From the NCBI GenBank assembly GCA_023150835.1, contig JAKLKB010000008.1:1-64000 (forward strand): DNA of 64,000 nt, given 5' to 3'. Below are positions 1 through 64,000 of this stretch, one piece after another. A program made the position numbers and the translations under genes. The notes under the pieces are model-generated. The model saw only the letters and a list, made by a program, of their open reading frames with translations, was not told where the DNA came from and made no database searches. The stretch's first letter is position 1. The number at the start of each line of letters is the position of its first letter. Source of the stretch: Myxococcota bacterium (GTDB lineage Bacteria > Myxococcota_C > UBA6777).

Positions 1-204
1 GTGCGGGAGGTGGAGCGGAAAAGGCGGGAGCAACGGGCTGTGCGGGAGGTGGAGAGGAAAAGGCGGATGCAACGGGCTGTGCGGGAGGAGGAGCGGAAAA
101 GGCGGATGCAACGGGTTGTGCGGGAGGCGGAGCGGAAAAGGCGGGAGCAGCGGGTTGTGCGGGAGGTGGAGAGGAAAAGGCGGATGCAGCGGGTTGTGCG
201 GGCG
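1..204. repeat. 39-bp coding tandem repeat, at least 5 copies
   Basis: Unit GTGCGGGAGGTGGAGxGGAAAAGGCGGxxGCAACGGGxT; encodes a 13-aa Pro-rich linker unit on the minus strand. Confidence 0.95.
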
Positions 205-886
205 GGGGTTGAGGCGCGAGATCGGACATGGAGACAGCCGTCATCTCGGCGGGGGGTTTGGGGGCAGTGAGCGCGGGTGAAGGAGTGGTTGGGGGGATGG
301 CGGGGGTTGCGGAGAGAGCATCGATCGGTGGGAGAGGGGCCGAAAATACGGGAACCTCGGGTTCTGGTGTGGTGGATGGTGGCGGTGGGGCTTGTTGAGC
401 GAGGCGGGCTTGAAGTGCGCTTTGTAGGGAGCCGTCGTCTGTGATGGTTTGTGCATTTTCGATGGCGGATCTTGACGTGGCAGAGGGCGCAACGACGGGT
501 TCGACTTCTTCGGCACGAGCGGCGAGGGTATCAGGAGAAGAAGCCGAGGGGATGGGGAAGTCAAACACGGGTGAATCAAAGGCGAGGGTTTGTCCGCCAA
601 GCGCAGCGGCAGAGACGATCGCGGCAGCTTCGGCAACGGGTTGAGATGAGGGAGATATCTGGTGTTTGGGGGCGGGCCGAACTTCGTAGATGCGCCCCGT
701 TTTGGTGTCTGTGACGCGGATCTGTTCGTCGTCCATGATATCGCATGTGATGTTGCGAACATTGTTGTCATCGCCGACCTGCTTGAGTCCGTTGCGCAAG
801 GCCAAAAGCCAGTTAGGCGCTTCGATCACAAGTTTTCGGAACTCGCCGGGATGGTGGGGTTGGGGAACCTGAACTTCAAACTGCAT
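1..886 (-). CDS. Pro/Ala-rich protein, 5' part only (runs off the window)
   Basis: Not in the ORF track because it has no stop in the window. Manual translation from ATG 886 with GGAGG upstream gives MQFEVQVPQPHHPGEFRKLVIEAPNWLLALRNGLKQVG..., then a low-complexity linker with PPPAQPVASAFSA repeats. Confidence 0.8.
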   Translation of the reverse strand, partial: MQFEVQVPQPHHPGEFRKLVIEAPNWLLALRNGLKQVGDDNNVRNITCDIMDDEQIRVTDTKTGRIYEVRPAPKHQISPSSQPVAEAAAIVSAAALGGQTLAFDSPVFDFPIPSASSPDTLAARAEEVEPVVAPSATSRSAIENAQTITDDGSLQSALQARLAQQAPPPPSTTPEPEVPVFSAPLPPIDALSATPAIPPTTPSPALTAPKPPAEMTAVSMSDLAPQPPPAQPAASAFSSPPPAQPAAPAFSAPPPAQPVASAFSAPPPAQPVASAFSSPPPAQPVAPAFSAPPPA

Positions 887-1037
887 CGCGCAGACCTCCG
901 TAAGAAAACAAGCTGTTTCGGTCGGGCATTCATCGTGGACGCTAACAAAGAAGGCAGCAGTTGTCAATTGCGCAGGTTCGATGGGCGGGGCGAGATTTCT
1001 TTGGGGCGAATCTTCAGAGGACAGGAGTTGTTGGGTA

Positions 1038-1766
1038 TCAAAGGCGGTGGTTGGGGAGAGTAAGGGCAAAGCGTCCGATGGTCCAAAGGATCTTGGAACC
1101 TGCGCCGATCACTCCTTTGAGGGTGCCGGAGACTTTGGATTGTCCGATACGGACGCGGTAGCGGACAGGGACTTCGAGGATGCGCAGACCTGCGAGGACA
1201 GCTTTGATTTGCATCTCGACGGTCCATCCGTAGTTTCGGTCCCGCATATCGAGGATATCGAGAGCCTCGCGTCGGATGGCGCGAAACGGTCCAAGATCCG
1301 TGAAGGTGTGTCCCCAACGCAAGGCAATGAGGTGGGTAGCGAGCCGATTTCCGAAGCGGGCTTGGGGGGGGAGTGCGCCTTGTTCGCGGGTTCCTTGTTC
1401 GCGTGAGCCGAGGGTGAGATCGGCTTGTTGATGGACAAGTGGATCGAGCAACAGCGCGCACTCTTCGGGATAATCGCTGTAGTCCCCATCGAGGAAGACG
1501 ATGTATCGGGTTTCTGGCGGGAGAGCGGCAAGGCCACGCAGACAGGCGGCACCATAGCCGCGTTCGGGTTCGTAGTAGACTTCGGCTCCGTGGGCTTGTG
1601 CGATCTGGGGCGAGCCATCGTGACTGCCGTTGTCTACGACGATGACGCGATCCACCCGATCGCGAGGGATATCGTCGAGGACTTTGCCGATGCTTTGGGC
1701 TTCGTTGAGTACGGGGATGATGGCGACGGTGTGGGCGGGAGTGCGGCGAAACGCAGAAGGTGGCAT
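1038..1766 (-). CDS. Glycosyltransferase family 2 (polyprenol-phosphate glycosyltransferase-like)
   Basis: IIPVLNEAQSI, VVDNGSHDGS, GYGAAC, FLDGD (DxD), FTDLGPFRAI. Confidence 0.92.
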   Translation of the reverse strand: MPPSAFRRTPAHTVAIIPVLNEAQSIGKVLDDIPRDRVDRVIVVDNGSHDGSPQIAQAHGAEVYYEPERGYGAACLRGLAALPPETRYIVFLDGDYSDYPEECALLLDPLVHQQADLTLGSREQGTREQGALPPQARFGNRLATHLIALRWGHTFTDLGPFRAIRREALDILDMRDRNYGWTVEMQIKAVLAGLRILEVPVRYRVRIGQSKVSGTLKGVIGAGSKILWTIGRFALTLPNHRL

Positions 1767-1960
1767 AAATCAAAGCTCCTTGGGGGGTGAATTCTTGTCT
1801 TCGTTTTGAAACGTGGACGGCACAAGCGACGACAAGGATGTATCGCGCGTCGATCGATTGCGTTGGGTGAAGATATCGCGCAGTCTGGGCGTGTCTTTTT
1901 CAAGAGAGTGTCCCACAAGGGGGTTTTGGTGCGCAAGAAGCGAAAGCGCAAGGAGGTTGG

Positions 1961-4381
1961 ATGAGTCGTTCGTCGTTGTGGTTTCGGCTGCCGTGGTTGG
2001 GCCGCTATTTTCGATGGTTGGAGGCGGATGCGCCAAACGGGTCGGTGGAGCGATACCCGATATTGGGGGAGAACGGAGAGAGCAGCATCCCGGGGATCTA
2101 CATCGCGGGCGATTTGACGGGGATCCCGTTGTTAAAGTTTGCGGCGGAGGGCGGATCGGGCTTGGTGCATCAGATCGCGCAAGATATGGGGTTTCGCAAA
2201 GACCAAACAGCCCGAAGTTCGGAAGTTTATGATCTGGTGATTGTGGGAGCGGGGATCGCGGGTTGTGCGGCAGGTTTGGAAGCGAAAGCGCTCGGCCTTC
2301 GTTTTTTGATCTTGGAGGCAGATCGGGCGTTTTCGACGATCCATAACTTTCCGACAGGCAAGCCGATTTATACCTACCCTGAGACGTTGGTGCAGCAGGC
2401 TCGTTTGAAGACGGTGGGCGACAACAAAGAGCGGTTGTTGGCGCACTTAGAAGGGCAGATCGCGGGGGCGTCTTTGCCGATCGAGACGGCGTATGTCAAG
2501 GGGATATCGGGCCATAAAGGGGCTTTTTTGGTCGAAGCCGAAGGCAAGGCTTACAAGGCGCTGCGGGTGTTGGTGGCGATCGGAAAAAGTGGAAACGCCC
2601 GAAAACTTGATGTGATGGGAGAAGATCTGCCCAAGGTGTACAATCGCTTGATCGATCCAAAGGACTTTGCAGGGCAGCGGGTGTTGGTGGTGGGGGGAGG
2701 AGATAGCGCGTTAGAAGCGGCGCTATTGTTAAGCGAGCAAGCGGGAACAACGGTGACGCTGTCGTATCGGGGCGAAGCGCTTTCGCGCCCCAAGCCAGAA
2801 AATCAGCAGGCGATCCAACAAGCCGAAAAAGACGGAAAGGTCGAGTTGTTGTTGGGATCGAAGGTTCAAGAAGTTCGTGCCGATGCGGTCGATATCGAGG
2901 TGCAGGGGGTGAAGCGTGCGTTGCCCAACGATGCGGTGTTGGTGCAGATCGGAAAAGAGTTGCCGATCGCGTTCTTTTCGCGTTCTGAGATCGCGATGGA
3001 AAGGACGTGGGATCTGGAGCGGGTGGTGATGTTTTTGGCGCTGTTGTTTGGGTCGGGGGTGATCTATTTCGGCAAGGACGCAAGCGTGATCCCGGGAGGA
3101 GGTGTGTGGAGCGGGTTGTGGGAGGCTCCGATGTATTCTTTTCGGCAGATCGGGATGTTTCATCAACCTTGGAGTTGGAAGGGTGGGATCTTGGGGTTGA
3201 TGGCGTGGATATCTTTGCTTGGGCTGATCGTGACGGGAGGATGGACGCTTGGGATTGTTGCGAGAAAAAGTGCGCAGTTTTTTTCAACGCGATGGAAGGC
3301 GTTTAAAGCGGTGTACTTTCTCGGGGTCGCGTTGATGGTGAGCGCGGTGTACATCAGCGAGTTTTATGTTGGGGTGCAGCTTCTTGGGAAGAAGATGTCG
3401 TTTTGGTACACCTTTTTGTATTCGCTGACGATCTTGATCTTTGGTGTGCGGCGGATCGTGGTCCGCAAGACGCGCTACATCACGCTTCAAACCACTTCGT
3501 TGATCTTGATCCAGATCATCCCGTTATTTTTGTTGCCGGAGCTGCTGTTGCCTTGGATGAATCAGGCAGGGAGCTTGCCACAAAGCCTCAAAGCGCACTT
3601 GTTTCCGGGGGATTCGTTTTGGCGGTCGTATGGCTTTGTGTTGGCGTGGCCGTTGTTTGTGTGGAACTTGATCATCGGGCAACCGACGACGGCTTGGTTG
3701 GTGATCTCGTTGGTGCAGACCTTTGTTTTGATTCCGTTGTTGGTGTGGAAGTGGGGAAAAGGCGCGTATTGCGGCTGGATCTGTTCTTGTGGCGGGCTGG
3801 CGGAGACTTTGGGGGATGAGCATCGAACCACCGCGTGGCATGGGCCGATGTCCCGTTCGTTTGAACATGTCGGTCAGGTGGTGTTGTTTGTGGCGTTGGG
3901 GTTGACGGCGTGGAATCTTGTGGCTCCAAGCGCGGGGGGAGCGGTTCTGAGCCATCTTCGTGAGGGCTACAAGGTGATCGTGGATGTGATCATGGCGGGT
4001 GTTTTGGGGGTGGGGGTATACTTCTTTTTGAGTGGGCGCTTTTGGTGTCGTTTCCTTTGCCCGCTGGCGGCGTTGATGCACATCTATACGCGTTTTAGCC
4101 GCTATCGCATCTTTTCGGATAAGAAAAAATGTATCTCTTGTGGAGAGTGTACCCGCGCCTGCCACATGGGCATCGACGTGATGAATTATGCCAACAAGGG
4201 CGTTCCGATGGACAACTACGAGTGTGTTCGTTGCTCGGCGTGTGTCTATGTTTGCCCCGTCCAATGTTTGAATTTTGGCGAGATGAAGGGCGGAAAAGGT
4301 GTTGCAGCGTTGCTTGGACTACGCGAAGAAAAGGCCGAAAACCTGATCTCTTCGGAAACCATCCAAAAGCAGCTTCAATAG
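1961..4381 (+). CDS. FAD/NAD(P)H thioredoxin-reductase-like oxidoreductase fused to a polytopic membrane 4Fe-4S (NapH/FixG-like) domain
   Basis: VIVGAGIAG (FAD), VVGGGDSALE (NADPH), many TM helices, YCGWICSCG and WCRFLCP motifs, two CxxCxxCxxxC ferredoxin motifs. Confidence 0.88.
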   Translation: MSRSSLWFRLPWLGRYFRWLEADAPNGSVERYPILGENGESSIPGIYIAGDLTGIPLLKFAAEGGSGLVHQIAQDMGFRKDQTARSSEVYDLVIVGAGIAGCAAGLEAKALGLRFLILEADRAFSTIHNFPTGKPIYTYPETLVQQARLKTVGDNKERLLAHLEGQIAGASLPIETAYVKGISGHKGAFLVEAEGKAYKALRVLVAIGKSGNARKLDVMGEDLPKVYNRLIDPKDFAGQRVLVVGGGDSALEAALLLSEQAGTTVTLSYRGEALSRPKPENQQAIQQAEKDGKVELLLGSKVQEVRADAVDIEVQGVKRALPNDAVLVQIGKELPIAFFSRSEIAMERTWDLERVVMFLALLFGSGVIYFGKDASVIPGGGVWSGLWEAPMYSFRQIGMFHQPWSWKGGILGLMAWISLLGLIVTGGWTLGIVARKSAQFFSTRWKAFKAVYFLGVALMVSAVYISEFYVGVQLLGKKMSFWYTFLYSLTILIFGVRRIVVRKTRYITLQTTSLILIQIIPLFLLPELLLPWMNQAGSLPQSLKAHLFPGDSFWRSYGFVLAWPLFVWNLIIGQPTTAWLVISLVQTFVLIPLLVWKWGKGAYCGWICSCGGLAETLGDEHRTTAWHGPMSRSFEHVGQVVLFVALGLTAWNLVAPSAGGAVLSHLREGYKVIVDVIMAGVLGVGVYFFLSGRFWCRFLCPLAALMHIYTRFSRYRIFSDKKKCISCGECTRACHMGIDVMNYANKGVPMDNYECVRCSACVYVCPVQCLNFGEMKGGKGVAALLGLREEKAENLISSETIQKQLQ

Positions 4382-4388
4382 GGAAGGA

Positions 4389-5618
4389 TCAGGAGATCGG
4401 GGTGGCTTGGAGTTGCTCAAACGCGGGGATCTGGCCGATGAGAGGGCGGGCATATTCGAGGAAGGCGGGGGTCACATCGTTGTGTGCGTTGTTGATCCAT
4501 TCGTCGGGCATGTGGCGAACCTTGCCACCGATCTTGGAGATATCTGTTTCGAGGAAGTATTCGACGACGTAGTTTCCGATGCGGCGCATACAGACAGAGC
4601 CGCTTTGTCCGAGTCCACAAGCGAACTGGACGGCTTTTTGGCCGACTTCACGGGCTTCGCGTTGGTCGACTTCGGAGACGCATCCCACAAAAGAGCGTTG
4701 GAGATAGCCGAAGGTGTCGCCGCGAACGCGCTTGAGTTGGAGTTTTTCGGTGATCAAGGAGACAAGGGTATCGGCGAGTGCTCCGCCACCAAGGCGGGGG
4801 TGGCCGAAGGAATCGCGGGGGACTTCTTGGCCTTGTTGTTCAAAGATCGAGACGATCATCGGCTTGGGTTTGCCCTTGCTGTCGAGCTCGCTCCAAACCC
4901 CCTCGCTGAGGGCGATAATGCAGCGCCCGTGTTGGTCGTACACGCGGCGAACATCTTGGAGGAAGCTGTCCACAACGAACTGTTTTTCGGGAACATAGAT
5001 CAGATGGGGTCCATCGTCGGGATAGCGGCGCGCAAGTGCCGAAGCTGCCGTCAAAAAGCCAGCGCTGCGGCCCATGATCACCGCGAGATAAACGCCCGGG
5101 AGTGCGCGGTTATCGAGGTTTGCCCCTGCGAAGGCTTGGGCGACAAAACGCGCAGCCGAGCCAAATCCGGGGGTGTGATCGGTGACGGTTAGGTCGTTGT
5201 CGATGGTCTTGGGGATGTGGACCACGCGCATCTCATATGCGGCTTGTTGGGCGTATTCGCCGATGATCTTGACGGTTTCAGAAGAATCATTTCCACCGAT
5301 ATAAAAGAAGTAGCGGATATCACGGGCTTTCATCTGTTCAAAGAGTTTTTGGCAGTAGGCGGCGTCGGGTTTGTCGCGGGTCGAAAGTAGCGCAGCCGAT
5401 GGGGTTTGGGCGATGGCCTCGAGGTTTGCGTGCGTCGTTGCGCGCAAGTCCACCAATGTTCCGTCGCGCAAACCCCGTACACCGTGCAGCGCCCCGTAGA
5501 TCTGCTTGATCTGTGGATACCGTGTGGCTTCAAGGACAGCCCCCACAAGGCTTTGGTTGATGACGGCGGTGGGGCCGCCCCCTTGCGCAATCACCATATT
5601 CCCTTCAAGGATAGACAC
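4389..5618 (-). CDS. pfp: 6-phosphofructokinase, probably pyrophosphate-dependent
   Basis: AQGGGPTAVIN, YIGGNDS (Asp), PKTIDNDL (Lys), MGRSAG. The Asp and Lys signature residues indicate PPi specificity. GTG start with GGAGG. Confidence 0.88.
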   Translation of the reverse strand: MSILEGNMVIAQGGGPTAVINQSLVGAVLEATRYPQIKQIYGALHGVRGLRDGTLVDLRATTHANLEAIAQTPSAALLSTRDKPDAAYCQKLFEQMKARDIRYFFYIGGNDSSETVKIIGEYAQQAAYEMRVVHIPKTIDNDLTVTDHTPGFGSAARFVAQAFAGANLDNRALPGVYLAVIMGRSAGFLTAASALARRYPDDGPHLIYVPEKQFVVDSFLQDVRRVYDQHGRCIIALSEGVWSELDSKGKPKPMIVSIFEQQGQEVPRDSFGHPRLGGGALADTLVSLITEKLQLKRVRGDTFGYLQRSFVGCVSEVDQREAREVGQKAVQFACGLGQSGSVCMRRIGNYVVEYFLETDISKIGGKVRHMPDEWINNAHNDVTPAFLEYARPLIGQIPAFEQLQATPIS

Positions 5619-5968
5619 GTCGCACCTCCGAATCTGTTGTGGAGAATTGAAGCTTTATTCGACAGGATAGGACAAGGGCTTGTATAACGACACCCATGTG
5701 TGCATCATCACAAACACGCGAGAAGAGACGCGTTGTGGTGTGTTGCCTGTATGCGTGTGGAGAAGCCGCTTTCTCGCGGAAGAAACAGGCAGAACAGATA
5801 GCAGGGCAGAACGGAAAAAACAAGCCTCTCGTTGTCTCGCTGCTTGGTTGAAGACTCCATCGCGAACCCGCGCAAGATGGGTTTGTTCCGTAGAAGTTCA
5901 GAGGTTGTGATCGTCGTTTTCTCGTATGACCGAGGGATGCGGCGCGCATCGAGTAGCTGAGGTGAGAG

Positions 5969-8935
5969 ATGCAAGTTCAGCCCACAAGTCGAAAGACGGG
6001 AGCTGTGTGGCGTTCCCAAGAGGGTTTTCGGACACTCAAGGGGGGGCAGTTTTCAGAAGAACGAAACCACCGCATAGAGATCGAAGGGCTGCTGCCCGAA
6101 GATCAACTCGTTTTGCAAGCTGCGACCGAGCTTTTGCGCCTACTTTTTCCCCAAGAAGAGTGGGGGGCATGGAGCGTAGAGATCGTCGAAGGTCATGATC
6201 GTCTTGCGGAGGTCATTTCCGAAGAACAGACCTTGCTGGTGGATCGGTTGGCTTTGGCGGATCTAACGCTGTTAAGTTGGGAGTTGTATTCGGCTTGGCT
6301 GCAACACGTCCTTCACGAAGAACAAGGGTGGTTACAGCCCGAAGAGATCGCCTTGTTTGCGTTGTGGGTTCAGCTACGGTGGTTTCAACAAGAAGGGACG
6401 CGCTGGCAAGAGCAGCTTTTTGTGGCTTTGCGGCAGCTCCCCGTCGATACGGGGCTTTTAGAGCATCTCTTGTGGTCTTTGCTTTCCGATGCACGCGCTG
6501 CACGCTTGCGCCTGAGTCTGGCGGGGACGTGGCCCGATGTGGATCCTTTTGTGTCGCACCGCAGCGCCGAAGATCGTTTGTGGCAAGTGGCCGCACAAGC
6601 CCTCGCCCAAAAATGGGGACGCGCACCGCTTTCGCCCGAACAATGGGCTGTTCGACGCGAACGTTTTCAAAAACTCAAAAAGCAGTGGGATATCCGCTCA
6701 AGTCTTCCGTGGGAAACGGTTGCGGGGGCTTTGTGTAGCGTCTTGGCTCGCTTTGTTTATGAGATCCCCCCTCAAGCCAGCAGTACAGACCGCCGCTTGA
6801 ATCTGTTTCGCTTGTGCGTCGAAAAGAGCCTTGAACACGAAGAACTGCGGCTCTTTCCGCACGAGTGGCCGCGCCTTTCTCTTGCGGTCCTCGATCCCCA
6901 ACGCCACCCGCGCATCCATCTTGCGCTGTCTCACTTTCTGGCGATTCATCCGCAGTTGGGGGCCGAAGCCTTGTGGTCTATCCGCAAGGATGAAAGCCTT
7001 CTCGCGCAGCTTGCGATCCAAAATCAACTGAGCGATCAAGACGATCGCTTTTTTCGCCAAGCCACACATCTTCAAGCCATCTGGCGCGATATCCTCCATC
7101 GCAATGCTTCCCAAGATTGGGCGGCATGTCTGCTCTTTGATGCCCTTGAAAAGCACATCGCCACCATCCAAAAAGACCAAGATCTGTTCTTTGAAGTCGT
7201 CCTCTACAACGGTCCTGACCCCGATCAAGGGCCTCTTCCCCAAGCCAACAGCACCCAAACGCTCTGTGAACTTCTCTGGGTGCTTTCTCAATCGCCCCTT
7301 GTCGTTCTTCGCCGTTTGTACCCGAAATCACGCGATCAACAACACGCCTCGCATCTTCGCTGGCCGCTGTTGCGCCAGCATCTTCGGCGGTTTGTCCATC
7401 TCGCACCACCCGTCTTGTTGCGTCTGCTCGAACAACTCGAAGAAGAACGCCAACAGCGCGAACAAGACACGCCTCTGCCCGCACATCTCCACATCGACGC
7501 TGATCCTGATATCCCGCAACAAGATCTACATGGGCGGGTACTTCCGCTGTTTTCGCGCCCTGAGCTTCAACAGTACCGATGGATCGACCTCGAACGAACG
7601 ACTCACCTTCGGATCGTTCATCTTGATCGTTGTCTCAAACGCAGCAGCGGCCAGTTGCGAGAACAACGCTTCTTTAGTTCTTTTCTTCTGTTCTTTAAAC
7701 AATCCGAAGACCTCCACGAAGGCCAATGGAACGAACTGGCCTTGTGGATCGACAAGGATCTTGATCTCAGCAAAGCCAGTCAAAAGAAAAGTCTTGCGCC
7801 CACGATCCGAGGTTTGCTGCTCGAAGATGGCTTGTGGGAACGCACCTACCGCTATCAGTTCCTTTCGATGGACCAATTGCTTCAAAAGTTGCAGCCCACC
7901 CACCAAGAATGGCGCGCTTTGTTGGAGATGCTTGCGGACGAATATCGACCCTTGCTCGAAGAACGCGTCCAAGAAGTCTTGGCGTTGCAGTATTACCTCG
8001 GGCGCGAACGCTATCTCGGCCATCAGTCCTTGACAGGGACGCTGTACGCCGAACATACACACCCGATCTTGCGCCTCTCTTTGGACGACTTTGAAGGGAT
8101 CAAACAACAACTCGCCGCAGAATCGGTCGAGCAAGGCATCCAACATTTTCTTCATACACAACTCCAAGACACCCGTTCTTGGTCCAGCGCGCACCAATCC
8201 ATCGCCCAGCAAGTCAGCCAATATACGCTGCTGCTTCACCTCGCCACCAACGCTCTTTTTCTTCAACCACCCCCCGCACAAAATGCGCAAAGATGGTGTT
8301 GGGATGTTCTTCAGCGATGGGTTGAACAAGCCGATGAATGGGAACCCATCGCGCTTGATCCGCAACACTGGCTGCGAGACAATGCCCAACTGATCAAACG
8401 CCTTGAGCGTGTCTATCCTGCCCGTGCGATCGAGCTTGTGGGATTCTTTCTTCAACAAATCCATCCCCAACATCGGATCGTCCAGCGCCTCGTCCAATCG
8501 CCTTTTGAAGAACAAGCAGCGGCTCCCGTCTTTAAGCCCATCCCAACAGGCCAAGATCTCTCGCGCAAGCGTGAGATGATCCCCTATCTCTCGGACTCCG
8601 AAGGCCATCTCTCTCCTGTGATGCTGTTGCAACTCTTCGGTCAGATCCCAAAACAACTTTTGCACAAAACTCTTGATACCGACGAAAAGCTACAAAGCTC
8701 ACTTCGCAAAGCCAGTCTGCTGTTGATCCAAAGCCAGCTCGACGAAGACGACGCTTATCACGCACTTGCAGACGTTCTCGAAGAACGTCAAGCCCGCCAA
8801 GCCACCCGTCAAGCCGAAGGTTCCACCGCCCGAGAAAGCCCCGTCAACCAAGAGCAGCCGCCCACAGAAGAACACTCCTCCAAAGAAGAGGTCCACAACC
8901 ACAGCAAGGTCCAAGAAAGCAGCCAGTCTTCGTGA
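5969..8935 (+). CDS. Large hypothetical protein (988 aa, predicted helical, Leu/Gln-rich)
   Basis: Long ORF with GAGG upstream; no recognisable motif. Confidence 0.75.
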   Translation: MQVQPTSRKTGAVWRSQEGFRTLKGGQFSEERNHRIEIEGLLPEDQLVLQAATELLRLLFPQEEWGAWSVEIVEGHDRLAEVISEEQTLLVDRLALADLTLLSWELYSAWLQHVLHEEQGWLQPEEIALFALWVQLRWFQQEGTRWQEQLFVALRQLPVDTGLLEHLLWSLLSDARAARLRLSLAGTWPDVDPFVSHRSAEDRLWQVAAQALAQKWGRAPLSPEQWAVRRERFQKLKKQWDIRSSLPWETVAGALCSVLARFVYEIPPQASSTDRRLNLFRLCVEKSLEHEELRLFPHEWPRLSLAVLDPQRHPRIHLALSHFLAIHPQLGAEALWSIRKDESLLAQLAIQNQLSDQDDRFFRQATHLQAIWRDILHRNASQDWAACLLFDALEKHIATIQKDQDLFFEVVLYNGPDPDQGPLPQANSTQTLCELLWVLSQSPLVVLRRLYPKSRDQQHASHLRWPLLRQHLRRFVHLAPPVLLRLLEQLEEERQQREQDTPLPAHLHIDADPDIPQQDLHGRVLPLFSRPELQQYRWIDLERTTHLRIVHLDRCLKRSSGQLREQRFFSSFLLFFKQSEDLHEGQWNELALWIDKDLDLSKASQKKSLAPTIRGLLLEDGLWERTYRYQFLSMDQLLQKLQPTHQEWRALLEMLADEYRPLLEERVQEVLALQYYLGRERYLGHQSLTGTLYAEHTHPILRLSLDDFEGIKQQLAAESVEQGIQHFLHTQLQDTRSWSSAHQSIAQQVSQYTLLLHLATNALFLQPPPAQNAQRWCWDVLQRWVEQADEWEPIALDPQHWLRDNAQLIKRLERVYPARAIELVGFFLQQIHPQHRIVQRLVQSPFEEQAAAPVFKPIPTGQDLSRKREMIPYLSDSEGHLSPVMLLQLFGQIPKQLLHKTLDTDEKLQSSLRKASLLLIQSQLDEDDAYHALADVLEERQARQATRQAEGSTARESPVNQEQPPTEEHSSKEEVHNHSKVQESSQSS

Positions 8936-8996
8936 AGCGGGCCTTCGTCAAGTCGGCCTTCGTGATGTCGGCCTTCGTGATGTCGGCCTTCGTGAT
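8928..8996. repeat. 15-bp tandem repeat (CTTCGTGATGTCGGC, about 4.5 copies)
   Basis: Directly visible; overlaps the stop codon of the upstream gene. Confidence 0.9.
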
Positions 8997-9131
8997 ACAC
9001 GATGCCCCCCCACTTGCGCCCAAGAAAACAGTCCGCTCTCTTGAAACTCTTTGAAATAGCCCGCTGTTTCGAGCGATCGAGCTGCTGCGTTGAACTATCG
9101 AGCAAAACAACTAGACCAAGCGAGTTTCTCT

Positions 9132-10865
9132 ATGTCTGCACAACAAACTCTCCATGCCAATGCTCTCGGTCGCTCCGCGCTGCGCGACTGGCTCGATCAA
9201 GCTCCAAACAACTTCTTTCAACAAGATCCCTTTCTGTCGGGCCTTTTGGAGACTTTTTGGGGAGCGCAGCGCCTAAGCGAACACTTGCCGCGCTTGGAGT
9301 CGGCAGGTCGGGCGTTTGCATCGATCGATGCCGCTGTTCAATCCGCCGATGACCGAGTCCACCTTCCCCGCCTTGAGCGGTATTCGAGTGTGGGCGAGCG
9401 CATCGAAGAAGTGATCTTTCACCCTGCCTACCGCGATATCGGTCGTGCGATCTACGGCTCGGGCATGATGTCTGTGTACAAAGAACCCGGCCAAAACTTG
9501 TTGGCGCTGACGTTGTTTTATTTGTCTGCACAAAACGGAGAGGCCGGTCACAACTGCCCTGTCGCATGCACCGCAGGACTCATCAAGAGCCTGCAATCGG
9601 TCGCGGACCCGACCTTGGCAGCGCGTTATCTGCCGCGTCTGCTCGAACCGGATTACGATCGCTGCTTTACGGGGGCGCAGTTTCTCACCGAGATCCAAGG
9701 CGGCTCCGATGTGGGGGCAAATGCGACGCACGCTGTCCCTCACGAAACCCTTGCAGGAGCGTGGTGGATCAACGGCGAAAAGTGGTTTTGTTCTAACGTC
9801 AACGCGGACTTGATCTTGCTCACCGCACGCGTCCCCGACCAAGGAGACGGGACCAAAGGACTCGGACTGTTTTTACTGCCCCGCAAGCTCGAAGATGGCC
9901 GACCCAACGGGATCTTCATTCGACGGCTAAAAGAAAAACTTGGAACGCGAGCGATGGCCTCGGCGGAGTGCGACTTTCAACAAGCTCTTGCTTATGCGGT
10001 AGGGCCTGTCCAACAAGGTTTCCACAACGTCATGCGCCACGTGATCAACACTTCTCGGCTCTACAATGCGATCGGTGTCACCGGAAATGCCCGTCGTGCC
10101 TTCTCGATCGCGTGGGGATACGCGCAACATCGCACCGCCTTCGGCCAACCGATCCAACAATTCCCGCTCGTCCACGATCTGCTTGCTTGCATGAAATCCG
10201 ATATCTGGGCGATGCTTGCGGGATCTGCGCACCTTATTCAACTGCAAGACAAGGCCGAAACCTCGACCCTTCATTCCGATGAATCCGCTTTGCTTCGCAT
10301 GGGACTCAATCTCAATAAATTCCGCACCGCCGTGATCGCCCACGAAGTGATCCTTCAAGCCATCGAGATCCTCGGTGGCAACGGAACCATCGAGTCTTTT
10401 TCTGCCTTACCCCGCCTGCTGCGTGACAACGTCGTCTACGAAAACTGGGAAGGCACTCACAACGTCCTAATCGCCCAAGTCCAACGCGATATCTTGCGCT
10501 TCCAACTGCATCGTCCGTTCTTTGCGTGGATACAACAACGCTGGGCTTCTCTCCCCCCCGAACATCCGCTCCATCCACAAGGCCGCATGATCACGCTGTC
10601 GCTCGAAGAACACCTCCAACAACTTCTCACAATGGAACCCCTTGAGGCGAGCCTGTTCTTTCGACCCGCTCTTGAACGGATCACCGACCTCTACTATGCT
10701 GCGGCTTTGTGCTTGCCGTGGATGGATGCCCATCAAAAGCAACAACCCACGCAAGCCTTCGATGATGCGCTGCAACTCTTCTTTGCGCGGCGTGTCCTGC
10801 GCCTTGACGCTTTTTCTATTCCACGCTACAGCGAGCGCGTCAAACGCTTTGCAGCGTCTCTTTGA
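9132..10865 (+). CDS. Acyl-CoA dehydrogenase family protein (AidB-like)
   Basis: AQFLTEIQGGSDV, GEKWFCS, RLKEKLGTRA, RTAFGQPI, LGGNG, WEGTHNV. Confidence 0.9.
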   Translation: MSAQQTLHANALGRSALRDWLDQAPNNFFQQDPFLSGLLETFWGAQRLSEHLPRLESAGRAFASIDAAVQSADDRVHLPRLERYSSVGERIEEVIFHPAYRDIGRAIYGSGMMSVYKEPGQNLLALTLFYLSAQNGEAGHNCPVACTAGLIKSLQSVADPTLAARYLPRLLEPDYDRCFTGAQFLTEIQGGSDVGANATHAVPHETLAGAWWINGEKWFCSNVNADLILLTARVPDQGDGTKGLGLFLLPRKLEDGRPNGIFIRRLKEKLGTRAMASAECDFQQALAYAVGPVQQGFHNVMRHVINTSRLYNAIGVTGNARRAFSIAWGYAQHRTAFGQPIQQFPLVHDLLACMKSDIWAMLAGSAHLIQLQDKAETSTLHSDESALLRMGLNLNKFRTAVIAHEVILQAIEILGGNGTIESFSALPRLLRDNVVYENWEGTHNVLIAQVQRDILRFQLHRPFFAWIQQRWASLPPEHPLHPQGRMITLSLEEHLQQLLTMEPLEASLFFRPALERITDLYYAAALCLPWMDAHQKQQPTQAFDDALQLFFARRVLRLDAFSIPRYSERVKRFAASL

Positions 10866-10944
10866 ACGCGCATCGCGTTGCGTCCGTACTCAACTCCCGA
10901 ATCCTTCGGCCTTTTGGTTTTTTCGAACACCACAGGAAAACAAC

Positions 10945-11529
10945 ATGGCAGAATTGATCCTCACACTCAAAGGTCAGATCCTCAAACGCCATACGCTCTC
11001 CAAAGAGGAAACCACCATCGGCCGCGATGTGGTCAATGATTTTTGCATCGATAATCCCGGGGTCTCTCGCTTTCAAGCTCGGATCGTCAAACATGAAGGA
11101 CACTTCTTTTTGCTCGATGAAGGCAGCAGCAACGGGACTTTTGTCAATGGAAAGCGCGTCTCGCAGGTCCAACTCAGCGACGCAGACGAGATCCAACTCG
11201 CAAAATACAAAGCGATCTTCTCTCAACACACCTCAAGCGACGGCACCGACAACAGCGCTGCGATGCCCAACTTCCTCGCCTCGACCGAAAGCACCATGCT
11301 TTACAACGACAACGACCTCAAAAAAATGATTGATGACGAAAATGCAGGCCGCTCCGCAGCACGCGATCTGCCGATGGCTGGCTTCTCTCACGAACCTCAC
11401 GTCGCACAAGCCCCCTCCACCGCCCCCCGCAGATCCGCCCCCAAAAAAGGCAACCCCATGGCCCTCATGATCATCATCGCCATCGTCTGTTTTGGCCTTG
11501 GCTTCGCCTTGATCCTCTTGCTCAACTAA
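10945..11529 (+). CDS. FHA-domain protein with C-terminal membrane anchor
   Basis: TIGRD...VSRFQA...SSNGTFVNG FHA signature; hydrophobic C-terminal helix. Confidence 0.9.
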   Translation: MAELILTLKGQILKRHTLSKEETTIGRDVVNDFCIDNPGVSRFQARIVKHEGHFFLLDEGSSNGTFVNGKRVSQVQLSDADEIQLAKYKAIFSQHTSSDGTDNSAAMPNFLASTESTMLYNDNDLKKMIDDENAGRSAARDLPMAGFSHEPHVAQAPSTAPRRSAPKKGNPMALMIIIAIVCFGLGFALILLLN

Positions 11530-11532
11530 ATC

Positions 11533-11613
11533 TCCATCCAATCCCCATCCATCCAATCCCCATCCATCCAATCCCCATCCATCCAATCCCCATCCATCCA
11601 ATCCCCATCCATC
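11533..11613. repeat. 15-bp tandem repeat (TCCATCCAATCCCCA, 5.4 copies)
   Basis: Perfect copies filling the gap between two convergent genes. Confidence 0.95.
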
Positions 11614-11621
11614 TCTACCCG

Positions 11622-12917
11622 TCAAGTGGGGATCTTCATCCCGTCGGGGATGACGGCTTTTCGAGGCAAGATCACCAAACCGTCGCGGATATAATACAAA
11701 CCGTTTGGATCGTCGCGGTTGGGCAAACCCACGGCACCTTCGATGGTGACGTTTTTTCCGATGCGTACGTCCTTATCGATGATGCAGTTGCGCAAGATGC
11801 TACCTTCTCCAACGCCAAGCGCGGGTTTGCCTGCGGGGACGTTGGCCTTTTCTTCGTAGCGGGTTGCCCCAAAAAGGATCGCGTGATCCAACACCGCACC
11901 TTGTCGCACACAAAGCCGTTGTCCCAAGATCGAGCGCGTGATCTTGCACTTCGGCTCAAGCTGCACACCATCCGCCAGCAGCGAACGCTCCAAACGCGCT
12001 CCTTGGATCTTGGCGGGCGGAATCGAACGTACACGTGTAAAAAACGGCGAGTCTTCGGGGAAAAAGTCAAAACCCGGCACCAGATCGCACATCTCCAAGT
12101 TGGCCTGATAATACGAACGGATCGTCCCGATATCCCGCCAATACCCCTCGAAGGGATAGGCCAGCATACTGTATTGACCTAGAGCTTCCGGCAATATCTC
12201 TTTGCCAAAGTCGTTGTGCGGCTTGATGTTGAGCAGTTTTTCTAAGACCGAAAGCTCAAAGACATAAATCCCCATCGAAGCCAAAAAGGGCCGCTCGGGT
12301 GGGATCCGAACCGAACCAAAGGTGCCAGACACTCGCAAAGACTCGATCAATGCCGGATCCTTGGGCTTTTCAAAAAAACGTACGATGTTGAGTTGATCGT
12401 CGACTTGTAAGACACCAAACCCCGTTACATCCTCTTCGCCCACAGGCAACACCGAAACCGTGATGTCGGCCTTGCGGTCGATATGGAACTGCAGCATCTG
12501 CCGATAATCCATACGATACAAGTGATCTCCGCTCAAGATCAAAACTCGCTCGGCTTTTTCGCGCTGCGCGATCTGATAGATATACCAAAAGTTTTGCCGT
12601 ACAGCATCGGCGGTTCCTTGATACCAATACGGGTTGGTTGGTGTGAGTGTCGCAGCCAAGACCTCGACAACGCCCCGCAAAAAGTGAGGCATCGAATAGG
12701 TTCGTGAGATGTGTTGATTGAGTGAACCCGAATTAAACTGGGTCAGGATGAAGATGTGATACAGATCGGAGTTCAAACAATTTGAGATCGGGATATCGAT
12801 CAAGCGAAACTTCCCACCGATGGGTACGGCGGGCTTTGAACGCTCGCCTGTGAGGGGAAAAAGTCGGGTTCCAGCACCACCACCCAAGATCACCGCGACC
12901 GAACGCTGCGAGGACAT
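11622..12917 (-). CDS. glgC: Glucose-1-phosphate adenylyltransferase
   Basis: ILGGGAGTRLFPLT, KPAVPIGGKFRLIDIP, WYQGTADAV, ILSGDHLYRMDY, FFEKP, DFGKEI, YWRDIGT. Confidence 0.97.
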   Translation of the reverse strand: MSSQRSVAVILGGGAGTRLFPLTGERSKPAVPIGGKFRLIDIPISNCLNSDLYHIFILTQFNSGSLNQHISRTYSMPHFLRGVVEVLAATLTPTNPYWYQGTADAVRQNFWYIYQIAQREKAERVLILSGDHLYRMDYRQMLQFHIDRKADITVSVLPVGEEDVTGFGVLQVDDQLNIVRFFEKPKDPALIESLRVSGTFGSVRIPPERPFLASMGIYVFELSVLEKLLNIKPHNDFGKEILPEALGQYSMLAYPFEGYWRDIGTIRSYYQANLEMCDLVPGFDFFPEDSPFFTRVRSIPPAKIQGARLERSLLADGVQLEPKCKITRSILGQRLCVRQGAVLDHAILFGATRYEEKANVPAGKPALGVGEGSILRNCIIDKDVRIGKNVTIEGAVGLPNRDDPNGLYYIRDGLVILPRKAVIPDGMKIPT

Positions 12918-13279
12918 GCTTCCTCCTCCAAATAACAAGGCCAAACCAATCCGACAAAGGCAACCCGCGCCAAAAACAAACGCGCAGGATCATAGCTTGT
13001 GGCGCATCCTGTGGCAAGCCACAACCCACCCGCGTTCGCTTTTCTCCCCGTCACACATTCTCCCGCAGATGCTGTTGCAAGATGTGTTGGATGGTGTTAA
13101 GGTGCCAAAGCACCCCTCAAAGCATGGTGGATGGCGCGATGTTGGGTGTGGGTTCCATCCTTGACGATCCAGAAATTCACAACCCAAACCAAACGCACGT
13201 CGCACGATCCCGCGCCCTGTGCTTGTTTTCCACCGATACAGACGGAGCGGTTCACTTCATTTTTTGGAGATTTTTCTCG

Positions 13280-14617
13280 ATGAGCGAATCAAACAAGCCC
13301 AATGAGCTAATCGACTTCAGCACGTATGATGGTTCCTACCAAGAAGGTGAGCTTCTCGGCGAAGATGGCCAAGCCATCGACCTTGACGAACTCAAAAAGG
13401 CCGAACAACCTCCACGCACTCCGCTGCTGATCCAAGGGGCTTTTGTGATCTTTTTTGTCGCGCTTGGTGGCTTGATGTATTGGGCCTTCCAAAAAACGCC
13501 ACCCTCCGAAAAGCCCAAACCACCGCCTGTTGTGGACAAATTTTATGACGTGGTGCTTTCTCGCCTCGTTGATTCGCGCTCCGAATTCCAATCCGTTCGC
13601 GATTGTTGGTCGGTGGTTGCACGCGCAAAAGCTGGACGCCAAAAGCTCGATGCTGCCGGCCTCCAAAAAGCATGCCCACCCTTCAAAGGGGCCAAAGTCG
13701 CTTACCAAGGTGCCTGCAAAGACGACACTTGCGCCAATACCAAACTCCAAAAATGCGAAGGTACCGCTTGTCAAGATATCGAAGGCGTCAGTTACGCAGA
13801 CTTCCTCTACGCTTTGATGCAACGCTATGCCGAAGGCTACAACCTCTTCTACGCTTACCAAAAATTGTATGACCCGCTCAACGAAAAGATCAAAGATCTC
13901 CAGTCCAGCGCCCCCGAAGGAAAACAAGAACCCGCCGCCTTAACCGAACTCAAAAACCAAGACAAAGCCAAGCGCAAAGAACTCCAAGCCTTCCTTGATG
14001 GCACCGGCTTCGACAAAAGCAGCCTCACCACCCCCTATTTCTCTCTCCCTCCCGATATCCTCTACACCCAAGTCCTCTCACAGATCAAAGAAAACAGCCC
14101 CACCGCAGAAACCCCCAAAGAAGAAGACGACGAAGACTCCAAACCCAAACGCCGTACCTCTCAACCCAACCAAGACACAAGCACTTCCGGCGGTACCCTC
14201 TATCTTTTGCGCAATTGGCCCAAGCTGATCGCCCAAAATGCCGGCTACAAAACACTCACACAATACTTCCGACTCGAAGATTACGCCGACTCCATCGGAA
14301 ACCTTGTCTACTCTTCCACCGCCTATCGCTTTTGGACCCATGACGCCGTTGAACGCGAACTTCAACAATGCACCGCTACTTCGGCCAAAGCTTCCGACAA
14401 AGAATTTACCGTCCGTCTTACCCTCCTCCACAAAACAGGCTACCCCAAACCCGAAACCTCCATCCAAATCGAACCCGCCCCAACCCCCGAACTCAACTCC
14501 TGCTACCAAGAAACCCTCCGCAAACGCCTCGTCTATCGTGGACTTCCACAAAAGGATGCCGACGGCAAAGAGATCGCTGAAACCAACCTCTCCTTCAAAC
14601 TCCGCGTCCTCAACTAA
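13280..14617 (+). CDS. Bitopic membrane protein with a Cys-containing extracytoplasmic region; C-terminus loosely AgmX/PglI (TonB-C)-like
   Basis: Acidic N-terminus, one TM helix, Cys cluster, C-terminal ELQQC...FTVRLTL...ELNSCY pattern. The domain call is tentative. Confidence 0.65.
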   Translation: MSESNKPNELIDFSTYDGSYQEGELLGEDGQAIDLDELKKAEQPPRTPLLIQGAFVIFFVALGGLMYWAFQKTPPSEKPKPPPVVDKFYDVVLSRLVDSRSEFQSVRDCWSVVARAKAGRQKLDAAGLQKACPPFKGAKVAYQGACKDDTCANTKLQKCEGTACQDIEGVSYADFLYALMQRYAEGYNLFYAYQKLYDPLNEKIKDLQSSAPEGKQEPAALTELKNQDKAKRKELQAFLDGTGFDKSSLTTPYFSLPPDILYTQVLSQIKENSPTAETPKEEDDEDSKPKRRTSQPNQDTSTSGGTLYLLRNWPKLIAQNAGYKTLTQYFRLEDYADSIGNLVYSSTAYRFWTHDAVERELQQCTATSAKASDKEFTVRLTLLHKTGYPKPETSIQIEPAPTPELNSCYQETLRKRLVYRGLPQKDADGKEIAETNLSFKLRVLN

Positions 14618-14900
14618 ATTCCAATTCACCACCATCGAAACCCTCCCGCAACGAAATCCAACCCACCACCACCGAAACCCCCTCGATCCTGCCCGCTCGC
14701 GGTGTGCGTTGCTTTCCGTCCGGGGGTGCCTTATTTTGGCGATCGCGCCGGTTCGATTCGGTGTTGTTCTCTGCCCATCGCAGATATCCCCGCAATCACG
14801 ACGTCGATCGTCACCCACGCCGTCCCGCACCCCTCATCTCTTCGGTATCCCGCACCAAGGCGTGTAATGGCTCTCTTTAAGAATTATTCTAGGAGGTTTG

Positions 14901-15515
14901 ATGAAAGGGACTTTGTTAACACAACGCCATCTCGAAACCCTTGACATCATGAAAGATGTCTTACAAGAAAACTATCTCCACGTTCGCCTTGAAAACTTTC
15001 GTGTCGAAGAGCGTGGACCCCAAGAAAATAGCCAGATCCTCTCGCAGATCCGACGCTCTGATCGCAACGACTTGATCACGCTTGAAGGCGAAGGTTCAGG
15101 CGCTTTACACGGGTTTTTTGTCGCCTTGCGCGATCATCTCAGCGAAGAATTCCCCTCTGTTCGTGCGATCCACTTCACCTCCATCCGCGCTGAGAGCGTC
15201 CCCAACTCCAATCGCAATCACCCCACAGACGCAGAAGCCGAAGTCTTCTTAACCATCCGAAATAGTTATGGCGATGAACTCGAATTCCGTAACCGATCGC
15301 GTAGTCTGATGCGCGCTACGCTTGACTGCATCGTGGATGCGGTTGAATACTTCGTCAACAGCGAAAAAGCGTACGTTCAGATCTATCGTGCGCTCAACCA
15401 TTACCGCGAACAAGGCCGCTCTGATCTGGTCGACAAATACACTTCGCTGCTGAGCGTTGTTGTCCGCAGCACCTCTTACACCGAAGTGATCGAACAACTG
15501 AAAAAGGCAAAATAA
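14901..15515 (+). CDS. Hypothetical protein resembling a stand-alone LeuA allosteric domain
   Basis: AGGAGG RBS; LEGEGSGALHGFFVAL and TDAEAEVFLTI resemble LeuA C-terminal motifs. Confidence 0.6.
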   Translation: MKGTLLTQRHLETLDIMKDVLQENYLHVRLENFRVEERGPQENSQILSQIRRSDRNDLITLEGEGSGALHGFFVALRDHLSEEFPSVRAIHFTSIRAESVPNSNRNHPTDAEAEVFLTIRNSYGDELEFRNRSRSLMRATLDCIVDAVEYFVNSEKAYVQIYRALNHYREQGRSDLVDKYTSLLSVVVRSTSYTEVIEQLKKAK

Positions 15516-15611
15516 ATCACCTTGCTCTTTTCGCCCGAACGACGAGGATCTTCGCCGTCCTCCAACTTCTCCACCGGTCCGATCTCTCAACGCTCCGATT
15601 CACACACGAGG

Positions 15612-16478
15612 ATGTTAGGCTTGACTGATCTGTCTTTCCAAGAAACCTTCTTCTCTGCGCACGATCAACTTCGCCTCTATACGCGCACATGGGGCGAACC
15701 CCACAAAGGCATCGTTCTTTTTCTACACGGCCTCGGAGATCACCAAGGCACCGCACGTTACCTCGTTCATGCTCTCGCACAACGCGGCTATTCCGTCACA
15801 GGCTACGATGCGCGGGGGCATGGTCAAAGCCCGGGAAAACGCGGCCACGTCATGCAATTCGACGAATACTGCGAAGACCTCCGCTTGTTCGTTCAAGATG
15901 TCCGAAAACGATTCCCCTCCGATCTCCCTCTCGCTGTCGTCGGATACGACCTCGGCGCTCTTGTTGCGTTGCGTACGCTCCAACAGCATGGCTCTCTTGG
16001 ACTCCAGACCTTTGTCGGCCTCAGTCCGCTGCTTCATCCTTCGCTGTCTCACCACCTGCTCCAAACCACGCTGTTTCGCCTCGGAGGTCGCTTCTCTCCA
16101 ACATGGCGGATCGTCTGGCCTCATGACGAACACGCTCTCTCCCACGATCTCGATATCGTCGAAGCCCTTCGCCGCGACCCTCTTTGCTTTCGCGAGATCA
16201 CCACACGCGGACTGCGTTCGATCCAAGACGCCGCTGCTCAAACCCTCCTCCAAGCCCACCGCCTCGCTCTACCCTCGTTCGTCCTCCAATCCGGCGAAGA
16301 TCGCGTTACTTCCGCTCTCACCCTTCAACGCTTTGCCGAACGTACTCCGCCCCGCGTCCTTCGTGTCACCGTCTACCCCGGCTATTTTCATGCGCTCCAC
16401 AACGAAACCCCCGATCGTCGCGGTCCTGTCTTTGAAGATATCATCCATTGGCTTGATGAATCGCTGTTGGCCTCATAA
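15612..16478 (+). CDS. Alpha/beta hydrolase, lysophospholipase/monoglyceride lipase (PldB) family
   Basis: FLHGLGDH, YDARGHGQSPGKRGH, GEDRV, FHALHNE; the nucleophile elbow reads GYDLG. Confidence 0.88.
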   Translation: MLGLTDLSFQETFFSAHDQLRLYTRTWGEPHKGIVLFLHGLGDHQGTARYLVHALAQRGYSVTGYDARGHGQSPGKRGHVMQFDEYCEDLRLFVQDVRKRFPSDLPLAVVGYDLGALVALRTLQQHGSLGLQTFVGLSPLLHPSLSHHLLQTTLFRLGGRFSPTWRIVWPHDEHALSHDLDIVEALRRDPLCFREITTRGLRSIQDAAAQTLLQAHRLALPSFVLQSGEDRVTSALTLQRFAERTPPRVLRVTVYPGYFHALHNETPDRRGPVFEDIIHWLDESLLAS

Positions 16479-16556
16479 ATCCCGCTGCAACAGGTCTCTG
16501 CGCGGGAATCCCGTCCCTACAAGGGTTTTCTCTTTCTCACGCATGGAGGCGTTGCC

Positions 16557-18230
16557 ATGTCTTTTCTTCGTGTGTTGTGTGTTCTCTCTTCGTGTGTTGT
16601 TTTCCTTGCGCGCTTTTCCGCCTCTGCCGAGAAAAGAGCAGATCCCAAACAAGGCACGCGGCCTTTTTCGAGCCATACTGCGCGCCCTTTTGTGGCAGAC
16701 AAACGCCAGCCCGAGATCATCCGCAACGTAACGATCTCGATCCCCGCTGTTCGGGAACTTCAAGCGTGGCTCCATGCGTGGAGTCCCACCCAACGCGTGG
16801 CCGAGGGGATCCATGCGATGAGCGAGATGATCCGTACCTACGTCGCTTTTCGCTACGCTCGACGCTATGAACCCGCCGCAAGCGAACGGTTGTGGGAGAT
16901 CTACCTTGGCTTCGGTGCGTGGAACCCAAAGGAACTTTATCAAAAGCTCCGTGAACGCGAGATCAACCCGCATCTTGCGATGCGTTTGCGCGACGAACAC
17001 ATCTACATCACAGCCCCCAAAGACACTTGGAAGCCCGGCCTTGGACAGGGCGGGATGACCATCGATGTCCAGCCGCTTCCCATGATTCGGGGAAATTCGC
17101 AACGCCCCTTTCGCGTCGTCGCCACAGGTGCTTTGGGCGTCCCTCCCGTTCGGATCGCCCACGTCGATAAGCTACTCCACGAATTTATGCAGCGGGCGCT
17201 TTCGCCTCAGCTGGTCGTCGAACCCGATGCCAAAGGCCCGCATTATTTCCCTTCCATCCAAGAAGCCCAGTCCCGCAAGATCGCCGATTGGCTCACCTCT
17301 CGACTCCCCCGAACTACCGTCTTGATGGATCGCTACTTCGATATCCGCAGCATCGTCTCGCCCCTTTCCGATGGCCGCTTTAAACTCGACCTCCGCTTGT
17401 ATTGGCGCAATGAACACATCAAAACCGATTATCCCGACTGGTACAAAGCCCAAAAGAAAAATCAAGTGCGCGTCTTTTTCCAAACGGAGTTTCTGGATGC
17501 TTCCTATCGACGGTGGTTTGTGTTGACCTATAGCAATAAGAAAAATTACTATCGCATCGAAGCCGTCGTCCATCCCGACGGCTTTTTGGTCTGCGACGAC
17601 ACATGGAAGCCTGCGCTCGATGCCGAACCTTGGCGGCCCACCCACAAGCTCACCAGCGATTTTTTTACCCGCACACAGCTTTTCTTCTCTTCCAACAATA
17701 TCAACTTTGGCGTCAGCGATATCCTCTTGGCGTGGCAGGTCCGCCCTCACAAAGACGGCGCATCGATGGGCTTTTCCTTTACGCGACCTCCGCGCTTGCA
17801 GATCCAAGGGGGCAATTTCTTACGCTCGCTTGCGCGGGTGGTGATCCCGGGCGGGGTCAGTGCTTTGTTCCAACGCTTGCTCTCTGATATGACCAAAGGC
17901 GATGGCGGACAGGGGATGCGTTTTCAACTACGCCTTGTTGAGACGCCGTCTTATGGCGATGTTCGCTATGATCTACGCTTCCCGATCGTACCAAACGCGA
18001 TCCTCAGCGCGGTATTGCGCATGATCCCCGGTATGCTCACTCGAATGCCACCCCGCCGTCGCACCGCCCCTCCAAAGATCGCCCGTCAAACGCCTCCTCG
18101 ATCCAACCCCGTTCGCCCACGTTATCGCCTCCGCCGCGTCCTGCCCGCTTTTTGGCAGCGCGTCCTCTCCGCCATCTCCTACGACCTCCAAGACGCCCAC
18201 CAAAAAGCCACCCAAACCACACCCCGATAG
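16557..18230 (+). CDS. Exported hypothetical protein
   Basis: GGAGG RBS, N-terminal hydrophobic signal ending ASA, 557 aa. Confidence 0.75.
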   Translation: MSFLRVLCVLSSCVVFLARFSASAEKRADPKQGTRPFSSHTARPFVADKRQPEIIRNVTISIPAVRELQAWLHAWSPTQRVAEGIHAMSEMIRTYVAFRYARRYEPAASERLWEIYLGFGAWNPKELYQKLREREINPHLAMRLRDEHIYITAPKDTWKPGLGQGGMTIDVQPLPMIRGNSQRPFRVVATGALGVPPVRIAHVDKLLHEFMQRALSPQLVVEPDAKGPHYFPSIQEAQSRKIADWLTSRLPRTTVLMDRYFDIRSIVSPLSDGRFKLDLRLYWRNEHIKTDYPDWYKAQKKNQVRVFFQTEFLDASYRRWFVLTYSNKKNYYRIEAVVHPDGFLVCDDTWKPALDAEPWRPTHKLTSDFFTRTQLFFSSNNINFGVSDILLAWQVRPHKDGASMGFSFTRPPRLQIQGGNFLRSLARVVIPGGVSALFQRLLSDMTKGDGGQGMRFQLRLVETPSYGDVRYDLRFPIVPNAILSAVLRMIPGMLTRMPPRRRTAPPKIARQTPPRSNPVRPRYRLRRVLPAFWQRVLSAISYDLQDAHQKATQTTPR

Positions 18231-18253
18231 GACTGACTTTAGCGATGGTCTGA

Positions 18254-18557
18254 GTGGGGTGTCACCCCATACGCGCCTTGTGTAGGAATGATGATCGCGA
18301 ACGAATGGCATGAGTTGGTCCAAGTGTTCGCGAACCGCCCGTGTATCGGGACATCGAGCAGCGAACGGAGATGCTCACACAACAACAGATGTTTGTATGA
18401 GCAGTGGTTCGAGCAAGGAACATCCGCTTTTTTGCGTTTTGTTTGCCTTTTTACGTACAAACGTGTTGTCTTTCCGACAGCACAGACGAAGTGTTCGAGT
18501 GTTCGGGGTGGGGGGCCAAACATCGCTTAACAAGGCGCGTGTGGGGCAACGCCCCAC
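18254..18557. repeat. MITE-like element bounded by ~27-bp imperfect inverted repeats (family C hairpins)
   Basis: TGGGGTGTCACCCCATACGCGCCTTG at 18255 versus CAAGGCGCGTGTGGGGCAACGCCCCA at 18531. Confidence 0.65.
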
Positions 18558-18696
18558 CAAATCCATTCCATCGCGTCCGTTCTATTCGGATGCCGAACCC
18601 GCGATCTGTGTAGACGATCACCGCCTCAATAATTCCTATTGTCGCGCTGCTCACCAAACCGTCGGCGCGCTTTCTTCGTCCGTCCGTTGTCTTGCG

Positions 18697-18725
18697 TTGA
18701 CAGGGTGCTGCGTGGGTGATACCTT
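18697..18725 (+). promoter_or_regulatory. Putative sigma70 promoter of cysS
   Basis: TTGACA-N17-TACCTT with an extended -10 TGn, about 75 bp upstream of the ATG. Confidence 0.55.
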
Positions 18726-18800
18726 CGCGACCTTCTTTTGTCGTGCGCGCCGCCGTTGAGCGCCCTCCATCTTACTTTCTTGACACGGAGATCTGACGCG

Positions 18801-20276
18801 ATGAGTTTGACCGTTTACAACAGCAAAACCCGCCAAAAGGAGCCTTTTGTCCCCCTCCAGCCCGGGAAGATCTTGATGTATGTCTGCGGGATCACGCCTT
18901 ACGATTACTCGCATATCGGTCATGCTCGATGCTACGTTGCTTTTGACGTGATCTACCGTTATCTCCGTTACGCGGGCTTTGAGGTCACTTATACCCGAAA
19001 CTACACCGATATCGACGACAAGATCATCAAACGCGCCCAAGAACGCGGCGTCGAAGCCGTCGATCTGGCCGCTGAATTCATCGAAGCCTACAAGGAAGAC
19101 ATGCAGGCCCTTCATGTCTTGCCTGCCAACCATGAACCCAAAGTCTCCGAAACCATCGCAGAGATCATTGAGATGGTCCAAACCATCCTCAAACGTGAGA
19201 TGGCTTATGTCGTCGATGGAGACGTCTACTTCCGCATTGATAGTATGCACGACTACGGCAAACTTTCGGGGCGAAACCTCGAAGAACTCCGCTCAGGCGC
19301 TCGTGTCGAAGTCGACACACGCAAAGAAAACCCCCTTGACTTCGCCCTTTGGAAGTCTGCCAAACCCGGCGAACCCGCGTGGGATTCTCCGTGGGGCAAA
19401 GGCCGACCCGGCTGGCATATCGAATGCTCCGCGATGAGCCAAAAATTTCTCGGAGATATCTTTGATATCCACGGCGGCGGAAAAGACTTGCTTTTCCCAC
19501 ACCACGAAAACGAGATCGCCCAATCCGAAGCCTGCACAGGTGGACACACACACGTCCGCTACTGGCTTCACAACGGTTTCGTCAACATCGACAACGAGAA
19601 GATGTCCAAATCTCTCGGCAACTTCTTCACGATCCGCGAAGTTCTTAAACTCTATCACCCTGAAACCTTGCGGCTTTTCTTGCTCAACACCCATTATCGC
19701 GGACCGATCAACTACTCTGACGTCAATCTCAACGAAGCCCGAAAACGTCTTGATTATTTCTATGAAACCATCCGCAATAGTCTCAAGATCCTGCAATCCT
19801 CTTGGGATGCCATCGAAAACAAAGCCATTGGCGATTTTGATCAGCACTTTTCTCCCGACCATCCGCTTCGACAGCGCTTTATCGAGGCGCTTGACGACGA
19901 CTTCAACGCTCCGAAAGCTATGGGAGAGATGAGCGACCTGTTTAGCCAACTGAATGCCCTCGCCAACCGTTCCCTTGGTTTGCCCGAAGAAACCAACGAT
20001 CGCTTGTTGCGAGATGGGTTGCGCTATGTCAAAGAATTCTCCCATGTTTTTGGCGTCTGGCTCGAAGATCCCGATGCTTATCTTTCCATGCCCCAAGGAC
20101 AAACCGCTGAACAAGCCCTAACACCCGAAAAGATCGAAGCATTGCTTGTGGAGAGAAAACAAGCCCGCGCTGATCGAAACTTCCAACGAGCCGATGATAT
20201 CCGCAAGCTGCTTGCGGAAAACAACATCGAGATCAAAGACGCTCCCGATGGAACGACTTGGAAGTACGCCAGCTAG
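18801..20276 (+). CDS. cysS: Cysteine--tRNA ligase
   Basis: MYVCGITPYDYSHIGHAR, GRPGWHIECSAM, DIHGGGKDLLFPHHENE, KMSKS. Confidence 0.99.
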   Translation: MSLTVYNSKTRQKEPFVPLQPGKILMYVCGITPYDYSHIGHARCYVAFDVIYRYLRYAGFEVTYTRNYTDIDDKIIKRAQERGVEAVDLAAEFIEAYKEDMQALHVLPANHEPKVSETIAEIIEMVQTILKREMAYVVDGDVYFRIDSMHDYGKLSGRNLEELRSGARVEVDTRKENPLDFALWKSAKPGEPAWDSPWGKGRPGWHIECSAMSQKFLGDIFDIHGGGKDLLFPHHENEIAQSEACTGGHTHVRYWLHNGFVNIDNEKMSKSLGNFFTIREVLKLYHPETLRLFLLNTHYRGPINYSDVNLNEARKRLDYFYETIRNSLKILQSSWDAIENKAIGDFDQHFSPDHPLRQRFIEALDDDFNAPKAMGEMSDLFSQLNALANRSLGLPEETNDRLLRDGLRYVKEFSHVFGVWLEDPDAYLSMPQGQTAEQALTPEKIEALLVERKQARADRNFQRADDIRKLLAENNIEIKDAPDGTTWKYAS

Positions 20277-20285
20277 TTATCAAGA

Positions 20286-20356
20286 CGCTGATCTCTTTGC
20301 CAATACGGGGTCAAGGGGGCCGTGACCCCTTGTGGGGCGTGGCGTCACACCCCACA
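20286..20356. repeat. REP-like element, family C (double hairpin)
   Basis: ACGCTGATCTCTTTGCCAATACGGGGTCAAGGGG...CCCCTTGTGGGG...CACCCCACA; related copies near 28717 (reverse), 31510, 49505 and 56862. Confidence 0.85.
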
Positions 20357-20393
20357 AGATAAACCGAGATGTGTCATACGAAATCCGCTCATG

Positions 20394-20500
20394 GTGTGAT
20401 CGGAAGATGTAGGGGCAGCCCCCTGTGGCTGCCCAAGAACAGAACTACTGTAACAACTCGTGCCGACGTTTCGAACACACATCTCTCGGATTATCGTGTA
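20394..20500. repeat. MITE/REP element, family B
   Basis: Termini TCATACGAAATCCG ... CGGATTATCGTG enclose the hairpin GTAGGGGCAGCCCCCTGTGGCTGCCC. Confidence 0.85.
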
Positions 20501-20530
20501 AGTCCTCTCCTATTAAAAGCAGGAAAAGTC

Positions 20531-22564
20531 ATGGAAAAGCGTTCGTTGGCGCACTCCTCTGGATCTCTCGAAGGTGTCACTCTCGGCAAGTACCGTATCG
20601 AGCAGCGTGTTGGAGGAGGTGGGCAGGCGGTTGTGTACAAGGCCCTGCATCTCGAATTTCAAACCCCCGTTGCCATCAAGGTTTTGACGGATCGCGTCTC
20701 GCAAAGCGCGACTTTGCGCGAGCGCTTTAAGCGCGAGGCTCGGCTCCAATTCAAGCTCCAACATCCTCATATCGTCCGAGCCTTCGAGATCATCGAAGAG
20801 GACTCTCTTCTTGCGATCGTCATGGATTGGGTCGAAGGGGTAGATCTGGAGCGTTATCTTGCGACGCATCCACAGCCGCTTTCTCACGCAGAGATCGAGC
20901 GCTTGTTTGTGCCGGTCCTTTGGGCCGTAGACGAAGCCCACAAACAACACATCATCCACCGTGATCTCAAACCCTCGAATATCTTGTTGAGTGGTCCTGT
21001 GGGCCGCGAGATCCCCAAAGTGATGGACTTTGGGATCGCCAAAAGTCTCGAAGACGACAGCCAACACACCCAAACCAACGCGCTGCTCGGAACTCCCCAT
21101 TACATCGCCCCCGAACACGCAGCATCGAGCAAATACGTCGATCACCGCGTCGATATCTACGCCTTGGGTGTCACGTTGTACCAGATGCTTTGTGGGAGTT
21201 TGCCATTTGCTGGAAAAGATCTTGTGCAACTGATCACCGCGCACCTGACGCAAGATCCACCTCCGATGCGGTCGTGGGGTGCAGAAGTCTCCCCTCTTTT
21301 AGAACAAGTCGCTCGAAAAGCCCTCGAAAAGCGCCCCGAGGCGCGCTTTCAAAACTGCCATGACTTCGCAGAAGCCCTTGTCGCGGCCCTCCACAACGAC
21401 GAGGCCACCGCTCTCAGACACCTTCGCGGTACGCAGTCGATATCTTCTCCCCAAGTCTCCGCACAAGATGTCCTTCCTACAGGCGAAATGGACGCTTATG
21501 CGCATTCTCCAAACAGCCTTGTTTCGCTTGCTACCACCACCCCTGCCAAAGAGCCGTTGCCTTCCAAACAGCCCGATACATCGAGGTATGCCTCTTCTTC
21601 CAAACAGGCCGATATATCGGGGCATGCCTTTTCTTCCAAACAGGCCGATATACCGAGGCACGCCTCTTCTTCCAAACAGGCCGATATACCGAGGCGCACC
21701 TCTTCGCGTTTTGTGGCTGCTGGCCTGTTGGTTTTGCTCGCGGTGGCTGTGGTGATCGGGGTTGTTGAGATGCGTGTCGTCTCGAACTCTCGCTCCGAGC
21801 GGAGCAATCCCCCCGCTCCGACCCAACGTACAAACCAACCCCCCTCTCTCGTCCCCGCTGAAACATCCATCGCATCGGCGAAAAAGCCACCCTCCGAAAT
21901 GCCCATCGCATCGGCGAAAAAGCCACCCTCTGAAGCGCCCATCGCATCGACCTCGACGCCCGCAATTGAAAGGCCGAATGTACCGCCTATTTCAAAAGCA
22001 ACCACCGATAGCGCAACTGCTGCCGGAGTCTCGGGGAAAAACGCAACGCCTCTAGCGAAGGCCCCCGTCGTTGTGCGGCACCCGTCTGTTCGTAAACCGC
22101 CCTACAAGCCGAATCCGTACTTGTTGTTGCCCCCTGTTGAGGAAAAACATTTTTCATCCTGCCCAGATTGTTTGCATGCGTTTTGGCTGGCGCGTCGGTC
22201 TTTTCGCAAAGACGCCTGCAAAGAAAGGCCGCTTAAAGTCGCGGCACGACGGTGTGTTCGGCTGTGTAAACAGGACATGGATTTTTGTACGTCCTACGCG
22301 ATGAGCTTGCCTTACCTTTATCCTTCTGCGCTGCGGCGCGGTGGTTCCGAGACGATGGACGATCAGATCGACCGCTGTGCGCATAACCTTCTGCATAAGT
22401 TCAACGAGATATTATTGCAAAGCGGCTACCATTCGGGGGTTTCGTTGGCGCCTGAGCGTTGTGTGACGCGTTTTCGTAACCATATCCGAAGGCGTCTGGC
22501 CTCGCGAGGGCAAAAAAGCCGGTTTGCTTGGTCGCCGTTTGATCATTATCCCTACCTTCCCTAG
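20531..22564 (+). CDS. Membrane Ser/Thr protein kinase (Hanks type) with C-terminal Cys-rich domain
   Basis: GGGGQAVVY, VAIK, HRDLKPSN, DFG, YIAPE; TM helix; 8 Cys in the C-terminal domain. Confidence 0.95.
   Translation: MEKRSLAHSSGSLEGVTLGKYRIEQRVGGGGQAVVYKALHLEFQTPVAIKVLTDRVSQSATLRERFKREARLQFKLQHPHIVRAFEIIEEDSLLAIVMDWVEGVDLERYLATHPQPLSHAEIERLFVPVLWAVDEAHKQHIIHRDLKPSNILLSGPVGREIPKVMDFGIAKSLEDDSQHTQTNALLGTPHYIAPEHAASSKYVDHRVDIYALGVTLYQMLCGSLPFAGKDLVQLITAHLTQDPPPMRSWGAEVSPLLEQVARKALEKRPEARFQNCHDFAEALVAALHNDEATALRHLRGTQSISSPQVSAQDVLPTGEMDAYAHSPNSLVSLATTTPAKEPLPSKQPDTSRYASSSKQADISGHAFSSKQADIPRHASSSKQADIPRRTSSRFVAAGLLVLLAVAVVIGVVEMRVVSNSRSERSNPPAPTQRTNQPPSLVPAETSIASAKKPPSEMPIASAKKPPSEAPIASTSTPAIERPNVPPISKATTDSATAAGVSGKNATPLAKAPVVVRHPSVRKPPYKPNPYLLLPPVEEKHFSSCPDCLHAFWLARRSFRKDACKERPLKVAARRCVRLCKQDMDFCTSYAMSLPYLYPSALRRGGSETMDDQIDRCAHNLLHKFNEILLQSGYHSGVSLAPERCVTRFRNHIRRRLASRGQKSRFAWSPFDHYPYLP
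21562..21706. repeat. 36-bp coding tandem repeat, 4 copies (SSKQADIPRHAS)
   Basis: Visible in the juxtamembrane linker; a 33-bp repeat (IASAKKPPSE) follows near 21865-21950. Confidence 0.9.
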
Positions 22565-22759
22565 TGCGTCGTGGCAGAAACGGCTCACCGCCTTGTGCTT
22601 TGCACAAAAGAACATCCTTCGCTCTAGCGCAAGTGCTTGGCAAGGCCCATGCTTTTTGGCATCCTGTGAACGATCGTTTGAGGCTGCACGTCCAACTCCG
22701 TTGCACCAAACGAATTCTGTATCTGGCGCGCTCACATCCAACGACAACGAGGCACAAAG

Positions 22760-24934
22760 ATGGGTTTCGCGGACAAGCTACAAGGCAAAACGCTCGGTAA
22801 ATACCGCATTGATGGCCTGATCGGAGATGGCGGTCAAGCCGTCGTGTACAAGGCTTGGCACGTCGACTTTGAGTCGTGGGTGGCGCTGAAGTTTCTTCAA
22901 GAACACGTCGCACAAAAGAGCGCGTTGCGCGAGCGCTTCAAACGCGAAGCGCGGCTTCAATTCAAATTACAACATCCCCATATCGTCCGCGTGATCGAGA
23001 TTATCGAAGAAGGTGAGCTGATGGGGATGGCGATGGATTGGGTCGAGGGGTGCGATCTGGAGCATTACCTCGAAAACAAAGGAACCCCCCTCAATGCCGA
23101 CGAACTTGCGCGATTGTTTTTGCCCGTCCTTGGGGCCGTTGGATACGCCCACAAACAACAAGTGATCCACCGCGATCTCAAACCCTCGAACATCTTGCTC
23201 GGTGGCCCTGTTGGGCAAGAGATCCCCAAAGTGATGGACTTTGGGATCGCCAAAAGCCTCGAAGATGAAAGCCAACACACCAAAACCAATTCCGTCCTTG
23301 GAACGCCTCATTACATCGCCCCCGAACAAGCCACCTCCAGCAAGTACGTCGATCACCGCGTCGATATCTACGCTCTCGGTATCTCGCTGTACCAGATGCT
23401 TACAGGGCATCTCCCGTTTGAAGGGCGTGATCTTCTTCAAGTTTTGGGGGCGCACTTGATGATCCCGCCGCCTGCTTTTGCAGAGTGGGGGGTGCATACT
23501 TCTCCCGGGCTGGAGGCTGTCGTGCAGCGCTCTCTTGCCAAAGATCCCGACCTACGCTTCCAAACCTGCGAAGAATTTGCGGTGGCCTTGATCGAACAGC
23601 TTCAGATGTATGCCATTCACCAAGGCTTGGCGACACCTCTCCCTCATTCGGCTGTTTTTGCTGCCCAAGGAGCCTTGTCGCCTGCCCCGTTGTCCTTGGC
23701 TTCTGCGCCGCTGTCTTTTTCTTCGACACCGCTGTCTTCGCCCAACGCTGCCGCGTGGAATACTCCTGCACCCTCGACAGCCTCCCTTCCTACAGGACAA
23801 TTCGCATTCATCCAAGCTGTTGCCGCTGGCGGACCAAGAACTCCTCCTTCCTCGGTCCATCAAAACCCGACGATCTTTCCTTCTGAAGGGCGAAAGCGCT
23901 CGTCTGCTCCGTTGCTGCTTCTGTTGCTTTTGGTGTTGTTTGCAGGGAGCGGTGGGTTGTATCTTGCGGAGCTCCTTCCTTTTCGTTCGCCTGCATCGTC
24001 TTCTTCGGGCACGGCTCCACAAACGCCTCACCCCCAACATTCGCCCCCCGCAAATCAGCTCTCTCCACATCCCGCTCTGGCCGTCAAAAACGCTGCGCTG
24101 AGTGCAACCCCCCCGCAAGATCGCAGCTTTGACCACTCCATCACCACACAAACTCCCTCGGCCCGTTCCACGCGATCCAGCGCAACGACTCCACGCAGTC
24201 GCTCGTCGTCTGCTTCGCCCGATCCATCGGCCCGTGCGCGTGCAAAGCGGTCTTCTCTTCGAAAGGTTCGACCCGCACGAAGCCGACGCGCTCCACCCCA
24301 TCCGCCCCAACGGCTCTCTCTGCCCATTTCTCCTCGTACCATACCGCAGCTCCCAAACGATGCGCCCGCAAAACGACCTGCTTTGCTTGCGCTATCGCCT
24401 ACGCCCTCGCCTTCACCGCGCCCGATCTTCGCCTCTTGCCAAGACTGCATCCAACAGCAAGTCCAACCCCACATCCAACGGCATAATTTTTATGAAAAAA
24501 CTTGCAACGCGGATATCCTTCAACTGAGTGCCAAACAGTGCGCCTCGGTTTGTCAGAAAGATCCTGCGCAGTTTTGTTTCCAATATGGCCGCCACAACGC
24601 CAACTTACATTTCCGCTACAATCCGCCTGCTTCGCTCTTTGTGGTGTGGCCTTGGTGGAACCAGAACCGATGGAAGATCCAAGCCTGCCGAAAGATCTTA
24701 CGTTTTGAATACGTTCATTTCTTTCCAATCCCCCTCTATCAGACCCGTGACTGGAAATCCTGCATCCGTCATTTCGATCAAGGAACCAAATCTGCGTTCC
24801 AAGCATGGCGCCAAACCAAGCTACCCAAATTCCCCCGATCCCCTCAAGATATCTCTCGTGGTTGGGATGATTTCCGCCGACGAGTCCAACGCCACAAACA
24901 ACGAATCGAAGACGCTTTGCCCTTCAAAGATTAA
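22760..24934 (+). CDS. Membrane Ser/Thr protein kinase, tandem paralog of the upstream kinase
   Basis: GDGGQAVVY, HRDLKPSN, DFG, YIAPE; TM helix; same 8-Cys C-terminal pattern. Confidence 0.95.
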   Translation: MGFADKLQGKTLGKYRIDGLIGDGGQAVVYKAWHVDFESWVALKFLQEHVAQKSALRERFKREARLQFKLQHPHIVRVIEIIEEGELMGMAMDWVEGCDLEHYLENKGTPLNADELARLFLPVLGAVGYAHKQQVIHRDLKPSNILLGGPVGQEIPKVMDFGIAKSLEDESQHTKTNSVLGTPHYIAPEQATSSKYVDHRVDIYALGISLYQMLTGHLPFEGRDLLQVLGAHLMIPPPAFAEWGVHTSPGLEAVVQRSLAKDPDLRFQTCEEFAVALIEQLQMYAIHQGLATPLPHSAVFAAQGALSPAPLSLASAPLSFSSTPLSSPNAAAWNTPAPSTASLPTGQFAFIQAVAAGGPRTPPSSVHQNPTIFPSEGRKRSSAPLLLLLLLVLFAGSGGLYLAELLPFRSPASSSSGTAPQTPHPQHSPPANQLSPHPALAVKNAALSATPPQDRSFDHSITTQTPSARSTRSSATTPRSRSSSASPDPSARARAKRSSLRKVRPARSRRAPPHPPQRLSLPISPRTIPQLPNDAPAKRPALLALSPTPSPSPRPIFASCQDCIQQQVQPHIQRHNFYEKTCNADILQLSAKQCASVCQKDPAQFCFQYGRHNANLHFRYNPPASLFVVWPWWNQNRWKIQACRKILRFEYVHFFPIPLYQTRDWKSCIRHFDQGTKSAFQAWRQTKLPKFPRSPQDISRGWDDFRRRVQRHKQRIEDALPFKD

Positions 24935-24937
24935 TTC

Positions 24938-25672
24938 TTAGCGAAGAGATCTTCCGCTGCGTGACCAACGGATATCCCAATATGTCGCAGGATCACGCGA
25001 CCACAAGACGCGAACAGCGCGTGCGCGGAGGTTTTGGAGCGGGACCGAACCAAAAACACGGCTATCTGCGCTGTGATCGCGGTTATCACCCATCGCGAAA
25101 AAATGACCTTGGGGGATCGTTCGGGTTGGCATATCCCGAAGAAAAGGCTGGCTTGGGTCAAACTGCACGACATAACGGTGCTTTCCATTGGACTCAATGC
25201 GTTGGAGCCAACCGTCTTTTTGGAGCGCGGCGCTTTGTGGCAAAGGGGCACCGTTGCGCAAGATTACACCGTCTCGGATCGCCAAACGATCGCCTCCAAC
25301 GGCGATCACTCGCTTGAGCAAGAGTGTTTGTGGATCGCGTGGGTCCACAAACACAACGATATCCCCGTACGAAGGCGCAGATTGCGAAGAGAGTAGCCGA
25401 TCGGTAAAAGGAATCCGCAGGCCGTAGCTGTGTTGATAAGCCATCAAACGGTCGCCCGTGTAGACGCTCGGCTCCATCGAACCCGAAGGGACGTAGTAGG
25501 TCGCGGCGATCGAAGAACGCATCGCCAACGCCACCAGCAAAAAAACACCCAAGCTCAAGGCTTCTTTTAAAAAAGCTCGACATGACGAGAGGACGGGGGT
25601 ATTGGATGGGTTCGTTTGGGTCGTCATTTTTTTTGCTCCATCGTTTCGGGTAATACGCAGTTTTTCGGCCAA
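24938..25672 (-). CDS. lepB: Signal peptidase I
   Basis: VPSGSMEP (Ser), LLKRVIAVGGD (Lys), MGDNRDHSADSR; the start could be about 15 codons later. Confidence 0.95.
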   Translation of the reverse strand: MAEKLRITRNDGAKKMTTQTNPSNTPVLSSCRAFLKEALSLGVFLLVALAMRSSIAATYYVPSGSMEPSVYTGDRLMAYQHSYGLRIPFTDRLLSSQSAPSYGDIVVFVDPRDPQTLLLKRVIAVGGDRLAIRDGVILRNGAPLPQSAALQKDGWLQRIESNGKHRYVVQFDPSQPFLRDMPTRTIPQGHFFAMGDNRDHSADSRVFGSVPLQNLRARAVRVLWSRDPATYWDIRWSRSGRSLR

Positions 25673-25681
25673 CTACGCCAC

Positions 25682-25800
25682 TCATACGATATCCGGGTGA
25701 TGTGTACACAAAGCATCATTCGTAGACGCCCTATAATCGGGCAGACACAGGGGTCTGCTCCTACATTTTTACGATCACACAACGAGCGGATTTCGTATCA
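25682..25800. repeat. MITE/REP element, family B
   Basis: TCATACGATATCCG ... GGGCAGACACAGGGGTCTGCTCCTAC ... CGGATTTCGTATCA. Confidence 0.85.
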
Positions 25801-25918
25801 TCCCCAAACAAACGGTGCGCTTTTTGGGTTTATTCCTGTCGTGCTGAATAACAGCGAAGAGCGTGCGTCCAAACCGCCCGAAGCTCGCGAGCCTTCTCAC
25901 AAAAAAAGGAGTTTTCTG

Positions 25919-26686
25919 ATGTTGTTACGAAATGGTTTTGCAAAGGCCGCTTTCTGGGTGGCGGTGGCTGTGGGGATCTTTGCTTGGGCGCAAGACGCTC
26001 AAGCCGATGTTCGTGATATCACGATGCAAGTTCATCTGCGCTATCTCAACGGTGCCTCGAAAAACTTTGCGTGGCGTCTGCGTTATTACCCCGCAACGGG
26101 CTTGTGCATCGGTCGAGTGGAAGACCGCGATGGTGTCGCCAACTTTGATGGCTCGTATAATCCCGTCACACGGCGATTTCGCCTCGTCAAGCATTATCCG
26201 TATCGCACCACAGGCCGCAAGCGTTATTACTACACAGGCACGCGCATTGGAAAACGCCGTGTATCGGGCGTTGCGCGGTTTGATTCTCATCTGGGTCGAC
26301 CTTATGCACGTTGGACGGCTACAGTATTGTTTTCGCGCTCGGTGTATCGCCCTGTATTCCGCAATATTCGACTGCGCGGCTTTTTGAGTTATCTCAACGC
26401 AAGCGAACCCAACAAAGCCTTCAAGTGGTCGCTGCGCTACGACAGCGGCTCGGGCATCTGTAACGGTACGGTGCGCGATCGCGACGGCTTCGCGACCTTC
26501 AATGGTACATACGACCACGCTTCCCAACGCTTTTATCTGGTGAAGCACTTCGTCGGTCGTGCCACGCAGCCAAACAAGTTCTACTACAAAGGGCGCATCA
26601 TCAATGGCCGCTTTGTTGGAACAGCGCACTTCGATTCCTTCTATGGGAGGATGTACGCGAGGTGGAGCGCCAACAAACGCTGGTGA
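25919..26686 (+). CDS. Secreted protein with two tandem ~105-aa beta-rich domains
   Basis: AGGAG RBS; signal peptide ending AQA; both halves share YLN, W-LRY, DRDG-A-F-G-Y, LVKH, FDS--GR-YARW-A. Confidence 0.85.
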   Translation: MLLRNGFAKAAFWVAVAVGIFAWAQDAQADVRDITMQVHLRYLNGASKNFAWRLRYYPATGLCIGRVEDRDGVANFDGSYNPVTRRFRLVKHYPYRTTGRKRYYYTGTRIGKRRVSGVARFDSHLGRPYARWTATVLFSRSVYRPVFRNIRLRGFLSYLNASEPNKAFKWSLRYDSGSGICNGTVRDRDGFATFNGTYDHASQRFYLVKHFVGRATQPNKFYYKGRIINGRFVGTAHFDSFYGRMYARWSANKRW

Positions 26687-26696
26687 GCGTAGAGCA

Positions 26697-28520
26697 TCAA
26701 GCGTCGGTGTTGGCCTTGGCTTCGAGTTCTTGCCAACGGGCATAGAGCTGATCGACTTGTTGTTGGGCGGTTTGCATCTCGGTGTAGCTTTGTTGAAGGG
26801 CGCGGGGATCGCGGGCGGTGATGGGGTCTTGGAGGCGGGCTTGACAGGCGGCGAGGTGTTCTTCGGCGGCAAAGATTTTTTCTTCGATCTGGGCGAATTC
26901 TTTCTGCTCCATGTACGTGAGGGTGTTTTTGCGTTTTTTGGCGGGTGGTGAGGCGATGGGAGCGGGGGAGGCGGGGAGTTGTTTGACGTTGCGTTTTTGT
27001 TCTTTGCGATGGCTTTCCCATTGAGAGAATCCTGCAAAAAAGCCGTTGCTTCCGTCTTCTTCGAGGCTTAACACGATGTCGGTCACGTTGTCGAGGATGT
27101 AGCGGTCATGGGTGATCAAGACGAGTGCTCCTTGAAAATCGAGGAGGCTTTCTTCGAGGAGTTCAAGGGTCGGGATATCGAGGTCGTTGGTGGGTTCGTC
27201 CATCAGGAGGATATCGGCGGGTTGGAGCATAAGGCGTGCGAGTTGGATGCGGGCTTGCTCGCCCCCCGAAAGCAGGCCGACTTTGAGGCCAAGTTGTTCA
27301 TCACGAAACAGAAAACGGCGGGCCCAGCTTACGATGTGCATCGGCTTGCCTTGGTAGATCACGCGATCGTTGTCGGCAGCGAGGGCTTCTTGGAGGGTTT
27401 GGTTGAGATCGAGTGAAGCGCGATCTTGTTCAAATCGCAAGATCTTGAGTTGATCAGCGCGCTGAATCGTCCCTGTATCGGGGGACATCTCATCTGCGAG
27501 GATCTTGATCAGCGTGGTTTTCCCCGAGCCATTGGTGCCGATCAAGCCGAGGCGCATCCCGGGGCGGAGTTTCAGGCTGAGATTTGAAAAAAGTGTCCGC
27601 CCGCCGAGAGATTTGCTGATGCCTTGGGCGACGAGGAGTTCTTTGGTTTTTCGGCCTGTGTCGTCAAGGGCGATCTGTGCGCTGCGCTGGCTGGCACTTT
27701 GGCGATCGCGAAGGCCGGACAGTTCTTGGATCAGGCGTTCTGCTTCTTGGATGCGGGCTTTGGCTTTGGTGGTACGGGCTTTGGGGCCGCGTTGGAGCCA
27801 TTCGGTTTCACGGCGAACTTTGCTTTGCAGCGATTGTTCTTGGCTTGCGAGGGCTTGGAGATATTCGTCGCGCAAGGTAAGAAAGCGCGAGTAGTTTCCG
27901 CTGCTTCGGAAGATCCCGCCTTCGTAAACGGCGTTTAGTTCCATCACGACGGTGGTTGCGCGTTCCAAGAAAAAGCGGTCATGGGTGACGACCAAGAAGG
28001 CGAATCCGCCTTGGCGCAAGAGGTCTTCAAGCCACAAGATGCCCTCGACGTCGAGGTGGTTGGTGGGTTCGTCAAGCAACAATAGGTCAGGTTCGGTGGC
28101 GAGGGCGCGGGCGATATCAAGACGCTTTTTCCAACCGCCCGACAGCAGCGTTGCGGGTTGCGTGGCATCGCGAAAACCTGCCCGACTCAACGCGATCTGC
28201 ACGTTGACTTGCTTTTGCAGATCATCCAACGGAGCGTCGCGTACAGCTTCGCGCAAGACATCTTCAACGCTCATCCCTTCGGAGAATCGGGAGACTTGGG
28301 GGACGTAGCTTAGGCGCGTATCGCGGCGCAACGAGCGATTCCCTGTGTCGGGTGTGTCCACTCCCGCGAGGATCTTGAGTAAGGTCGATTTGCCTGCGCC
28401 GTTCGGCCCGATCAGTCCGATGCGATCTCCTTCAAATATCCCCATCGACAAGCCTTGGAATAAAAAACGCCCTTGCATCGACTTGCTGATATCTTGGCAG
28501 CTTAGAAGCACTTCGGCCAT
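26697..28520 (-). CDS. uup: ABC-F family ATPase (Uup-like)
   Basis: Two ABC domains (GPNGAGKST, LSGG, DEPTNHLD; GTNGSGKTT, LSGGE, DEPTNDLD), linker RGPKARTTK, C-terminal coiled coil, no TM helix. Confidence 0.92.
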   Translation of the reverse strand: MAEVLLSCQDISKSMQGRFLFQGLSMGIFEGDRIGLIGPNGAGKSTLLKILAGVDTPDTGNRSLRRDTRLSYVPQVSRFSEGMSVEDVLREAVRDAPLDDLQKQVNVQIALSRAGFRDATQPATLLSGGWKKRLDIARALATEPDLLLLDEPTNHLDVEGILWLEDLLRQGGFAFLVVTHDRFFLERATTVVMELNAVYEGGIFRSSGNYSRFLTLRDEYLQALASQEQSLQSKVRRETEWLQRGPKARTTKAKARIQEAERLIQELSGLRDRQSASQRSAQIALDDTGRKTKELLVAQGISKSLGGRTLFSNLSLKLRPGMRLGLIGTNGSGKTTLIKILADEMSPDTGTIQRADQLKILRFEQDRASLDLNQTLQEALAADNDRVIYQGKPMHIVSWARRFLFRDEQLGLKVGLLSGGEQARIQLARLMLQPADILLMDEPTNDLDIPTLELLEESLLDFQGALVLITHDRYILDNVTDIVLSLEEDGSNGFFAGFSQWESHRKEQKRNVKQLPASPAPIASPPAKKRKNTLTYMEQKEFAQIEEKIFAAEEHLAACQARLQDPITARDPRALQQSYTEMQTAQQQVDQLYARWQELEAKANTDA

Positions 28521-28716
28521 CGCGGATCATCCTCATGTTTGCGTGCGTTCGATCATTCTCCCCAAGCGCTCTTGGGGCTGTGCGCGATCCTTCTAGCGCG
28601 TCGTGGGGTTCTTGGCAAACCCTCGACCCTCTGGACTCGGTACATCCGCGCTCTTCTCCCTGACAGAGAAAGGCCGCTTGATATCTCTCAGCAAAGCAGC
28701 AACTTGTGGGATGGTT

Positions 28717-28800
28717 TTTGGGGCGTTGCCCCACGCCCCACAAGGGACCGATGGCCCCTTGACCCCATATCGGCGGGACGAATAGAGGTTTTTCAAACCC
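28717..28800. repeat. REP-like element, family C (reverse orientation)
   Basis: TGGGGCGTTGCCCCACGCCCCACAAGGG...CCCCTTGACCCCATAT...GGTTTTTCAAACC. Confidence 0.8.
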
Positions 28801-28866
28801 ACAACGGCTCCGCTTGACAAGACGCAAATACGGCTTTTTTTTAGAATTGTGTTGCTTCGATCAGGA

Positions 28867-29087
28867 TAGGACTTACGCTGTTGGTAGCGCTCCCACCTAC
28901 GCATAAGCACGATCAAAAAAATCAAACGCTCGGATGCACCGCAGTTTTTTCTTCGTGCTTGTGCTTATTTTCATCGGGGAGCGCTATGAAAAGGGAAACC
29001 CTGAGATATCAGAACGTTGTAGGGGCGGTTCGCGAACCGCCCACGCCCGAACATGAGCCTTTTTCGTATCGAACTGCGTAAGTCCTA
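28867..29087. mobile_element. MITE-like element, family A
   Basis: Termini TAGGACTTACGC ... GCGTAAGTCCTA; internal hairpin GTAGGGGCGGTTCGCGAACCGCCC. Confidence 0.75.
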
Positions 29088-29170
29088 TATTGATGAAGAA
29101 GTTTTTTTGAGCAAAGGGACCGAAGGTGCAGATATCATACGGCCAAATCGAGCGGCGAAAGGCAGGCAGC

Positions 29171-29680
29171 ATGGATACAAAAGCGGTCTTTGGGTTCGTC
29201 GATCCAAAAGTGCGGAACGCAGCGTTGCAAGTTGCCGAACAGTTGCGCAGGTTGGGCGTTCGTTTTGCGCTTGCGGGTGGTTTGGCTGTTGGGGTGCATG
29301 GCTACGTGCGAGCAACCAAAGACGTCGACTTTCTTGTGGGCGAAGAAGCCTTTGAACATCACGGACTGTTCGTCACATTCAAGGCGGGTGTGCCGATTCA
29401 AGTCGACGGTATCCAAGTAGATTATCTGTCCGCTTTTTCTTTGGGAGAGCACCTCGTCCAAGACTTAGAACATCCGTCTGTTTGCGACGGACTGCCCGTT
29501 GTTTCCATCGAGTCGTTGATCTACATGAAGTTGGTTGCAAGGCGAAGACAAGATCAGTTGGATGTGATCCAGCTGATCAAAGCGGGCGCAAATACCCGTT
29601 CCCTTCGTCGTTATCTTCAAGAACACGCCGCAGATCAACTCCCTCTCTTTGAAGAGCTGCTTGAAGAAGCCGAAAAATAA
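29171..29680 (+). CDS. Nucleotidyltransferase-fold protein (AbiEii/DUF6036-like)
   Basis: FALAGGLAVGVHGYVRATKDVDFLV (GG...RxTxDxD) and LIYMKLVARRRQDQLD (K...RxxD). Confidence 0.8.
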   Translation: MDTKAVFGFVDPKVRNAALQVAEQLRRLGVRFALAGGLAVGVHGYVRATKDVDFLVGEEAFEHHGLFVTFKAGVPIQVDGIQVDYLSAFSLGEHLVQDLEHPSVCDGLPVVSIESLIYMKLVARRRQDQLDVIQLIKAGANTRSLRRYLQEHAADQLPLFEELLEEAEK

Positions 29681-29688
29681 GCTGAAAA

Positions 29689-29861
29689 TAGGACTTACGC
29701 GGTTGGGGTTGTGTTGTGGGGTTGGAACCCCACGCCCGGGCCTTAGAGCGCGGCTCTATGGACCCCGTGTTCGCGGGGAGATCGATGGTATTTCAAACAA
29801 GCAGCACAGCCGCTTGAAGTACTGCGAGTACGGGGTTTTTTTGTCAACAGCGTAAGTCCTA
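29689..29861. mobile_element. MITE-like element with family A termini and a different interior
   Basis: TAGGACTTACGCGGTTG ... CAACAGCGTAAGTCCTA. Confidence 0.75.
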
Positions 29862-29878
29862 TGAAAAGGTAAAAAAAG

Positions 29879-30223
29879 ATGTTGCTTTGGTGGAAACAAC
29901 AGCAAAAGAACCCGATGCCCGAGAGGCCCTTGCATCCGAAGTGGTTGTGGGCGTTTGTGATCGTGTTGATCGGTTTGACGGGACTAGGGGTGTGGATCGA
30001 GGCGAATCTTCCGTTGGATCCGCAGCGACGGACGATGCTTGCAGACCCGACGTACGCCTACGAAAGAAACCTCAGCATCGCTTTGATGATCGGCCTAAGT
30101 GCGTCTTTGTTGGTGCGTTGGCGTTCGCAGTATGGGTATCTGATCCGTTATGGTGTGTATTGGCTCGTAGGGGTGGGCGGTTTGATGATCGGCTATGCTG
30201 CTTGGTACGGGCTTTTGTGGTAG
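29879..30223 (+). CDS. Small membrane protein (3 TM), similar to the N-terminal part of TIGR02281 aspartic proteases
   Basis: Three hydrophobic segments; the family resemblance is weak. Confidence 0.6.
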   Translation: MLLWWKQQQKNPMPERPLHPKWLWAFVIVLIGLTGLGVWIEANLPLDPQRRTMLADPTYAYERNLSIALMIGLSASLLVRWRSQYGYLIRYGVYWLVGVGGLMIGYAAWYGLLW

Positions 30224-30231
30224 AGGCCAAA

Positions 30232-31353
30232 TCAATAGGGCGGAAACAGTCGACGTAGCCCGTGCAACAAAACAACGCAGAAGAAAAAAGCGTTGCGCAA
30301 GGGCAAGAGTGGCCAAGCCAGCTTGATGGGTGGGAGGGCGTGGGCGAGGGCGTGAGCAAGCCGTTTCATCCAAGCGAGAGATCGGGGGAGATCGCGTAGT
30401 CCGAGCCTCCAAGCAGACGGCATCTGTTCGGGAGGGGTATTTGCGCCTACGATGCCCCCGACGATCGCTGCTACGGTATCGGTATCTCCGCCAAGGCGGA
30501 TCGCGGCTTCTACCGCAGCACGAAGATCTCCAAGGTATCGCAACCAACAAAAGATCGCGATCGGAACGGTATGGTTGATGTAGCCCGTCACTCCGCGCTG
30601 TAAGCCAAGTGCGTTCGCAGCTTCCGATGCTTCGGCGTCTTGCGAAAGATATTTGCGGACGGTCAGCAAAGCATCGTGTAAGGCGTCTCCTTCGGCGTAG
30701 AGCATAAGCTGATCGAGAAGCTCGCAGGGAGTGTGGCTTGGAGCGGATGGAGAGAGCAGACCAGCATGGAGGCGGGCGGCGCAAGCGATCAGGAATGCGC
30801 CAGCTTCGGCTTGTGGGTCTGTATGAGTGAGTCGCGTGCTGATCTTGACGAATAGGCGGAGTTGATCGAGATCGTGGCAAACAAGGCCGAGGATCGGGGC
30901 GCGCATGGCAGGCCCGTTTCCTGCGGAAAATACGCCGCTTTGGTGGGGTGGGAAGCCGAGCCAAAGCTTGAGGATGGCGCGCAACGTCGCAAAGCCCACC
31001 CCTGCGGGCAAACCAAGCAACCATCCCCGCAGTCGCCATGCAAGCGAGCGCCCAAAGCGCTGCGGATCGCCTTGGGCCGCAAGCCAAGCTTGGGCGGTCA
31101 TGCAGTGGTGTTCGGTATCGTCGCTGATCATGCCGTAGCGACCGACAAAAGCGTGTTCGATCGGGGCTGTTCCAAACAGCCGAAACGCACGTCGTGAAGG
31201 GATGCCTTCGCGTGGAAGCCCCACCGCGTCACCGAGCGCAAGGCCCCATAAACATCCGAGGATCTGGGCCTCGGTGGCTTGAGGGGGGCGAAAGACTAGA
31301 GCAGAGGCGTCTTGGGCCGTCGGATGGGCTGTTTGAAGAGGAGACGTAGGCAT
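30232..31353 (-). CDS. ADP-ribosylglycohydrolase family protein
   Basis: GLALGDAVG, SDDTE, AGNGPAMR, LTH, LGGDTDTVAAIVGG. Confidence 0.95.
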   Translation of the reverse strand: MPTSPLQTAHPTAQDASALVFRPPQATEAQILGCLWGLALGDAVGLPREGIPSRRAFRLFGTAPIEHAFVGRYGMISDDTEHHCMTAQAWLAAQGDPQRFGRSLAWRLRGWLLGLPAGVGFATLRAILKLWLGFPPHQSGVFSAGNGPAMRAPILGLVCHDLDQLRLFVKISTRLTHTDPQAEAGAFLIACAARLHAGLLSPSAPSHTPCELLDQLMLYAEGDALHDALLTVRKYLSQDAEASEAANALGLQRGVTGYINHTVPIAIFCWLRYLGDLRAAVEAAIRLGGDTDTVAAIVGGIVGANTPPEQMPSAWRLGLRDLPRSLAWMKRLAHALAHALPPIKLAWPLLPLRNAFFFCVVLLHGLRRLFPPY

Positions 31354-31509
31354 GGGTGGTATGGGCCTTTCTTGATCGAGTCACCTGTTGAACTTTTGAG
31401 TGGGTGAGGCCGTCCACGCGATGCGTGCTGTTCGGCAAAAGCAGCGCGATCCTCGCCCCTCCAAGCGATAAAGCGGAGGGCTAAAAAGATCACCGCTTTT
31501 TATCCCTCA

Positions 31510-31720
31510 CGGGGTCAAGGGGCCTTCGGTCCCTTGCGGGGCGTGGTACCTCGCCCCACAACATCAATCAACTGCGTAAGTCTTGTATTGATGGGGGGTA
31601 CGCAGTTGAAAAGGGAAACCGTGAAGAATCAACCCGTTGTAGGGGCGGTTCGCGAACCGCCCGCGCCCAAACATGGGCCTTTTTCGTATCGAACTGCGTA
31701 AGTCCTATCTTGATGAAGAA
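31510..31720. repeat. Composite repeat: family C hairpins plus a family A element
   Basis: CGGGGTCAAGGGG...CCCCACA, then CAACTGCGTAAGTC; 31607-31720 matches 28987-29100 at 103/114 positions (counted by hand). Confidence 0.85.
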
Positions 31721-31737
31721 AAAAGGAAAAAGAAAAG

Positions 31738-32169
31738 ATGTTTACCGAAGACATAGAGATCCAAGAAGGTTTATCGATACCCTCCTCGGAGGTGTCGTTT
31801 CGTTATGCACGCAGCGGTGGTCCGGGAGGACAGCATGTGAACAAAGTCGAGAGCAAGGTGATCTTGTTTTTCGATATCGCGGGTTCGCCGTCGTTAAGCG
31901 AGGAACAGCGGGCCTTGTTGTTGGAGCGTTTGCAGAGTCGCTTGGACAAGGATGGGGTATTGCAGTTGACAGCGCAGCGTTTTCGTAGTCAATACCGAAA
32001 TCGTGAGGACGCGATCGAGCGATTTCGGCTGTTGTTGGCAGAGGCTTTGACCGAAGAAGCCGAGCGCAAGCCCACCCGCACCCCGTATTTTGTGGAGCGC
32101 CGCCGCCTTGAAAACAAGCGCCTGCGCGCCCAACGCAAGCAAGACCGCAACTGGCGTTGGGACGACTAA
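31738..32169 (+). CDS. arfB: Alternative ribosome rescue factor B (peptidyl-tRNA hydrolase)
   Basis: RSGGPGGQHVNKVESKV, RSQYRNREDA, basic tail RKPTR...RRLENKR. Confidence 0.96.
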   Translation: MFTEDIEIQEGLSIPSSEVSFRYARSGGPGGQHVNKVESKVILFFDIAGSPSLSEEQRALLLERLQSRLDKDGVLQLTAQRFRSQYRNREDAIERFRLLLAEALTEEAERKPTRTPYFVERRRLENKRLRAQRKQDRNWRWDD

Positions 32170-32178
32170 GGCAGAGGC

Positions 32179-33459
32179 TTGACTTTTGTCGATGGCTTGA
32201 ACACCAGTTTGTTTTCGTCGATGGGACGGGATGGAGAGCGCTTGGTTGTAGAGGAGGCATCGGTGGGCGTTGTGCTGTTGTACCTTGCGATCCCTGTGAC
32301 AAGCGCGTTGGTGGGGTGGGGGACCAATGTTCTTGCGATCAAGATGATGTTTTTTCCGTTGGAGGCTGTGGGCAAACCGCCTTTTTTGGGATGGCAAGGG
32401 ATCATCCCTGCGAAGGTGCGGAAGATGGCGACGATCTGCGTGGAGATGATCTTGGGCCGCTTGATCAGCGTGCGAGAGATGTTTGATCGCCTTGAGCCGC
32501 TACGGGTGGCCGAAGAACTGAGGCCGCTGTTGGAGCAGACGACCGAACGGGTGGTGGCGGGCGTGATCTCCGAGCAGTATCCGCGCCTGTGGGAAGGTCT
32601 TCCTGCGATCGTCAAAGAGCGCACTTACAAACGCCTACACAAAGAACTGCCTGTTGTGGTCGAAGAGATCATGCAAGAACTGCAACTGCATATCGAAGAG
32701 ATCTGCGACGTGCGGCAGATGGTAATCGAGGCGTTTGTGCGCGACAAAGCCCTGCTCAATGCGTTGTTTTTGCGCTGTGGTAGCAAAGAGTTTGAATTCA
32801 TCGGTCGTTCGGGACTGTACTTTGGATTCTTGTTTGGCCTTGTGCAGATGGGGATCTGGATCGTGGTGAAGCCTTGGTGGTTGTTGCCGTTGGCTGGGCT
32901 GATCGTGGGGTATGCGACCAATTGGCTTGCGTTGAAGATGGTGTTTGAGCCGCGTGAACCGATGAAGTTCGGCCCTTTTGCGTGGCAAGGATTGTTTTTG
33001 AAGCGACAGCGCGAAGTCTCCCAAGAATACGCCGCGATCTTCGCACGCGAAGTTTTGAATGGAAAAAATCTGATTGAAGCGATCTTGCGTGGACCTGCGG
33101 CAGATCGGTTGTTTGCGGTGATCGAGCATCACTTGAAGCGAGCAATCGATGAATCATCGGGATATTCGAAGCCGCTGATTCAGGTGGTGGCTGGAACGGC
33201 CCAATACATCGCAATGAAGGAGCGGATCGCCAAGCGCGTGATCGAGGAGATGCCGATGGCGCTTAGCCGTCTGCATCAATACACGGACGAGGCCCTTGGG
33301 ATCGAAGAGACTTTGCGCAACAAGATGAATGAGCTTCCTCCCGCAGATTTTGAAGGGATCTTGCGCCCGATATTTCAGGAAGATGAGTGGATCTTGATCG
33401 CTGTGGGGGCATTGTTGGGACTGTTGGTGGGGTTTGCGCAATTGGGGTTTCTGTTTTAA
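32179..33459 (+). CDS. DUF445 family membrane protein
   Basis: Duplicated GWGTNVLAIKMMF / GYATNWLALKMVF motifs with WQGIIP / WQGLF; C-terminal VGALLGLLVG. Start uncertain. Confidence 0.88.
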   Translation: MTFVDGLNTSLFSSMGRDGERLVVEEASVGVVLLYLAIPVTSALVGWGTNVLAIKMMFFPLEAVGKPPFLGWQGIIPAKVRKMATICVEMILGRLISVREMFDRLEPLRVAEELRPLLEQTTERVVAGVISEQYPRLWEGLPAIVKERTYKRLHKELPVVVEEIMQELQLHIEEICDVRQMVIEAFVRDKALLNALFLRCGSKEFEFIGRSGLYFGFLFGLVQMGIWIVVKPWWLLPLAGLIVGYATNWLALKMVFEPREPMKFGPFAWQGLFLKRQREVSQEYAAIFAREVLNGKNLIEAILRGPAADRLFAVIEHHLKRAIDESSGYSKPLIQVVAGTAQYIAMKERIAKRVIEEMPMALSRLHQYTDEALGIEETLRNKMNELPPADFEGILRPIFQEDEWILIAVGALLGLLVGFAQLGFLF

Positions 33460-33567
33460 GGGTCGTGTTGGTGTTTGTTCGCAGAGGTGCGGGTGCGCCA
33501 AGGAGAGGGTCCCCAAGCGGGCGACGTTTGGGAGGATGAGGCGAGCGAGGAAGAAGTGGAGAAGGCG

Positions 33568-35091
33568 ATGCAACAAGGTGTGTTAAGGGAGCCGATGTCG
33601 CCCGTCGATGCGGCTTGGTTGAGCATGGAAGAACCGACCAATTTGATGATGATCTCGGGGGTGATGCAATTTGCCCAGCCGATCGAGAAAGAAGCGTTGT
33701 GCCGTGTGTTGATGGAGCGGCTGGTGGGGCCGTATCGACGTTTTCGGCAGCGGGTGGTGGAGCCTGCGGTGGGGATCGGCGCACCGTATTGGGAGGAGGT
33801 GGAGTCTTTTTCTTTGGAAAATCATCTCGTGGAGATGGATATCGCCGCGCCCTACGATCGCTTGACGTACCAAAACCAAGTGAGCGTGTTGTTGAGCGAG
33901 CCGTTGGATCGGGACAATCCGCTTTGGTGTATGCACTTGTTGCGAGAGAATGGGGAGATTCGAGCGATCTTTGTGCGGGTACATCATTGTATTGCCGATG
34001 GCATCGCGCTGGTGGTGGTGCTGTTGTCGATGGCCGATCCAACCGAAGGCTCGGAGAACTCGACTCTTGCGGAATCCGAAGCTGTGCAAGGTGGTGCTGG
34101 AGGGCGGGAGGCAGCGGTGGAGTCGGACACGTTGTTTGATCGGCTGCGTGGTTTGGGCGATCTTGCGCGGACAGCGATGGACAGCGGCGTGTTTCAAGCG
34201 GCGAAACAAGCAAGCGAACAAGTGATGGAGCAGTTGTCGACGCGAGCAAGCGGCGTGTTTCAGCAAGTACGGGAACTTTCGTCGAAGCTGCTTGATGGGG
34301 GGCGAGATTTGTTGCAACGCCCCGATCATTGGGCTGATCAAGTGCGTATCAGCGCGCAAGGTTTGTTGGCCCCTGTGCGCTTGTTGTTGGAACGCGATGA
34401 ACCCGCAACACGTTTTCGTGGTCCCCTTGGGACGGCCAAAAAGGTGGCTTGGTCTCCACCGATCCCGTTGTCGGATATCAAAGCCCTTCGCACGACAACG
34501 CACGTAACGGTGAACGATATCTTGATGGCTGCGATGACGGGCGCTTTGCGGCGGTATTTGTTGCAACATGGCGAATCGCTCGATGGGATCGAGCTTCGTG
34601 CGGCGATCCCTGTGAATCTGCGACCGATCGAAGAAGCCAAGCGCCTTGGGAATGCGTTTGGTTTGGTGTTTGTGCAGCTTCCTGTGGGCGAAGAAAGCCG
34701 AGAGATCCGCACGTTGCAGATCAAAACACAGATGGATGAGCTCAAACGATCTCCCGAAGCCTTGGTGACGTTGGGGATCTTGCGCGCTGTGGGCTTTACA
34801 CCTTCCGAGATCAAGCGATGGTTTGTGGAGATCTTTGGTCGTCGGCTGACTTGCGTGATGACGAACGTTCCGGGGCCGCAGCAGCCATTGCGGATGGCAG
34901 GGCAGCCGTTGGAAACCTTGATGTTTTGGGTTCCACAGACAGGGCGTTTGGGGCTTGGCGTGAGCCTCTTGAGTTATGCGGGCAGTGTGCGTTTGGGCGT
35001 TGCGGTGGATGCCGGATTGATCGATGATCCCGATGCCATCGTGCAAGCATTTCAAGAAGAGATCGCAGCGATGATGCGCGATCGATCGTGA
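33568..35091 (+). CDS. Wax ester synthase/diacylglycerol acyltransferase (WS/DGAT)
   Basis: MSPVDAAWL, PLDRDNPLW, catalytic HHCIADG, TVND, PVNLR, TNVPGP. Confidence 0.95.
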   Translation: MQQGVLREPMSPVDAAWLSMEEPTNLMMISGVMQFAQPIEKEALCRVLMERLVGPYRRFRQRVVEPAVGIGAPYWEEVESFSLENHLVEMDIAAPYDRLTYQNQVSVLLSEPLDRDNPLWCMHLLRENGEIRAIFVRVHHCIADGIALVVVLLSMADPTEGSENSTLAESEAVQGGAGGREAAVESDTLFDRLRGLGDLARTAMDSGVFQAAKQASEQVMEQLSTRASGVFQQVRELSSKLLDGGRDLLQRPDHWADQVRISAQGLLAPVRLLLERDEPATRFRGPLGTAKKVAWSPPIPLSDIKALRTTTHVTVNDILMAAMTGALRRYLLQHGESLDGIELRAAIPVNLRPIEEAKRLGNAFGLVFVQLPVGEESREIRTLQIKTQMDELKRSPEALVTLGILRAVGFTPSEIKRWFVEIFGRRLTCVMTNVPGPQQPLRMAGQPLETLMFWVPQTGRLGLGVSLLSYAGSVRLGVAVDAGLIDDPDAIVQAFQEEIAAMMRDRS

Positions 35092-35103
35092 GGAGAGAGT
35101 TGG

Positions 35104-35931
35104 ATGTTGCGTGATCTATCGGAACGGATGGGGTGGATGCGAGAGCCTTCTGCGGAGGATCTTGGGCGGCGAGCGCGGCGTATCGAGCGCTTTTTATGGC
35201 CTTGGCAACAGTTGTTGAAACCATCCGTCACAGGGTGGGAGAATATCCCCGAGCAGCGTCCGCTGTTGTTTGTGGGCAATCATACGCTGTTTGGAGTGTT
35301 GGATGCACCGTTGTTGTGGTTGGCCTTGTATCGGGAAAAAGGCATCTTGTTGCGCGGTTTGGGAGATCGCCTGCATTTTCAGATCCCGGGTTGGCGGGAG
35401 TTATTGACGCGCTATGGAGTGGTGTTGGCGGATCCCGAAGTCTGCGGTCAATTGATGCAACAAGGTGAGGCGATCTTGGTCTTTCCGGGTGGAGCGCGGG
35501 AAGTGACCAAACGCAAGGGAGAACGTTACAAGCTGATCTGGAAGGAGAGACGGGGGTTTGCGCGGCTTGCTGCACAGCACCAATGTACGATCATCCCGTT
35601 TGCTTCGGTGGGGATCGAAGATATGTTCGATGTGGTGTTGGATGGAGACGAGCTTGCGGCTTCTCCTTTGGGGGCCGTGTTGGAGCGACTGCGTATCCGC
35701 AAAGATGTCTTGATGCCGTTGGCGGTGGGCAAAGGCCCGCTCGGTCTTCCGCGCTTGCAGCGGTTGTATTTCCATTTTGGAGCGCCGATCCCCAGCGAGG
35801 GCATCGATCCTGAAGACGACGCTGCGGTGTGGGATCTGCGCGAAGCCACGCGCCATTCGATCGAAGAGAGCATCGCCATGCTTCGTCAAGCGCAACGTCA
35901 TGATCCCAAACGCTTTTTATTTTTCCCCTAG
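35104..35931 (+). CDS. Lysophospholipid/DGAT2-like acyltransferase
   Basis: LFVGNHTLFGVLD (NHxxxxD-like), VFPGGARE, GFARLA. Confidence 0.9.
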   Translation: MLRDLSERMGWMREPSAEDLGRRARRIERFLWPWQQLLKPSVTGWENIPEQRPLLFVGNHTLFGVLDAPLLWLALYREKGILLRGLGDRLHFQIPGWRELLTRYGVVLADPEVCGQLMQQGEAILVFPGGAREVTKRKGERYKLIWKERRGFARLAAQHQCTIIPFASVGIEDMFDVVLDGDELAASPLGAVLERLRIRKDVLMPLAVGKGPLGLPRLQRLYFHFGAPIPSEGIDPEDDAAVWDLREATRHSIEESIAMLRQAQRHDPKRFLFFP

Positions 35932-35936
35932 CCGCT

Positions 35937-36200
35937 CATACAACATCCGAAAGATCTGTGATCGAAGGATAGGTGCGATCTGCTGTGACTGCCCTGTTCT
36001 TGGGCAGCCACAGGGGGCTGCCCCTACTTTTTCGCTTACTTCACGGACGGATTTCGTATCACTGTTCTTGGGCAGCCACAGGGGGCTGCCCCTACTTTTT
36101 CGCTTACTTCACGGACGGATTTCGTATCACTTTTTCTTGGGCAACCACAGGGGGCTGCCCCTACTTTTTCGCTTACTTCACGGACGGATTTCGTATCACT
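35937..36200. repeat. Family B MITE with its right 68-69 bp triplicated
   Basis: Left end TCATACAACATCCG; three near-identical units TTCTTGGGCAGCCACAGGGGGCTGCCCCTACTTTTTCGCTTACTTCACGGACGGATTTCGTATCAC. Confidence 0.92.
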
Positions 36201-36947
36201 TTAGGGGGTGGCGAGTTCAGCATAGCGAAAGCGTGGGAATCCAGAGTTTCCTTTGTCGTCGTAGTATTTGAGCATTTGTAGCTTATAGTATTTCTTTTCT
36301 GCGGTGCGTACGACATAAAGAAATTCAGAGCGGGGGGCGAGGACGTGTTTGAGAAGGTCATAGTAGTACCACTCTCCTTCTCGGCCAAAAGCGGAACGTG
36401 GTTCGTTCAGATTATTTCCTGTCTCATCCGCAAGATAGCCCTCTGTGGGGGCTTTTTCGAGAGCGTCGAAGTCTTTGTCGCGTAAGAGGGCGACTGTGGT
36501 GTCGCCTTCGCCGCTGACGCCGCTGTTGGTCTTGATGAAGTAGCGTCGGAAAGCGAGGTGCCAGCTTTTGTCTTTGTTCGGTGGTGAAGTGGGCTTGATC
36601 TCGGTGCTTTGGCCAAAGGCAAAGTAGATCCATTGATCGGGGTTGGAGGCGTTGATCTGGGTTTCCCATACGCCCGGGCGTTGTTCTTTGAGCGAGACAG
36701 GCGGACCGGGTAGAGTTTTGACTTTGATATCGTTGGGTTTTTGGTTTGGATCGCGCAACGAAGGCGCACAGCCCGCAAGCCACAAAAGAGCAACGGCAAA
36801 ACATAGGAGCAGCAAGGTGTGGCTGCCCAAGAACAGGGCGGCTCTAGCGACTCGCACTATCTTTCGAGCGCGCATCTCTCGGATATCGTACAAGCGGTGA
36901 TCGATCTGTGTGATCGGGTGGGTGGGGGAGGGGTGGTTGTTGTGCAT
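36201..36947 (-). CDS. hmuY: HmuY-family heme-binding lipoprotein
   Basis: Lipobox LAGC; INAS..DQWIYF, WHLAFRRYFIKTNSG, WYYYD, YVVRTA..YYKLQMLKYY..SGFPRFRY. Alternative start at 36875. Confidence 0.9.
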   Translation of the reverse strand: MHNNHPSPTHPITQIDHRLYDIREMRARKIVRVARAALFLGSHTLLLLCFAVALLWLAGCAPSLRDPNQKPNDIKVKTLPGPPVSLKEQRPGVWETQINASNPDQWIYFAFGQSTEIKPTSPPNKDKSWHLAFRRYFIKTNSGVSGEGDTTVALLRDKDFDALEKAPTEGYLADETGNNLNEPRSAFGREGEWYYYDLLKHVLAPRSEFLYVVRTAEKKYYKLQMLKYYDDKGNSGFPRFRYAELATP

Positions 36948-37007
36948 GATGGCTCCGTTGATGGGAGAGGGTCTTGGTTTGTTGCACGATATCTTCGCTC
37001 TCAGTGA

Positions 37008-39464
37008 TCAATATTGTCCGCGTACACCAAGGAAAAAAGTTCGAGGTCGGATGGGAAGCCATTGATGGTTTCCCGAGCCAAGGATATTTTGGGCTGCGGC
37101 AAATACTTCGAGTCGGCGGTCAAAAAAAGAGCGGCTTAGGCGTGCGTGTAAAAGAACGTAAGGATCGATGCGGAGGGTGTCGTCTTTTTGATCGCCGTTG
37201 GTGTCGAGGAAAGCAAAACGCTCACCTTCAAAGATCCCACGTACAGTCAGTTGGAGATGGAGCCAAGGATCTTGGAGGGTGATCTGGGCGTGTGCGCGAT
37301 GAAGGGCGCGCAGCGCAAGAGGCCGATTGTTTGGATGATCGATCGTGTCTGTCAGATTGTAGCCGACCTCAAAAGAAAACAGGCGGTGGGGGGTGAGACG
37401 AACCACCGCTTCGAGGCCGCGTGTGGTGGCCGAAGCGATGTTGGCGTATTGGACGCGGAAGGTGCCGGGCTTGGCCGGGTCGGTGATGACTTGTTCGATG
37501 ATCAAGTTGTCGATCAGGTTGTAGAAGCCTTGGACAGAGAGCCACAGCCACGAGACCGCTTGCCACTCCGCACCGAGTTGGAAGCCGTTGGCGAATTCGG
37601 GTGCAAGGGCAGGATTGCCCTCGACAACATAACCGACGCTGTTGTTTTCAAAGGTGAGGAAAAGCTCTTTGAAGGAAGGAGCGCGAAAAGCGCGGCCATA
37701 GCTTGCGCGTAGGATCAACCCGGGCAGCGGGTCAAAGCGCACCGCAAGCTTGGGGTTGATCGCGTAGCCGAATTGAGAGTCCAATTCAAAGCGAACACCC
37801 GGGACGACGCTGAGGCGAGGTGTGTCAACGAGCGGTATCCACTCGTATTGGGCATAGACCGCGCCTCGGCCGCGATGTGCAAAGCTGTCCTTGATGCGGT
37901 CAGCGCGCAAGTTTTCATAAAGTCCCTCAAGTCCGAGCGTCAGGATGTGTTGTGTCCCAAAAGCTCGATCCATCTGAAGGTTGGCTTGGAGTAGCCAGTC
38001 GAACGTTTCTTCGTAGAGATCGAAGGCATCGGAGCCTTGTTGATCGTAGAGAAATTGGTCGCGAAAAAAAGCAAAGTGCAGCGAAGACTTGATCCGTGTT
38101 GGTCCAGAAAGAACAGAATCTGTACTGAGGGTGAGGGTGGCTGTTTCGGTCCGATTTTTTCGATCAAAGACCGCGCCTGAGGTGGACGCATCGATCCCTG
38201 CGCGATCTTGGTAGAGATAATTTCCGCGCAAACTGATCCCAAATCGAGGAGAAGCGCGGTAAGAGGCGCGCCCTTCGACTTGGAGGATCTCGTTGGAACT
38301 TCCCGAGGTGGAAGCGAGGGGATCGCGGTCAGGGAGTTGGTAGGCGTCATAACGGTGCCAACCAAGGGAGAGCTGCACATCCCATGCTTTTTGCTTCATG
38401 CCAAAGTAGCCCGTCAGATCGAGCAGATGGCCGCCACCGTTGCCATAACGAAGAAATCCCCCCGCTTCAATGGGTTTTTTGCTGCGCCGTGTGATGATAT
38501 TGATCACGCCGCCGATGGCATCGGAGCCATAGAGTGCGGAAGAGGGGCCTTTGACGATCTCCACACGTTCGATGCGCTCAAGCGGAAAGCGTTGAAGATC
38601 GATCACTCCGCGCACGCGGCCAGAAACGCGTTCTCCGTCGATCAAGATCAGAACATACTTGGCATCGAGTCCTTGGAGGCGGACGCCCACCCCTCCGGCT
38701 TGATCGAAACTTAATTGAATTCCGCTGTGTGTTTGAAGGATATCCGAAAGGGTAGCGGCGGAGGTTTTTTCCAATTGGCTTCGGGTGATCACTTCGACGC
38801 TGTTGACGGTATCTTTGAGGCGCTGTTGCGTGCGTGCGCCTGTGACCACGATCGTGTCTTCCGAGGTATTGAATGAGACCGGTGTTGTGGGCTTTGTGGA
38901 GGTGTTGGAAGATGTCGATGCAGCGGGCTTTGTGGAGGTGTTGGAAGATGTCGATGCAGCGGGCTTTGTGGAGGTGTTGGAAGATGTCGATGCAGCGGGC
39001 TTTGTGGAGGTGGTTGCGTGCGAGGGTACGGGCTTTGTCGAGGTGGTCGCGTGCGAGGGTACGGGCTTTGTAGAGGTGGTCGCGTGCGAGGGTACGGGTT
39101 TAGAGGTAGGTGTGGCTTGCGAAGAAGGAGGCGTGGCAGATGCAAAAGGTGCGAAGTATAGGCAAAAAACAACAAGAGCAGACAACGCGACGCGATGTGC
39201 AAGGTTGTGCGTGGCTCGAAGTGTCGGGGGATACGAAGTGCGTTGAGGAGTGAGGAGAGTAGGCCACGAAAGGGCGATGTTTTGAGGTTTGGGGGGGATA
39301 GAGGAGTGTGTGGCCGTTTGCATCCGAGAAGGTTCTTTCTTGTGGGGGCGCGGTGGTGTCGCGCTATCTTGGTTTCGGGGGTTGGTATGCTGTTTTTGCA
39401 GTGGGTTGTCAATCATGAAAGGAAGCCGCGCAGTGGGCGTTTCAAGTTCATTTGGATCGCGCAC
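37008..39464 (-). CDS. TonB-dependent outer membrane receptor (probable heme receptor)
   Basis: TonB box DTIVVTG, plug LQGLDAKYVLILIDG, IERVEIVKGPSSALYGSDAIGGVINIIT, YGRAFRAPS, C-terminal aromatic residue. Start uncertain. Confidence 0.93.
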   Translation of the reverse strand: MRDPNELETPTARLPFMIDNPLQKQHTNPRNQDSATPPRPHKKEPSRMQTATHSSIPPKPQNIALSWPTLLTPQRTSYPPTLRATHNLAHRVALSALVVFCLYFAPFASATPPSSQATPTSKPVPSHATTSTKPVPSHATTSTKPVPSHATTSTKPAASTSSNTSTKPAASTSSNTSTKPAASTSSNTSTKPTTPVSFNTSEDTIVVTGARTQQRLKDTVNSVEVITRSQLEKTSAATLSDILQTHSGIQLSFDQAGGVGVRLQGLDAKYVLILIDGERVSGRVRGVIDLQRFPLERIERVEIVKGPSSALYGSDAIGGVINIITRRSKKPIEAGGFLRYGNGGGHLLDLTGYFGMKQKAWDVQLSLGWHRYDAYQLPDRDPLASTSGSSNEILQVEGRASYRASPRFGISLRGNYLYQDRAGIDASTSGAVFDRKNRTETATLTLSTDSVLSGPTRIKSSLHFAFFRDQFLYDQQGSDAFDLYEETFDWLLQANLQMDRAFGTQHILTLGLEGLYENLRADRIKDSFAHRGRGAVYAQYEWIPLVDTPRLSVVPGVRFELDSQFGYAINPKLAVRFDPLPGLILRASYGRAFRAPSFKELFLTFENNSVGYVVEGNPALAPEFANGFQLGAEWQAVSWLWLSVQGFYNLIDNLIIEQVITDPAKPGTFRVQYANIASATTRGLEAVVRLTPHRLFSFEVGYNLTDTIDHPNNRPLALRALHRAHAQITLQDPWLHLQLTVRGIFEGERFAFLDTNGDQKDDTLRIDPYVLLHARLSRSFFDRRLEVFAAAQNILGSGNHQWLPIRPRTFFLGVRGQY
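38888..39110. repeat. Coding tandem repeats (36 bp x3 and 30 bp x3) in the receptor's N-terminal extension
   Basis: TSTKPAASTSSN x3 and TSTKPVPSHAT x3. Confidence 0.9.
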
Positions 39465-39654
39465 CGATAGGGGGTTGCGAAAAGCTGTGGCTGTGGGCGC
39501 GCATCTTTTGTGCTAAAGGAGCGCGGTGTGTTTTGGATGCGGCGTTTGGGCGAGAGGATTGATCGAAGAAGGTGTTTGCGAGGAGCGAACGCACAGAAAC
39601 TGCGTGTGCATCCGTCAATAGGATGGATCGAAGTAAGGTATTTGGGAGGAACAG

Positions 39655-40350
39655 ATGGGAAATTATGTGTGTGGCGAGCCGTTGTGCTTGTGGGAAGAAG
39701 AGGGTTTGTGGGTGTTTTCAAAGCCTTCGGGGATGTGTACACATCCCGCGCATGGGGAAGAGGGAGAGGATCTGTTGTCGTGGGCGCGTCGTGTGTGCGG
39801 TGCATCAGAGGCGTTAGCGCCTGTGCATCGGCTGGACCGGGAGACGAGTGGTTTGGTGGTGTGTAGCGAAGATCCACAGATGCGCGGTGGGATGGGGATC
39901 TGGTTTCGTGACGGAGCGATCCGCAAGGTGTATCTTGCGTTGGTGTACGGCTGCACCCGAAGCAAGGGAGTGATCGACAAGCCGCTTTCAGATGCACGCC
40001 GAGAGAAGCCGTTAGAGGCGATCACGCGGTATCGGTGTTTGGAGGTGTTTTTGGAGCGTGCTTCGTTGGTGGAGGTGGAGCCTGAGACGGGGCGAAAACA
40101 TCAGATCCGACGGCACTTTCAAGGGATCGGCCATAGCGTCGTGGGGGATGCGCGTTATCCACCCCCGCGCTGGCGTGCGCTGCCGGGATTTCCGGGGCGT
40201 TTGTGGCTGCATGCCGCAAAGATGATCTTGCCGAATGGACGGTCTTTTGAATCTCCCTTATCTGAAGAGTTGGAGCAACATCTGCGGATCTTGCGCGAGG
40301 CCAACGAACAATGCGTCGCTGCTTCGAGCGCCTCGGCTCGTAAACCTTAA
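39655..40350 (+). CDS. RluA-family pseudouridine synthase (no S4 domain)
   Basis: KPSG, VHRLDRETSG, KVYLALV, TGRKHQIRRH, VGDARY, LHA. Confidence 0.93.
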   Translation: MGNYVCGEPLCLWEEEGLWVFSKPSGMCTHPAHGEEGEDLLSWARRVCGASEALAPVHRLDRETSGLVVCSEDPQMRGGMGIWFRDGAIRKVYLALVYGCTRSKGVIDKPLSDARREKPLEAITRYRCLEVFLERASLVEVEPETGRKHQIRRHFQGIGHSVVGDARYPPPRWRALPGFPGRLWLHAAKMILPNGRSFESPLSEELEQHLRILREANEQCVAASSASARKP

Positions 40351-40759
40351 AGAGAGTGCAGGTTTTTCAAACCAACGACCCTGTCGCTTGGGCGTTCGCG
40401 AGCGCGGCTTTTTTTGGCTACTGCGTGGCACCTATGTGTCATGGTTATTCTGTTGTTTTCGGTGAAAATGTCCAGTTCTGACAGCGGAATCAAGAATCGC
40501 ACCGATACTTTGCTTTTGCTCTTTTTCGTTGTTTTCCGTACGCAAGCTCTTGGATAAATGAGGAATGCGTGTCTTGTGCGTGATATCTGTGCAGCATGAG
40601 CGTTATCCCGCACGGAGAGACGAAAAGACAGACGATCTTGCGTAATCGTTCTTTTGCGTACGCCATCGATGTTTCCTTTGTCGCCGTTCACTTCTTATTT
40701 TTTACACGATATCAAACGGTTGCACAACCGAGGGGACACCTCAGCCTAATTGGGGTATT

Positions 40760-42322
40760 TTAGATCCAGTTTTCAGGGATAGTTTGTGCGTCGAGGTTCC
40801 AGAGCCCGTTGAGGACGTAGAGCATATCGCGAGCGGGTGCGGGGGTATCGCGCAGGCCGCTGATATGGTCGCGGATGGAGCGGATGGATTCGAGGGCATC
40901 TTCGCGGGAGAGGCGGGAGAAGTTGGGTGCGGGGAGGCCGAGGGCGGCGTATCCTTGGCGGATGGCGTCGCCGTAATGTTCTTGGAAGTGACCGCGAATG
41001 TGGGAGTTGTAGAAGAGGGTGCGGATGGTTTGATCGCGTCGGGCTTCGAGTTCGGTGCGTTCGATGTTGGAGAGTCCGGGTTGTTGGAGCAGCGATTGGA
41101 GTTGGTTGTAATAAGTGCGAAGGGGGCCTTGTTGGGAGTTCGTCACTTCTTCTTGTCCTTGGAAAAAGCGTTCAAAAGTGGCTTCATTGGATCGGACAAG
41201 TTCGTAGAGTTGGGCCATACTTTGGCCAGAGAGCGGGATATCGCGGCCAACGACAGCGACATCGAGGTTTTCGGCCTTACGGATGCCGCGTTGTAGGAGG
41301 TTGGCGGCGGTTTGATCGATGTCGACGCCCGCCCCGCGAGTGGTGCGTTCCCAAGCGGCTTGGTGGGTGGTTGCGCCAGAACCCGAGCCGGGGGCCGAGC
41401 CGCTGTAAGCCCAGATGGTTTTGGTGTTGGGAAACATCTCTTGGTACATCAGGTGTTTGGAGCGTCCGCCGGAGTAGCAAGCGGAAAGGTGGAGGTCTTC
41501 GACTTGTGCAGCGGCGCGGGGCATGGCAGCGGTGAGTCCGCGCATGGTGTCCCATGAGATGCGACCATTGTCGTCGCCCCAGACGCCCGAACCGACGTGG
41601 TGTCCAGAGATCAGAAGGCGTGAGGGGATGGATCCGCCTTTTTCTGCGCGTGACCAGACTTGGGCGATCTGAGCGACTTCGTCGCGTGCGTTGTCGCCTG
41701 TATTTTTCAAGACATCGGCGATCTTTGCGGATTGTTCAGCGGGAAGGCCGAGGGTTTGAACGAATCCATTGCGCCCGTCGTTGGTGGTGAGATCGTAGGT
41801 TTGGTTCCCGACACGGATCTTGTCTGCGCCGATGCGGGAATTCGTGATGGTATGGAGAGTTGCGCCTGTTTTGCGCAGCTCGTTGATCTCGTGTTTGGCG
41901 CCTGCGCTGGTGCGGGTTTCGTTGTTCATGCCGATGAACAAGATCTCGTCATTGCTGCGTGGGGTGTTGTTGGTGGGGTTGGTTTGGGGGGCGGAGGCTT
42001 GGAGGGAGGCGTCTTGGAGCATTAGACCGAGGACGCTTGCGGTTTTGCCTGCTTGTGTGGGGGTGGCTTGGCCCGAAGGGGCGGGAGCGGCTGCGATTAG
42101 AGTGGTGGAGTTGCCGTCGCGGTCAAAGTTATCGGCCATGCGCCACGCTTCTTGGGCGTCGATCTTTCCGTCGTTGTTGCGGTCTGCGCGTTGGAGTTGT
42201 TGGAGATTGAGGCCGTTGTCCGTGAGTTTTTGTTGGGCGTTGGGGTTGGTGCGGACTTTTTCGAGGTCGATGGTTTTGGTGTTGTTTTGCGTGAGGAAGT
42301 CTTGTCGGTTGATCTTGGTCAT
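40760..42322 (-). CDS. EF-hand-containing protein with a putative clan CD (caspase/CHAT-like) His-Cys domain
   Basis: DRNNDGKIDAQE EF-hand; LLISGHH and LHLSACYSG; GGAG RBS. Confidence 0.7.
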   Translation of the reverse strand: MTKINRQDFLTQNNTKTIDLEKVRTNPNAQQKLTDNGLNLQQLQRADRNNDGKIDAQEAWRMADNFDRDGNSTTLIAAAPAPSGQATPTQAGKTASVLGLMLQDASLQASAPQTNPTNNTPRSNDEILFIGMNNETRTSAGAKHEINELRKTGATLHTITNSRIGADKIRVGNQTYDLTTNDGRNGFVQTLGLPAEQSAKIADVLKNTGDNARDEVAQIAQVWSRAEKGGSIPSRLLISGHHVGSGVWGDDNGRISWDTMRGLTAAMPRAAAQVEDLHLSACYSGGRSKHLMYQEMFPNTKTIWAYSGSAPGSGSGATTHQAAWERTTRGAGVDIDQTAANLLQRGIRKAENLDVAVVGRDIPLSGQSMAQLYELVRSNEATFERFFQGQEEVTNSQQGPLRTYYNQLQSLLQQPGLSNIERTELEARRDQTIRTLFYNSHIRGHFQEHYGDAIRQGYAALGLPAPNFSRLSREDALESIRSIRDHISGLRDTPAPARDMLYVLNGLWNLDAQTIPENWI

Positions 42323-42479
42323 GGGTCAAAGGCTCCGAAAGGGTTGTGTTGTGGGGTGCTTGTGCGGGGTGAAGAGAGCAGGAGGTTGGTTGCAAAAACA
42401 GAGGCGTCGACAAGCACGTGTTTGGGGGAGATAGAATAGCGCCGAGGTGTCTTTTTGGAAAGGGATTCTTTCAAAAAAA

Positions 42480-45400
42480 TCAGGAGGGCGTCCGTCGGGG
42501 CGGCGCGGGTTGAGAGGAGGGGGAGGATCGGAAAAAGGGGGGCGGTGCGGAAGGGGTCGGATTATTCGGTGGGATGGGTCGAGTGGAGGGTGTTGGATGG
42601 GGGAGTGAAGCGGGTTGAGTAGAGGGGGAGAGTTGAAGGGTGCGTTGAACGAGTTGTCGGTTTGGGTGAGAAAGAGAGCGGCGGAGTTGTTCGATGTCTA
42701 GGGGGCCGCCGAGTTTTTTGAGAGCGATGCGTGCGGCTTTTTTGAGTTGTGGATCGGGATCGTTGGGTTGCCGGAGCAGTGCGGGGATGGCTTTGGCTGC
42801 GGCAGGGCCGATCTCGCCGATGGCACGGGCGGCACGCCATCGAATGAATGGGCTGCGATCTTCGAGGAGCAGGATCAGGTCGTCGAGCGCGGGGAGGGCA
42901 GCAGGGCCGAGGAGCGCAAGAGATTCTGTGGCTCTCCAGCGAAGTTGTGTAAAGGAGTGCTTGAGGGCGCGGCGAAGGCTAGGCAACAGAGGCAAAAGAG
43001 TTCGTGGTTGGGCGTTGAGGATATCGAGGACGCGCACGCGGATGATTAAGTGAGGGTGTTCGATGGCGCGGAGGAGATGAGGGATCGCTCGGGTTTTTTG
43101 TCGCAGTAAGGCGCGTCGGGCTTCGTGCCATGCGCGGCGTCGGCGGAGAGCAAAGATCAAGTTCGGGACAAGAGGTGTGGCGTGATGTGGGATCTCGGCG
43201 AGTGTTGCGCAAGATTCGCGGGCAATACGCGGGTTAGGCGAATGAAGGGCGCGTTGGAGGTGGGGAAGGGCATGGGGGATATCTTGTTGAAGCAGAGCGA
43301 TCAGGCTGTGTTGGAGAGAACTATCGGTGTGTGGAGCGCCCATGAGTTGTATCAGGTGGGGGAAGACAGGAGCGATCGCGGCTTTGTGCGTTCGCAGCGT
43401 TTGGATGGCTTTTTCTTGGACGTTGCGGTCTGCGTGTGTGAGCGCATAGGCAAGGAGCGAAAGGTTGTGTGGGGCGTGTGCTTCGATCTCGTCCCAACGA
43501 GCGATCTTTTGGTGGGCAGGCGCATGATCGAGAAACTCTGCAAGAGGCCGTTGTTCGGTCGGAATAGCCTGTCGCATCAAAAAGCGTTGTGCGCGGTAGT
43601 AGGCTTGGCGGAGGGCTTGGGGATCTTGTTTGGGATCGAGTGCGCGCAGGGCAAGGGCGGCCGTCTTTTGGACGATCAAGGAAGGATCGCGCAGGGTTTT
43701 TTGCAGCAAAGCAAGCAGATCGGGGCGGGAGAGGCCGCGCAAAAGCAGACTTTTGAGGGCTTCGTTGCGAACGAGTTCGTCTTCGTCGGCAAGGGCTTGT
43801 TTGAGGCGCTCAAGGATCTGTGTTGCGTGTGGTGTGTGATGCGGGAGAATTTTTCCAAGAATTCGGACTGTGTCTTGGCGAACTTTCCAATGGATATCGC
43901 GGGTTGCCTCGAACAGATCGAAAAGCAGAGGAGCCGCTTTTTCTCCCATGTGTTCGATGGCTTGGGTGGCGACGGCGCGGTAGCGAAAGTCTGGCGACTG
44001 GAGGGTTTGTCGGAATAGGGCGAGGACGCTAGGTGTGGGGATTTGGAGGCGCCCGAGAGACAAGAGGGCTTGGCGGGTGATGTAGAAAGGGGAGCGTCGG
44101 GCAAGTTGAAGAAGTTCAGGAAGTGTGATTCGAGAAAAACTCGGGATGTCACCGAGTGTTTGAACGATACGCATTTGGATACGATGATGCTGTCCACGCA
44201 AGAGAGAGAGGATGCTTGGGACAGCGAGAGGACCGATCGCGCTGAAGATCTGTGCGATCTTGTGTTGGACACGTTGGGTTCCGTATCGGTCGAGGGCGGC
44301 GATGATCTCGGGGAGAGCGTGCAGCGCATAAGCAGGATGGGGCTGCAAAGCGCGTAGGGCAAAGAAGACGTGGGGTTCTTTTTTTGTGATATGAAGGAGT
44401 TTTTTCCATGCAAAAAAAGAAGAATCGTCGAGCAATTTTGAGGAATAAACTCTTGCGGCGTAAAGAAGATCTTCGGGATCTTGGGTGAATTGAAAGAAGC
44501 GCTTGAGGGGAGGCTGGAGGGTGGAGGGGGGGAGTTGTAGACGAGGCAGGCTGCGCAAGGCGTGTTGGCGGACTTGAAAGCTTGGGTCGTAGAGAAGAGC
44601 AAATAGCGCAGGTGCGGCAGGTTGGGCTTTCGGTCCGATTTTTCCGAGCGCCCAAGCAGAAGTGCGTCGGATCTGCCATTGGGCAGCGTGCGTGGCTCGG
44701 ATCAGGTCTTGGAGTGCGGGGGAAGCGGCGGGGCCGAAGAGTCCGAGAGTATAGGCTGCGTTCGCACGTTGGCGCCAATGTCCGTCCTGCAAGGCGATAC
44801 GAAGGGCAGGAAGAACTTTGGGGCCGATCTTGTGGAGTGTTTTTGTGGAGGCGTCTCGCACGGATTTGACAGGATCATTGAGTCGAAAGAGCAGAGGTAG
44901 GCGAAGAGAATAAGCCAGCACACCGAGTTTTCCAGCGATCTTGATCCCACGTCGGCGAAGATCGGCAGAAGGGGAGTGCAGGAGTACGCGGATGGTGGGC
45001 AAGACAAGGGGACCCATACGTGCGATGGCTTCGATGCTTTGGCCTGCAAGGTGGCGTAATTTTAAGGTTTCCAAGAGGGTGGGGAGGGCTTGTTGGGCAA
45101 GGGGGCCGATGCGCCCGATGGCAAAGATGGCTGTGTTGCGCAGTCGGAGATCCGCTTCTTCGCGGGCGATCTGGATGAGAATGGGGGTGGCAGGCCACGC
45201 AGGGGTTCCAAAGGAGCCGATCACAAAAAGAGCAAGGGTGCGCTGTGGGATGGGTAGGGTCTCGTCTTTGGCGATGGCTTCGAGAGAAGGCAAGAGCAGC
45301 GGGCCGATGGTTCGGAGGGTTTGGATGGCCTGAGCGCGCAAGGGGCCTTTGCTTTGATGCGCGAGCAGAAAGATCTCGGGAGCAGCGGGGAGTGCGGCAG

Positions 45401-45674
45401 GACCGAGATCTTGGAGCAAAGGGAGGATCGCGAGATGAAGTCTCGGATGGGGAAGGCGGAGGGCGCGTCGCAGCGAAGGAAGGGCATACGTGCGCATTCG
45501 CTTGAAATAGTGTTGTGCTTGTTGGCGCTTTGAGGGCGAAGGGTCGAGAAGCTCGCTTAGTTTCCGATCATGGAGGGAGCGAGGCTGCGCAACAGGCGAT
45601 GTACAGGCCATCTTCAAAAAGGCGCACACACCAAGGCTGAGCAACATTGTTGGAAAGCGAAGAGAGCGGTACAT
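42480..45674 (-). CDS. HEAT-repeat (PBS lyase-like) protein
   Basis: Many xxVRxxAAxALGxIGPxAxxAxPxL units; N-terminal hydrophobic segment with a possible lipobox (MAC). Confidence 0.9.
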   Translation of the reverse strand: MYRSLRFPTMLLSLGVCAFLKMACTSPVAQPRSLHDRKLSELLDPSPSKRQQAQHYFKRMRTYALPSLRRALRLPHPRLHLAILPLLQDLGPAALPAAPEIFLLAHQSKGPLRAQAIQTLRTIGPLLLPSLEAIAKDETLPIPQRTLALFVIGSFGTPAWPATPILIQIAREEADLRLRNTAIFAIGRIGPLAQQALPTLLETLKLRHLAGQSIEAIARMGPLVLPTIRVLLHSPSADLRRRGIKIAGKLGVLAYSLRLPLLFRLNDPVKSVRDASTKTLHKIGPKVLPALRIALQDGHWRQRANAAYTLGLFGPAASPALQDLIRATHAAQWQIRRTSAWALGKIGPKAQPAAPALFALLYDPSFQVRQHALRSLPRLQLPPSTLQPPLKRFFQFTQDPEDLLYAARVYSSKLLDDSSFFAWKKLLHITKKEPHVFFALRALQPHPAYALHALPEIIAALDRYGTQRVQHKIAQIFSAIGPLAVPSILSLLRGQHHRIQMRIVQTLGDIPSFSRITLPELLQLARRSPFYITRQALLSLGRLQIPTPSVLALFRQTLQSPDFRYRAVATQAIEHMGEKAAPLLFDLFEATRDIHWKVRQDTVRILGKILPHHTPHATQILERLKQALADEDELVRNEALKSLLLRGLSRPDLLALLQKTLRDPSLIVQKTAALALRALDPKQDPQALRQAYYRAQRFLMRQAIPTEQRPLAEFLDHAPAHQKIARWDEIEAHAPHNLSLLAYALTHADRNVQEKAIQTLRTHKAAIAPVFPHLIQLMGAPHTDSSLQHSLIALLQQDIPHALPHLQRALHSPNPRIARESCATLAEIPHHATPLVPNLIFALRRRRAWHEARRALLRQKTRAIPHLLRAIEHPHLIIRVRVLDILNAQPRTLLPLLPSLRRALKHSFTQLRWRATESLALLGPAALPALDDLILLLEDRSPFIRWRAARAIGEIGPAAAKAIPALLRQPNDPDPQLKKAARIALKKLGGPLDIEQLRRSLSHPNRQLVQRTLQLSPSTQPASLPHPTPSTRPIPPNNPTPSAPPPFFRSSPSSQPAPPRRTPS

Positions 45675-45690
45675 CGGGGCTCCAGAGAGG

Positions 45691-47256
45691 CTAGGGGAGA
45701 GGGGGAGGCCACGCGCCCAAGCGTTGTTGGACTTCTGTGGCGAAAGATCGCAGGGCAAGGCCCTTGTGTTGGCGAAACAGAAAGCGCCCAGCTTCCAAGT
45801 CAAGCGACCACCAAGCGCGACCTGTCGAAGCGTAGAGGACGCCTTTGTCGAGCTGATCGGGGTGGATGGAAGGAAAGTCGCCAAGGAGCTGTTGTAGAGG
45901 GTCTTCGATCTGCCATGCTCCGCGAAATGTTCCACGGCGAGCATCCAAAAGCAAAAGCAGACGGCGTTTGTTTTCCCAAGGCAGAGGGATCAGAACATGA
46001 TACGCATCGCGTAAGATTTCGCCTGCAATTAAGGTCGATGCGATACGATAAGGGCGGCTGATCCAATGGATACGGCGCGCCTGAGTGTCAAAGATGGCAA
46101 GGCGCTTTTGTTGGGGATCGGCGAGTTGCCGCAGCCATAGCGGGAAGAATCGCCAAGGCAGCACACCCCACGCAGAGCGCGTCGGGCGAAGTTGTCCCCA
46201 TGTATCGTAGAAGTTGGAAACAGCGTAACCTGCGGGGAGAGCGAGTTCTTTTTTTTGTGAGCGCTGGAGATCAAAGACACGGAGTTTTCGGCAAGGTAGC
46301 ACGCTGCCATTGTTGCCGATCCATAGGGCATCTTGAGCCATACCGACAAGGACGCGGTGTGGATCGAGATCGGAGATCGCCAAGGTTTTTCCTTCGCGGT
46401 GAACGGCGTTCCATTGATCGGTGTGGGTGTCATAACGAGACCACAGATGGGTTTTGCTTTGTTCTTCCCAGCGGAATCCCCACATCCCGCTTTGGTGGGT
46501 GTACAAACGCCCATCGAGCGGGAGGGATCGCAGGCCGCCGTTTTTTAGGTGAAAGCGATGGAGAGAGTGAGGTTGTTGGAGGTAAAGGTGATCACCGTGG
46601 ATTTGGGGGGCACGCAAGGCTCCGCCTTGTAGCGTATGCTCCCAGCGGATCGCGCCGTTGTGTTTGGAGAGGGCGAGGATGCGTTGTTGTTGTCGATCGT
46701 GTGGGTGTTGGAGAAACAGCATCGGACCTTGTGGTGTGACGAAGAGGCCGATGTAGAGGGACCAATCAAAGGGTTTAGGTAGGGTGAATTGCCAACGCAA
46801 TGTTCCGTTTAGAAGGTTTCGTGCGTCGAGTGTGTGGTTGTGGGTGCGCCCGAGGTAGAGAGAAAGATCGTCATGTTGAAGGAGCCTTCGCTGAAGTGTG
46901 GGGATGCGTCCACGTTGCCAGCGCGGAAGGGTGATCTGCCATCGGACTTGAGGAGAAGAGGGCGGGGTCCAACGCCACAAGGCCAGATGGGTCTGTTGCG
47001 GATCGGCTTCGCGCAAAACGACGATGGCTTGGGTGTTTTGGGGAACGGTGGTTTGGATTGGCAAGACTGCGCGGATCGTTTGGCCGAGGCCCATCAAGGG
47101 AGATGTGTCAGGCAGAGCCGCGCTTTCTCGGGGAGGAGGTTTGGCGGGAAGTGGGGATCGAGTGCTTTGAGAACCTGCACAGGTCGATGTATCGGCCATC
47201 CACAGTCCGCTACCGAGCCATCCCAAGATCAACCAATGCCACTGTTTTGCCACCAT
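45691..47256 (-). CDS. Exported PQQ-like/BamB-type beta-propeller protein
   Basis: LDARNLLNGTLRWQF, LALSKHNGAIRWEH, LLLLDARRG; N-terminal hydrophobic stretch. Confidence 0.65.
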   Translation of the reverse strand: MVAKQWHWLILGWLGSGLWMADTSTCAGSQSTRSPLPAKPPPRESAALPDTSPLMGLGQTIRAVLPIQTTVPQNTQAIVVLREADPQQTHLALWRWTPPSSPQVRWQITLPRWQRGRIPTLQRRLLQHDDLSLYLGRTHNHTLDARNLLNGTLRWQFTLPKPFDWSLYIGLFVTPQGPMLFLQHPHDRQQQRILALSKHNGAIRWEHTLQGGALRAPQIHGDHLYLQQPHSLHRFHLKNGGLRSLPLDGRLYTHQSGMWGFRWEEQSKTHLWSRYDTHTDQWNAVHREGKTLAISDLDPHRVLVGMAQDALWIGNNGSVLPCRKLRVFDLQRSQKKELALPAGYAVSNFYDTWGQLRPTRSAWGVLPWRFFPLWLRQLADPQQKRLAIFDTQARRIHWISRPYRIASTLIAGEILRDAYHVLIPLPWENKRRLLLLLDARRGTFRGAWQIEDPLQQLLGDFPSIHPDQLDKGVLYASTGRAWWSLDLEAGRFLFRQHKGLALRSFATEVQQRLGAWPPPLP

Positions 47257-47440
47257 GGAGGTACTCCGTCCTGCTGCGGGGGGCGCTTTGGTCACGTTAC
47301 GGGAAAAGATCTTACGCATCTTGCCCTGTGGAAGCAACGCTTTTGATTTGTGTGGTTCGCCTTCTGACGGGATGATCCGCTTGCGGTGTAAGTGTGTTGT
47401 GGTATCTTTCGCGGGGATCGGCCAAGCGAAGGAGCGCAGT

Positions 47441-49417
47441 ATGTCCGAAGCATCGACTCAACGCATCTGTCACCAGTGTCAAGCGAATCTGCCTATCGAG
47501 GCGCGTTTTTGTTTGTTTTGTGGTGCAGCGCAGCCTGTCGGACAGGGGGCTGCGCCGAGCCCTGCGAAGCAACAGGCCGAGGCTTTCGGCAAAGCACCGA
47601 CCGCAGACAGGGGGCAGCACGACACTTCTTTGGGGGAGATCGACGTGGGTGCAGCGACGTGGGTGGATATCTCGAACGATCGCGAACATACCGAAGGCTT
47701 GAGGAAAACAGAGGAATTGGGGCAAAAAACGGACGAGCAAACAACGCTTGAAGCGTTGGGATCGGGTTCGACGTGGAGTCCTGCGCTTGTCGCAGCACGT
47801 CCGTTGGGGACACCTTCGGGAGAGCGTTACGACGGTCGGTTGCGTGTGGGGGATCGGATCGGTGGGCATTATGAGATCGTGGGTGTCTTGGGTGAGGGGG
47901 GGATGGGGGTGGTGTATGGTGCGCACGATCACAAAGCCCAACGAGAGGTCGCGATCAAGACGCTGCATGCAAACCTGCTTGGCGATGCGGGAATTCGTCA
48001 GCGGTTTTTGCGTGAGGCGCGGGTGATGTCGACGTGGTCTCACCCAAATATCGTCCAAGTCTTTGATCGAATTGACGAACCAACGATCTTGGCGATGGTG
48101 ATGGAGCGTGTAGACGGGATGACCTTGACGCAGTACCTCAAGCAATGGGGCGGGCAGATGCCTTTTGAGGAGATGCGGGAGATCTTTTTGCCGATCCTTG
48201 ATGCGGCGGCAGAAGCCCACCGACACGGGATTATCCATCGCGATATCAAGCCCGACAACATCTTGCTGGCGCGGGGAGTCAAGCGCATGGTCCCGAAGGT
48301 CGCCGACTTTGGGTTGGCCAAGATCCTCGAAGGGACGACCTACACCGTCACGGGGGCTTTGTTGGGGACTTGTTTGTATATGTCCCCCGAACAAGCCCAG
48401 AGTCAGCGCGCTTTAGATCACCGCTCGGATATCTACTCGTTGGGGATCTGCTTGTATCAGCTTTGTACAGGGCGTTGCCCCTTTATGGATGCCAATCATT
48501 TCTCCCTGATGATGGCACATGTCCACCAAGTCCCGCCTTCTCCTCGTCTTTTTCGGGCAGATCTACCCGATGAAGTCGAGGCTTTGATCATGGAGACGTT
48601 GGCCAAGTCTCCCGAACAGCGGCCTGCTTCTTGTGAGGTGTTTCGTGATCGATTGCAACAAGCGCTGGATCATCTGCCTTTGGCTTCACCACCTTCTTCT
48701 TCGCGCCAGTTGTTGCCTGTGATGGTCGCTGCGGGAGCAGAGATGCGCTTGGTGCCTGCGGGGAATTTTTTGATGGGCAATGAGCGAAGAGAGATCTTCT
48801 TAGATGATTTTTACATGGACACTTATCCTGTGACAAATCGCTTGTTTCAGGTCTTTTTGGAGGCGACAGGTTATGGTCCGCGTGATCGAGAAGCGCATCG
48901 CTTTTTGGTGCATTGGGGGGCAGGGCGCAAGTGCCCGTCGCATCTTGCGGATCATCCCGTCGTTTATGTTTCTTGGTACGATGCAAGGGCCTATGCTGCG
49001 TGGGCAGGCAAGATGCTTCCTTCGGAGGCGCAGTGGGAAAAAGCAGCCCGAGGACAGGATGGCCGAAAATACCCTTGGGGACGGGATGATCCCGACGATC
49101 TTCGTGCAAACTTTCACCGACGATCCCAAGGCACCCGTTCTGTGCATCTGTCCCCAAAGGGCGTTTCGGTGTACGGGATACAAGACTTGGCTGGAAACGT
49201 GTGGGAGTGGTGTGAAGACGTCGATGATCCGGCCTTTTATGCAAAGGGGCCGACGCACAATCCCCGCAACGTGATGCGCTCGGAAGAGGCCCGCTTTGTT
49301 TTGCGCGGAGGTTCTTGGATCTACAATGCGCGTGCGCTGCGTACGACCGCCCGTTTTAGCCACGAACCCACCGCACGCCTTGAAGACGTCGGGTTCCGTT
49401 GTCTCCGCTTGCCGTAA
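47441..49417 (+). CDS. Zinc ribbon + Ser/Thr kinase + FGE-sulfatase (SUMF1/CLec) domain protein
   Basis: CHQC...FCLFCG; LGEGGMGVVY, HRDIKPDN, DFG, YMSPE; FLMG, PVTN, LPSEAQWEKAARG, DLAGNVWEW, RGGSW, GFRC. Confidence 0.95.
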   Translation: MSEASTQRICHQCQANLPIEARFCLFCGAAQPVGQGAAPSPAKQQAEAFGKAPTADRGQHDTSLGEIDVGAATWVDISNDREHTEGLRKTEELGQKTDEQTTLEALGSGSTWSPALVAARPLGTPSGERYDGRLRVGDRIGGHYEIVGVLGEGGMGVVYGAHDHKAQREVAIKTLHANLLGDAGIRQRFLREARVMSTWSHPNIVQVFDRIDEPTILAMVMERVDGMTLTQYLKQWGGQMPFEEMREIFLPILDAAAEAHRHGIIHRDIKPDNILLARGVKRMVPKVADFGLAKILEGTTYTVTGALLGTCLYMSPEQAQSQRALDHRSDIYSLGICLYQLCTGRCPFMDANHFSLMMAHVHQVPPSPRLFRADLPDEVEALIMETLAKSPEQRPASCEVFRDRLQQALDHLPLASPPSSSRQLLPVMVAAGAEMRLVPAGNFLMGNERREIFLDDFYMDTYPVTNRLFQVFLEATGYGPRDREAHRFLVHWGAGRKCPSHLADHPVVYVSWYDARAYAAWAGKMLPSEAQWEKAARGQDGRKYPWGRDDPDDLRANFHRRSQGTRSVHLSPKGVSVYGIQDLAGNVWEWCEDVDDPAFYAKGPTHNPRNVMRSEEARFVLRGGSWIYNARALRTTARFSHEPTARLEDVGFRCLRLP

Positions 49418-49504
49418 AAGCATCACGAAACTTCGAGGGCATAGGAGTGGTGCGGCTGCCAAAAAAGCCGTGTTTGCGAACGCTTAAGCGAGGGCGTTGA
49501 TGGT

Positions 49505-49582
49505 GTGAAAAACATTGATCTGTTCGCCGATAGGGGGCCAAGGGGCGGCAGTCCCTTGTGGGGTTTGGGGTGACACCCCCAC
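49505..49582. repeat. REP-like element, family C
   Basis: GAAAAACATTGATCTGTTCGCCGATAGGGGGCCAAGGGG...CCCTTGTGGGGTTTGGGGTGACACCCCCACA. Confidence 0.85.
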
Positions 49583-49699
49583 AAAAACCATCCAAATGTG
49601 CAAGCTCTATCGGAAGAAAACTTGCGTCTTGTAGCGGGGTTGGGTTTGATGGGGGGACGTAGTGATTGAAGAAACACAACAAGAAAGGCCAGCGCGCTC

Positions 49700-51004
49700 A
49701 TGGAACAACAGAAAAACATCCGTATCACCGAACCTTCCCGCTGGAATGGGAGGATGGCTTGGCGTGTTGGTTGGTGGTTGGTTGGGGTTTGGTGGATCTT
49801 GAGTGGCTATGGGGGGGGGCAAGCACGCGCCAAAGGCAGCTTTCGGGACTATCAAAAGGCTTGTGAGAAAGGCAATCCCAACGGATGTTTGCAGTCGGGA
49901 TATCTGCTTGAATTGGGCAAGAAAGTACCGAAAGACCCACAAGAAGCTTTGCGGATGTATCTGCGTGCTTGTGAACTCAAGCAGGCGAGAGGATGCACAG
50001 ACGCGGGGGTGATGTGGGCAAAGGGGCTTGTGGGAAAGCCTTCGATGATGAAGGCTTTAACCCTTTACGAAAAAGGCTGTGCAGGGCGCGATCACAAAGG
50101 CTGTTTTTTGTGGGCGTTGTGGTTGGAGCGAGAGAAGCTCACACAGCCGATCGCGGCGGCGCACCAAGCCTATGAAAAAGCATGCACTTATGGATCGGGT
50201 GCGGCGTGTGTCTTGTTGGGGCGGCGCTTTGCAAGCGGGCGCTTGGCACCACGTGATCCAAAACGCGCTGCAGAATTGTTTCGCCGCGCTTGCTTGTCGC
50301 GAAATGATCATGAGGGTTGTGCGCGTTGGTCGATCTTTCTTGATCGTGGGGTCGGTGGGACCGCCGATCCCGCGTTGGCTCAGCGCAATTGGAAGTGGTC
50401 TTGTGAGAAAAAGTATGGCTTTGCGTGTACGTTGTTGGGGGCGAGTTTTCGTGATGGACGTATCGGGAAACCTTCTCCCGCCAAGGCCGCCAAGATGTTT
50501 CGCTTGGGTTGCCGTTTGCGCGATCCAAACGGTTGTATGCTGTTGGCTCGCCTTTATGAAGGCGGTTCGGGAGCCAAAGCCTCCCAAGGAAAATCGAGTC
50601 GCCAAGCCCAAGAACTCTACCAAAAAGCCTGCCGTCTCGGTATGCACCAAGCCTGTTTTACGCTTGCAGTGAATTACGAAAAAGGATCTGGCTTACGAAA
50701 AAATCGAGATCTCTCTCTCAAGATGTACGAAAAATCTTGTGAGCTAGGTTCTGGAATCGGCTGCTATGCTTTGGCATTTCATCTGCAAGCAGGCCCCCCA
50801 CAAATCTCTAACGAAAAAAAGAAAAAGCCTAAAAAAAACAAAAAGAGATCACGCCCAAAAAAGAGTTCAAGATCCGCCTCGGCGGTTTCTTCGCCCAGAC
50901 CGGCCTATGAGGTCCCAGAAGCCAAAGTCTTGCGCCTTGTGCAGCGTGCTTGTGCCTTGGGGTACGCGCTTGCGTGCAAAGTAGAAAAAATTCGCGAGCC
51001 ATAG
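49700..51004 (+). CDS. Secreted Cys-rich Sel1-like repeat protein (HcpA-like)
   Basis: Repeated YxKACxxGxxxGCxxLG units; signal peptide. Confidence 0.92.
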   Translation: MEQQKNIRITEPSRWNGRMAWRVGWWLVGVWWILSGYGGGQARAKGSFRDYQKACEKGNPNGCLQSGYLLELGKKVPKDPQEALRMYLRACELKQARGCTDAGVMWAKGLVGKPSMMKALTLYEKGCAGRDHKGCFLWALWLEREKLTQPIAAAHQAYEKACTYGSGAACVLLGRRFASGRLAPRDPKRAAELFRRACLSRNDHEGCARWSIFLDRGVGGTADPALAQRNWKWSCEKKYGFACTLLGASFRDGRIGKPSPAKAAKMFRLGCRLRDPNGCMLLARLYEGGSGAKASQGKSSRQAQELYQKACRLGMHQACFTLAVNYEKGSGLRKNRDLSLKMYEKSCELGSGIGCYALAFHLQAGPPQISNEKKKKPKKNKKRSRPKKSSRSASAVSSPRPAYEVPEAKVLRLVQRACALGYALACKVEKIREP

Positions 51005-51143
51005 AACAGCTTGCGGTCTTCGCAGAAGCGGCAAGCGTCGGGGTTGTACTGTGTGTGGGTCTCGGAGCAGGGGTGAAAGCGTCGAGAAAGCGTCGGCAGA
51101 GAGGGCCGCTAGAACGTTGCACTATGTGGATCGAAGCAGGGCG

Positions 51144-52991
51144 TTAAAGTGGGGTGGAGGAGAGGATGTTTCGTGCGCGGATCAAAAGCATCCCGACGTT
51201 GATGTGGGCGGGGCAAACAAAGACCACGACGACGCGGGGATGGGCATGCAAACGCCCAAAAAAGTGGATGAGGTTGGAAGAAAAGATCACACACTCCCGA
51301 AAATAGGGTTCTTGTGGGGTGCTGCGCTCTGTTTGTAAGAGCGCTTCGATGGTTTTGGCGCTTGGGCCTTCAAACAGCTCCGTAGTTGTGGCTGCGACGA
51401 GATCGAGCACCTCGCGATCGTGGGGGCGTGCGGTGTGGACGTCTACAAGAAATCCCGTGTCGATGTCGACGATGCCGACGCCAAGAAGGTGATGGATCTC
51501 TTGTAGGGCGCGTTGTATCAGCAGTGTTTCCGTGTTGGTGCGTGAGGAAGTGGGCGAGGGTTGTGCGGAAGCGGAAGCAGCGGGGGAAGCAGCGGGGAAA
51601 GCAGCGGAAGCAGCGGGAAAAGCAGCGGGGAAAGCAGCGTGGGAAACAGCGAAAGAAGCGGAAGCCGTATGGGAAGCAGCGGAAGCGTAAGGAGAAGAAA
51701 GCATGGAAGCCGCTTCGTAAGAAAGAGAAGGTAAGGAGGATGCGACACGCACCGAAGATTCGGATTCGTGGATGCGTTGCAGCGGGGAGATCGGCGTGAG
51801 CGTGGGGGCGTGGCTGAGCGGAGTCTCTTCGAAAGAGCCATCGAGCTTTTGTGCGTGCAAGGGGGCTTGAAGATCGCGGGTGGTGGGGGCGGGTAGGTCG
51901 TCAAAGCTGAGGCTTGCAAAAGGGTGGCGGTGGGCTTGGTCGAGGGCGGATGGGCTGGGCGAGACGCAAGCAGGACGGGGATCGGGTGCGTGATGTGCGT
52001 GGGGATGCAAGGGCAAAGAAGGGCGTGCTGTTGGTAAAGAAGAGACAAGCGAAGTCGGAAAAAGCGAGAGGCTTTCTTGGATGGCGTGTTCGAGGGTGGG
52101 GGCTTCGCGGAGGGCGTAGGCATGGACAGCATGAACAAGCGCACGCCAAAAGACGGATGCTGTGCTGGGTCGATCATCTGCTTTTTTGGACAGGAACCAT
52201 TGCAAGGCTTGTTCGAGTTCGGGGAGTTTGGCGAAAAAGGGGTTGACATCGGAAAGTAGAGGCGGGGGTTTTTGAACGTGTTGTGACATCAGACTATAAG
52301 TGCTGTCGCCCAAGAAGGGGAGCCGCCCGGTCAGGGCTTCAAAGAGCAAGACACCCAACGAATAAAGATCCGTCCGAGGGTCGGGATCAAGCATCCCTTG
52401 GGCTTGTTCGGGGGACATATACTGAGGGGTGCCGAGAGTGGTTCCTGCAAGGGTGATCGGGCTATCCGATTCAAACAACCGAGCGATACCAAAGTCGATC
52501 AGTTTTGCGTGGGTCCACGTCTTTTTCTGGCGGGTTTTTTCTTTGAGGATCACATTCGCAGGCTTCAAGTCGCGATGCAAAAGTCCTTGCCGATGGATGT
52601 AGTCTAATCCGCTGGCGAGTTCTGCAAAAAGTCGCAACGTCTCAGTTAAACCAAGGCCCCCCGAGGAATGATCAAGGTACTCGCGAAGGTTTTCGCCCGC
52701 AAGAAACTCCATCACCAAGTAAAGACCGACGTGATCGTCGCGTGAAAAGTCCAGTGTCTTGACGATGTTTGGATGATCCAAACCCTCCAAGATCCGGGCT
52801 TCTTGGGTGAAACGTTTTTCCCAAGAAGACAACATCTCCGGATCGGTGCGCAAGATCTTGACGGCGACGAATTGCTCGGTGTTTCGGTCTTGGGCGCGGT
52901 ACACATACGCCATCCCCCCTGCGCTGATGCGCTCGCCAAGCCGCCAGCGGCCTCCGAGTTCGCGATCTTCCCACACATCGATGTGTACCAT
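51144..52991 (-). CDS. Cytoplasmic Ser/Thr kinase with a C-terminal Roadblock/LC7-like domain
   Basis: AGGMAYVY, VAVK, HRDLKPAN, DFG, YMSPE; C-terminus LGVGIVDIDTGFLV...LDLVAATTTELF...ECVIFSSNLIHFF...NVGMLLIRAR. Confidence 0.9.
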   Translation of the reverse strand: MVHIDVWEDRELGGRWRLGERISAGGMAYVYRAQDRNTEQFVAVKILRTDPEMLSSWEKRFTQEARILEGLDHPNIVKTLDFSRDDHVGLYLVMEFLAGENLREYLDHSSGGLGLTETLRLFAELASGLDYIHRQGLLHRDLKPANVILKEKTRQKKTWTHAKLIDFGIARLFESDSPITLAGTTLGTPQYMSPEQAQGMLDPDPRTDLYSLGVLLFEALTGRLPFLGDSTYSLMSQHVQKPPPLLSDVNPFFAKLPELEQALQWFLSKKADDRPSTASVFWRALVHAVHAYALREAPTLEHAIQESLSLFPTSLVSSLPTARPSLPLHPHAHHAPDPRPACVSPSPSALDQAHRHPFASLSFDDLPAPTTRDLQAPLHAQKLDGSFEETPLSHAPTLTPISPLQRIHESESSVRVASSLPSLSYEAASMLSSPYASAASHTASASFAVSHAAFPAAFPAASAAFPAASPAASASAQPSPTSSRTNTETLLIQRALQEIHHLLGVGIVDIDTGFLVDVHTARPHDREVLDLVAATTTELFEGPSAKTIEALLQTERSTPQEPYFRECVIFSSNLIHFFGRLHAHPRVVVVFVCPAHINVGMLLIRARNILSSTPL

Positions 52992-53282
52992 GCGCTCGTT
53001 CCTGTGTTTGCTTTGGGTAAAGGAGATGCAGGACAAAACAAGACCATGCAAGTGCGCATGGGATCGTCGGAAATAAAACGAAGTACCGTTGTTTTTTTAA
53101 GGGGGTTTTGGGAAAAGTCAAGTGTTTGTGGGCTGTCGGGTGCGTTAGATCTCGGATTTAAGAAGGGAAAAAAAGTGAGGGTCGCGGAGAACAGGAGAGG
53201 TGGCTTTGTGTGCGCGGAAGTCTTGGAATGAGGTCTCTGTGTTTAGAAAAGTTCTTGTCTGCCACGCAGCGGCTTTGTGTGC

Positions 53283-53448
53283 ATAATACGAAATCCGCCT
53301 GTTTACCATAAAGAGGTAGGAGCAGCCCCCTGTGGCAGCCCGATAATAGGGCATATCCGTAAAATGTAGGGGCAGCCCCCTGTGGCAGCCCGATAATAGG
53401 GCATATCCGTACTATCCTTTGTGTACACATTACTCGGATATCGTATGA
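53283..53448. repeat. Family B MITE with a duplicated internal REP unit
   Basis: ATACGAAATCCG ... (GCAGCCCCCTGTGGCAGCCCGATAATAGGGCATATCCGTA) x2 ... CGGATATCGTATGA. Confidence 0.9.
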
Positions 53449-55152
53449 TTATGCGAAGATCTCGCTGGGTGAGCAAAGTCGGCGAGCGTAGCGCAAAAGG
53501 AGTTCGGTGGAGATGTTGGGAGGGAGGAGAAAAAGAACAGCGGCTTGGGTTTGAGTGGGGAGGAAAGCGATGTAATGGAGGAGATGTTCGGAGCAGAGGA
53601 TGGCTTCTTGGAAGGCCAAGGGGGTGGTGGGCGAGGCGTTTTGGGTGTGGAGAAGCCGAAACAACGGGGTTGAATGGAGGAGGGCGGCATGGGTCTCGGG
53701 ATCTTGGGCGTGTTGTGCGATCCAACGTTCGTGGGGAAGGGAGAAGACGCCTGCCCCGCAAAGCGTGGGGAGTTGTTCAGCGGCTTTACGCAAGAGCCGT
53801 TCAGCGGCATGGCGGAAAGGGTCTTGAGGGAGGGCATTGGGTTCGATTAGGGTGTGCTCATCCAGCCCTTCGATGCGGGGGTTGTGTGGGGTGGCGGAGG
53901 GCGGTTGTGTGGGGGGGAAGGTCTCTTGGGGGGCAGGATAAGGGGGGCGCGTGGCGTAGAAGGAGGGCAGAGCGTCAAGGGCATCAAAAGAAGAGGGGGC
54001 ATGGGGCAGATCGTGGTGTTTGGACAGATCGTGGTGTTTGGGCAGAGAGAGCGTTGGATTTTCAAAGTGAAGCGCTTGTAAGGCATCCATTGAATCAAAG
54101 GCAGGGCGTCGAGTGGCGGGTGTGACGATGGAGGCGGGATGAGGGGTGAGTTTGGCGCGTGTGTGGCTGGCCATCTCGATGATTTGGGGCGGATCTTCCG
54201 AAGGATTCGAGATCTCGGGGAGGAGAGGTAGTTCAAGTGTGTCGAGTTCATCGATCCATGCGGGATCTTCGCGGTAAGCAAAGGAGCGGAAGGAGTCGAG
54301 GATGGTTTGCCAGAAAGTACGAAGGTCACGGGGCCGCGCTTCGGGGGTTTTGGCCATGCCCCAAAGCAGGGTTTGTTCGAGTTCGGGGAGGCGTTCAAAA
54401 AAGGCATCGCGTTCGCGCAGATAGGGAGGAGGGGCGTGGACGTGGCTGGCCATGATGGCGTAGGCCGTTTTGCCGGTGAAGGGAACGTCTCCTGTGAGGG
54501 CTTCAAAGAGCATCACGGTGAGGGCATAGAGATCCGTGCGGTGGTCGATCTGTTGTTGGCCTTGGGCTTGTTCGGGGGCCATGTAGAGGGGGGTTCCGAG
54601 GGTGGTGTTGGAGCGGGTGATCGGGGATTCTTCGTCGATGGGGCGAGCGATGCCAAAGTCGATGATCTTGATCTGTGGTGTTTTTTGGTGGGCTTGGGCA
54701 GGTAACAAGAAGATGTTGCCGGGTTTGAGGTCGCGGTGAAGGAGGCGACGGTGGTGGATATAATCGAGACCTGCACAGATCTGCGAAAAGATCCGAGCGA
54801 TCTCGTGGAGTCCGAGGGGAACGGTGCGGCGCTTGAGCAGATCTTGGAGGTTGTAGCCTTCTAGCCACTCCATGACCAAGAGATAGCCGAGAAAAGCGTC
54901 TTCGCCTGCATGGAGAGACCGCACGATATGGGGGTGGTGAAGTTGCGCAAGTAGGCGGGCTTCACGGAGGAATCGTTGTCCCCATGTGGTCTCGTTTTGG
55001 CGGTTGGGATCGAGTACCTTGATCGCGGCGGGTTGTTGGGAGTGGGTATCAAGGGCTTGGAATACAGAAGACATTCCGCCTGTGTAGACACAATGTTGGA
55101 TCTTCCAACGCGAAAACAGGACACGATCTTTCCATAAAGACTCGGATAACAT
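53449..55152 (-). CDS. Cytoplasmic Ser/Thr kinase paralog with a divergent Roadblock-like C-terminal domain
   Basis: TGGMSSVF, AAIK, HRDLKPGN, DFG, YMAPE; C-terminus LCGAGVFSL...FQEAILCSEHLLHYI...NISTELLLRYAR aligns with the neighbouring kinase. Confidence 0.88.
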   Translation of the reverse strand: MLSESLWKDRVLFSRWKIQHCVYTGGMSSVFQALDTHSQQPAAIKVLDPNRQNETTWGQRFLREARLLAQLHHPHIVRSLHAGEDAFLGYLLVMEWLEGYNLQDLLKRRTVPLGLHEIARIFSQICAGLDYIHHRRLLHRDLKPGNIFLLPAQAHQKTPQIKIIDFGIARPIDEESPITRSNTTLGTPLYMAPEQAQGQQQIDHRTDLYALTVMLFEALTGDVPFTGKTAYAIMASHVHAPPPYLRERDAFFERLPELEQTLLWGMAKTPEARPRDLRTFWQTILDSFRSFAYREDPAWIDELDTLELPLLPEISNPSEDPPQIIEMASHTRAKLTPHPASIVTPATRRPAFDSMDALQALHFENPTLSLPKHHDLSKHHDLPHAPSSFDALDALPSFYATRPPYPAPQETFPPTQPPSATPHNPRIEGLDEHTLIEPNALPQDPFRHAAERLLRKAAEQLPTLCGAGVFSLPHERWIAQHAQDPETHAALLHSTPLFRLLHTQNASPTTPLAFQEAILCSEHLLHYIAFLPTQTQAAVLFLLPPNISTELLLRYARRLCSPSEIFA

Positions 55153-55444
55153 GGCACAATCCTTCCACAAAAAGCACTCCACCATGCAAGGGTGTGCGCG
55201 GTGGGCGAGGATGTAGTGAGGTTGTGAAGGGATGTCAAGAGGGAAAACAAAGGATGGTGCGGTTGTTTTTGTGGTGAGAGGAGCGGGCGGGTGTTGTTTG
55301 GCGGATGTCAAGAGGGAAAATGAAGATTTGTGTGGTCGTCGATGGACAACAAGGCGGTAGGGTGAGGAGAGCGATGTTGTCATGGAGGAAGGCTTGGGAT
55401 ATAGGTGGAGAAGGCACAGGCGAAGAAGAGAGCGGAGCATCGGC

Positions 55445-56245
55445 ATGGTGGCAAAAGAGTTAACAAAACGTGAGGAGATCGAGCCTTATTTGCGGAGGGA
55501 TGTGGGGTTGCATCTGTACGCGCTTGGGGATCTAGAAGAGCCATATTGGTCGCGGGCGCGTTGGTGGGGATGGGAAGAGAAGGGTGAGTTAGAAGGGGTG
55601 TTGTTGCTGTACAGCGGAGAAGAGGGGGCGACGGTCTTGGGACTCACGGACAAGGTGGCTGCGATGCAGTCGTTGTTGTTGGCGGTGGCTCCGATGCTGC
55701 CCGAGGAGTGTTACGCGCACCTGAGTCCACGGGTGGTGCAAGCGCTGGTTCGGGCGGGATGGATGGTGGAAAAGAAGGCTGATCTTTTTAAGATGATGTT
55801 GACGGCCCCTGAGTTTTTGGAGCATTTGCGTTTTGAGGGAGTGGAAACTCCTACAGAGTCGGACTTTTTGGAGATCGAGAGGTTGTATGCGGTGAGTTAT
55901 CCCGGGCATTGGTTTACACGCGGGCGTCTTGCCGAGGGATGGATGCGTGGGATCAAAGAAGCGGGGAGATGGGTTGCGGTGGCGGGGGTGCATGTGGTGT
56001 CACGACAGATGCGCGTTGCAGCGTTGGGCAATATCGCGGTTCATCCCGATGCACGGGGGCATGGATTGGGATTGCAAGTGACAGGGGCTTTGTCGCGTGA
56101 TCTACGAGTCCAAGGGATCGAGGATGTCGGATTAAATGTCCGTGTTGACAACAAAGTTGCACGCCGTTGTTACGAGCGTTTGGGCTTTTCGGTGGTGGCT
56201 TCTTATGGAGAGTATCGGTTGCAGCGCGAGCAAAAGCTCGTTTGA
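55445..56245 (+). CDS. GNAT N-acetyltransferase (FR47-like C-terminal domain)
   Basis: LGNIAVHPDARGHGLG, LNVRVDNKVARRCYERLGF. Confidence 0.92.
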   Translation: MVAKELTKREEIEPYLRRDVGLHLYALGDLEEPYWSRARWWGWEEKGELEGVLLLYSGEEGATVLGLTDKVAAMQSLLLAVAPMLPEECYAHLSPRVVQALVRAGWMVEKKADLFKMMLTAPEFLEHLRFEGVETPTESDFLEIERLYAVSYPGHWFTRGRLAEGWMRGIKEAGRWVAVAGVHVVSRQMRVAALGNIAVHPDARGHGLGLQVTGALSRDLRVQGIEDVGLNVRVDNKVARRCYERLGFSVVASYGEYRLQREQKLV

Positions 56246-56291
56246 GCGAGTGTCGAAGTCTTCCAACGCATTCGAGGTAAAATTCTCAACC

Positions 56292-56789
56292 ATGTCTACC
56301 GTTCAAAAGCTTTTTCCAGTACAAGCCAACAACGCATACAAAGGAAGCAAGATCGCCTTGTACGCGAGTTATCCGATCCTTACGATGCTGCTGTTTCGCT
56401 CATGCGTTCATTTTCTAAAAGGGGATGGTGGGGTGAATTCCATCGCCACCATCGTACGATTTGACGGAAGTCCTGATCCCAACCGGGTGATCTATCTGTT
56501 TAGTTCGTTGTGGGGTTCTCAGCAACTGCTTTTTGTGTTGCTATTTGTTGTGGTGCTGGTTCGTTATAGAAACCTGCTGCCTTTGTTCTATGCGCTTCTT
56601 GTTGTTGAGGTCTGCTTTCGTTTGGTGGTTGGTTTTTTGCATTCTTTGGATACCTCTTTTTATCTTCGCACGCCGCCTGGAAAACTCGGAAATCTTCCAA
56701 TGCTCATACTCTTGACGATCCTCCTTTTCTTATCGCTAAAAGAAAGATCGATTTCTGCAAATAAAACAGTGGAATCTCCCGCAAAATAA
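56292..56789 (+). CDS. Small polytopic membrane protein (4 TM), relatively AT-rich
   Basis: GAGG RBS; four hydrophobic segments. Confidence 0.8.
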   Translation: MSTVQKLFPVQANNAYKGSKIALYASYPILTMLLFRSCVHFLKGDGGVNSIATIVRFDGSPDPNRVIYLFSSLWGSQQLLFVLLFVVVLVRYRNLLPLFYALLVVEVCFRLVVGFLHSLDTSFYLRTPPGKLGNLPMLILLTILLFLSLKERSISANKTVESPAK

Positions 56790-56861
56790 CGGAGCACTCA
56801 GATATTGCGCCATATCCTTGAAAACTCCCGTGTTCGTGGGCTTTCAAGCGATAGTGCTGTA

Positions 56862-56942
56862 GGTTTGAAAAACGCTGATCTCTTCGCCAATATGGGGTCA
56901 AGGGGGCGTGACCCCTTGTGGGGTGTGGGGTGACACCCCACA
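56862..56942. repeat. REP-like element, family C
   Basis: GGTTTGAAAAACGCTGATCTCTTCGCCAATATGGGGTCAAGGGGCGTGACCCCTTGTGGGGTGTGGGGTGACACCCCACA. Confidence 0.88.
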
Positions 56943-56981
56943 AAAACAGACCCGCCTACATCCGTTCGATGTGCAAAGAGA

Positions 56982-58616
56982 TCAGGGAACGGTCCAAACA
57001 GCGGCTCCTGCGCCGGGATGGCGGACTTCTTTGGGATGATAGAGAGAAGCGTCGATCTCGGGAAAGAGATTGTCTTTGCTTTCGATCTCTTGGAGAGTGG
57101 GTAAGTCGATTTGATTTCGGACAAGCTGATCGGCAAGTGTCTGAAAGCGCGTGATGTGTTCGCGTGTGCGCTTTTCGGCATAGGGGACGGTGGTTTGCAT
57201 AGTCATAATAAATGCCCAGTCGGAGGATTGGGCCAAGACAAGTTCGCGGGCCATCTGGTTGAGGGCGCGTTTTTGGAGGGTGGTGGGGGAAGAGAAGCGG
57301 CGCGTGATCTGGGCCATTTGTTCTTCGGCGTGGTGGAGGTGTGGATAGATCCACTCGTTGGTGTGGTTGAGCCAAACGCCGTAGTATCCGTTGGCTCCCC
57401 AACTGGAGAGTGCAGGGCGGACGACTTGGTGAGATTGCGGGAGGCGGAGATAATCTTCGGGGGTGATGAGCTGGATCTCGTCTTGATCGAAGGCTGCTTT
57501 GCGAAATAGGAATTCGAGAAATAGCGGCCCTTCAAACCACCAGTGGCCAAAGAGTTCGGCATCATAAGGGGCCGTCAAGTGGGGGGTGATGCCGTGAAGA
57601 GCGTGTAAATAGCGACATTGTTTGATGCGATTGCGGAGAAAGTCGCCGGCATGGAGAGCGGCACGTTCGCGTGCCCATGTTGGGACGTAGGGTTCTTTTT
57701 TGGACAAGTCGACTTTGCCGGTGATGCGGTGGTATTTGATGCCAAGATTGCGGCGGATCCCGTCGGGATGGCGACAATCGCCGAGTTCTTCTTGGGGGAG
57801 GTCGTAGCCGAGATCGCGGTAAAACTCCCGATACAAGGGGTCTCCCGGGTATCCTTCTTCGGCGCTCCAGACTTGGTGGGAGCATTCTTGATCGCGGCCA
57901 AAGGCCATCACACCTGCGGGCGTACAGATCGGTCTTGCGGTACCGTAGCGTGGGGAGGGAGTGGCGTGGAGCAATCCGTGGCTTTCCATAAAAAAGTATT
58001 GAAGCTCCGCGTCTTTGAGCAACAATTCCATCCCGGGCGCATAGGCGCACTCTGAAAGCCAGATCCCTCGGGGCGCACGTCCAAAGTGCCGCGTGTAGTT
58101 ACGCACGCCGATCTCGATCTGTGCGTGGCGTGCTTCGTCGGTGGCCATCAAGGGAAGATAGCCGTGAGTGGCGGGGCAGGTGACGATGGAAAGGCCGCCT
58201 TCGTCTTGGAGGCGAGCAAAGGCTCCGAGCAGATCTCGCTTCCAACGCTGGGTGTAGTCTTCGTGGACTGTTTTGAGATCGTGATAGGCGTGGTCTGATG
58301 CCTCGTGAAAGCGGGTGCCTTTGTGCGTGTGCGCTTGCCGCTCAGCAAGGGCCAACAACCGCTCAAGACGGGCGATATAGCGGTCTTGAAGCAGCGTGTC
58401 GTGGAGCATCTCACACAAGGGCGGGGTGAGCGACATCGTCAGCGCAAAGGGGACGCGATCGCGTTGTAGGCGTTCCATCATCTGAAGCAACGGAATATAT
58501 GTTTCGGTGATCGCTTCGTAGAGCCAATCTTCCTCTAAAAAGTCGGGGTATTCGGGATGACGCACGAAGGGCAGATGTGCGTGAAGAAGAATTGAGAGAT
58601 AGCCTACAGGTTTCAT
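56982..58616 (-). CDS. GH57 1,4-alpha-glucan branching enzyme (DUF1957)
   Basis: LHAHLPFVRHP, EEDWLYEAITETYIP, THGYLPL, GIWLSECAY (Glu nucleophile), PYDAELFGHWWFEG (Asp), LAQSSDW. Confidence 0.96.
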   Translation of the reverse strand: MKPVGYLSILLHAHLPFVRHPEYPDFLEEDWLYEAITETYIPLLQMMERLQRDRVPFALTMSLTPPLCEMLHDTLLQDRYIARLERLLALAERQAHTHKGTRFHEASDHAYHDLKTVHEDYTQRWKRDLLGAFARLQDEGGLSIVTCPATHGYLPLMATDEARHAQIEIGVRNYTRHFGRAPRGIWLSECAYAPGMELLLKDAELQYFFMESHGLLHATPSPRYGTARPICTPAGVMAFGRDQECSHQVWSAEEGYPGDPLYREFYRDLGYDLPQEELGDCRHPDGIRRNLGIKYHRITGKVDLSKKEPYVPTWARERAALHAGDFLRNRIKQCRYLHALHGITPHLTAPYDAELFGHWWFEGPLFLEFLFRKAAFDQDEIQLITPEDYLRLPQSHQVVRPALSSWGANGYYGVWLNHTNEWIYPHLHHAEEQMAQITRRFSSPTTLQKRALNQMARELVLAQSSDWAFIMTMQTTVPYAEKRTREHITRFQTLADQLVRNQIDLPTLQEIESKDNLFPEIDASLYHPKEVRHPGAGAAVWTVP

Positions 58617-58685
58617 AGAATCAATCTTCCTTGTCCAAAAGAAAAAGGCGAAAAAGTAAAGGCCAACGTAAAGTTTGATGATCTG

Positions 58686-58797
58686 TCATACGTTCCGAGT
58701 GATGTATACGCAAAGGAGAGTACGTAGACGCCCGATTGTTGGGCCCCTGTGGCTGCCCCTACATCTTTATGGTAACTCAACGGGCGGATTTCGTGCC
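58686..58797. repeat. Degenerate family B MITE
   Basis: TCATACGTTCCGAGTGATGTATACGCAAAG ... TGTGGCTGCCCCTACA ... GCGGATTTCGT. Confidence 0.8.
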
Positions 58798-58937
58798 GTA
58801 CATTTCGAGGCGGATGCGATCGACGACTTTGAGGCGGGTGCGCCTCGCTGGTTTCGAGATGGATGCGATGCAACCGACTGTTTCTGGTCGCGGAGGCGAT
58901 GCGCCTAGACGGTTTCTGGTCGTAGATGCGATGCGAT

Positions 58938-61133
58938 CTATTGGGTGCGGTGGCGAAAAGCTGCCGAAGAAGGCGCACGATGGACCAACGAAGCCGACGA
59001 CGGGAGGGGGCGGATCAATGAAGCCGAGCTTGGTGCGCCACCATGTGGGGGGAAGGTGCGAGGCGGAAAGATCGGTGGATGGGCTTTCCAAGGGGGGGTT
59101 CGTTGAAGATCGGCGGAAGTCGGGGCATGGCGGTGAGGTGGAGTGGGAGACAAGGACGCGGGTGCTTGTTGAGAAGAGGAGTCGCTGTGTTCAGAGGGGG
59201 TGTGGCTTGCGACAGAAGGAGCGGGAGGTTCTGGGATATGGGTGGAGATGGCCGCAGGTACGTCATAAACAGCGGGTGTTGGGGCAGGATGAGCTTGCGC
59301 TTGTTCGGTATCCCAACGTACCCATGATTCGGTGGCTTGTGTGGAGGGAGGTGTTGCAGCAGTGCTTGTGGAGGGTGGGATTTCAAGGGAAAGGCGGCGG
59401 GGTGGTATCTTGAGATCGATGGAAGCGATCGGAAACCACGTACGGGCGGGCGGTTGGATGTGGGCCGCGATCATGCGGATTTGGGAGACTTGTGCGCGGA
59501 CATAGCCGCTGTGGTATTGGGGAGGGACTTGGAATGTGTGGACGATATCGCCGCCTTCATCGCGGGCCTCGATCTTCCACGGCGACTGCGGAGGTTCGGG
59601 GGTGTTCCAGTAAACATACACGCTTTGCGGATCGCGGATCATTGCGCGGATGCGGGTGTTTTCGTAGCGAGCAGGCAGCGTTGGGCCGCGATCGATGTAA
59701 GGCGTCGCTGAAGTGCGCGGAGGGTGCGGAGGCGGCGGCTCGATCGCAGCGTGTACTTCGTCGAGATCGGGTTGGAGGACGCTGTCGCGAGGGATCGGTG
59801 GCAGTTCGATGGTCTGGGCATTTTTTTCGGCTCGGGCTTTTTCTGCGGCGACAAGGGCGGCATAATCGTCTTCGTCTTGCCATACACGATCCTCTGTGTC
59901 GTTTTGGATCTCGATCGTTTCGGAGCCATCGGCGGCTTGCCTGTCATCGGCGGTGTTGAGCGTAGCGTCCGTTGTTTCGGTTTCAAGGAGCGTCGGGGCG
60001 GATGTTCCTGTCTCTGTAGAGAGGGTCGTTGTTGCTGTGGCCGCTGAAGCTCGTTCTTGGGTGCTGCTTGTGGTGGAGGCCGTTGTGGTGGTCTCGTTTG
60101 TGCTGCTTGTGGTGGAGGCCGTTGTGGTGGCCTCGTTTGCGCTGCTTGTGGTGGAGGCCGTTGCTGTCGATGGGCTTACATTGCTTGTGGTGGAGGCCGT
60201 TGCAGTGGTCTCGTTTGGACGGCTTGCTGTGGGGATTGTCTCGCTGGGTGGATTTGTTGCGTTCAGCGGACCTCGATCCTGATCGAGGGAAAGTTCGGTC
60301 GATAGGGCTATTTGGCTCGCTGTTTGTGAAGACACCTCTGTTGACATCGGGGCTGTGGCTGGAGTGGTAGTGGTGTGGTTGAGGGGATCTGCTTTGCGAG
60401 ATTTCGCGGGTTGGGCGGGTTCGTTGTGCGAAGGCAAAGCGGTGGCCTTGGGTGGTGTTGGTTTGCGCGCCAAGAAAAAGTCTAGGATGGCTTGGATCAG
60501 GGAACGTTTGCTCATGCGGGTCCGTCCTGCGATATCCAGCGTTCGGGCGATCTGCTGGAGTTGTCGGCTGTTTTGGGATTCGAGCGCTTCGAGCGTCCAA
60601 TCCGTGGGGGGGAGAGAAAAGGTCTGATCGGCTTCTGTGGCGCTTGGAGTAACGGGAGATTGTGTCAAGCGGATGTCGGCGGTTTCGGTGAAAGAAAGCG
60701 ACTGGATGCTTGAAGAAAACGACTCGGTGTTTGAAGGGCCGTCGATCGGGCTTGTCGGTAAACTTTTGCTCCAAATCGCCGAATCGCTCGGTTTGGTCGG
60801 TTCGGTCGGTTCGGTCGGTTGAGGCTTTGTCGGGAGAGCGGTTGGAAGGACTCTCGCGGGGGGATTCGGAACAGAAGAAAGCGTGGTCGGAAGGGCCATT
60901 GCGGGTGGAGTTGGCACAGGATGAACGGGTGATGGTGAGGTCTCTGTGGGTGGCGAGGCGGAGAGCCACGAGGTGATCTCAGTGGCCCGAAGCGGCTGTT
61001 GTTGGAGCGTTTCGAGGATCGCTTCGATGAGAGAGCGCTTGCTCATGCGTGTGCGCCCTGCGATATCGAGCCGTTGTGCGACAGTTTGTAAGATGCGCAC
61101 GCTGTACGTGCCCAAGAATTTTTTGTCGATCAT
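58938..61133 (-). CDS. DUF4912-domain protein with two Rho-N-like motifs
   Basis: LPARYENTRIRAMIRDPQSVYVYW (DUF4912); two copies of LQxxAxxLDIAGRTRMSKRSLIxAI; upstream of GH57, the usual arrangement. GGAG RBS before ATG 61133. Confidence 0.85.
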   Translation of the reverse strand: MIDKKFLGTYSVRILQTVAQRLDIAGRTRMSKRSLIEAILETLQQQPLRATEITSWLSASPPTETSPSPVHPVPTPPAMALPTTLSSVPNPPARVLPTALPTKPQPTEPTEPTKPSDSAIWSKSLPTSPIDGPSNTESFSSSIQSLSFTETADIRLTQSPVTPSATEADQTFSLPPTDWTLEALESQNSRQLQQIARTLDIAGRTRMSKRSLIQAILDFFLARKPTPPKATALPSHNEPAQPAKSRKADPLNHTTTTPATAPMSTEVSSQTASQIALSTELSLDQDRGPLNATNPPSETIPTASRPNETTATASTTSNVSPSTATASTTSSANEATTTASTTSSTNETTTTASTTSSTQERASAATATTTLSTETGTSAPTLLETETTDATLNTADDRQAADGSETIEIQNDTEDRVWQDEDDYAALVAAEKARAEKNAQTIELPPIPRDSVLQPDLDEVHAAIEPPPPHPPRTSATPYIDRGPTLPARYENTRIRAMIRDPQSVYVYWNTPEPPQSPWKIEARDEGGDIVHTFQVPPQYHSGYVRAQVSQIRMIAAHIQPPARTWFPIASIDLKIPPRRLSLEIPPSTSTAATPPSTQATESWVRWDTEQAQAHPAPTPAVYDVPAAISTHIPEPPAPSVASHTPSEHSDSSSQQAPASLSPTPPHRHAPTSADLQRTPPWKAHPPIFPPRTFPPHGGAPSSASLIRPLPSSASLVHRAPSSAAFRHRTQ
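60061..60217. repeat. 39-bp coding tandem repeat, 4 copies (Thr/Ser linker)
   Basis: Unit GTGCTGCTTGTGGTGGAGGCCGTTGTGGTGGTCTCGTTT. Confidence 0.9.
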
Positions 61134-61650
61134 CCGACCAACTCCTGTGTTCAAACCCCAGCGGGATGTTTTGGGGAGAAGCACGTCTTGGCCTTGAAAC
61201 ACGCGCTTGACTCTTGGAGATCGAGAAGCGATCTGTTGTGGGGTGGGGGATCTCTCCCAAACGGGCAGGGGGGATACATCATCTCGGGTGGGCTGTCAAC
61301 AGGAAAAAACATCAGAGAACGTCTCGATTTAGATGTCTTGTGGATTTTTATTACGATCTTGAGATAACAGAGTAGCATTTTGTAATGTTTTCATAAAACA
61401 AAGCAAACTCAGTTGTTTTGGCCTTTCCAGAAGCGATTCATCCAAGGATGCGAAGTCTTTTTTGATCACACGCGGTTGGATTCGGCGGAGGCGGAGGTGG
61501 TGCTTGACTTTGCGCTGTGCTCTCTTGTAGCAGTAACGGGCGAGATCTTTCGGCCATTTCTTTTGCTTTTTATGACACAGTGCCGCGAAGGCAGGGGGAA
61601 CGCTGCTTATTGGCTTGCCCTGTTGCTTGCGTTGGATCGGAGGCTGCGCT

Positions 61651-64000
61651 TTGAACGTGATCGATCGTTTCCCGCCTGTTCGGGAGCTGTTTGGGAGTCT
61701 TTGGCTTGGTTCTTTTGGGCGTCTTGGGGCGTTATGCCTTGTTTGGGTGTTTTTGGGGGGGAAGTGGGGAACCCAAGCTTCGGCGCAAAGCAGCGCACCG
61801 AAGGGCGGGATCGCAGGGTATTATCGCCAACCTACGATACATGGAAAGCAGATTGTTTTTGTGGCCGAAGGCGATCTGTGGTCGGTTCCGCTTGATGGAG
61901 GGAAAGCGCGCCGTTTGACCGTTCATCCCGGCGGTGAAGTCATGCCGCGTTTTTCACCCGATGGAAAGTGGCTCGCTTTTTCCGCGGATTACGAAGGGGA
62001 CAACGATCTTTACGTGATGCCCGCAGAAGGTGGTTCTCCCCGTCGTTTGACCTTTCGTCCCGGACCAGATATCCCTGTGGCTTGGACTCCAGACAGCCAG
62101 TACATCCTTTTTATGTCGCGCCGTCGTTATCAATTTTGGAACTGGTTCTTGTACAAAGTCCATGTATCGGGCAAAGAGCCGATCTCGCGTTTTCCTGTCG
62201 GCCACGCTGCGGCCCTTGCGTTCTCGCCTGATGGTCAGCGTGTCGCCTTCAATCGAGGTTTCCGTGAACTTCGCACGTGGAAGCGCTATACAGGCGGATG
62301 GGCGCAGGATATCTGGTTGGGGGATCTCAAGACGCAACGGTTTCAGAAGTTGACTACTTTTCCCGGAACAGATGTTCATCCGATGTGGTACAAAGATCGC
62401 GTTTACTTTGTTTCGGATCGTTCGGGGACGCGCAATATCTTTTCAATGGATCTGCAACGAAAACAGATCCTTCAGCACACCTTTCACGAGATCTGGGATG
62501 TTCGGTGGGCGTCGCTTGGGGGGGATCGCATTGTGTATCAAGGTGGTGCGGATATCTGGTGTTTGGATCTGACCACCAACCTGACCACTCGCGTCGATAT
62601 CCGCCTGACCACCGACGCGATCCGTCGCCGCCCGCGTTATATCCCCGGGTTTGCGTATTTTGAAAACTACTTTGATCTCGACAAAACGGGGGATCGCCTT
62701 GTTCTCAACGTACGTGGCGATATCTTTCAAGTCCCCACCCAAAAAGGCGGCTATCCTGTCCGCGTCACCGCATCTTCCAACAGCCGAGAAAAGTACCCTT
62801 CTTTTCTACCAAGCGGAGACAAGATCATCGCAATGTCCGATGCTTCGGGCGAAGATGAAATAACGATCTACGATGCGCTTGGCGAAGATCCGCCCAAATC
62901 CGTGACAAAGGGCGGAAAAGTCTGGCGCTTTTGGCCTGTTTCTTCGCCCGACGGGAAATGGGCCTTGTTTTCGGACAAAGACCTGAAGCTGTGGCTGGTG
63001 GATATCGCCACAGGAAAGACCCAGATGGTCGATCAATCCGAGACTTGGGAGATCTACACCTATTTCTTTTCTCCAGACAGCCGCTATGTCGCGTACGTCA
63101 AAACCGAAAAGAACCGATTGTCCTCGATCTTCCTCTATGATATCCAAAAGAAAGTAAGTATTCGTGCTACACGCGATTGGACGAATGATTATGCTCCGAC
63201 TTTTTCGGAGGATGGAAAAACGCTGTACTTCCTTTCGGATCGCTCTTTTGACCCGATATTCGGCAACTTTGATTTTCTCGATATCGTGGACAAGACAACG
63301 CGCATCTACGCTCTTTCTCTCGAACCCAAAACCCCCGCGCCTTATCGCATTCAAGACGCTTTGATCGACGCACGCGCCAAAGCAGAGGCCCAACAGCAGC
63401 CTGACACCGCCAAGATACCGCGACCACACCTGCGTCAACTCCGTCCGCTCCAACAAAAAACCGACCTATCCACCGCCAAGATCGCTGCGGCCCCCTCCAC
63501 ACCCAAGACCCCCACCACTCAGCCTTCTAAGACTGCCAAGCCTTCGGTCGTACCTGAAAAAGGCACTCCACGTACTGCAAAGACGGCTCCTTTGCAGCAA
63601 AATGCTGGAAAACATCATCAAAAAACAAAAGAAAAAACAGCAGGCAGACCGCAGAGAAAAGAGCAAAAGAAAAAAGCACCACCTCAGATCGTCGTGATCT
63701 CGGAGGGCCTTGAAGATCGGGCCACTTTGTTGCGAGAGATCCCTGCTGGACATTATTTTGCGCTGCGAGCGGTCAAAGGGCGCTTGTTTTGGATGAGCCG
63801 TCCCACTTTTGGCGTGATGTCGCGAGCACACTGGCGATCTCCTGTCAATACCTTGTATGCCTTTGATCTCAAAAACAAAAAGGTTCTGACGATCGCGCCG
63901 AGCATCCACAGCTACGATATCTCGGACGATGGCGGCAAAGTCGCGATCCGCCGAGGGATGCGCTTTCAAGTCTTTTCTAGCCAAGCCCCTACTGCTCCTA
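61651..64000 (+). CDS. Tricorn protease homolog (S41), N-terminal beta-propellers, 3'-partial
   Basis: Not in the ORF track because it has no stop. Manual translation after GGAGG/TTG gives a signal peptide, GYYRQPTIHGKQIVFVAEGDLWSV, PRFSPDGKWLAF, RRLTF, WKRYTGGWAQDIW. The catalytic domain lies outside the window. Confidence 0.9.
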   Translation, partial: MNVIDRFPPVRELFGSLWLGSFGRLGALCLVWVFLGGKWGTQASAQSSAPKGGIAGYYRQPTIHGKQIVFVAEGDLWSVPLDGGKARRLTVHPGGEVMPRFSPDGKWLAFSADYEGDNDLYVMPAEGGSPRRLTFRPGPDIPVAWTPDSQYILFMSRRRYQFWNWFLYKVHVSGKEPISRFPVGHAAALAFSPDGQRVAFNRGFRELRTWKRYTGGWAQDIWLGDLKTQRFQKLTTFPGTDVHPMWYKDRVYFVSDRSGTRNIFSMDLQRKQILQHTFHEIWDVRWASLGGDRIVYQGGADIWCLDLTTNLTTRVDIRLTTDAIRRRPRYIPGFAYFENYFDLDKTGDRLVLNVRGDIFQVPTQKGGYPVRVTASSNSREKYPSFLPSGDKIIAMSDASGEDEITIYDALGEDPPKSVTKGGKVWRFWPVSSPDGKWALFSDKDLKLWLVDIATGKTQMVDQSETWEIYTYFFSPDSRYVAYVKTEKNRLSSIFLYDIQKKVSIRATRDWTNDYAPTFSEDGKTLYFLSDRSFDPIFGNFDFLDIVDKTTRIYALSLEPKTPAPYRIQDALIDARAKAEAQQQPDTAKIPRPHLRQLRPLQQKTDLSTAKIAAAPSTPKTPTTQPSKTAKPSVVPEKGTPRTAKTAPLQQNAGKHHQKTKEKTAGRPQRKEQKKKAPPQIVVISEGLEDRATLLREIPAGHYFALRAVKGRLFWMSRPTFGVMSRAHWRSPVNTLYAFDLKNKKVLTIAPSIHSYDISDDGGKVAIRRGMRFQVFSSQAPTAP

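Follow-up and report, generated by a model that had tools for sequence, protein, structure and literature searches.

The K1/K2 locus

The window, i.e. the whole stretch of 64,000 nucleotides from a Myxococcota bacterium that was analysed here, contains two ORFs on the minus strand in the same orientation, K1 and K2, each of which encodes a kinase domain, a low-complexity or Pro-rich linker and a C-terminal domain that we refer to as the Roadblock-like (RBL) domain (Table 1). In its longest form the K1 ORF covers 51144..53051 with a TTG at 53051 as alternative start, and the gene call in the public collection (P0003, 615 aa) places the start at the ATG (MVHID...) at 52991. For K2, an upstream ATG at 55446 is a possible longer start; the ORF of the same-genus K2 orthologue opens just 6 residues upstream of the corresponding Met.

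Table 1. Features of the K1/K2 locus, with positions in the window
Feature	Position	Strand	Details
K1 gene: kinase, linker, RBL domain	51144..52991	-	615 aa from ATG at 52991; Pkinase E 1.7e-47
K1 kinase domain	52152..52940	-	P0001 residues 38-300; Pfam PF00069
K1 linker, low-complexity Ser/Ala/Pro	51540..52094	-	about residues 320-504; S 19%, A 19%, P 14%
K1 C-terminal RBL domain, well-conserved family member	51147..51539	-	phmmer relatives, AF2, structure matches, hhalign
K2-K1 intergenic spacer	52992..53448		457 bp; dispersed genomic repeat inside
K2 gene: kinase, linker, degenerate RBL domain	53449..55152	-	567 aa; Pkinase E 4e-47
K2 kinase region	54262..55152	-	residues 1-297 by alignment to K1
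K2 Pro-rich linker	53833..54261	-	about residues 298-440; P 17%, L 11%, A 10%
K2 C-terminal degenerate RBL domain	53452..53832	-	homology to K1 RBL; modelled in dimer

Both kinase domains score far above the Pkinase cut-off of 31.7 bits (162.5 bits for K1 and 161.3 bits for K2). They are 46% identical over 298 residues (BLASTP, E 7e-91), and K2 is the closest paralogue of K1 (287.6 bits versus 214.5 for the next); of the kinase matches that the genome holds, at least 96 in number, K1 and K2 are the only ones to carry an RBL domain. Using 19-residue Kyte-Doolittle windows, no TM-like segment was identified in either protein: the maxima are 1.98 in K1 and 1.27 in K2, and the K1 peak, at residues 606-625, sits within the confidently modelled beta5/alpha3 of the RBL domain and has Pro, His and Asn. 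The initial annotation of this DNA had described two co-oriented paralogous kinases without a TM helix, each with a Ser/Pro/Ala linker and a C-terminal domain, and the ORFs, the Pkinase matches, the hydropathy maxima, the linker compositions and the length of the tails (about 130 aa) all bear this description out. By their sequences, K1 and K2 are soluble Ser/Thr kinases of the Hanks type that arose by tandem duplication.

The VAIK-Lys, HRD, DFG and (S/A)PE motifs are kept in both proteins (K1, P0001 numbering: SAGGMAYVY at 43, VAVKIL at 62, HRDLKP at 159, DFG at 186 and SPE at 213; K2: YTGGMSSVF at 23, AAIKVL at 42, HRDLKP at 139, DFG at 165 and APE at 192). The Gly loops read as had been claimed: the canonical GxGxxG loop is absent, with S-A-G-G-M-A in K1 and Y-T-G-G-M-S in K2, such that the first Gly is substituted and the central Gly pair is kept in both. 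Judging from these motifs, K1 and K2 are probably catalytically active. The neighbouring kinase at 47255-49417 has the Gly loop LGEGGMGVVY.

The K1 linker is without a Pfam match and the K2 linker has Pfam matches at chance level only. At the DNA level the K1 linker contains a 9-12-nt periodic repeat at 51563-51691 (repeat family D1), and in a contig from one of the DNA runs 12 nt are inserted in frame behind 51618. The spacer between the two genes contains, at 53311-53410, two tandem 50-nt copies of a dispersed genomic repeat (family D6) for which a 111-nt query has 68 genome matches at E<=1e-3, and the word depth of which is far above that of the flanks in all four of the sequencing runs. 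With 457 bp and a dispersed repeat separating K1 from K2, co-transcription of the two genes is not a given. RNA-library contigs from two runs of one sample span most of both genes and are compatible with expression of K1 and K2.

Fold and divergence of the RBL domains

The initial annotation had suggested a Roadblock/MglB-like fold for the tails of both kinases, and for the K1 tail four approaches agree with this suggestion. The AF2 model of the K1 RBL domain, obtained with a 79-row family alignment (pLDDT 93.5, pTM 0.87), has the topology a-b-b-a-(a')-b-b-b-a, with elements H5-19, E25-30, E35-41, H47-62, H64-74, E87-91, E95-101, E108-115 and H120-133. In a structure search that was independent of Foldseek, the nine best of 48,161 chains were all Roadblock, MglB or LAMTOR chains (Z 15.9 to 12.8), the best being MglB (6hjm_A, Z 15.9, rmsd 2.1, 121 residues aligned). 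Foldseek gave 125 matches with E<=1e-3, of which chains of Roadblock/LC7, MglB and Ragulator p14/MP1 rank highest, with 3kye_A on top (1.3e-7). Finally, hhalign of the RBL family (79 rows) against 28 canonical Robl_LC7 proteins drawn from genomes gave 95.9% probability (E 5.8e-9, 116 columns); matches of the RBL profile to PDB sequences were weak (Robl_LC7 7f8m_A, E 0.16; MglC, E 0.67). As modelled, the K1 RBL domain is a Roadblock/LC7 fold.

No Pfam or NCBIfam model matched the C-terminal domain of K1 or K2, and specifically the two C-terminal pieces have no match to PF03259 (Robl_LC7, gathering score 23 bits) at E<=10. The same model has no match at E<=0.01 in the 51 RBL relatives scanned and, in a six-frame search of the genome, finds contigs C42 and C72 only. 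Because PF03259 is unmatched, the RBL domain is not an MglB orthologue but belongs to a sister family: it is a divergent, uncurated branch of the Roadblock/LC7 superfamily.

The C-terminal regions of about 130 residues in K1 and K2 are 22% identical (BLASTP, pairwise E 2e-8). With the K1 RBL domain as query the K2 tail is found in the genome at E 2.2e-5, and the family HMM does not recover it at E<=1e-3. K1 retains the family motifs, whereas the K2 tail is without the VD..TG hairpin motif and most of the HPxEVLDLxAAAT helix motif, has F where the family has an almost invariant Arg (R101 in the K1 piece of 136 aa) and misses about 12 residues after helix alpha2; the earlier impression of one conserved and one diverged tail was thus correct. 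Homology and the complex model described below, with a partner pLDDT of 76-78, suggest that the K2 tail also has a Roadblock fold.

This decay could mean that K1 and K2 have no joint function and are just two of many kinases, the K2 tail being a relic and the K1 tail a plain oligomerisation tag. Consistent with such a scenario, few family motifs are left in the K2 tail, its rate of evolution exceeds that of the kinase domain (the same-genus orthologue is 59% identical overall and 45% in the RBL domain, with the kinase part visibly higher), and the spacer is wide and repeat-filled. Moreover, the syntenic locus in a same-genus genome (G002) consists of Sel1, the K2 orthologue, GNAT and GH57 and lacks K1; K2 can therefore exist without K1, and an obligate K1:K2 pair is unlikely. 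However, in two species of the genus, and also in a metagenomic relative of 91% identity, the K2 tail has stayed an open domain that can be aligned, and its persistence in the same-genus orthologue argues that it is still used; it is also modelled in a specific interface. Weighing these observations, we consider it very unlikely that K1 and K2 have no joint function.

The RBL family and candidate partners of the kinases

A phmmer search with the K1 domain yielded 265 representative proteins of the RBL family, which are mostly stand-alone. Scanning the architectures of 51 of the 150 best relatives, including all 26 that are longer than 190 aa, we found fusions to Pkinase (three proteins), DSP-PTPase (three) and REC (two); P0085 and the REC protein P0131 also have a significant DUF4388 (E<=1e-9). 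In the fusions seen, the RBL domain is always C-terminal. In the relative P0007, an MglA-like GTPase with a visible Walker A motif and NKQD is fused N-terminally to the RBL domain (best PDB match MglA 3t12_A, E 1.8e-4, residues 3-170; 27% identity to the MglA-like protein of the window genome, BLASTP E 7e-10), and the layout of P0008 resembles that of P0007. Stand-alone RBL genes directly adjoin canonical Robl_LC7 and REC-PATAN genes in G279 and G285; in G003 the distance between canonical Robl_LC7 genes and REC-PATAN-RBL fusions is about 2.1-2.3 kb, and such fusions of the RBL family also occur in the taxonomic family of the window organism itself. Free RBL genes adjoin phosphatases as well (DSP-PTPase in G350, metallophosphoesterase in G279), a metallophosphoesterase also follows REC-PATAN-RBL fusions, and other family members are paired with ABC-type ATPases and phosphatases, not GTPases (G350). 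In total, RBL domains behave like accessory modules appended to signalling proteins.

The initial annotation had also raised a link to a small-GTPase switch. In this scheme, a small GTPase of the MglA type would dock on an RBL dimer that serves as its GAP, effector site or anchor, and either the nucleotide state of the GTPase would switch the kinases or the kinases would phosphorylate components of the polarity module. Coupling of RBL domains to a GTPase is plausible: MglB, the GAP of MglA, is the best structural match of the K1 domain, the P0007 and P0008 fusions and the gene neighbourhoods in G279, G285 and G003 point in the same direction, and an MglB-MglA pair occurs once in the window genome, on contig C42. 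Neighbourhoods of PATAN and MglB/MglA are described in PMC4316618. However, a Pfam scan of 15 ORFs located between 32 and 64 kb in the window found no GTPase gene, PF00071 finds no small Ras-like gene on contig C111, the sole MglA-like gene lies on another contig adjoining canonical MglB, and the G350 pairing with ABC-type ATPases and phosphatases speaks against such coupling. Thus, the fusions and neighbourhoods of relatives favor the proposed link while nothing at the K1/K2 locus does, and as an account of K1 and K2 we regard it as rather unlikely.

Alternatively, the tethered RBL domains may pair not with each other but with a free RBL paralogue or a canonical Roadblock protein and, by analogy with partner-switching modules, the free partner would serve either to recruit, localise or inhibit the kinase or as its phosphorylation target. 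The genome encodes such a free RBL protein on contig C35 (40% identity to the K1 domain, E 4e-27); it is conserved in a same-genus genome (L008) together with its neighbours, which are aminopeptidase-like and LysR-like genes as named by reading translations. The prevalence of stand-alone members, the proximity of free RBL genes to canonical Roadblock and protein phosphatase genes, and the fusion of RBL domains to both kinases and phosphatases, as expected for a domain of a phosphorylation cycle, would fit with exchange of partners. The free paralogue is, however, unlinked to K1/K2, and we find this exchange quite unlikely.

The Roadblock fold normally pairs up and docks small GTPases and, because it normally dimerises, K1 and K2 may work as a pair. 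Prediction of a complex between the RBL domains of K1 and K2 gave a score of 0.71 (0.01 for the best of three controls). This mark was attained for 116 of 157 solved complexes, compared with two of 215 mismatched pairs; the pass may come from likeness to well-represented solved Roadblock dimers and does not separate a hetero- from a homodimer. At least 79% of the contacts agree between model runs, and the partner pLDDT is at least 75. The modelled interface involves residues 55-73, 84-94 and 120-124 of K1 and 54-72, 80-92 and 117-121 of K2, i.e. beta3-beta3', alpha2/alpha2' and the start of alpha3, as in the Roadblock dimer mode. The putative heterodimer proposed in the initial annotation has the support of this model only.

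Combining these data, we slightly favor, on balance, a reading in which K1 and K2 are probably active tandem kinases with dimerising, docking RBL domains on linkers; the RBL domain is most likely a dimerising and docking module. We suggest that (i) each RBL domain would hang C-terminally on the long disordered linker of its kinase, (ii) two RBL domains would pair via the canonical interface, edge strand beta3 against beta3' and helices alpha2/alpha2', as K1:K2 or as a homodimer, (iii) this pairing would hold two kinase domains near enough for trans-phosphorylation, and (iv) the pair would form a two-fold Roadblock platform, which in characterised relatives binds a further partner. Hanks kinases, for example PknB, are activated by juxtaposition. 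The conserved surface of the family persists in K1 but not in K2, so that pairing of the two would give an asymmetric dimer with a conserved face on one side and a degenerate face on the other. The analysis shows the kinase domains with their motifs, the paralogy of K1 and K2, the Roadblock fold and homology of the K1 tail, and the RBL family with its architectures; we infer the dimerisation, the juxtaposition of the kinases and the identity of any docked partner.

Comparison with known Roadblock systems

The protein WP_151969608.1 (P0010) of Candidatus Uabimicrobium amorphum resembles K1 and K2 in having a Pkinase domain (E 1.2e-54) and, at the C-terminus, an RBL domain (42% identity to the K1 domain, E 4.4e-22) and differs from them by an extra N-terminal region of about 125 aa and a short linker. 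Its source annotation is 'serine/threonine protein kinase' only, and literature searches found neither a characterisation of it nor a paper describing a Hanks kinase-Roadblock fusion, which fits the statement in the initial annotation that no characterised example was known. In REC-Robl_LC7, REC-PATAN-RBL and TPR-Robl_LC7 proteins the C-terminal Roadblock-type domain is likewise an output or adaptor, but the input is a receiver or TPR rather than a Ser/Thr kinase enzyme; none of the five long canonical Robl_LC7 proteins scanned contained a kinase.

The Streptomyces conservon, comprising the histidine kinase CvnA, the Roadblock protein CvnB, CvnC and the GTPase CvnD, is also a signalling unit that brings a protein kinase together with a Roadblock protein and a small GTPase, as described in PMC4316618. 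In contrast to K1 and K2, the conservon kinase is a membrane histidine kinase and not of the Hanks type, its components are encoded as separate proteins by a conserved operon, and neither a DUF742 (CvnC) nor a GTPase gene was found among the ORFs scanned at the K1/K2 locus.

MglB of Myxococcus xanthus and Thermus thermophilus has a Roadblock fold and acts as GAP on the Ras-like GTPase MglA. The K1 RBL domain has the same fold (6hjm_A, Z 15.9; 3t1r_A, Z 14.5), the predicted K1:K2 dimer would use the same beta3/alpha2 mode, and RBL relatives are fused to an MglA-like GTPase and adjoin Robl_LC7 and PATAN genes. However, MglB is only 12-16% identical to the K1 RBL domain, which is unmatched by PF03259 and has an extra helix alpha2' after alpha2; the RBL domain is tethered to a Hanks kinase whereas MglB is free, and mglA is not beside K1/K2, the mglB-mglA pair of the genome being on contig C42.

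The MP1-p14 (LAMTOR3-LAMTOR2) Roadblock heterodimer of Ragulator is a scaffold for MEK1/ERK. It is eukaryotic and binds its kinases non-covalently, whereas those of K1 and K2 are covalently fused, and its homology to the RBL domain is at the superfamily level only. Nevertheless, it is formed by two Roadblock paralogues that have diverged from each other, it is a close structural match of the K1 RBL domain (2zl1_B, Z 13.3; 1veu_B, 6b9x_B and 5y3a_G with Foldseek), and the K1/K2 tails would, conceptually, resemble it in that a Roadblock pair brings protein kinases together.

The K1/K2 kinase pair and its locus

K1 and K2, the two Hanks-type Ser/Thr kinases that carry a Roadblock-like C-terminal domain (RBL), are encoded by minus-strand ORFs and both match the Pkinase model above its cut-off of 31.7 bits (K1, 162.5 bits, E 1.7e-47; K2, 161.3 bits, E 4e-47); NCBIfam models recognize the kinase domain only, all below their curated cut-offs. 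The VAIK lysine and the HRD, DFG and (S/A)PE motifs are found in K1 and K2 alike, and the Gly-rich loops, atypical as claimed, read SAGGMA in K1 and YTGGMS in K2 and retain only the central Gly pair of GxGxxG. By 19-residue windows, no membrane helix was found in either protein, the maxima being 1.98 in K1 (residues 606-625) and 1.27 in K2; a transmembrane helix at K1 606-625 was ruled out, the stretch being beta5/alpha3 of the confidently modelled C-terminal domain. The linkers are of low complexity, with S (19%), A (19%) and P (14%) prevailing in K1 and P (17%), L (11%) and A (10%) in K2. The DNA behind the K1 linker is a 9-12-nt periodic repeat encoding AAFPAA(S) repeats, and a 12-nt in-frame insertion in one contig of a metagenomic DNA run suggests that linker length is polymorphic between strains.

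Between K1 and K2, identity is 46% in the kinase domains (298 residues, E 7e-91) and 22% in the last ~130 residues (pairwise E 2e-8). When the organism's assembly (7.56 Mb, 239 contigs, 93% complete) was searched with the K1 kinase domain, at least 96 six-frame matches at E<=1e-30 were found, with K2 as the clear top match (287.6 bits; next, 214.5), and the sequence comparisons indicate that K1 and K2 are a tandem duplicate. Given the ORFs, the kinase matches and motifs, the lack of a membrane helix and the linkers, the initial annotation of tandem, co-oriented, paralogous kinases with no transmembrane helix and Ser/Pro/Ala linkers is therefore confirmed in all parts. The kinome is very large, and five of the at least 96 matches lie in the window; one of these genes encodes a 720-aa protein with a zinc ribbon, a Hanks kinase with a canonical LGEGGMGVVY loop (Pkinase, 3.5e-50) and a C-terminal, SUMF1-like FGE-sulfatase domain (3e-49).

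Coordinates of features in the window and of related loci on other contigs
Feature	Position	Strand	Description
Kinase match	20369-22564
Kinase match	22760-24934
Kinase-FGE-sulfatase gene	47255-49417	+	720-aa protein
126-nt direct repeat, first copy	49461-49586
RNA-contig gap	50900-51056
K1 ORF	51144..53051	minus	635 aa from TTG; public collection gene call (P0003) 615 aa, matching ATG (MVHID...) at 52991
K1 linker repeat	51563-51691		9-12-nt periodicity
K1 linker insertion	behind 51618		12 nt
RNA-contig gap	53098-53254
Spacer repeat	53311-53410		two tandem 50-nt copies
K2 ORF	53449..55152	minus	567 aa; longer ORF also exists, from ATG at 55446
RNA-contig gap	55296-55600
126-nt direct repeat, second copy	56821-56946
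Collagen-like repeat gene at L004, near free RBL paralogue	G000:C35, 3012-3362	+	organism's own genome
L023, REC-PATAN/Roadblock/RBL locus	G279:C104, 6140-9478	minus
L022, RBL/ATPase operon	G350:C1:1688000-1706000, 7244-10729	minus

In the genome, the C-terminal domain occurs only in K1, in K2 (weak match, E 2.2e-5) and in a free paralogue on contig C35 (11929-12300) that is 40% identical to the K1 domain. A collagen-like GAKGDAGAKGD repeat protein is encoded near this free paralogue and also at a locus (L008) of the same genus. Synteny is kept in a second genome of the genus (G002, 64% complete), comprising the genes for a Sel1 protein, the K2 orthologue (59% identity overall, 45% in the tail), GNAT, GH57 and a Rho_N protein. 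K1 was not found between Sel1 and the K2 orthologue in this 64% complete assembly; a 137-aa ORF at that place was rejected as a K1 remnant, its translation being unlike RBL and missed by the family HMM. Public metagenomes hold a 90-91% relative of K1 and a 91% relative of K2, and word-indexed homologue searches with either tail returned its own record and one ~90% relative each. A related-locus search with the K1 protein record gave one locus, with a 36%-identical kinase domain in a Myxococcales MAG, and was uninformative.

Between 32 and 64 kb, the window also encodes a TonB receptor, HEAT and Sel1 repeat proteins, the kinase-FGE-sulfatase fusion, GNAT, a GH57 branching enzyme and others. The 457-bp spacer between K2 and K1 contains two 50-nt repeat copies that are 94% alike; a 111-nt spacer query has 68 genome matches at E<=1e-3, often in tandem arrays, and word depth at the repeat greatly exceeds that of the flanks in each of the four metagenome runs compared. 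The repeat resembles a REP- or MITE-like intergenic family. A further intergenic repeat of the dispersed kind may be the 126-nt direct repeat (74% identity), between whose copies lies a 7.4-kb segment with Sel1, K1, K2, GNAT and a hydrophobic ORF of 217 aa. A scan of 50900-55600 for signals bearing on co-transcription of K1 and K2 gave 3 promoter-like sites (1.3 expected) and 7 terminator-like sites (4.1 expected), none of them in a convincing place. Near-identical DNA, with half or more of the sampled words, is present in 17 runs of metagenomes from activated sludge, wastewater and aquatic sites; apart from the possible source, five studies contributed these runs. Contigs from two RNA-library runs of a single sample and study span most of K1 and K2 and leave bare three stretches that two DNA runs cover; as the contigs come from one sample, we do not take these gaps for transcript ends or signs of separate transcripts. 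The RNA-library coverage is compatible with expression and is no proof of it, as DNA can occur in such libraries.

Fold and predicted pairing of the C-terminal domains

Curated models miss the tails: Pfam gave nothing at E<=10 for K1 and chance-level matches only for K2, NCBIfam gave no match on either, and the Robl_LC7 (PF03259) HMM marks two places only in the whole genome, neither of them K1 or K2. With the last 136 residues of K1 as query, phmmer run exhaustively on 1.84 billion representatives gave 265 relatives at E<=1e-3 (61 of them at E<=1e-10), mostly of 120-160 aa and matched end to end; none of the 51 scanned matches Robl_LC7 at E<=0.01. RBL is a family with no curated (Pfam/NCBIfam) model, and its 265 representative clusters deserve a family definition.

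A single-sequence AlphaFold2 model of the K1 domain was unusable (pLDDT 44.8) and was replaced by a model based on an alignment of the domain with 78 free relatives (A1), with pLDDT 93.5 and pTM 0.87. The modelled elements follow the order alpha1, beta1, beta2, alpha2, alpha2' (a short extra helix), beta3, beta4, beta5, alpha3. A comparison made independently of Foldseek, against 48,161 solved chains, ranks first M. xanthus MglB, the Roadblock-fold GAP of the small GTPase MglA (6hjm_A, Z 15.9, rmsd 2.1, 121 aligned), followed by Asgard Roadblock3, T. thermophilus MglB, a Streptomyces Roadblock/LC7 protein and p14; the nine best matches are all Roadblock-type, with GAF and profilin folds appearing from near Z 11. 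Foldseek itself gave 125 matches at E<=1e-3, with these proteins again at the top, and the structure searches thus bear out, for the K1 domain, the Roadblock/MglB-like fold proposed in the initial annotation. The sequence-level evidence for this kinship is weaker than the structural evidence, yet consistent. Aligned by hhalign with 28 canonical Robl_LC7 proteins from genomes, A1 gave 95.9% probability (E 5.8e-9, 116 columns), with alpha2' as an insertion; the best matches of the RBL profile to PDB sequences were a Robl_LC7 protein (E 0.16) and MglC (E 0.67). Matches of this profile to ribosomal protein S5 (E 0.52-0.76) were taken as chance. The nearest ESM Atlas clusters (cosine 0.96) bear automatic names such as 'Roadblock/LAMTOR2 domain-containing protein' and have no Pfam family in common. 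Because structure searches and hhalign agree and curated models miss the domain, we place RBL, on its modelled fold and its sequence, as a branch of the Roadblock/LC7 superfamily that is divergent and uncurated, lies outside PF03259 as now modelled and is not an MglB orthologue.

The K2 copy is degenerate, as had been noted at the outset. Of the family pattern, GAGV, F-x-E, S-x-x-L-x-H and the Arg of the last helix persist in K2 and its orthologues, which have lost the VD..TG hairpin motif, most of the HPxEVLDLxAAAT helix and the near-invariant Arg at the end of beta4 (F in K2). A stretch of ~12 residues after alpha2 is missing too, and the family HMM does not pick up the K2 copy at E<=1e-3. 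Conceivably the K2 tail is decaying and the two kinases have no joint function, which we consider very unlikely; in two species of the genus, the copy has an open frame and can be aligned.

Complex prediction with the K1 domain (with A1) and the K2 domain (with its own alignment, A3) gave a score of 0.71, the best of three controls reaching 0.01; given the many solved Roadblock dimers, this pass shows likeness to them, not that the K1 and K2 tails bind, and the score gives no order between heterodimer and homodimer. The mark applied is reached by 116 of 157 solved complexes and by 2 of 215 mismatched pairs; the runs share at least 79% of contacts, and partner pLDDT is at least 75. Residues 84-94 of the K1 domain are predicted to contact residues 80-92 of the K2 domain (beta3 against beta3'), with further contacts by alpha2/alpha2' and the start of alpha3; as modelled, the interface is the classical Roadblock dimer.

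Fusions and neighbourhoods of the RBL family

RBL is sparse: at E<=1e-4 it turned up in 8 of 401 genomes, and the organism's own family accounts for five of these, its own genome included; canonical Robl_LC7 was found in 41 of 121 genomes. Fusions were sought in 51 of the best 150 relatives, including all 26 above 190 aa, and RBL is C-terminal in every fusion seen. The partners are Hanks kinases in three (P0004, P0005, P0010), DSP-type protein phosphatases in three (P0017, P0023, P0034), receiver (REC) domains in two (P0102, P0131) and P-loop N-termini in two (P0007, P0008); DUF4388 is significant in P0085 and the receiver protein P0131 only. The kinase-Roadblock architecture for which the initial annotation knew no characterized example thus recurs; P0010 (WP_151969608.1, Candidatus Uabimicrobium amorphum) is named just a kinase in its source.

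A direct coupling of K1 and K2 to an MglA-type GTPase through their tails is suggested by a GTPase fusion in the family, P0007, the N-terminus of which is MglA-like (best PDB match MglA 3t12_A, E 1.8e-4, residues 3-170; BLASTP E 7e-10 against this genome's MglA-like protein), and, among five gene neighbourhoods examined, by RBL genes with Roadblock/PATAN neighbours. In G279, a single strand encodes in order a REC-PATAN protein, a canonical Robl_LC7 protein, a free RBL protein and a metallophosphoesterase (L023). The organism's own family has REC-PATAN-RBL fusions followed by a gene with metallophosphoesterase-type motifs (read from the translation), and in G003 such fusions lie 2.1-2.3 kb from canonical Robl_LC7 genes. 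A module of REC-PATAN, canonical Roadblock and RBL, with a metallophosphoesterase of 400-520 aa directly after the RBL gene or fusion, recurs at L023 and also at L009-L011; loci of G279 and G003-G005 show operons of this kind. Wuichet & Sogaard-Andersen (2014, PMC4316618) describe PATAN genes close to mglA/mglB and the actinobacterial conservon, in which a Roadblock protein is joined with a histidine kinase and a GTPase. The K1/K2 locus itself, however, lends GTPase coupling no support: no GTPase or Roadblock gene is among the genes scanned at 32-64 kb, and PF00071 in the genome search has no match on the window's contig. The sole MglA-like gene of the genome lies on contig C42 (1314-1898), after a canonical MglB-like gene. 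PF00071 marks only a Ras-like stretch within a 1269-aa frame on C131, besides two matches below threshold. G350 has two free RBL genes, with the gene for an ABC-type ATPase after each (L022) and those for a DSP phosphatase (DSP-PTPase) and a 164-aa unknown protein between the pairs; Roadblock-like proteins are here paired with ABC-type ATPases, not small GTPases. For K1 and K2, we rate direct GTPase coupling as rather unlikely. Alternatively, the tails might pair with free Roadblock proteins as regulators or substrates; a weak RBL member adjoins a 346-aa Robl_LC7 protein in G285, and we see this option as unlikely.

A proposed role for the C-terminal tails

The best-supported reading, which we regard as somewhat probable, is that the RBL tails are dimerizing and docking modules. 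Through them, two soluble Hanks kinases would be brought together in a K1:K2 pair or in homodimers, and the RBL pair would present a Roadblock platform to a further partner; a K1:K2 dimer would be asymmetric owing to K2's degenerate copy. We infer each of the functional steps for K1 and K2. Given that the organism is an uncultured activated-sludge bacterium, tests would need recombinant proteins.

The Roadblock fold, its fusions to signalling domains and kinase-Roadblock-GTPase systems such as the conservon are already known. In the literature within reach, which included few subscription journals, we found no description of a Hanks kinase fused to a Roadblock-type domain, and none of five long canonical Robl_LC7 proteins scanned contains a kinase. 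Roadblock domains serve small GTPases as a common platform, in bacteria (MglB) and as far as the lysosome of eukaryotes (Ragulator, Rag C-terminal domains), and to our knowledge little is understood of how bacterial Hanks kinases connect to other switches. Two kinases joined covalently to a pair of Roadblock domains provide a compact, testable case of Ser/Thr phosphorylation controlled by dimerization or a GTPase, and the kinases, DSPs, metallophosphoesterases, REC-PATAN proteins, MglA-like GTPase, ABC-type ATPases and canonical Roadblock proteins found as fusions or neighbours mark RBL as a recurring part of signalling modules.

More speculatively, and with little confidence, we suggest that RBL could be an unrecognized adaptor of bacterial Ser/Thr/Tyr phospho-signalling that links kinases, DSPs and receiver-PATAN proteins with GTPases of the MglA type or with other P-loop NTPases. 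Here, an asymmetric K1:K2 heterodimer, one of its faces conserved and the other degenerate, would dock the sole MglA-like GTPase, and the Hanks kinases would be switched by, or act on, the small-GTPase polarity switch. If this adaptor reading is true, an asymmetric K1:K2 dimer docking a GTPase would correspond, in bacteria, to the kinase scaffold that MP1-p14 forms on Ragulator.
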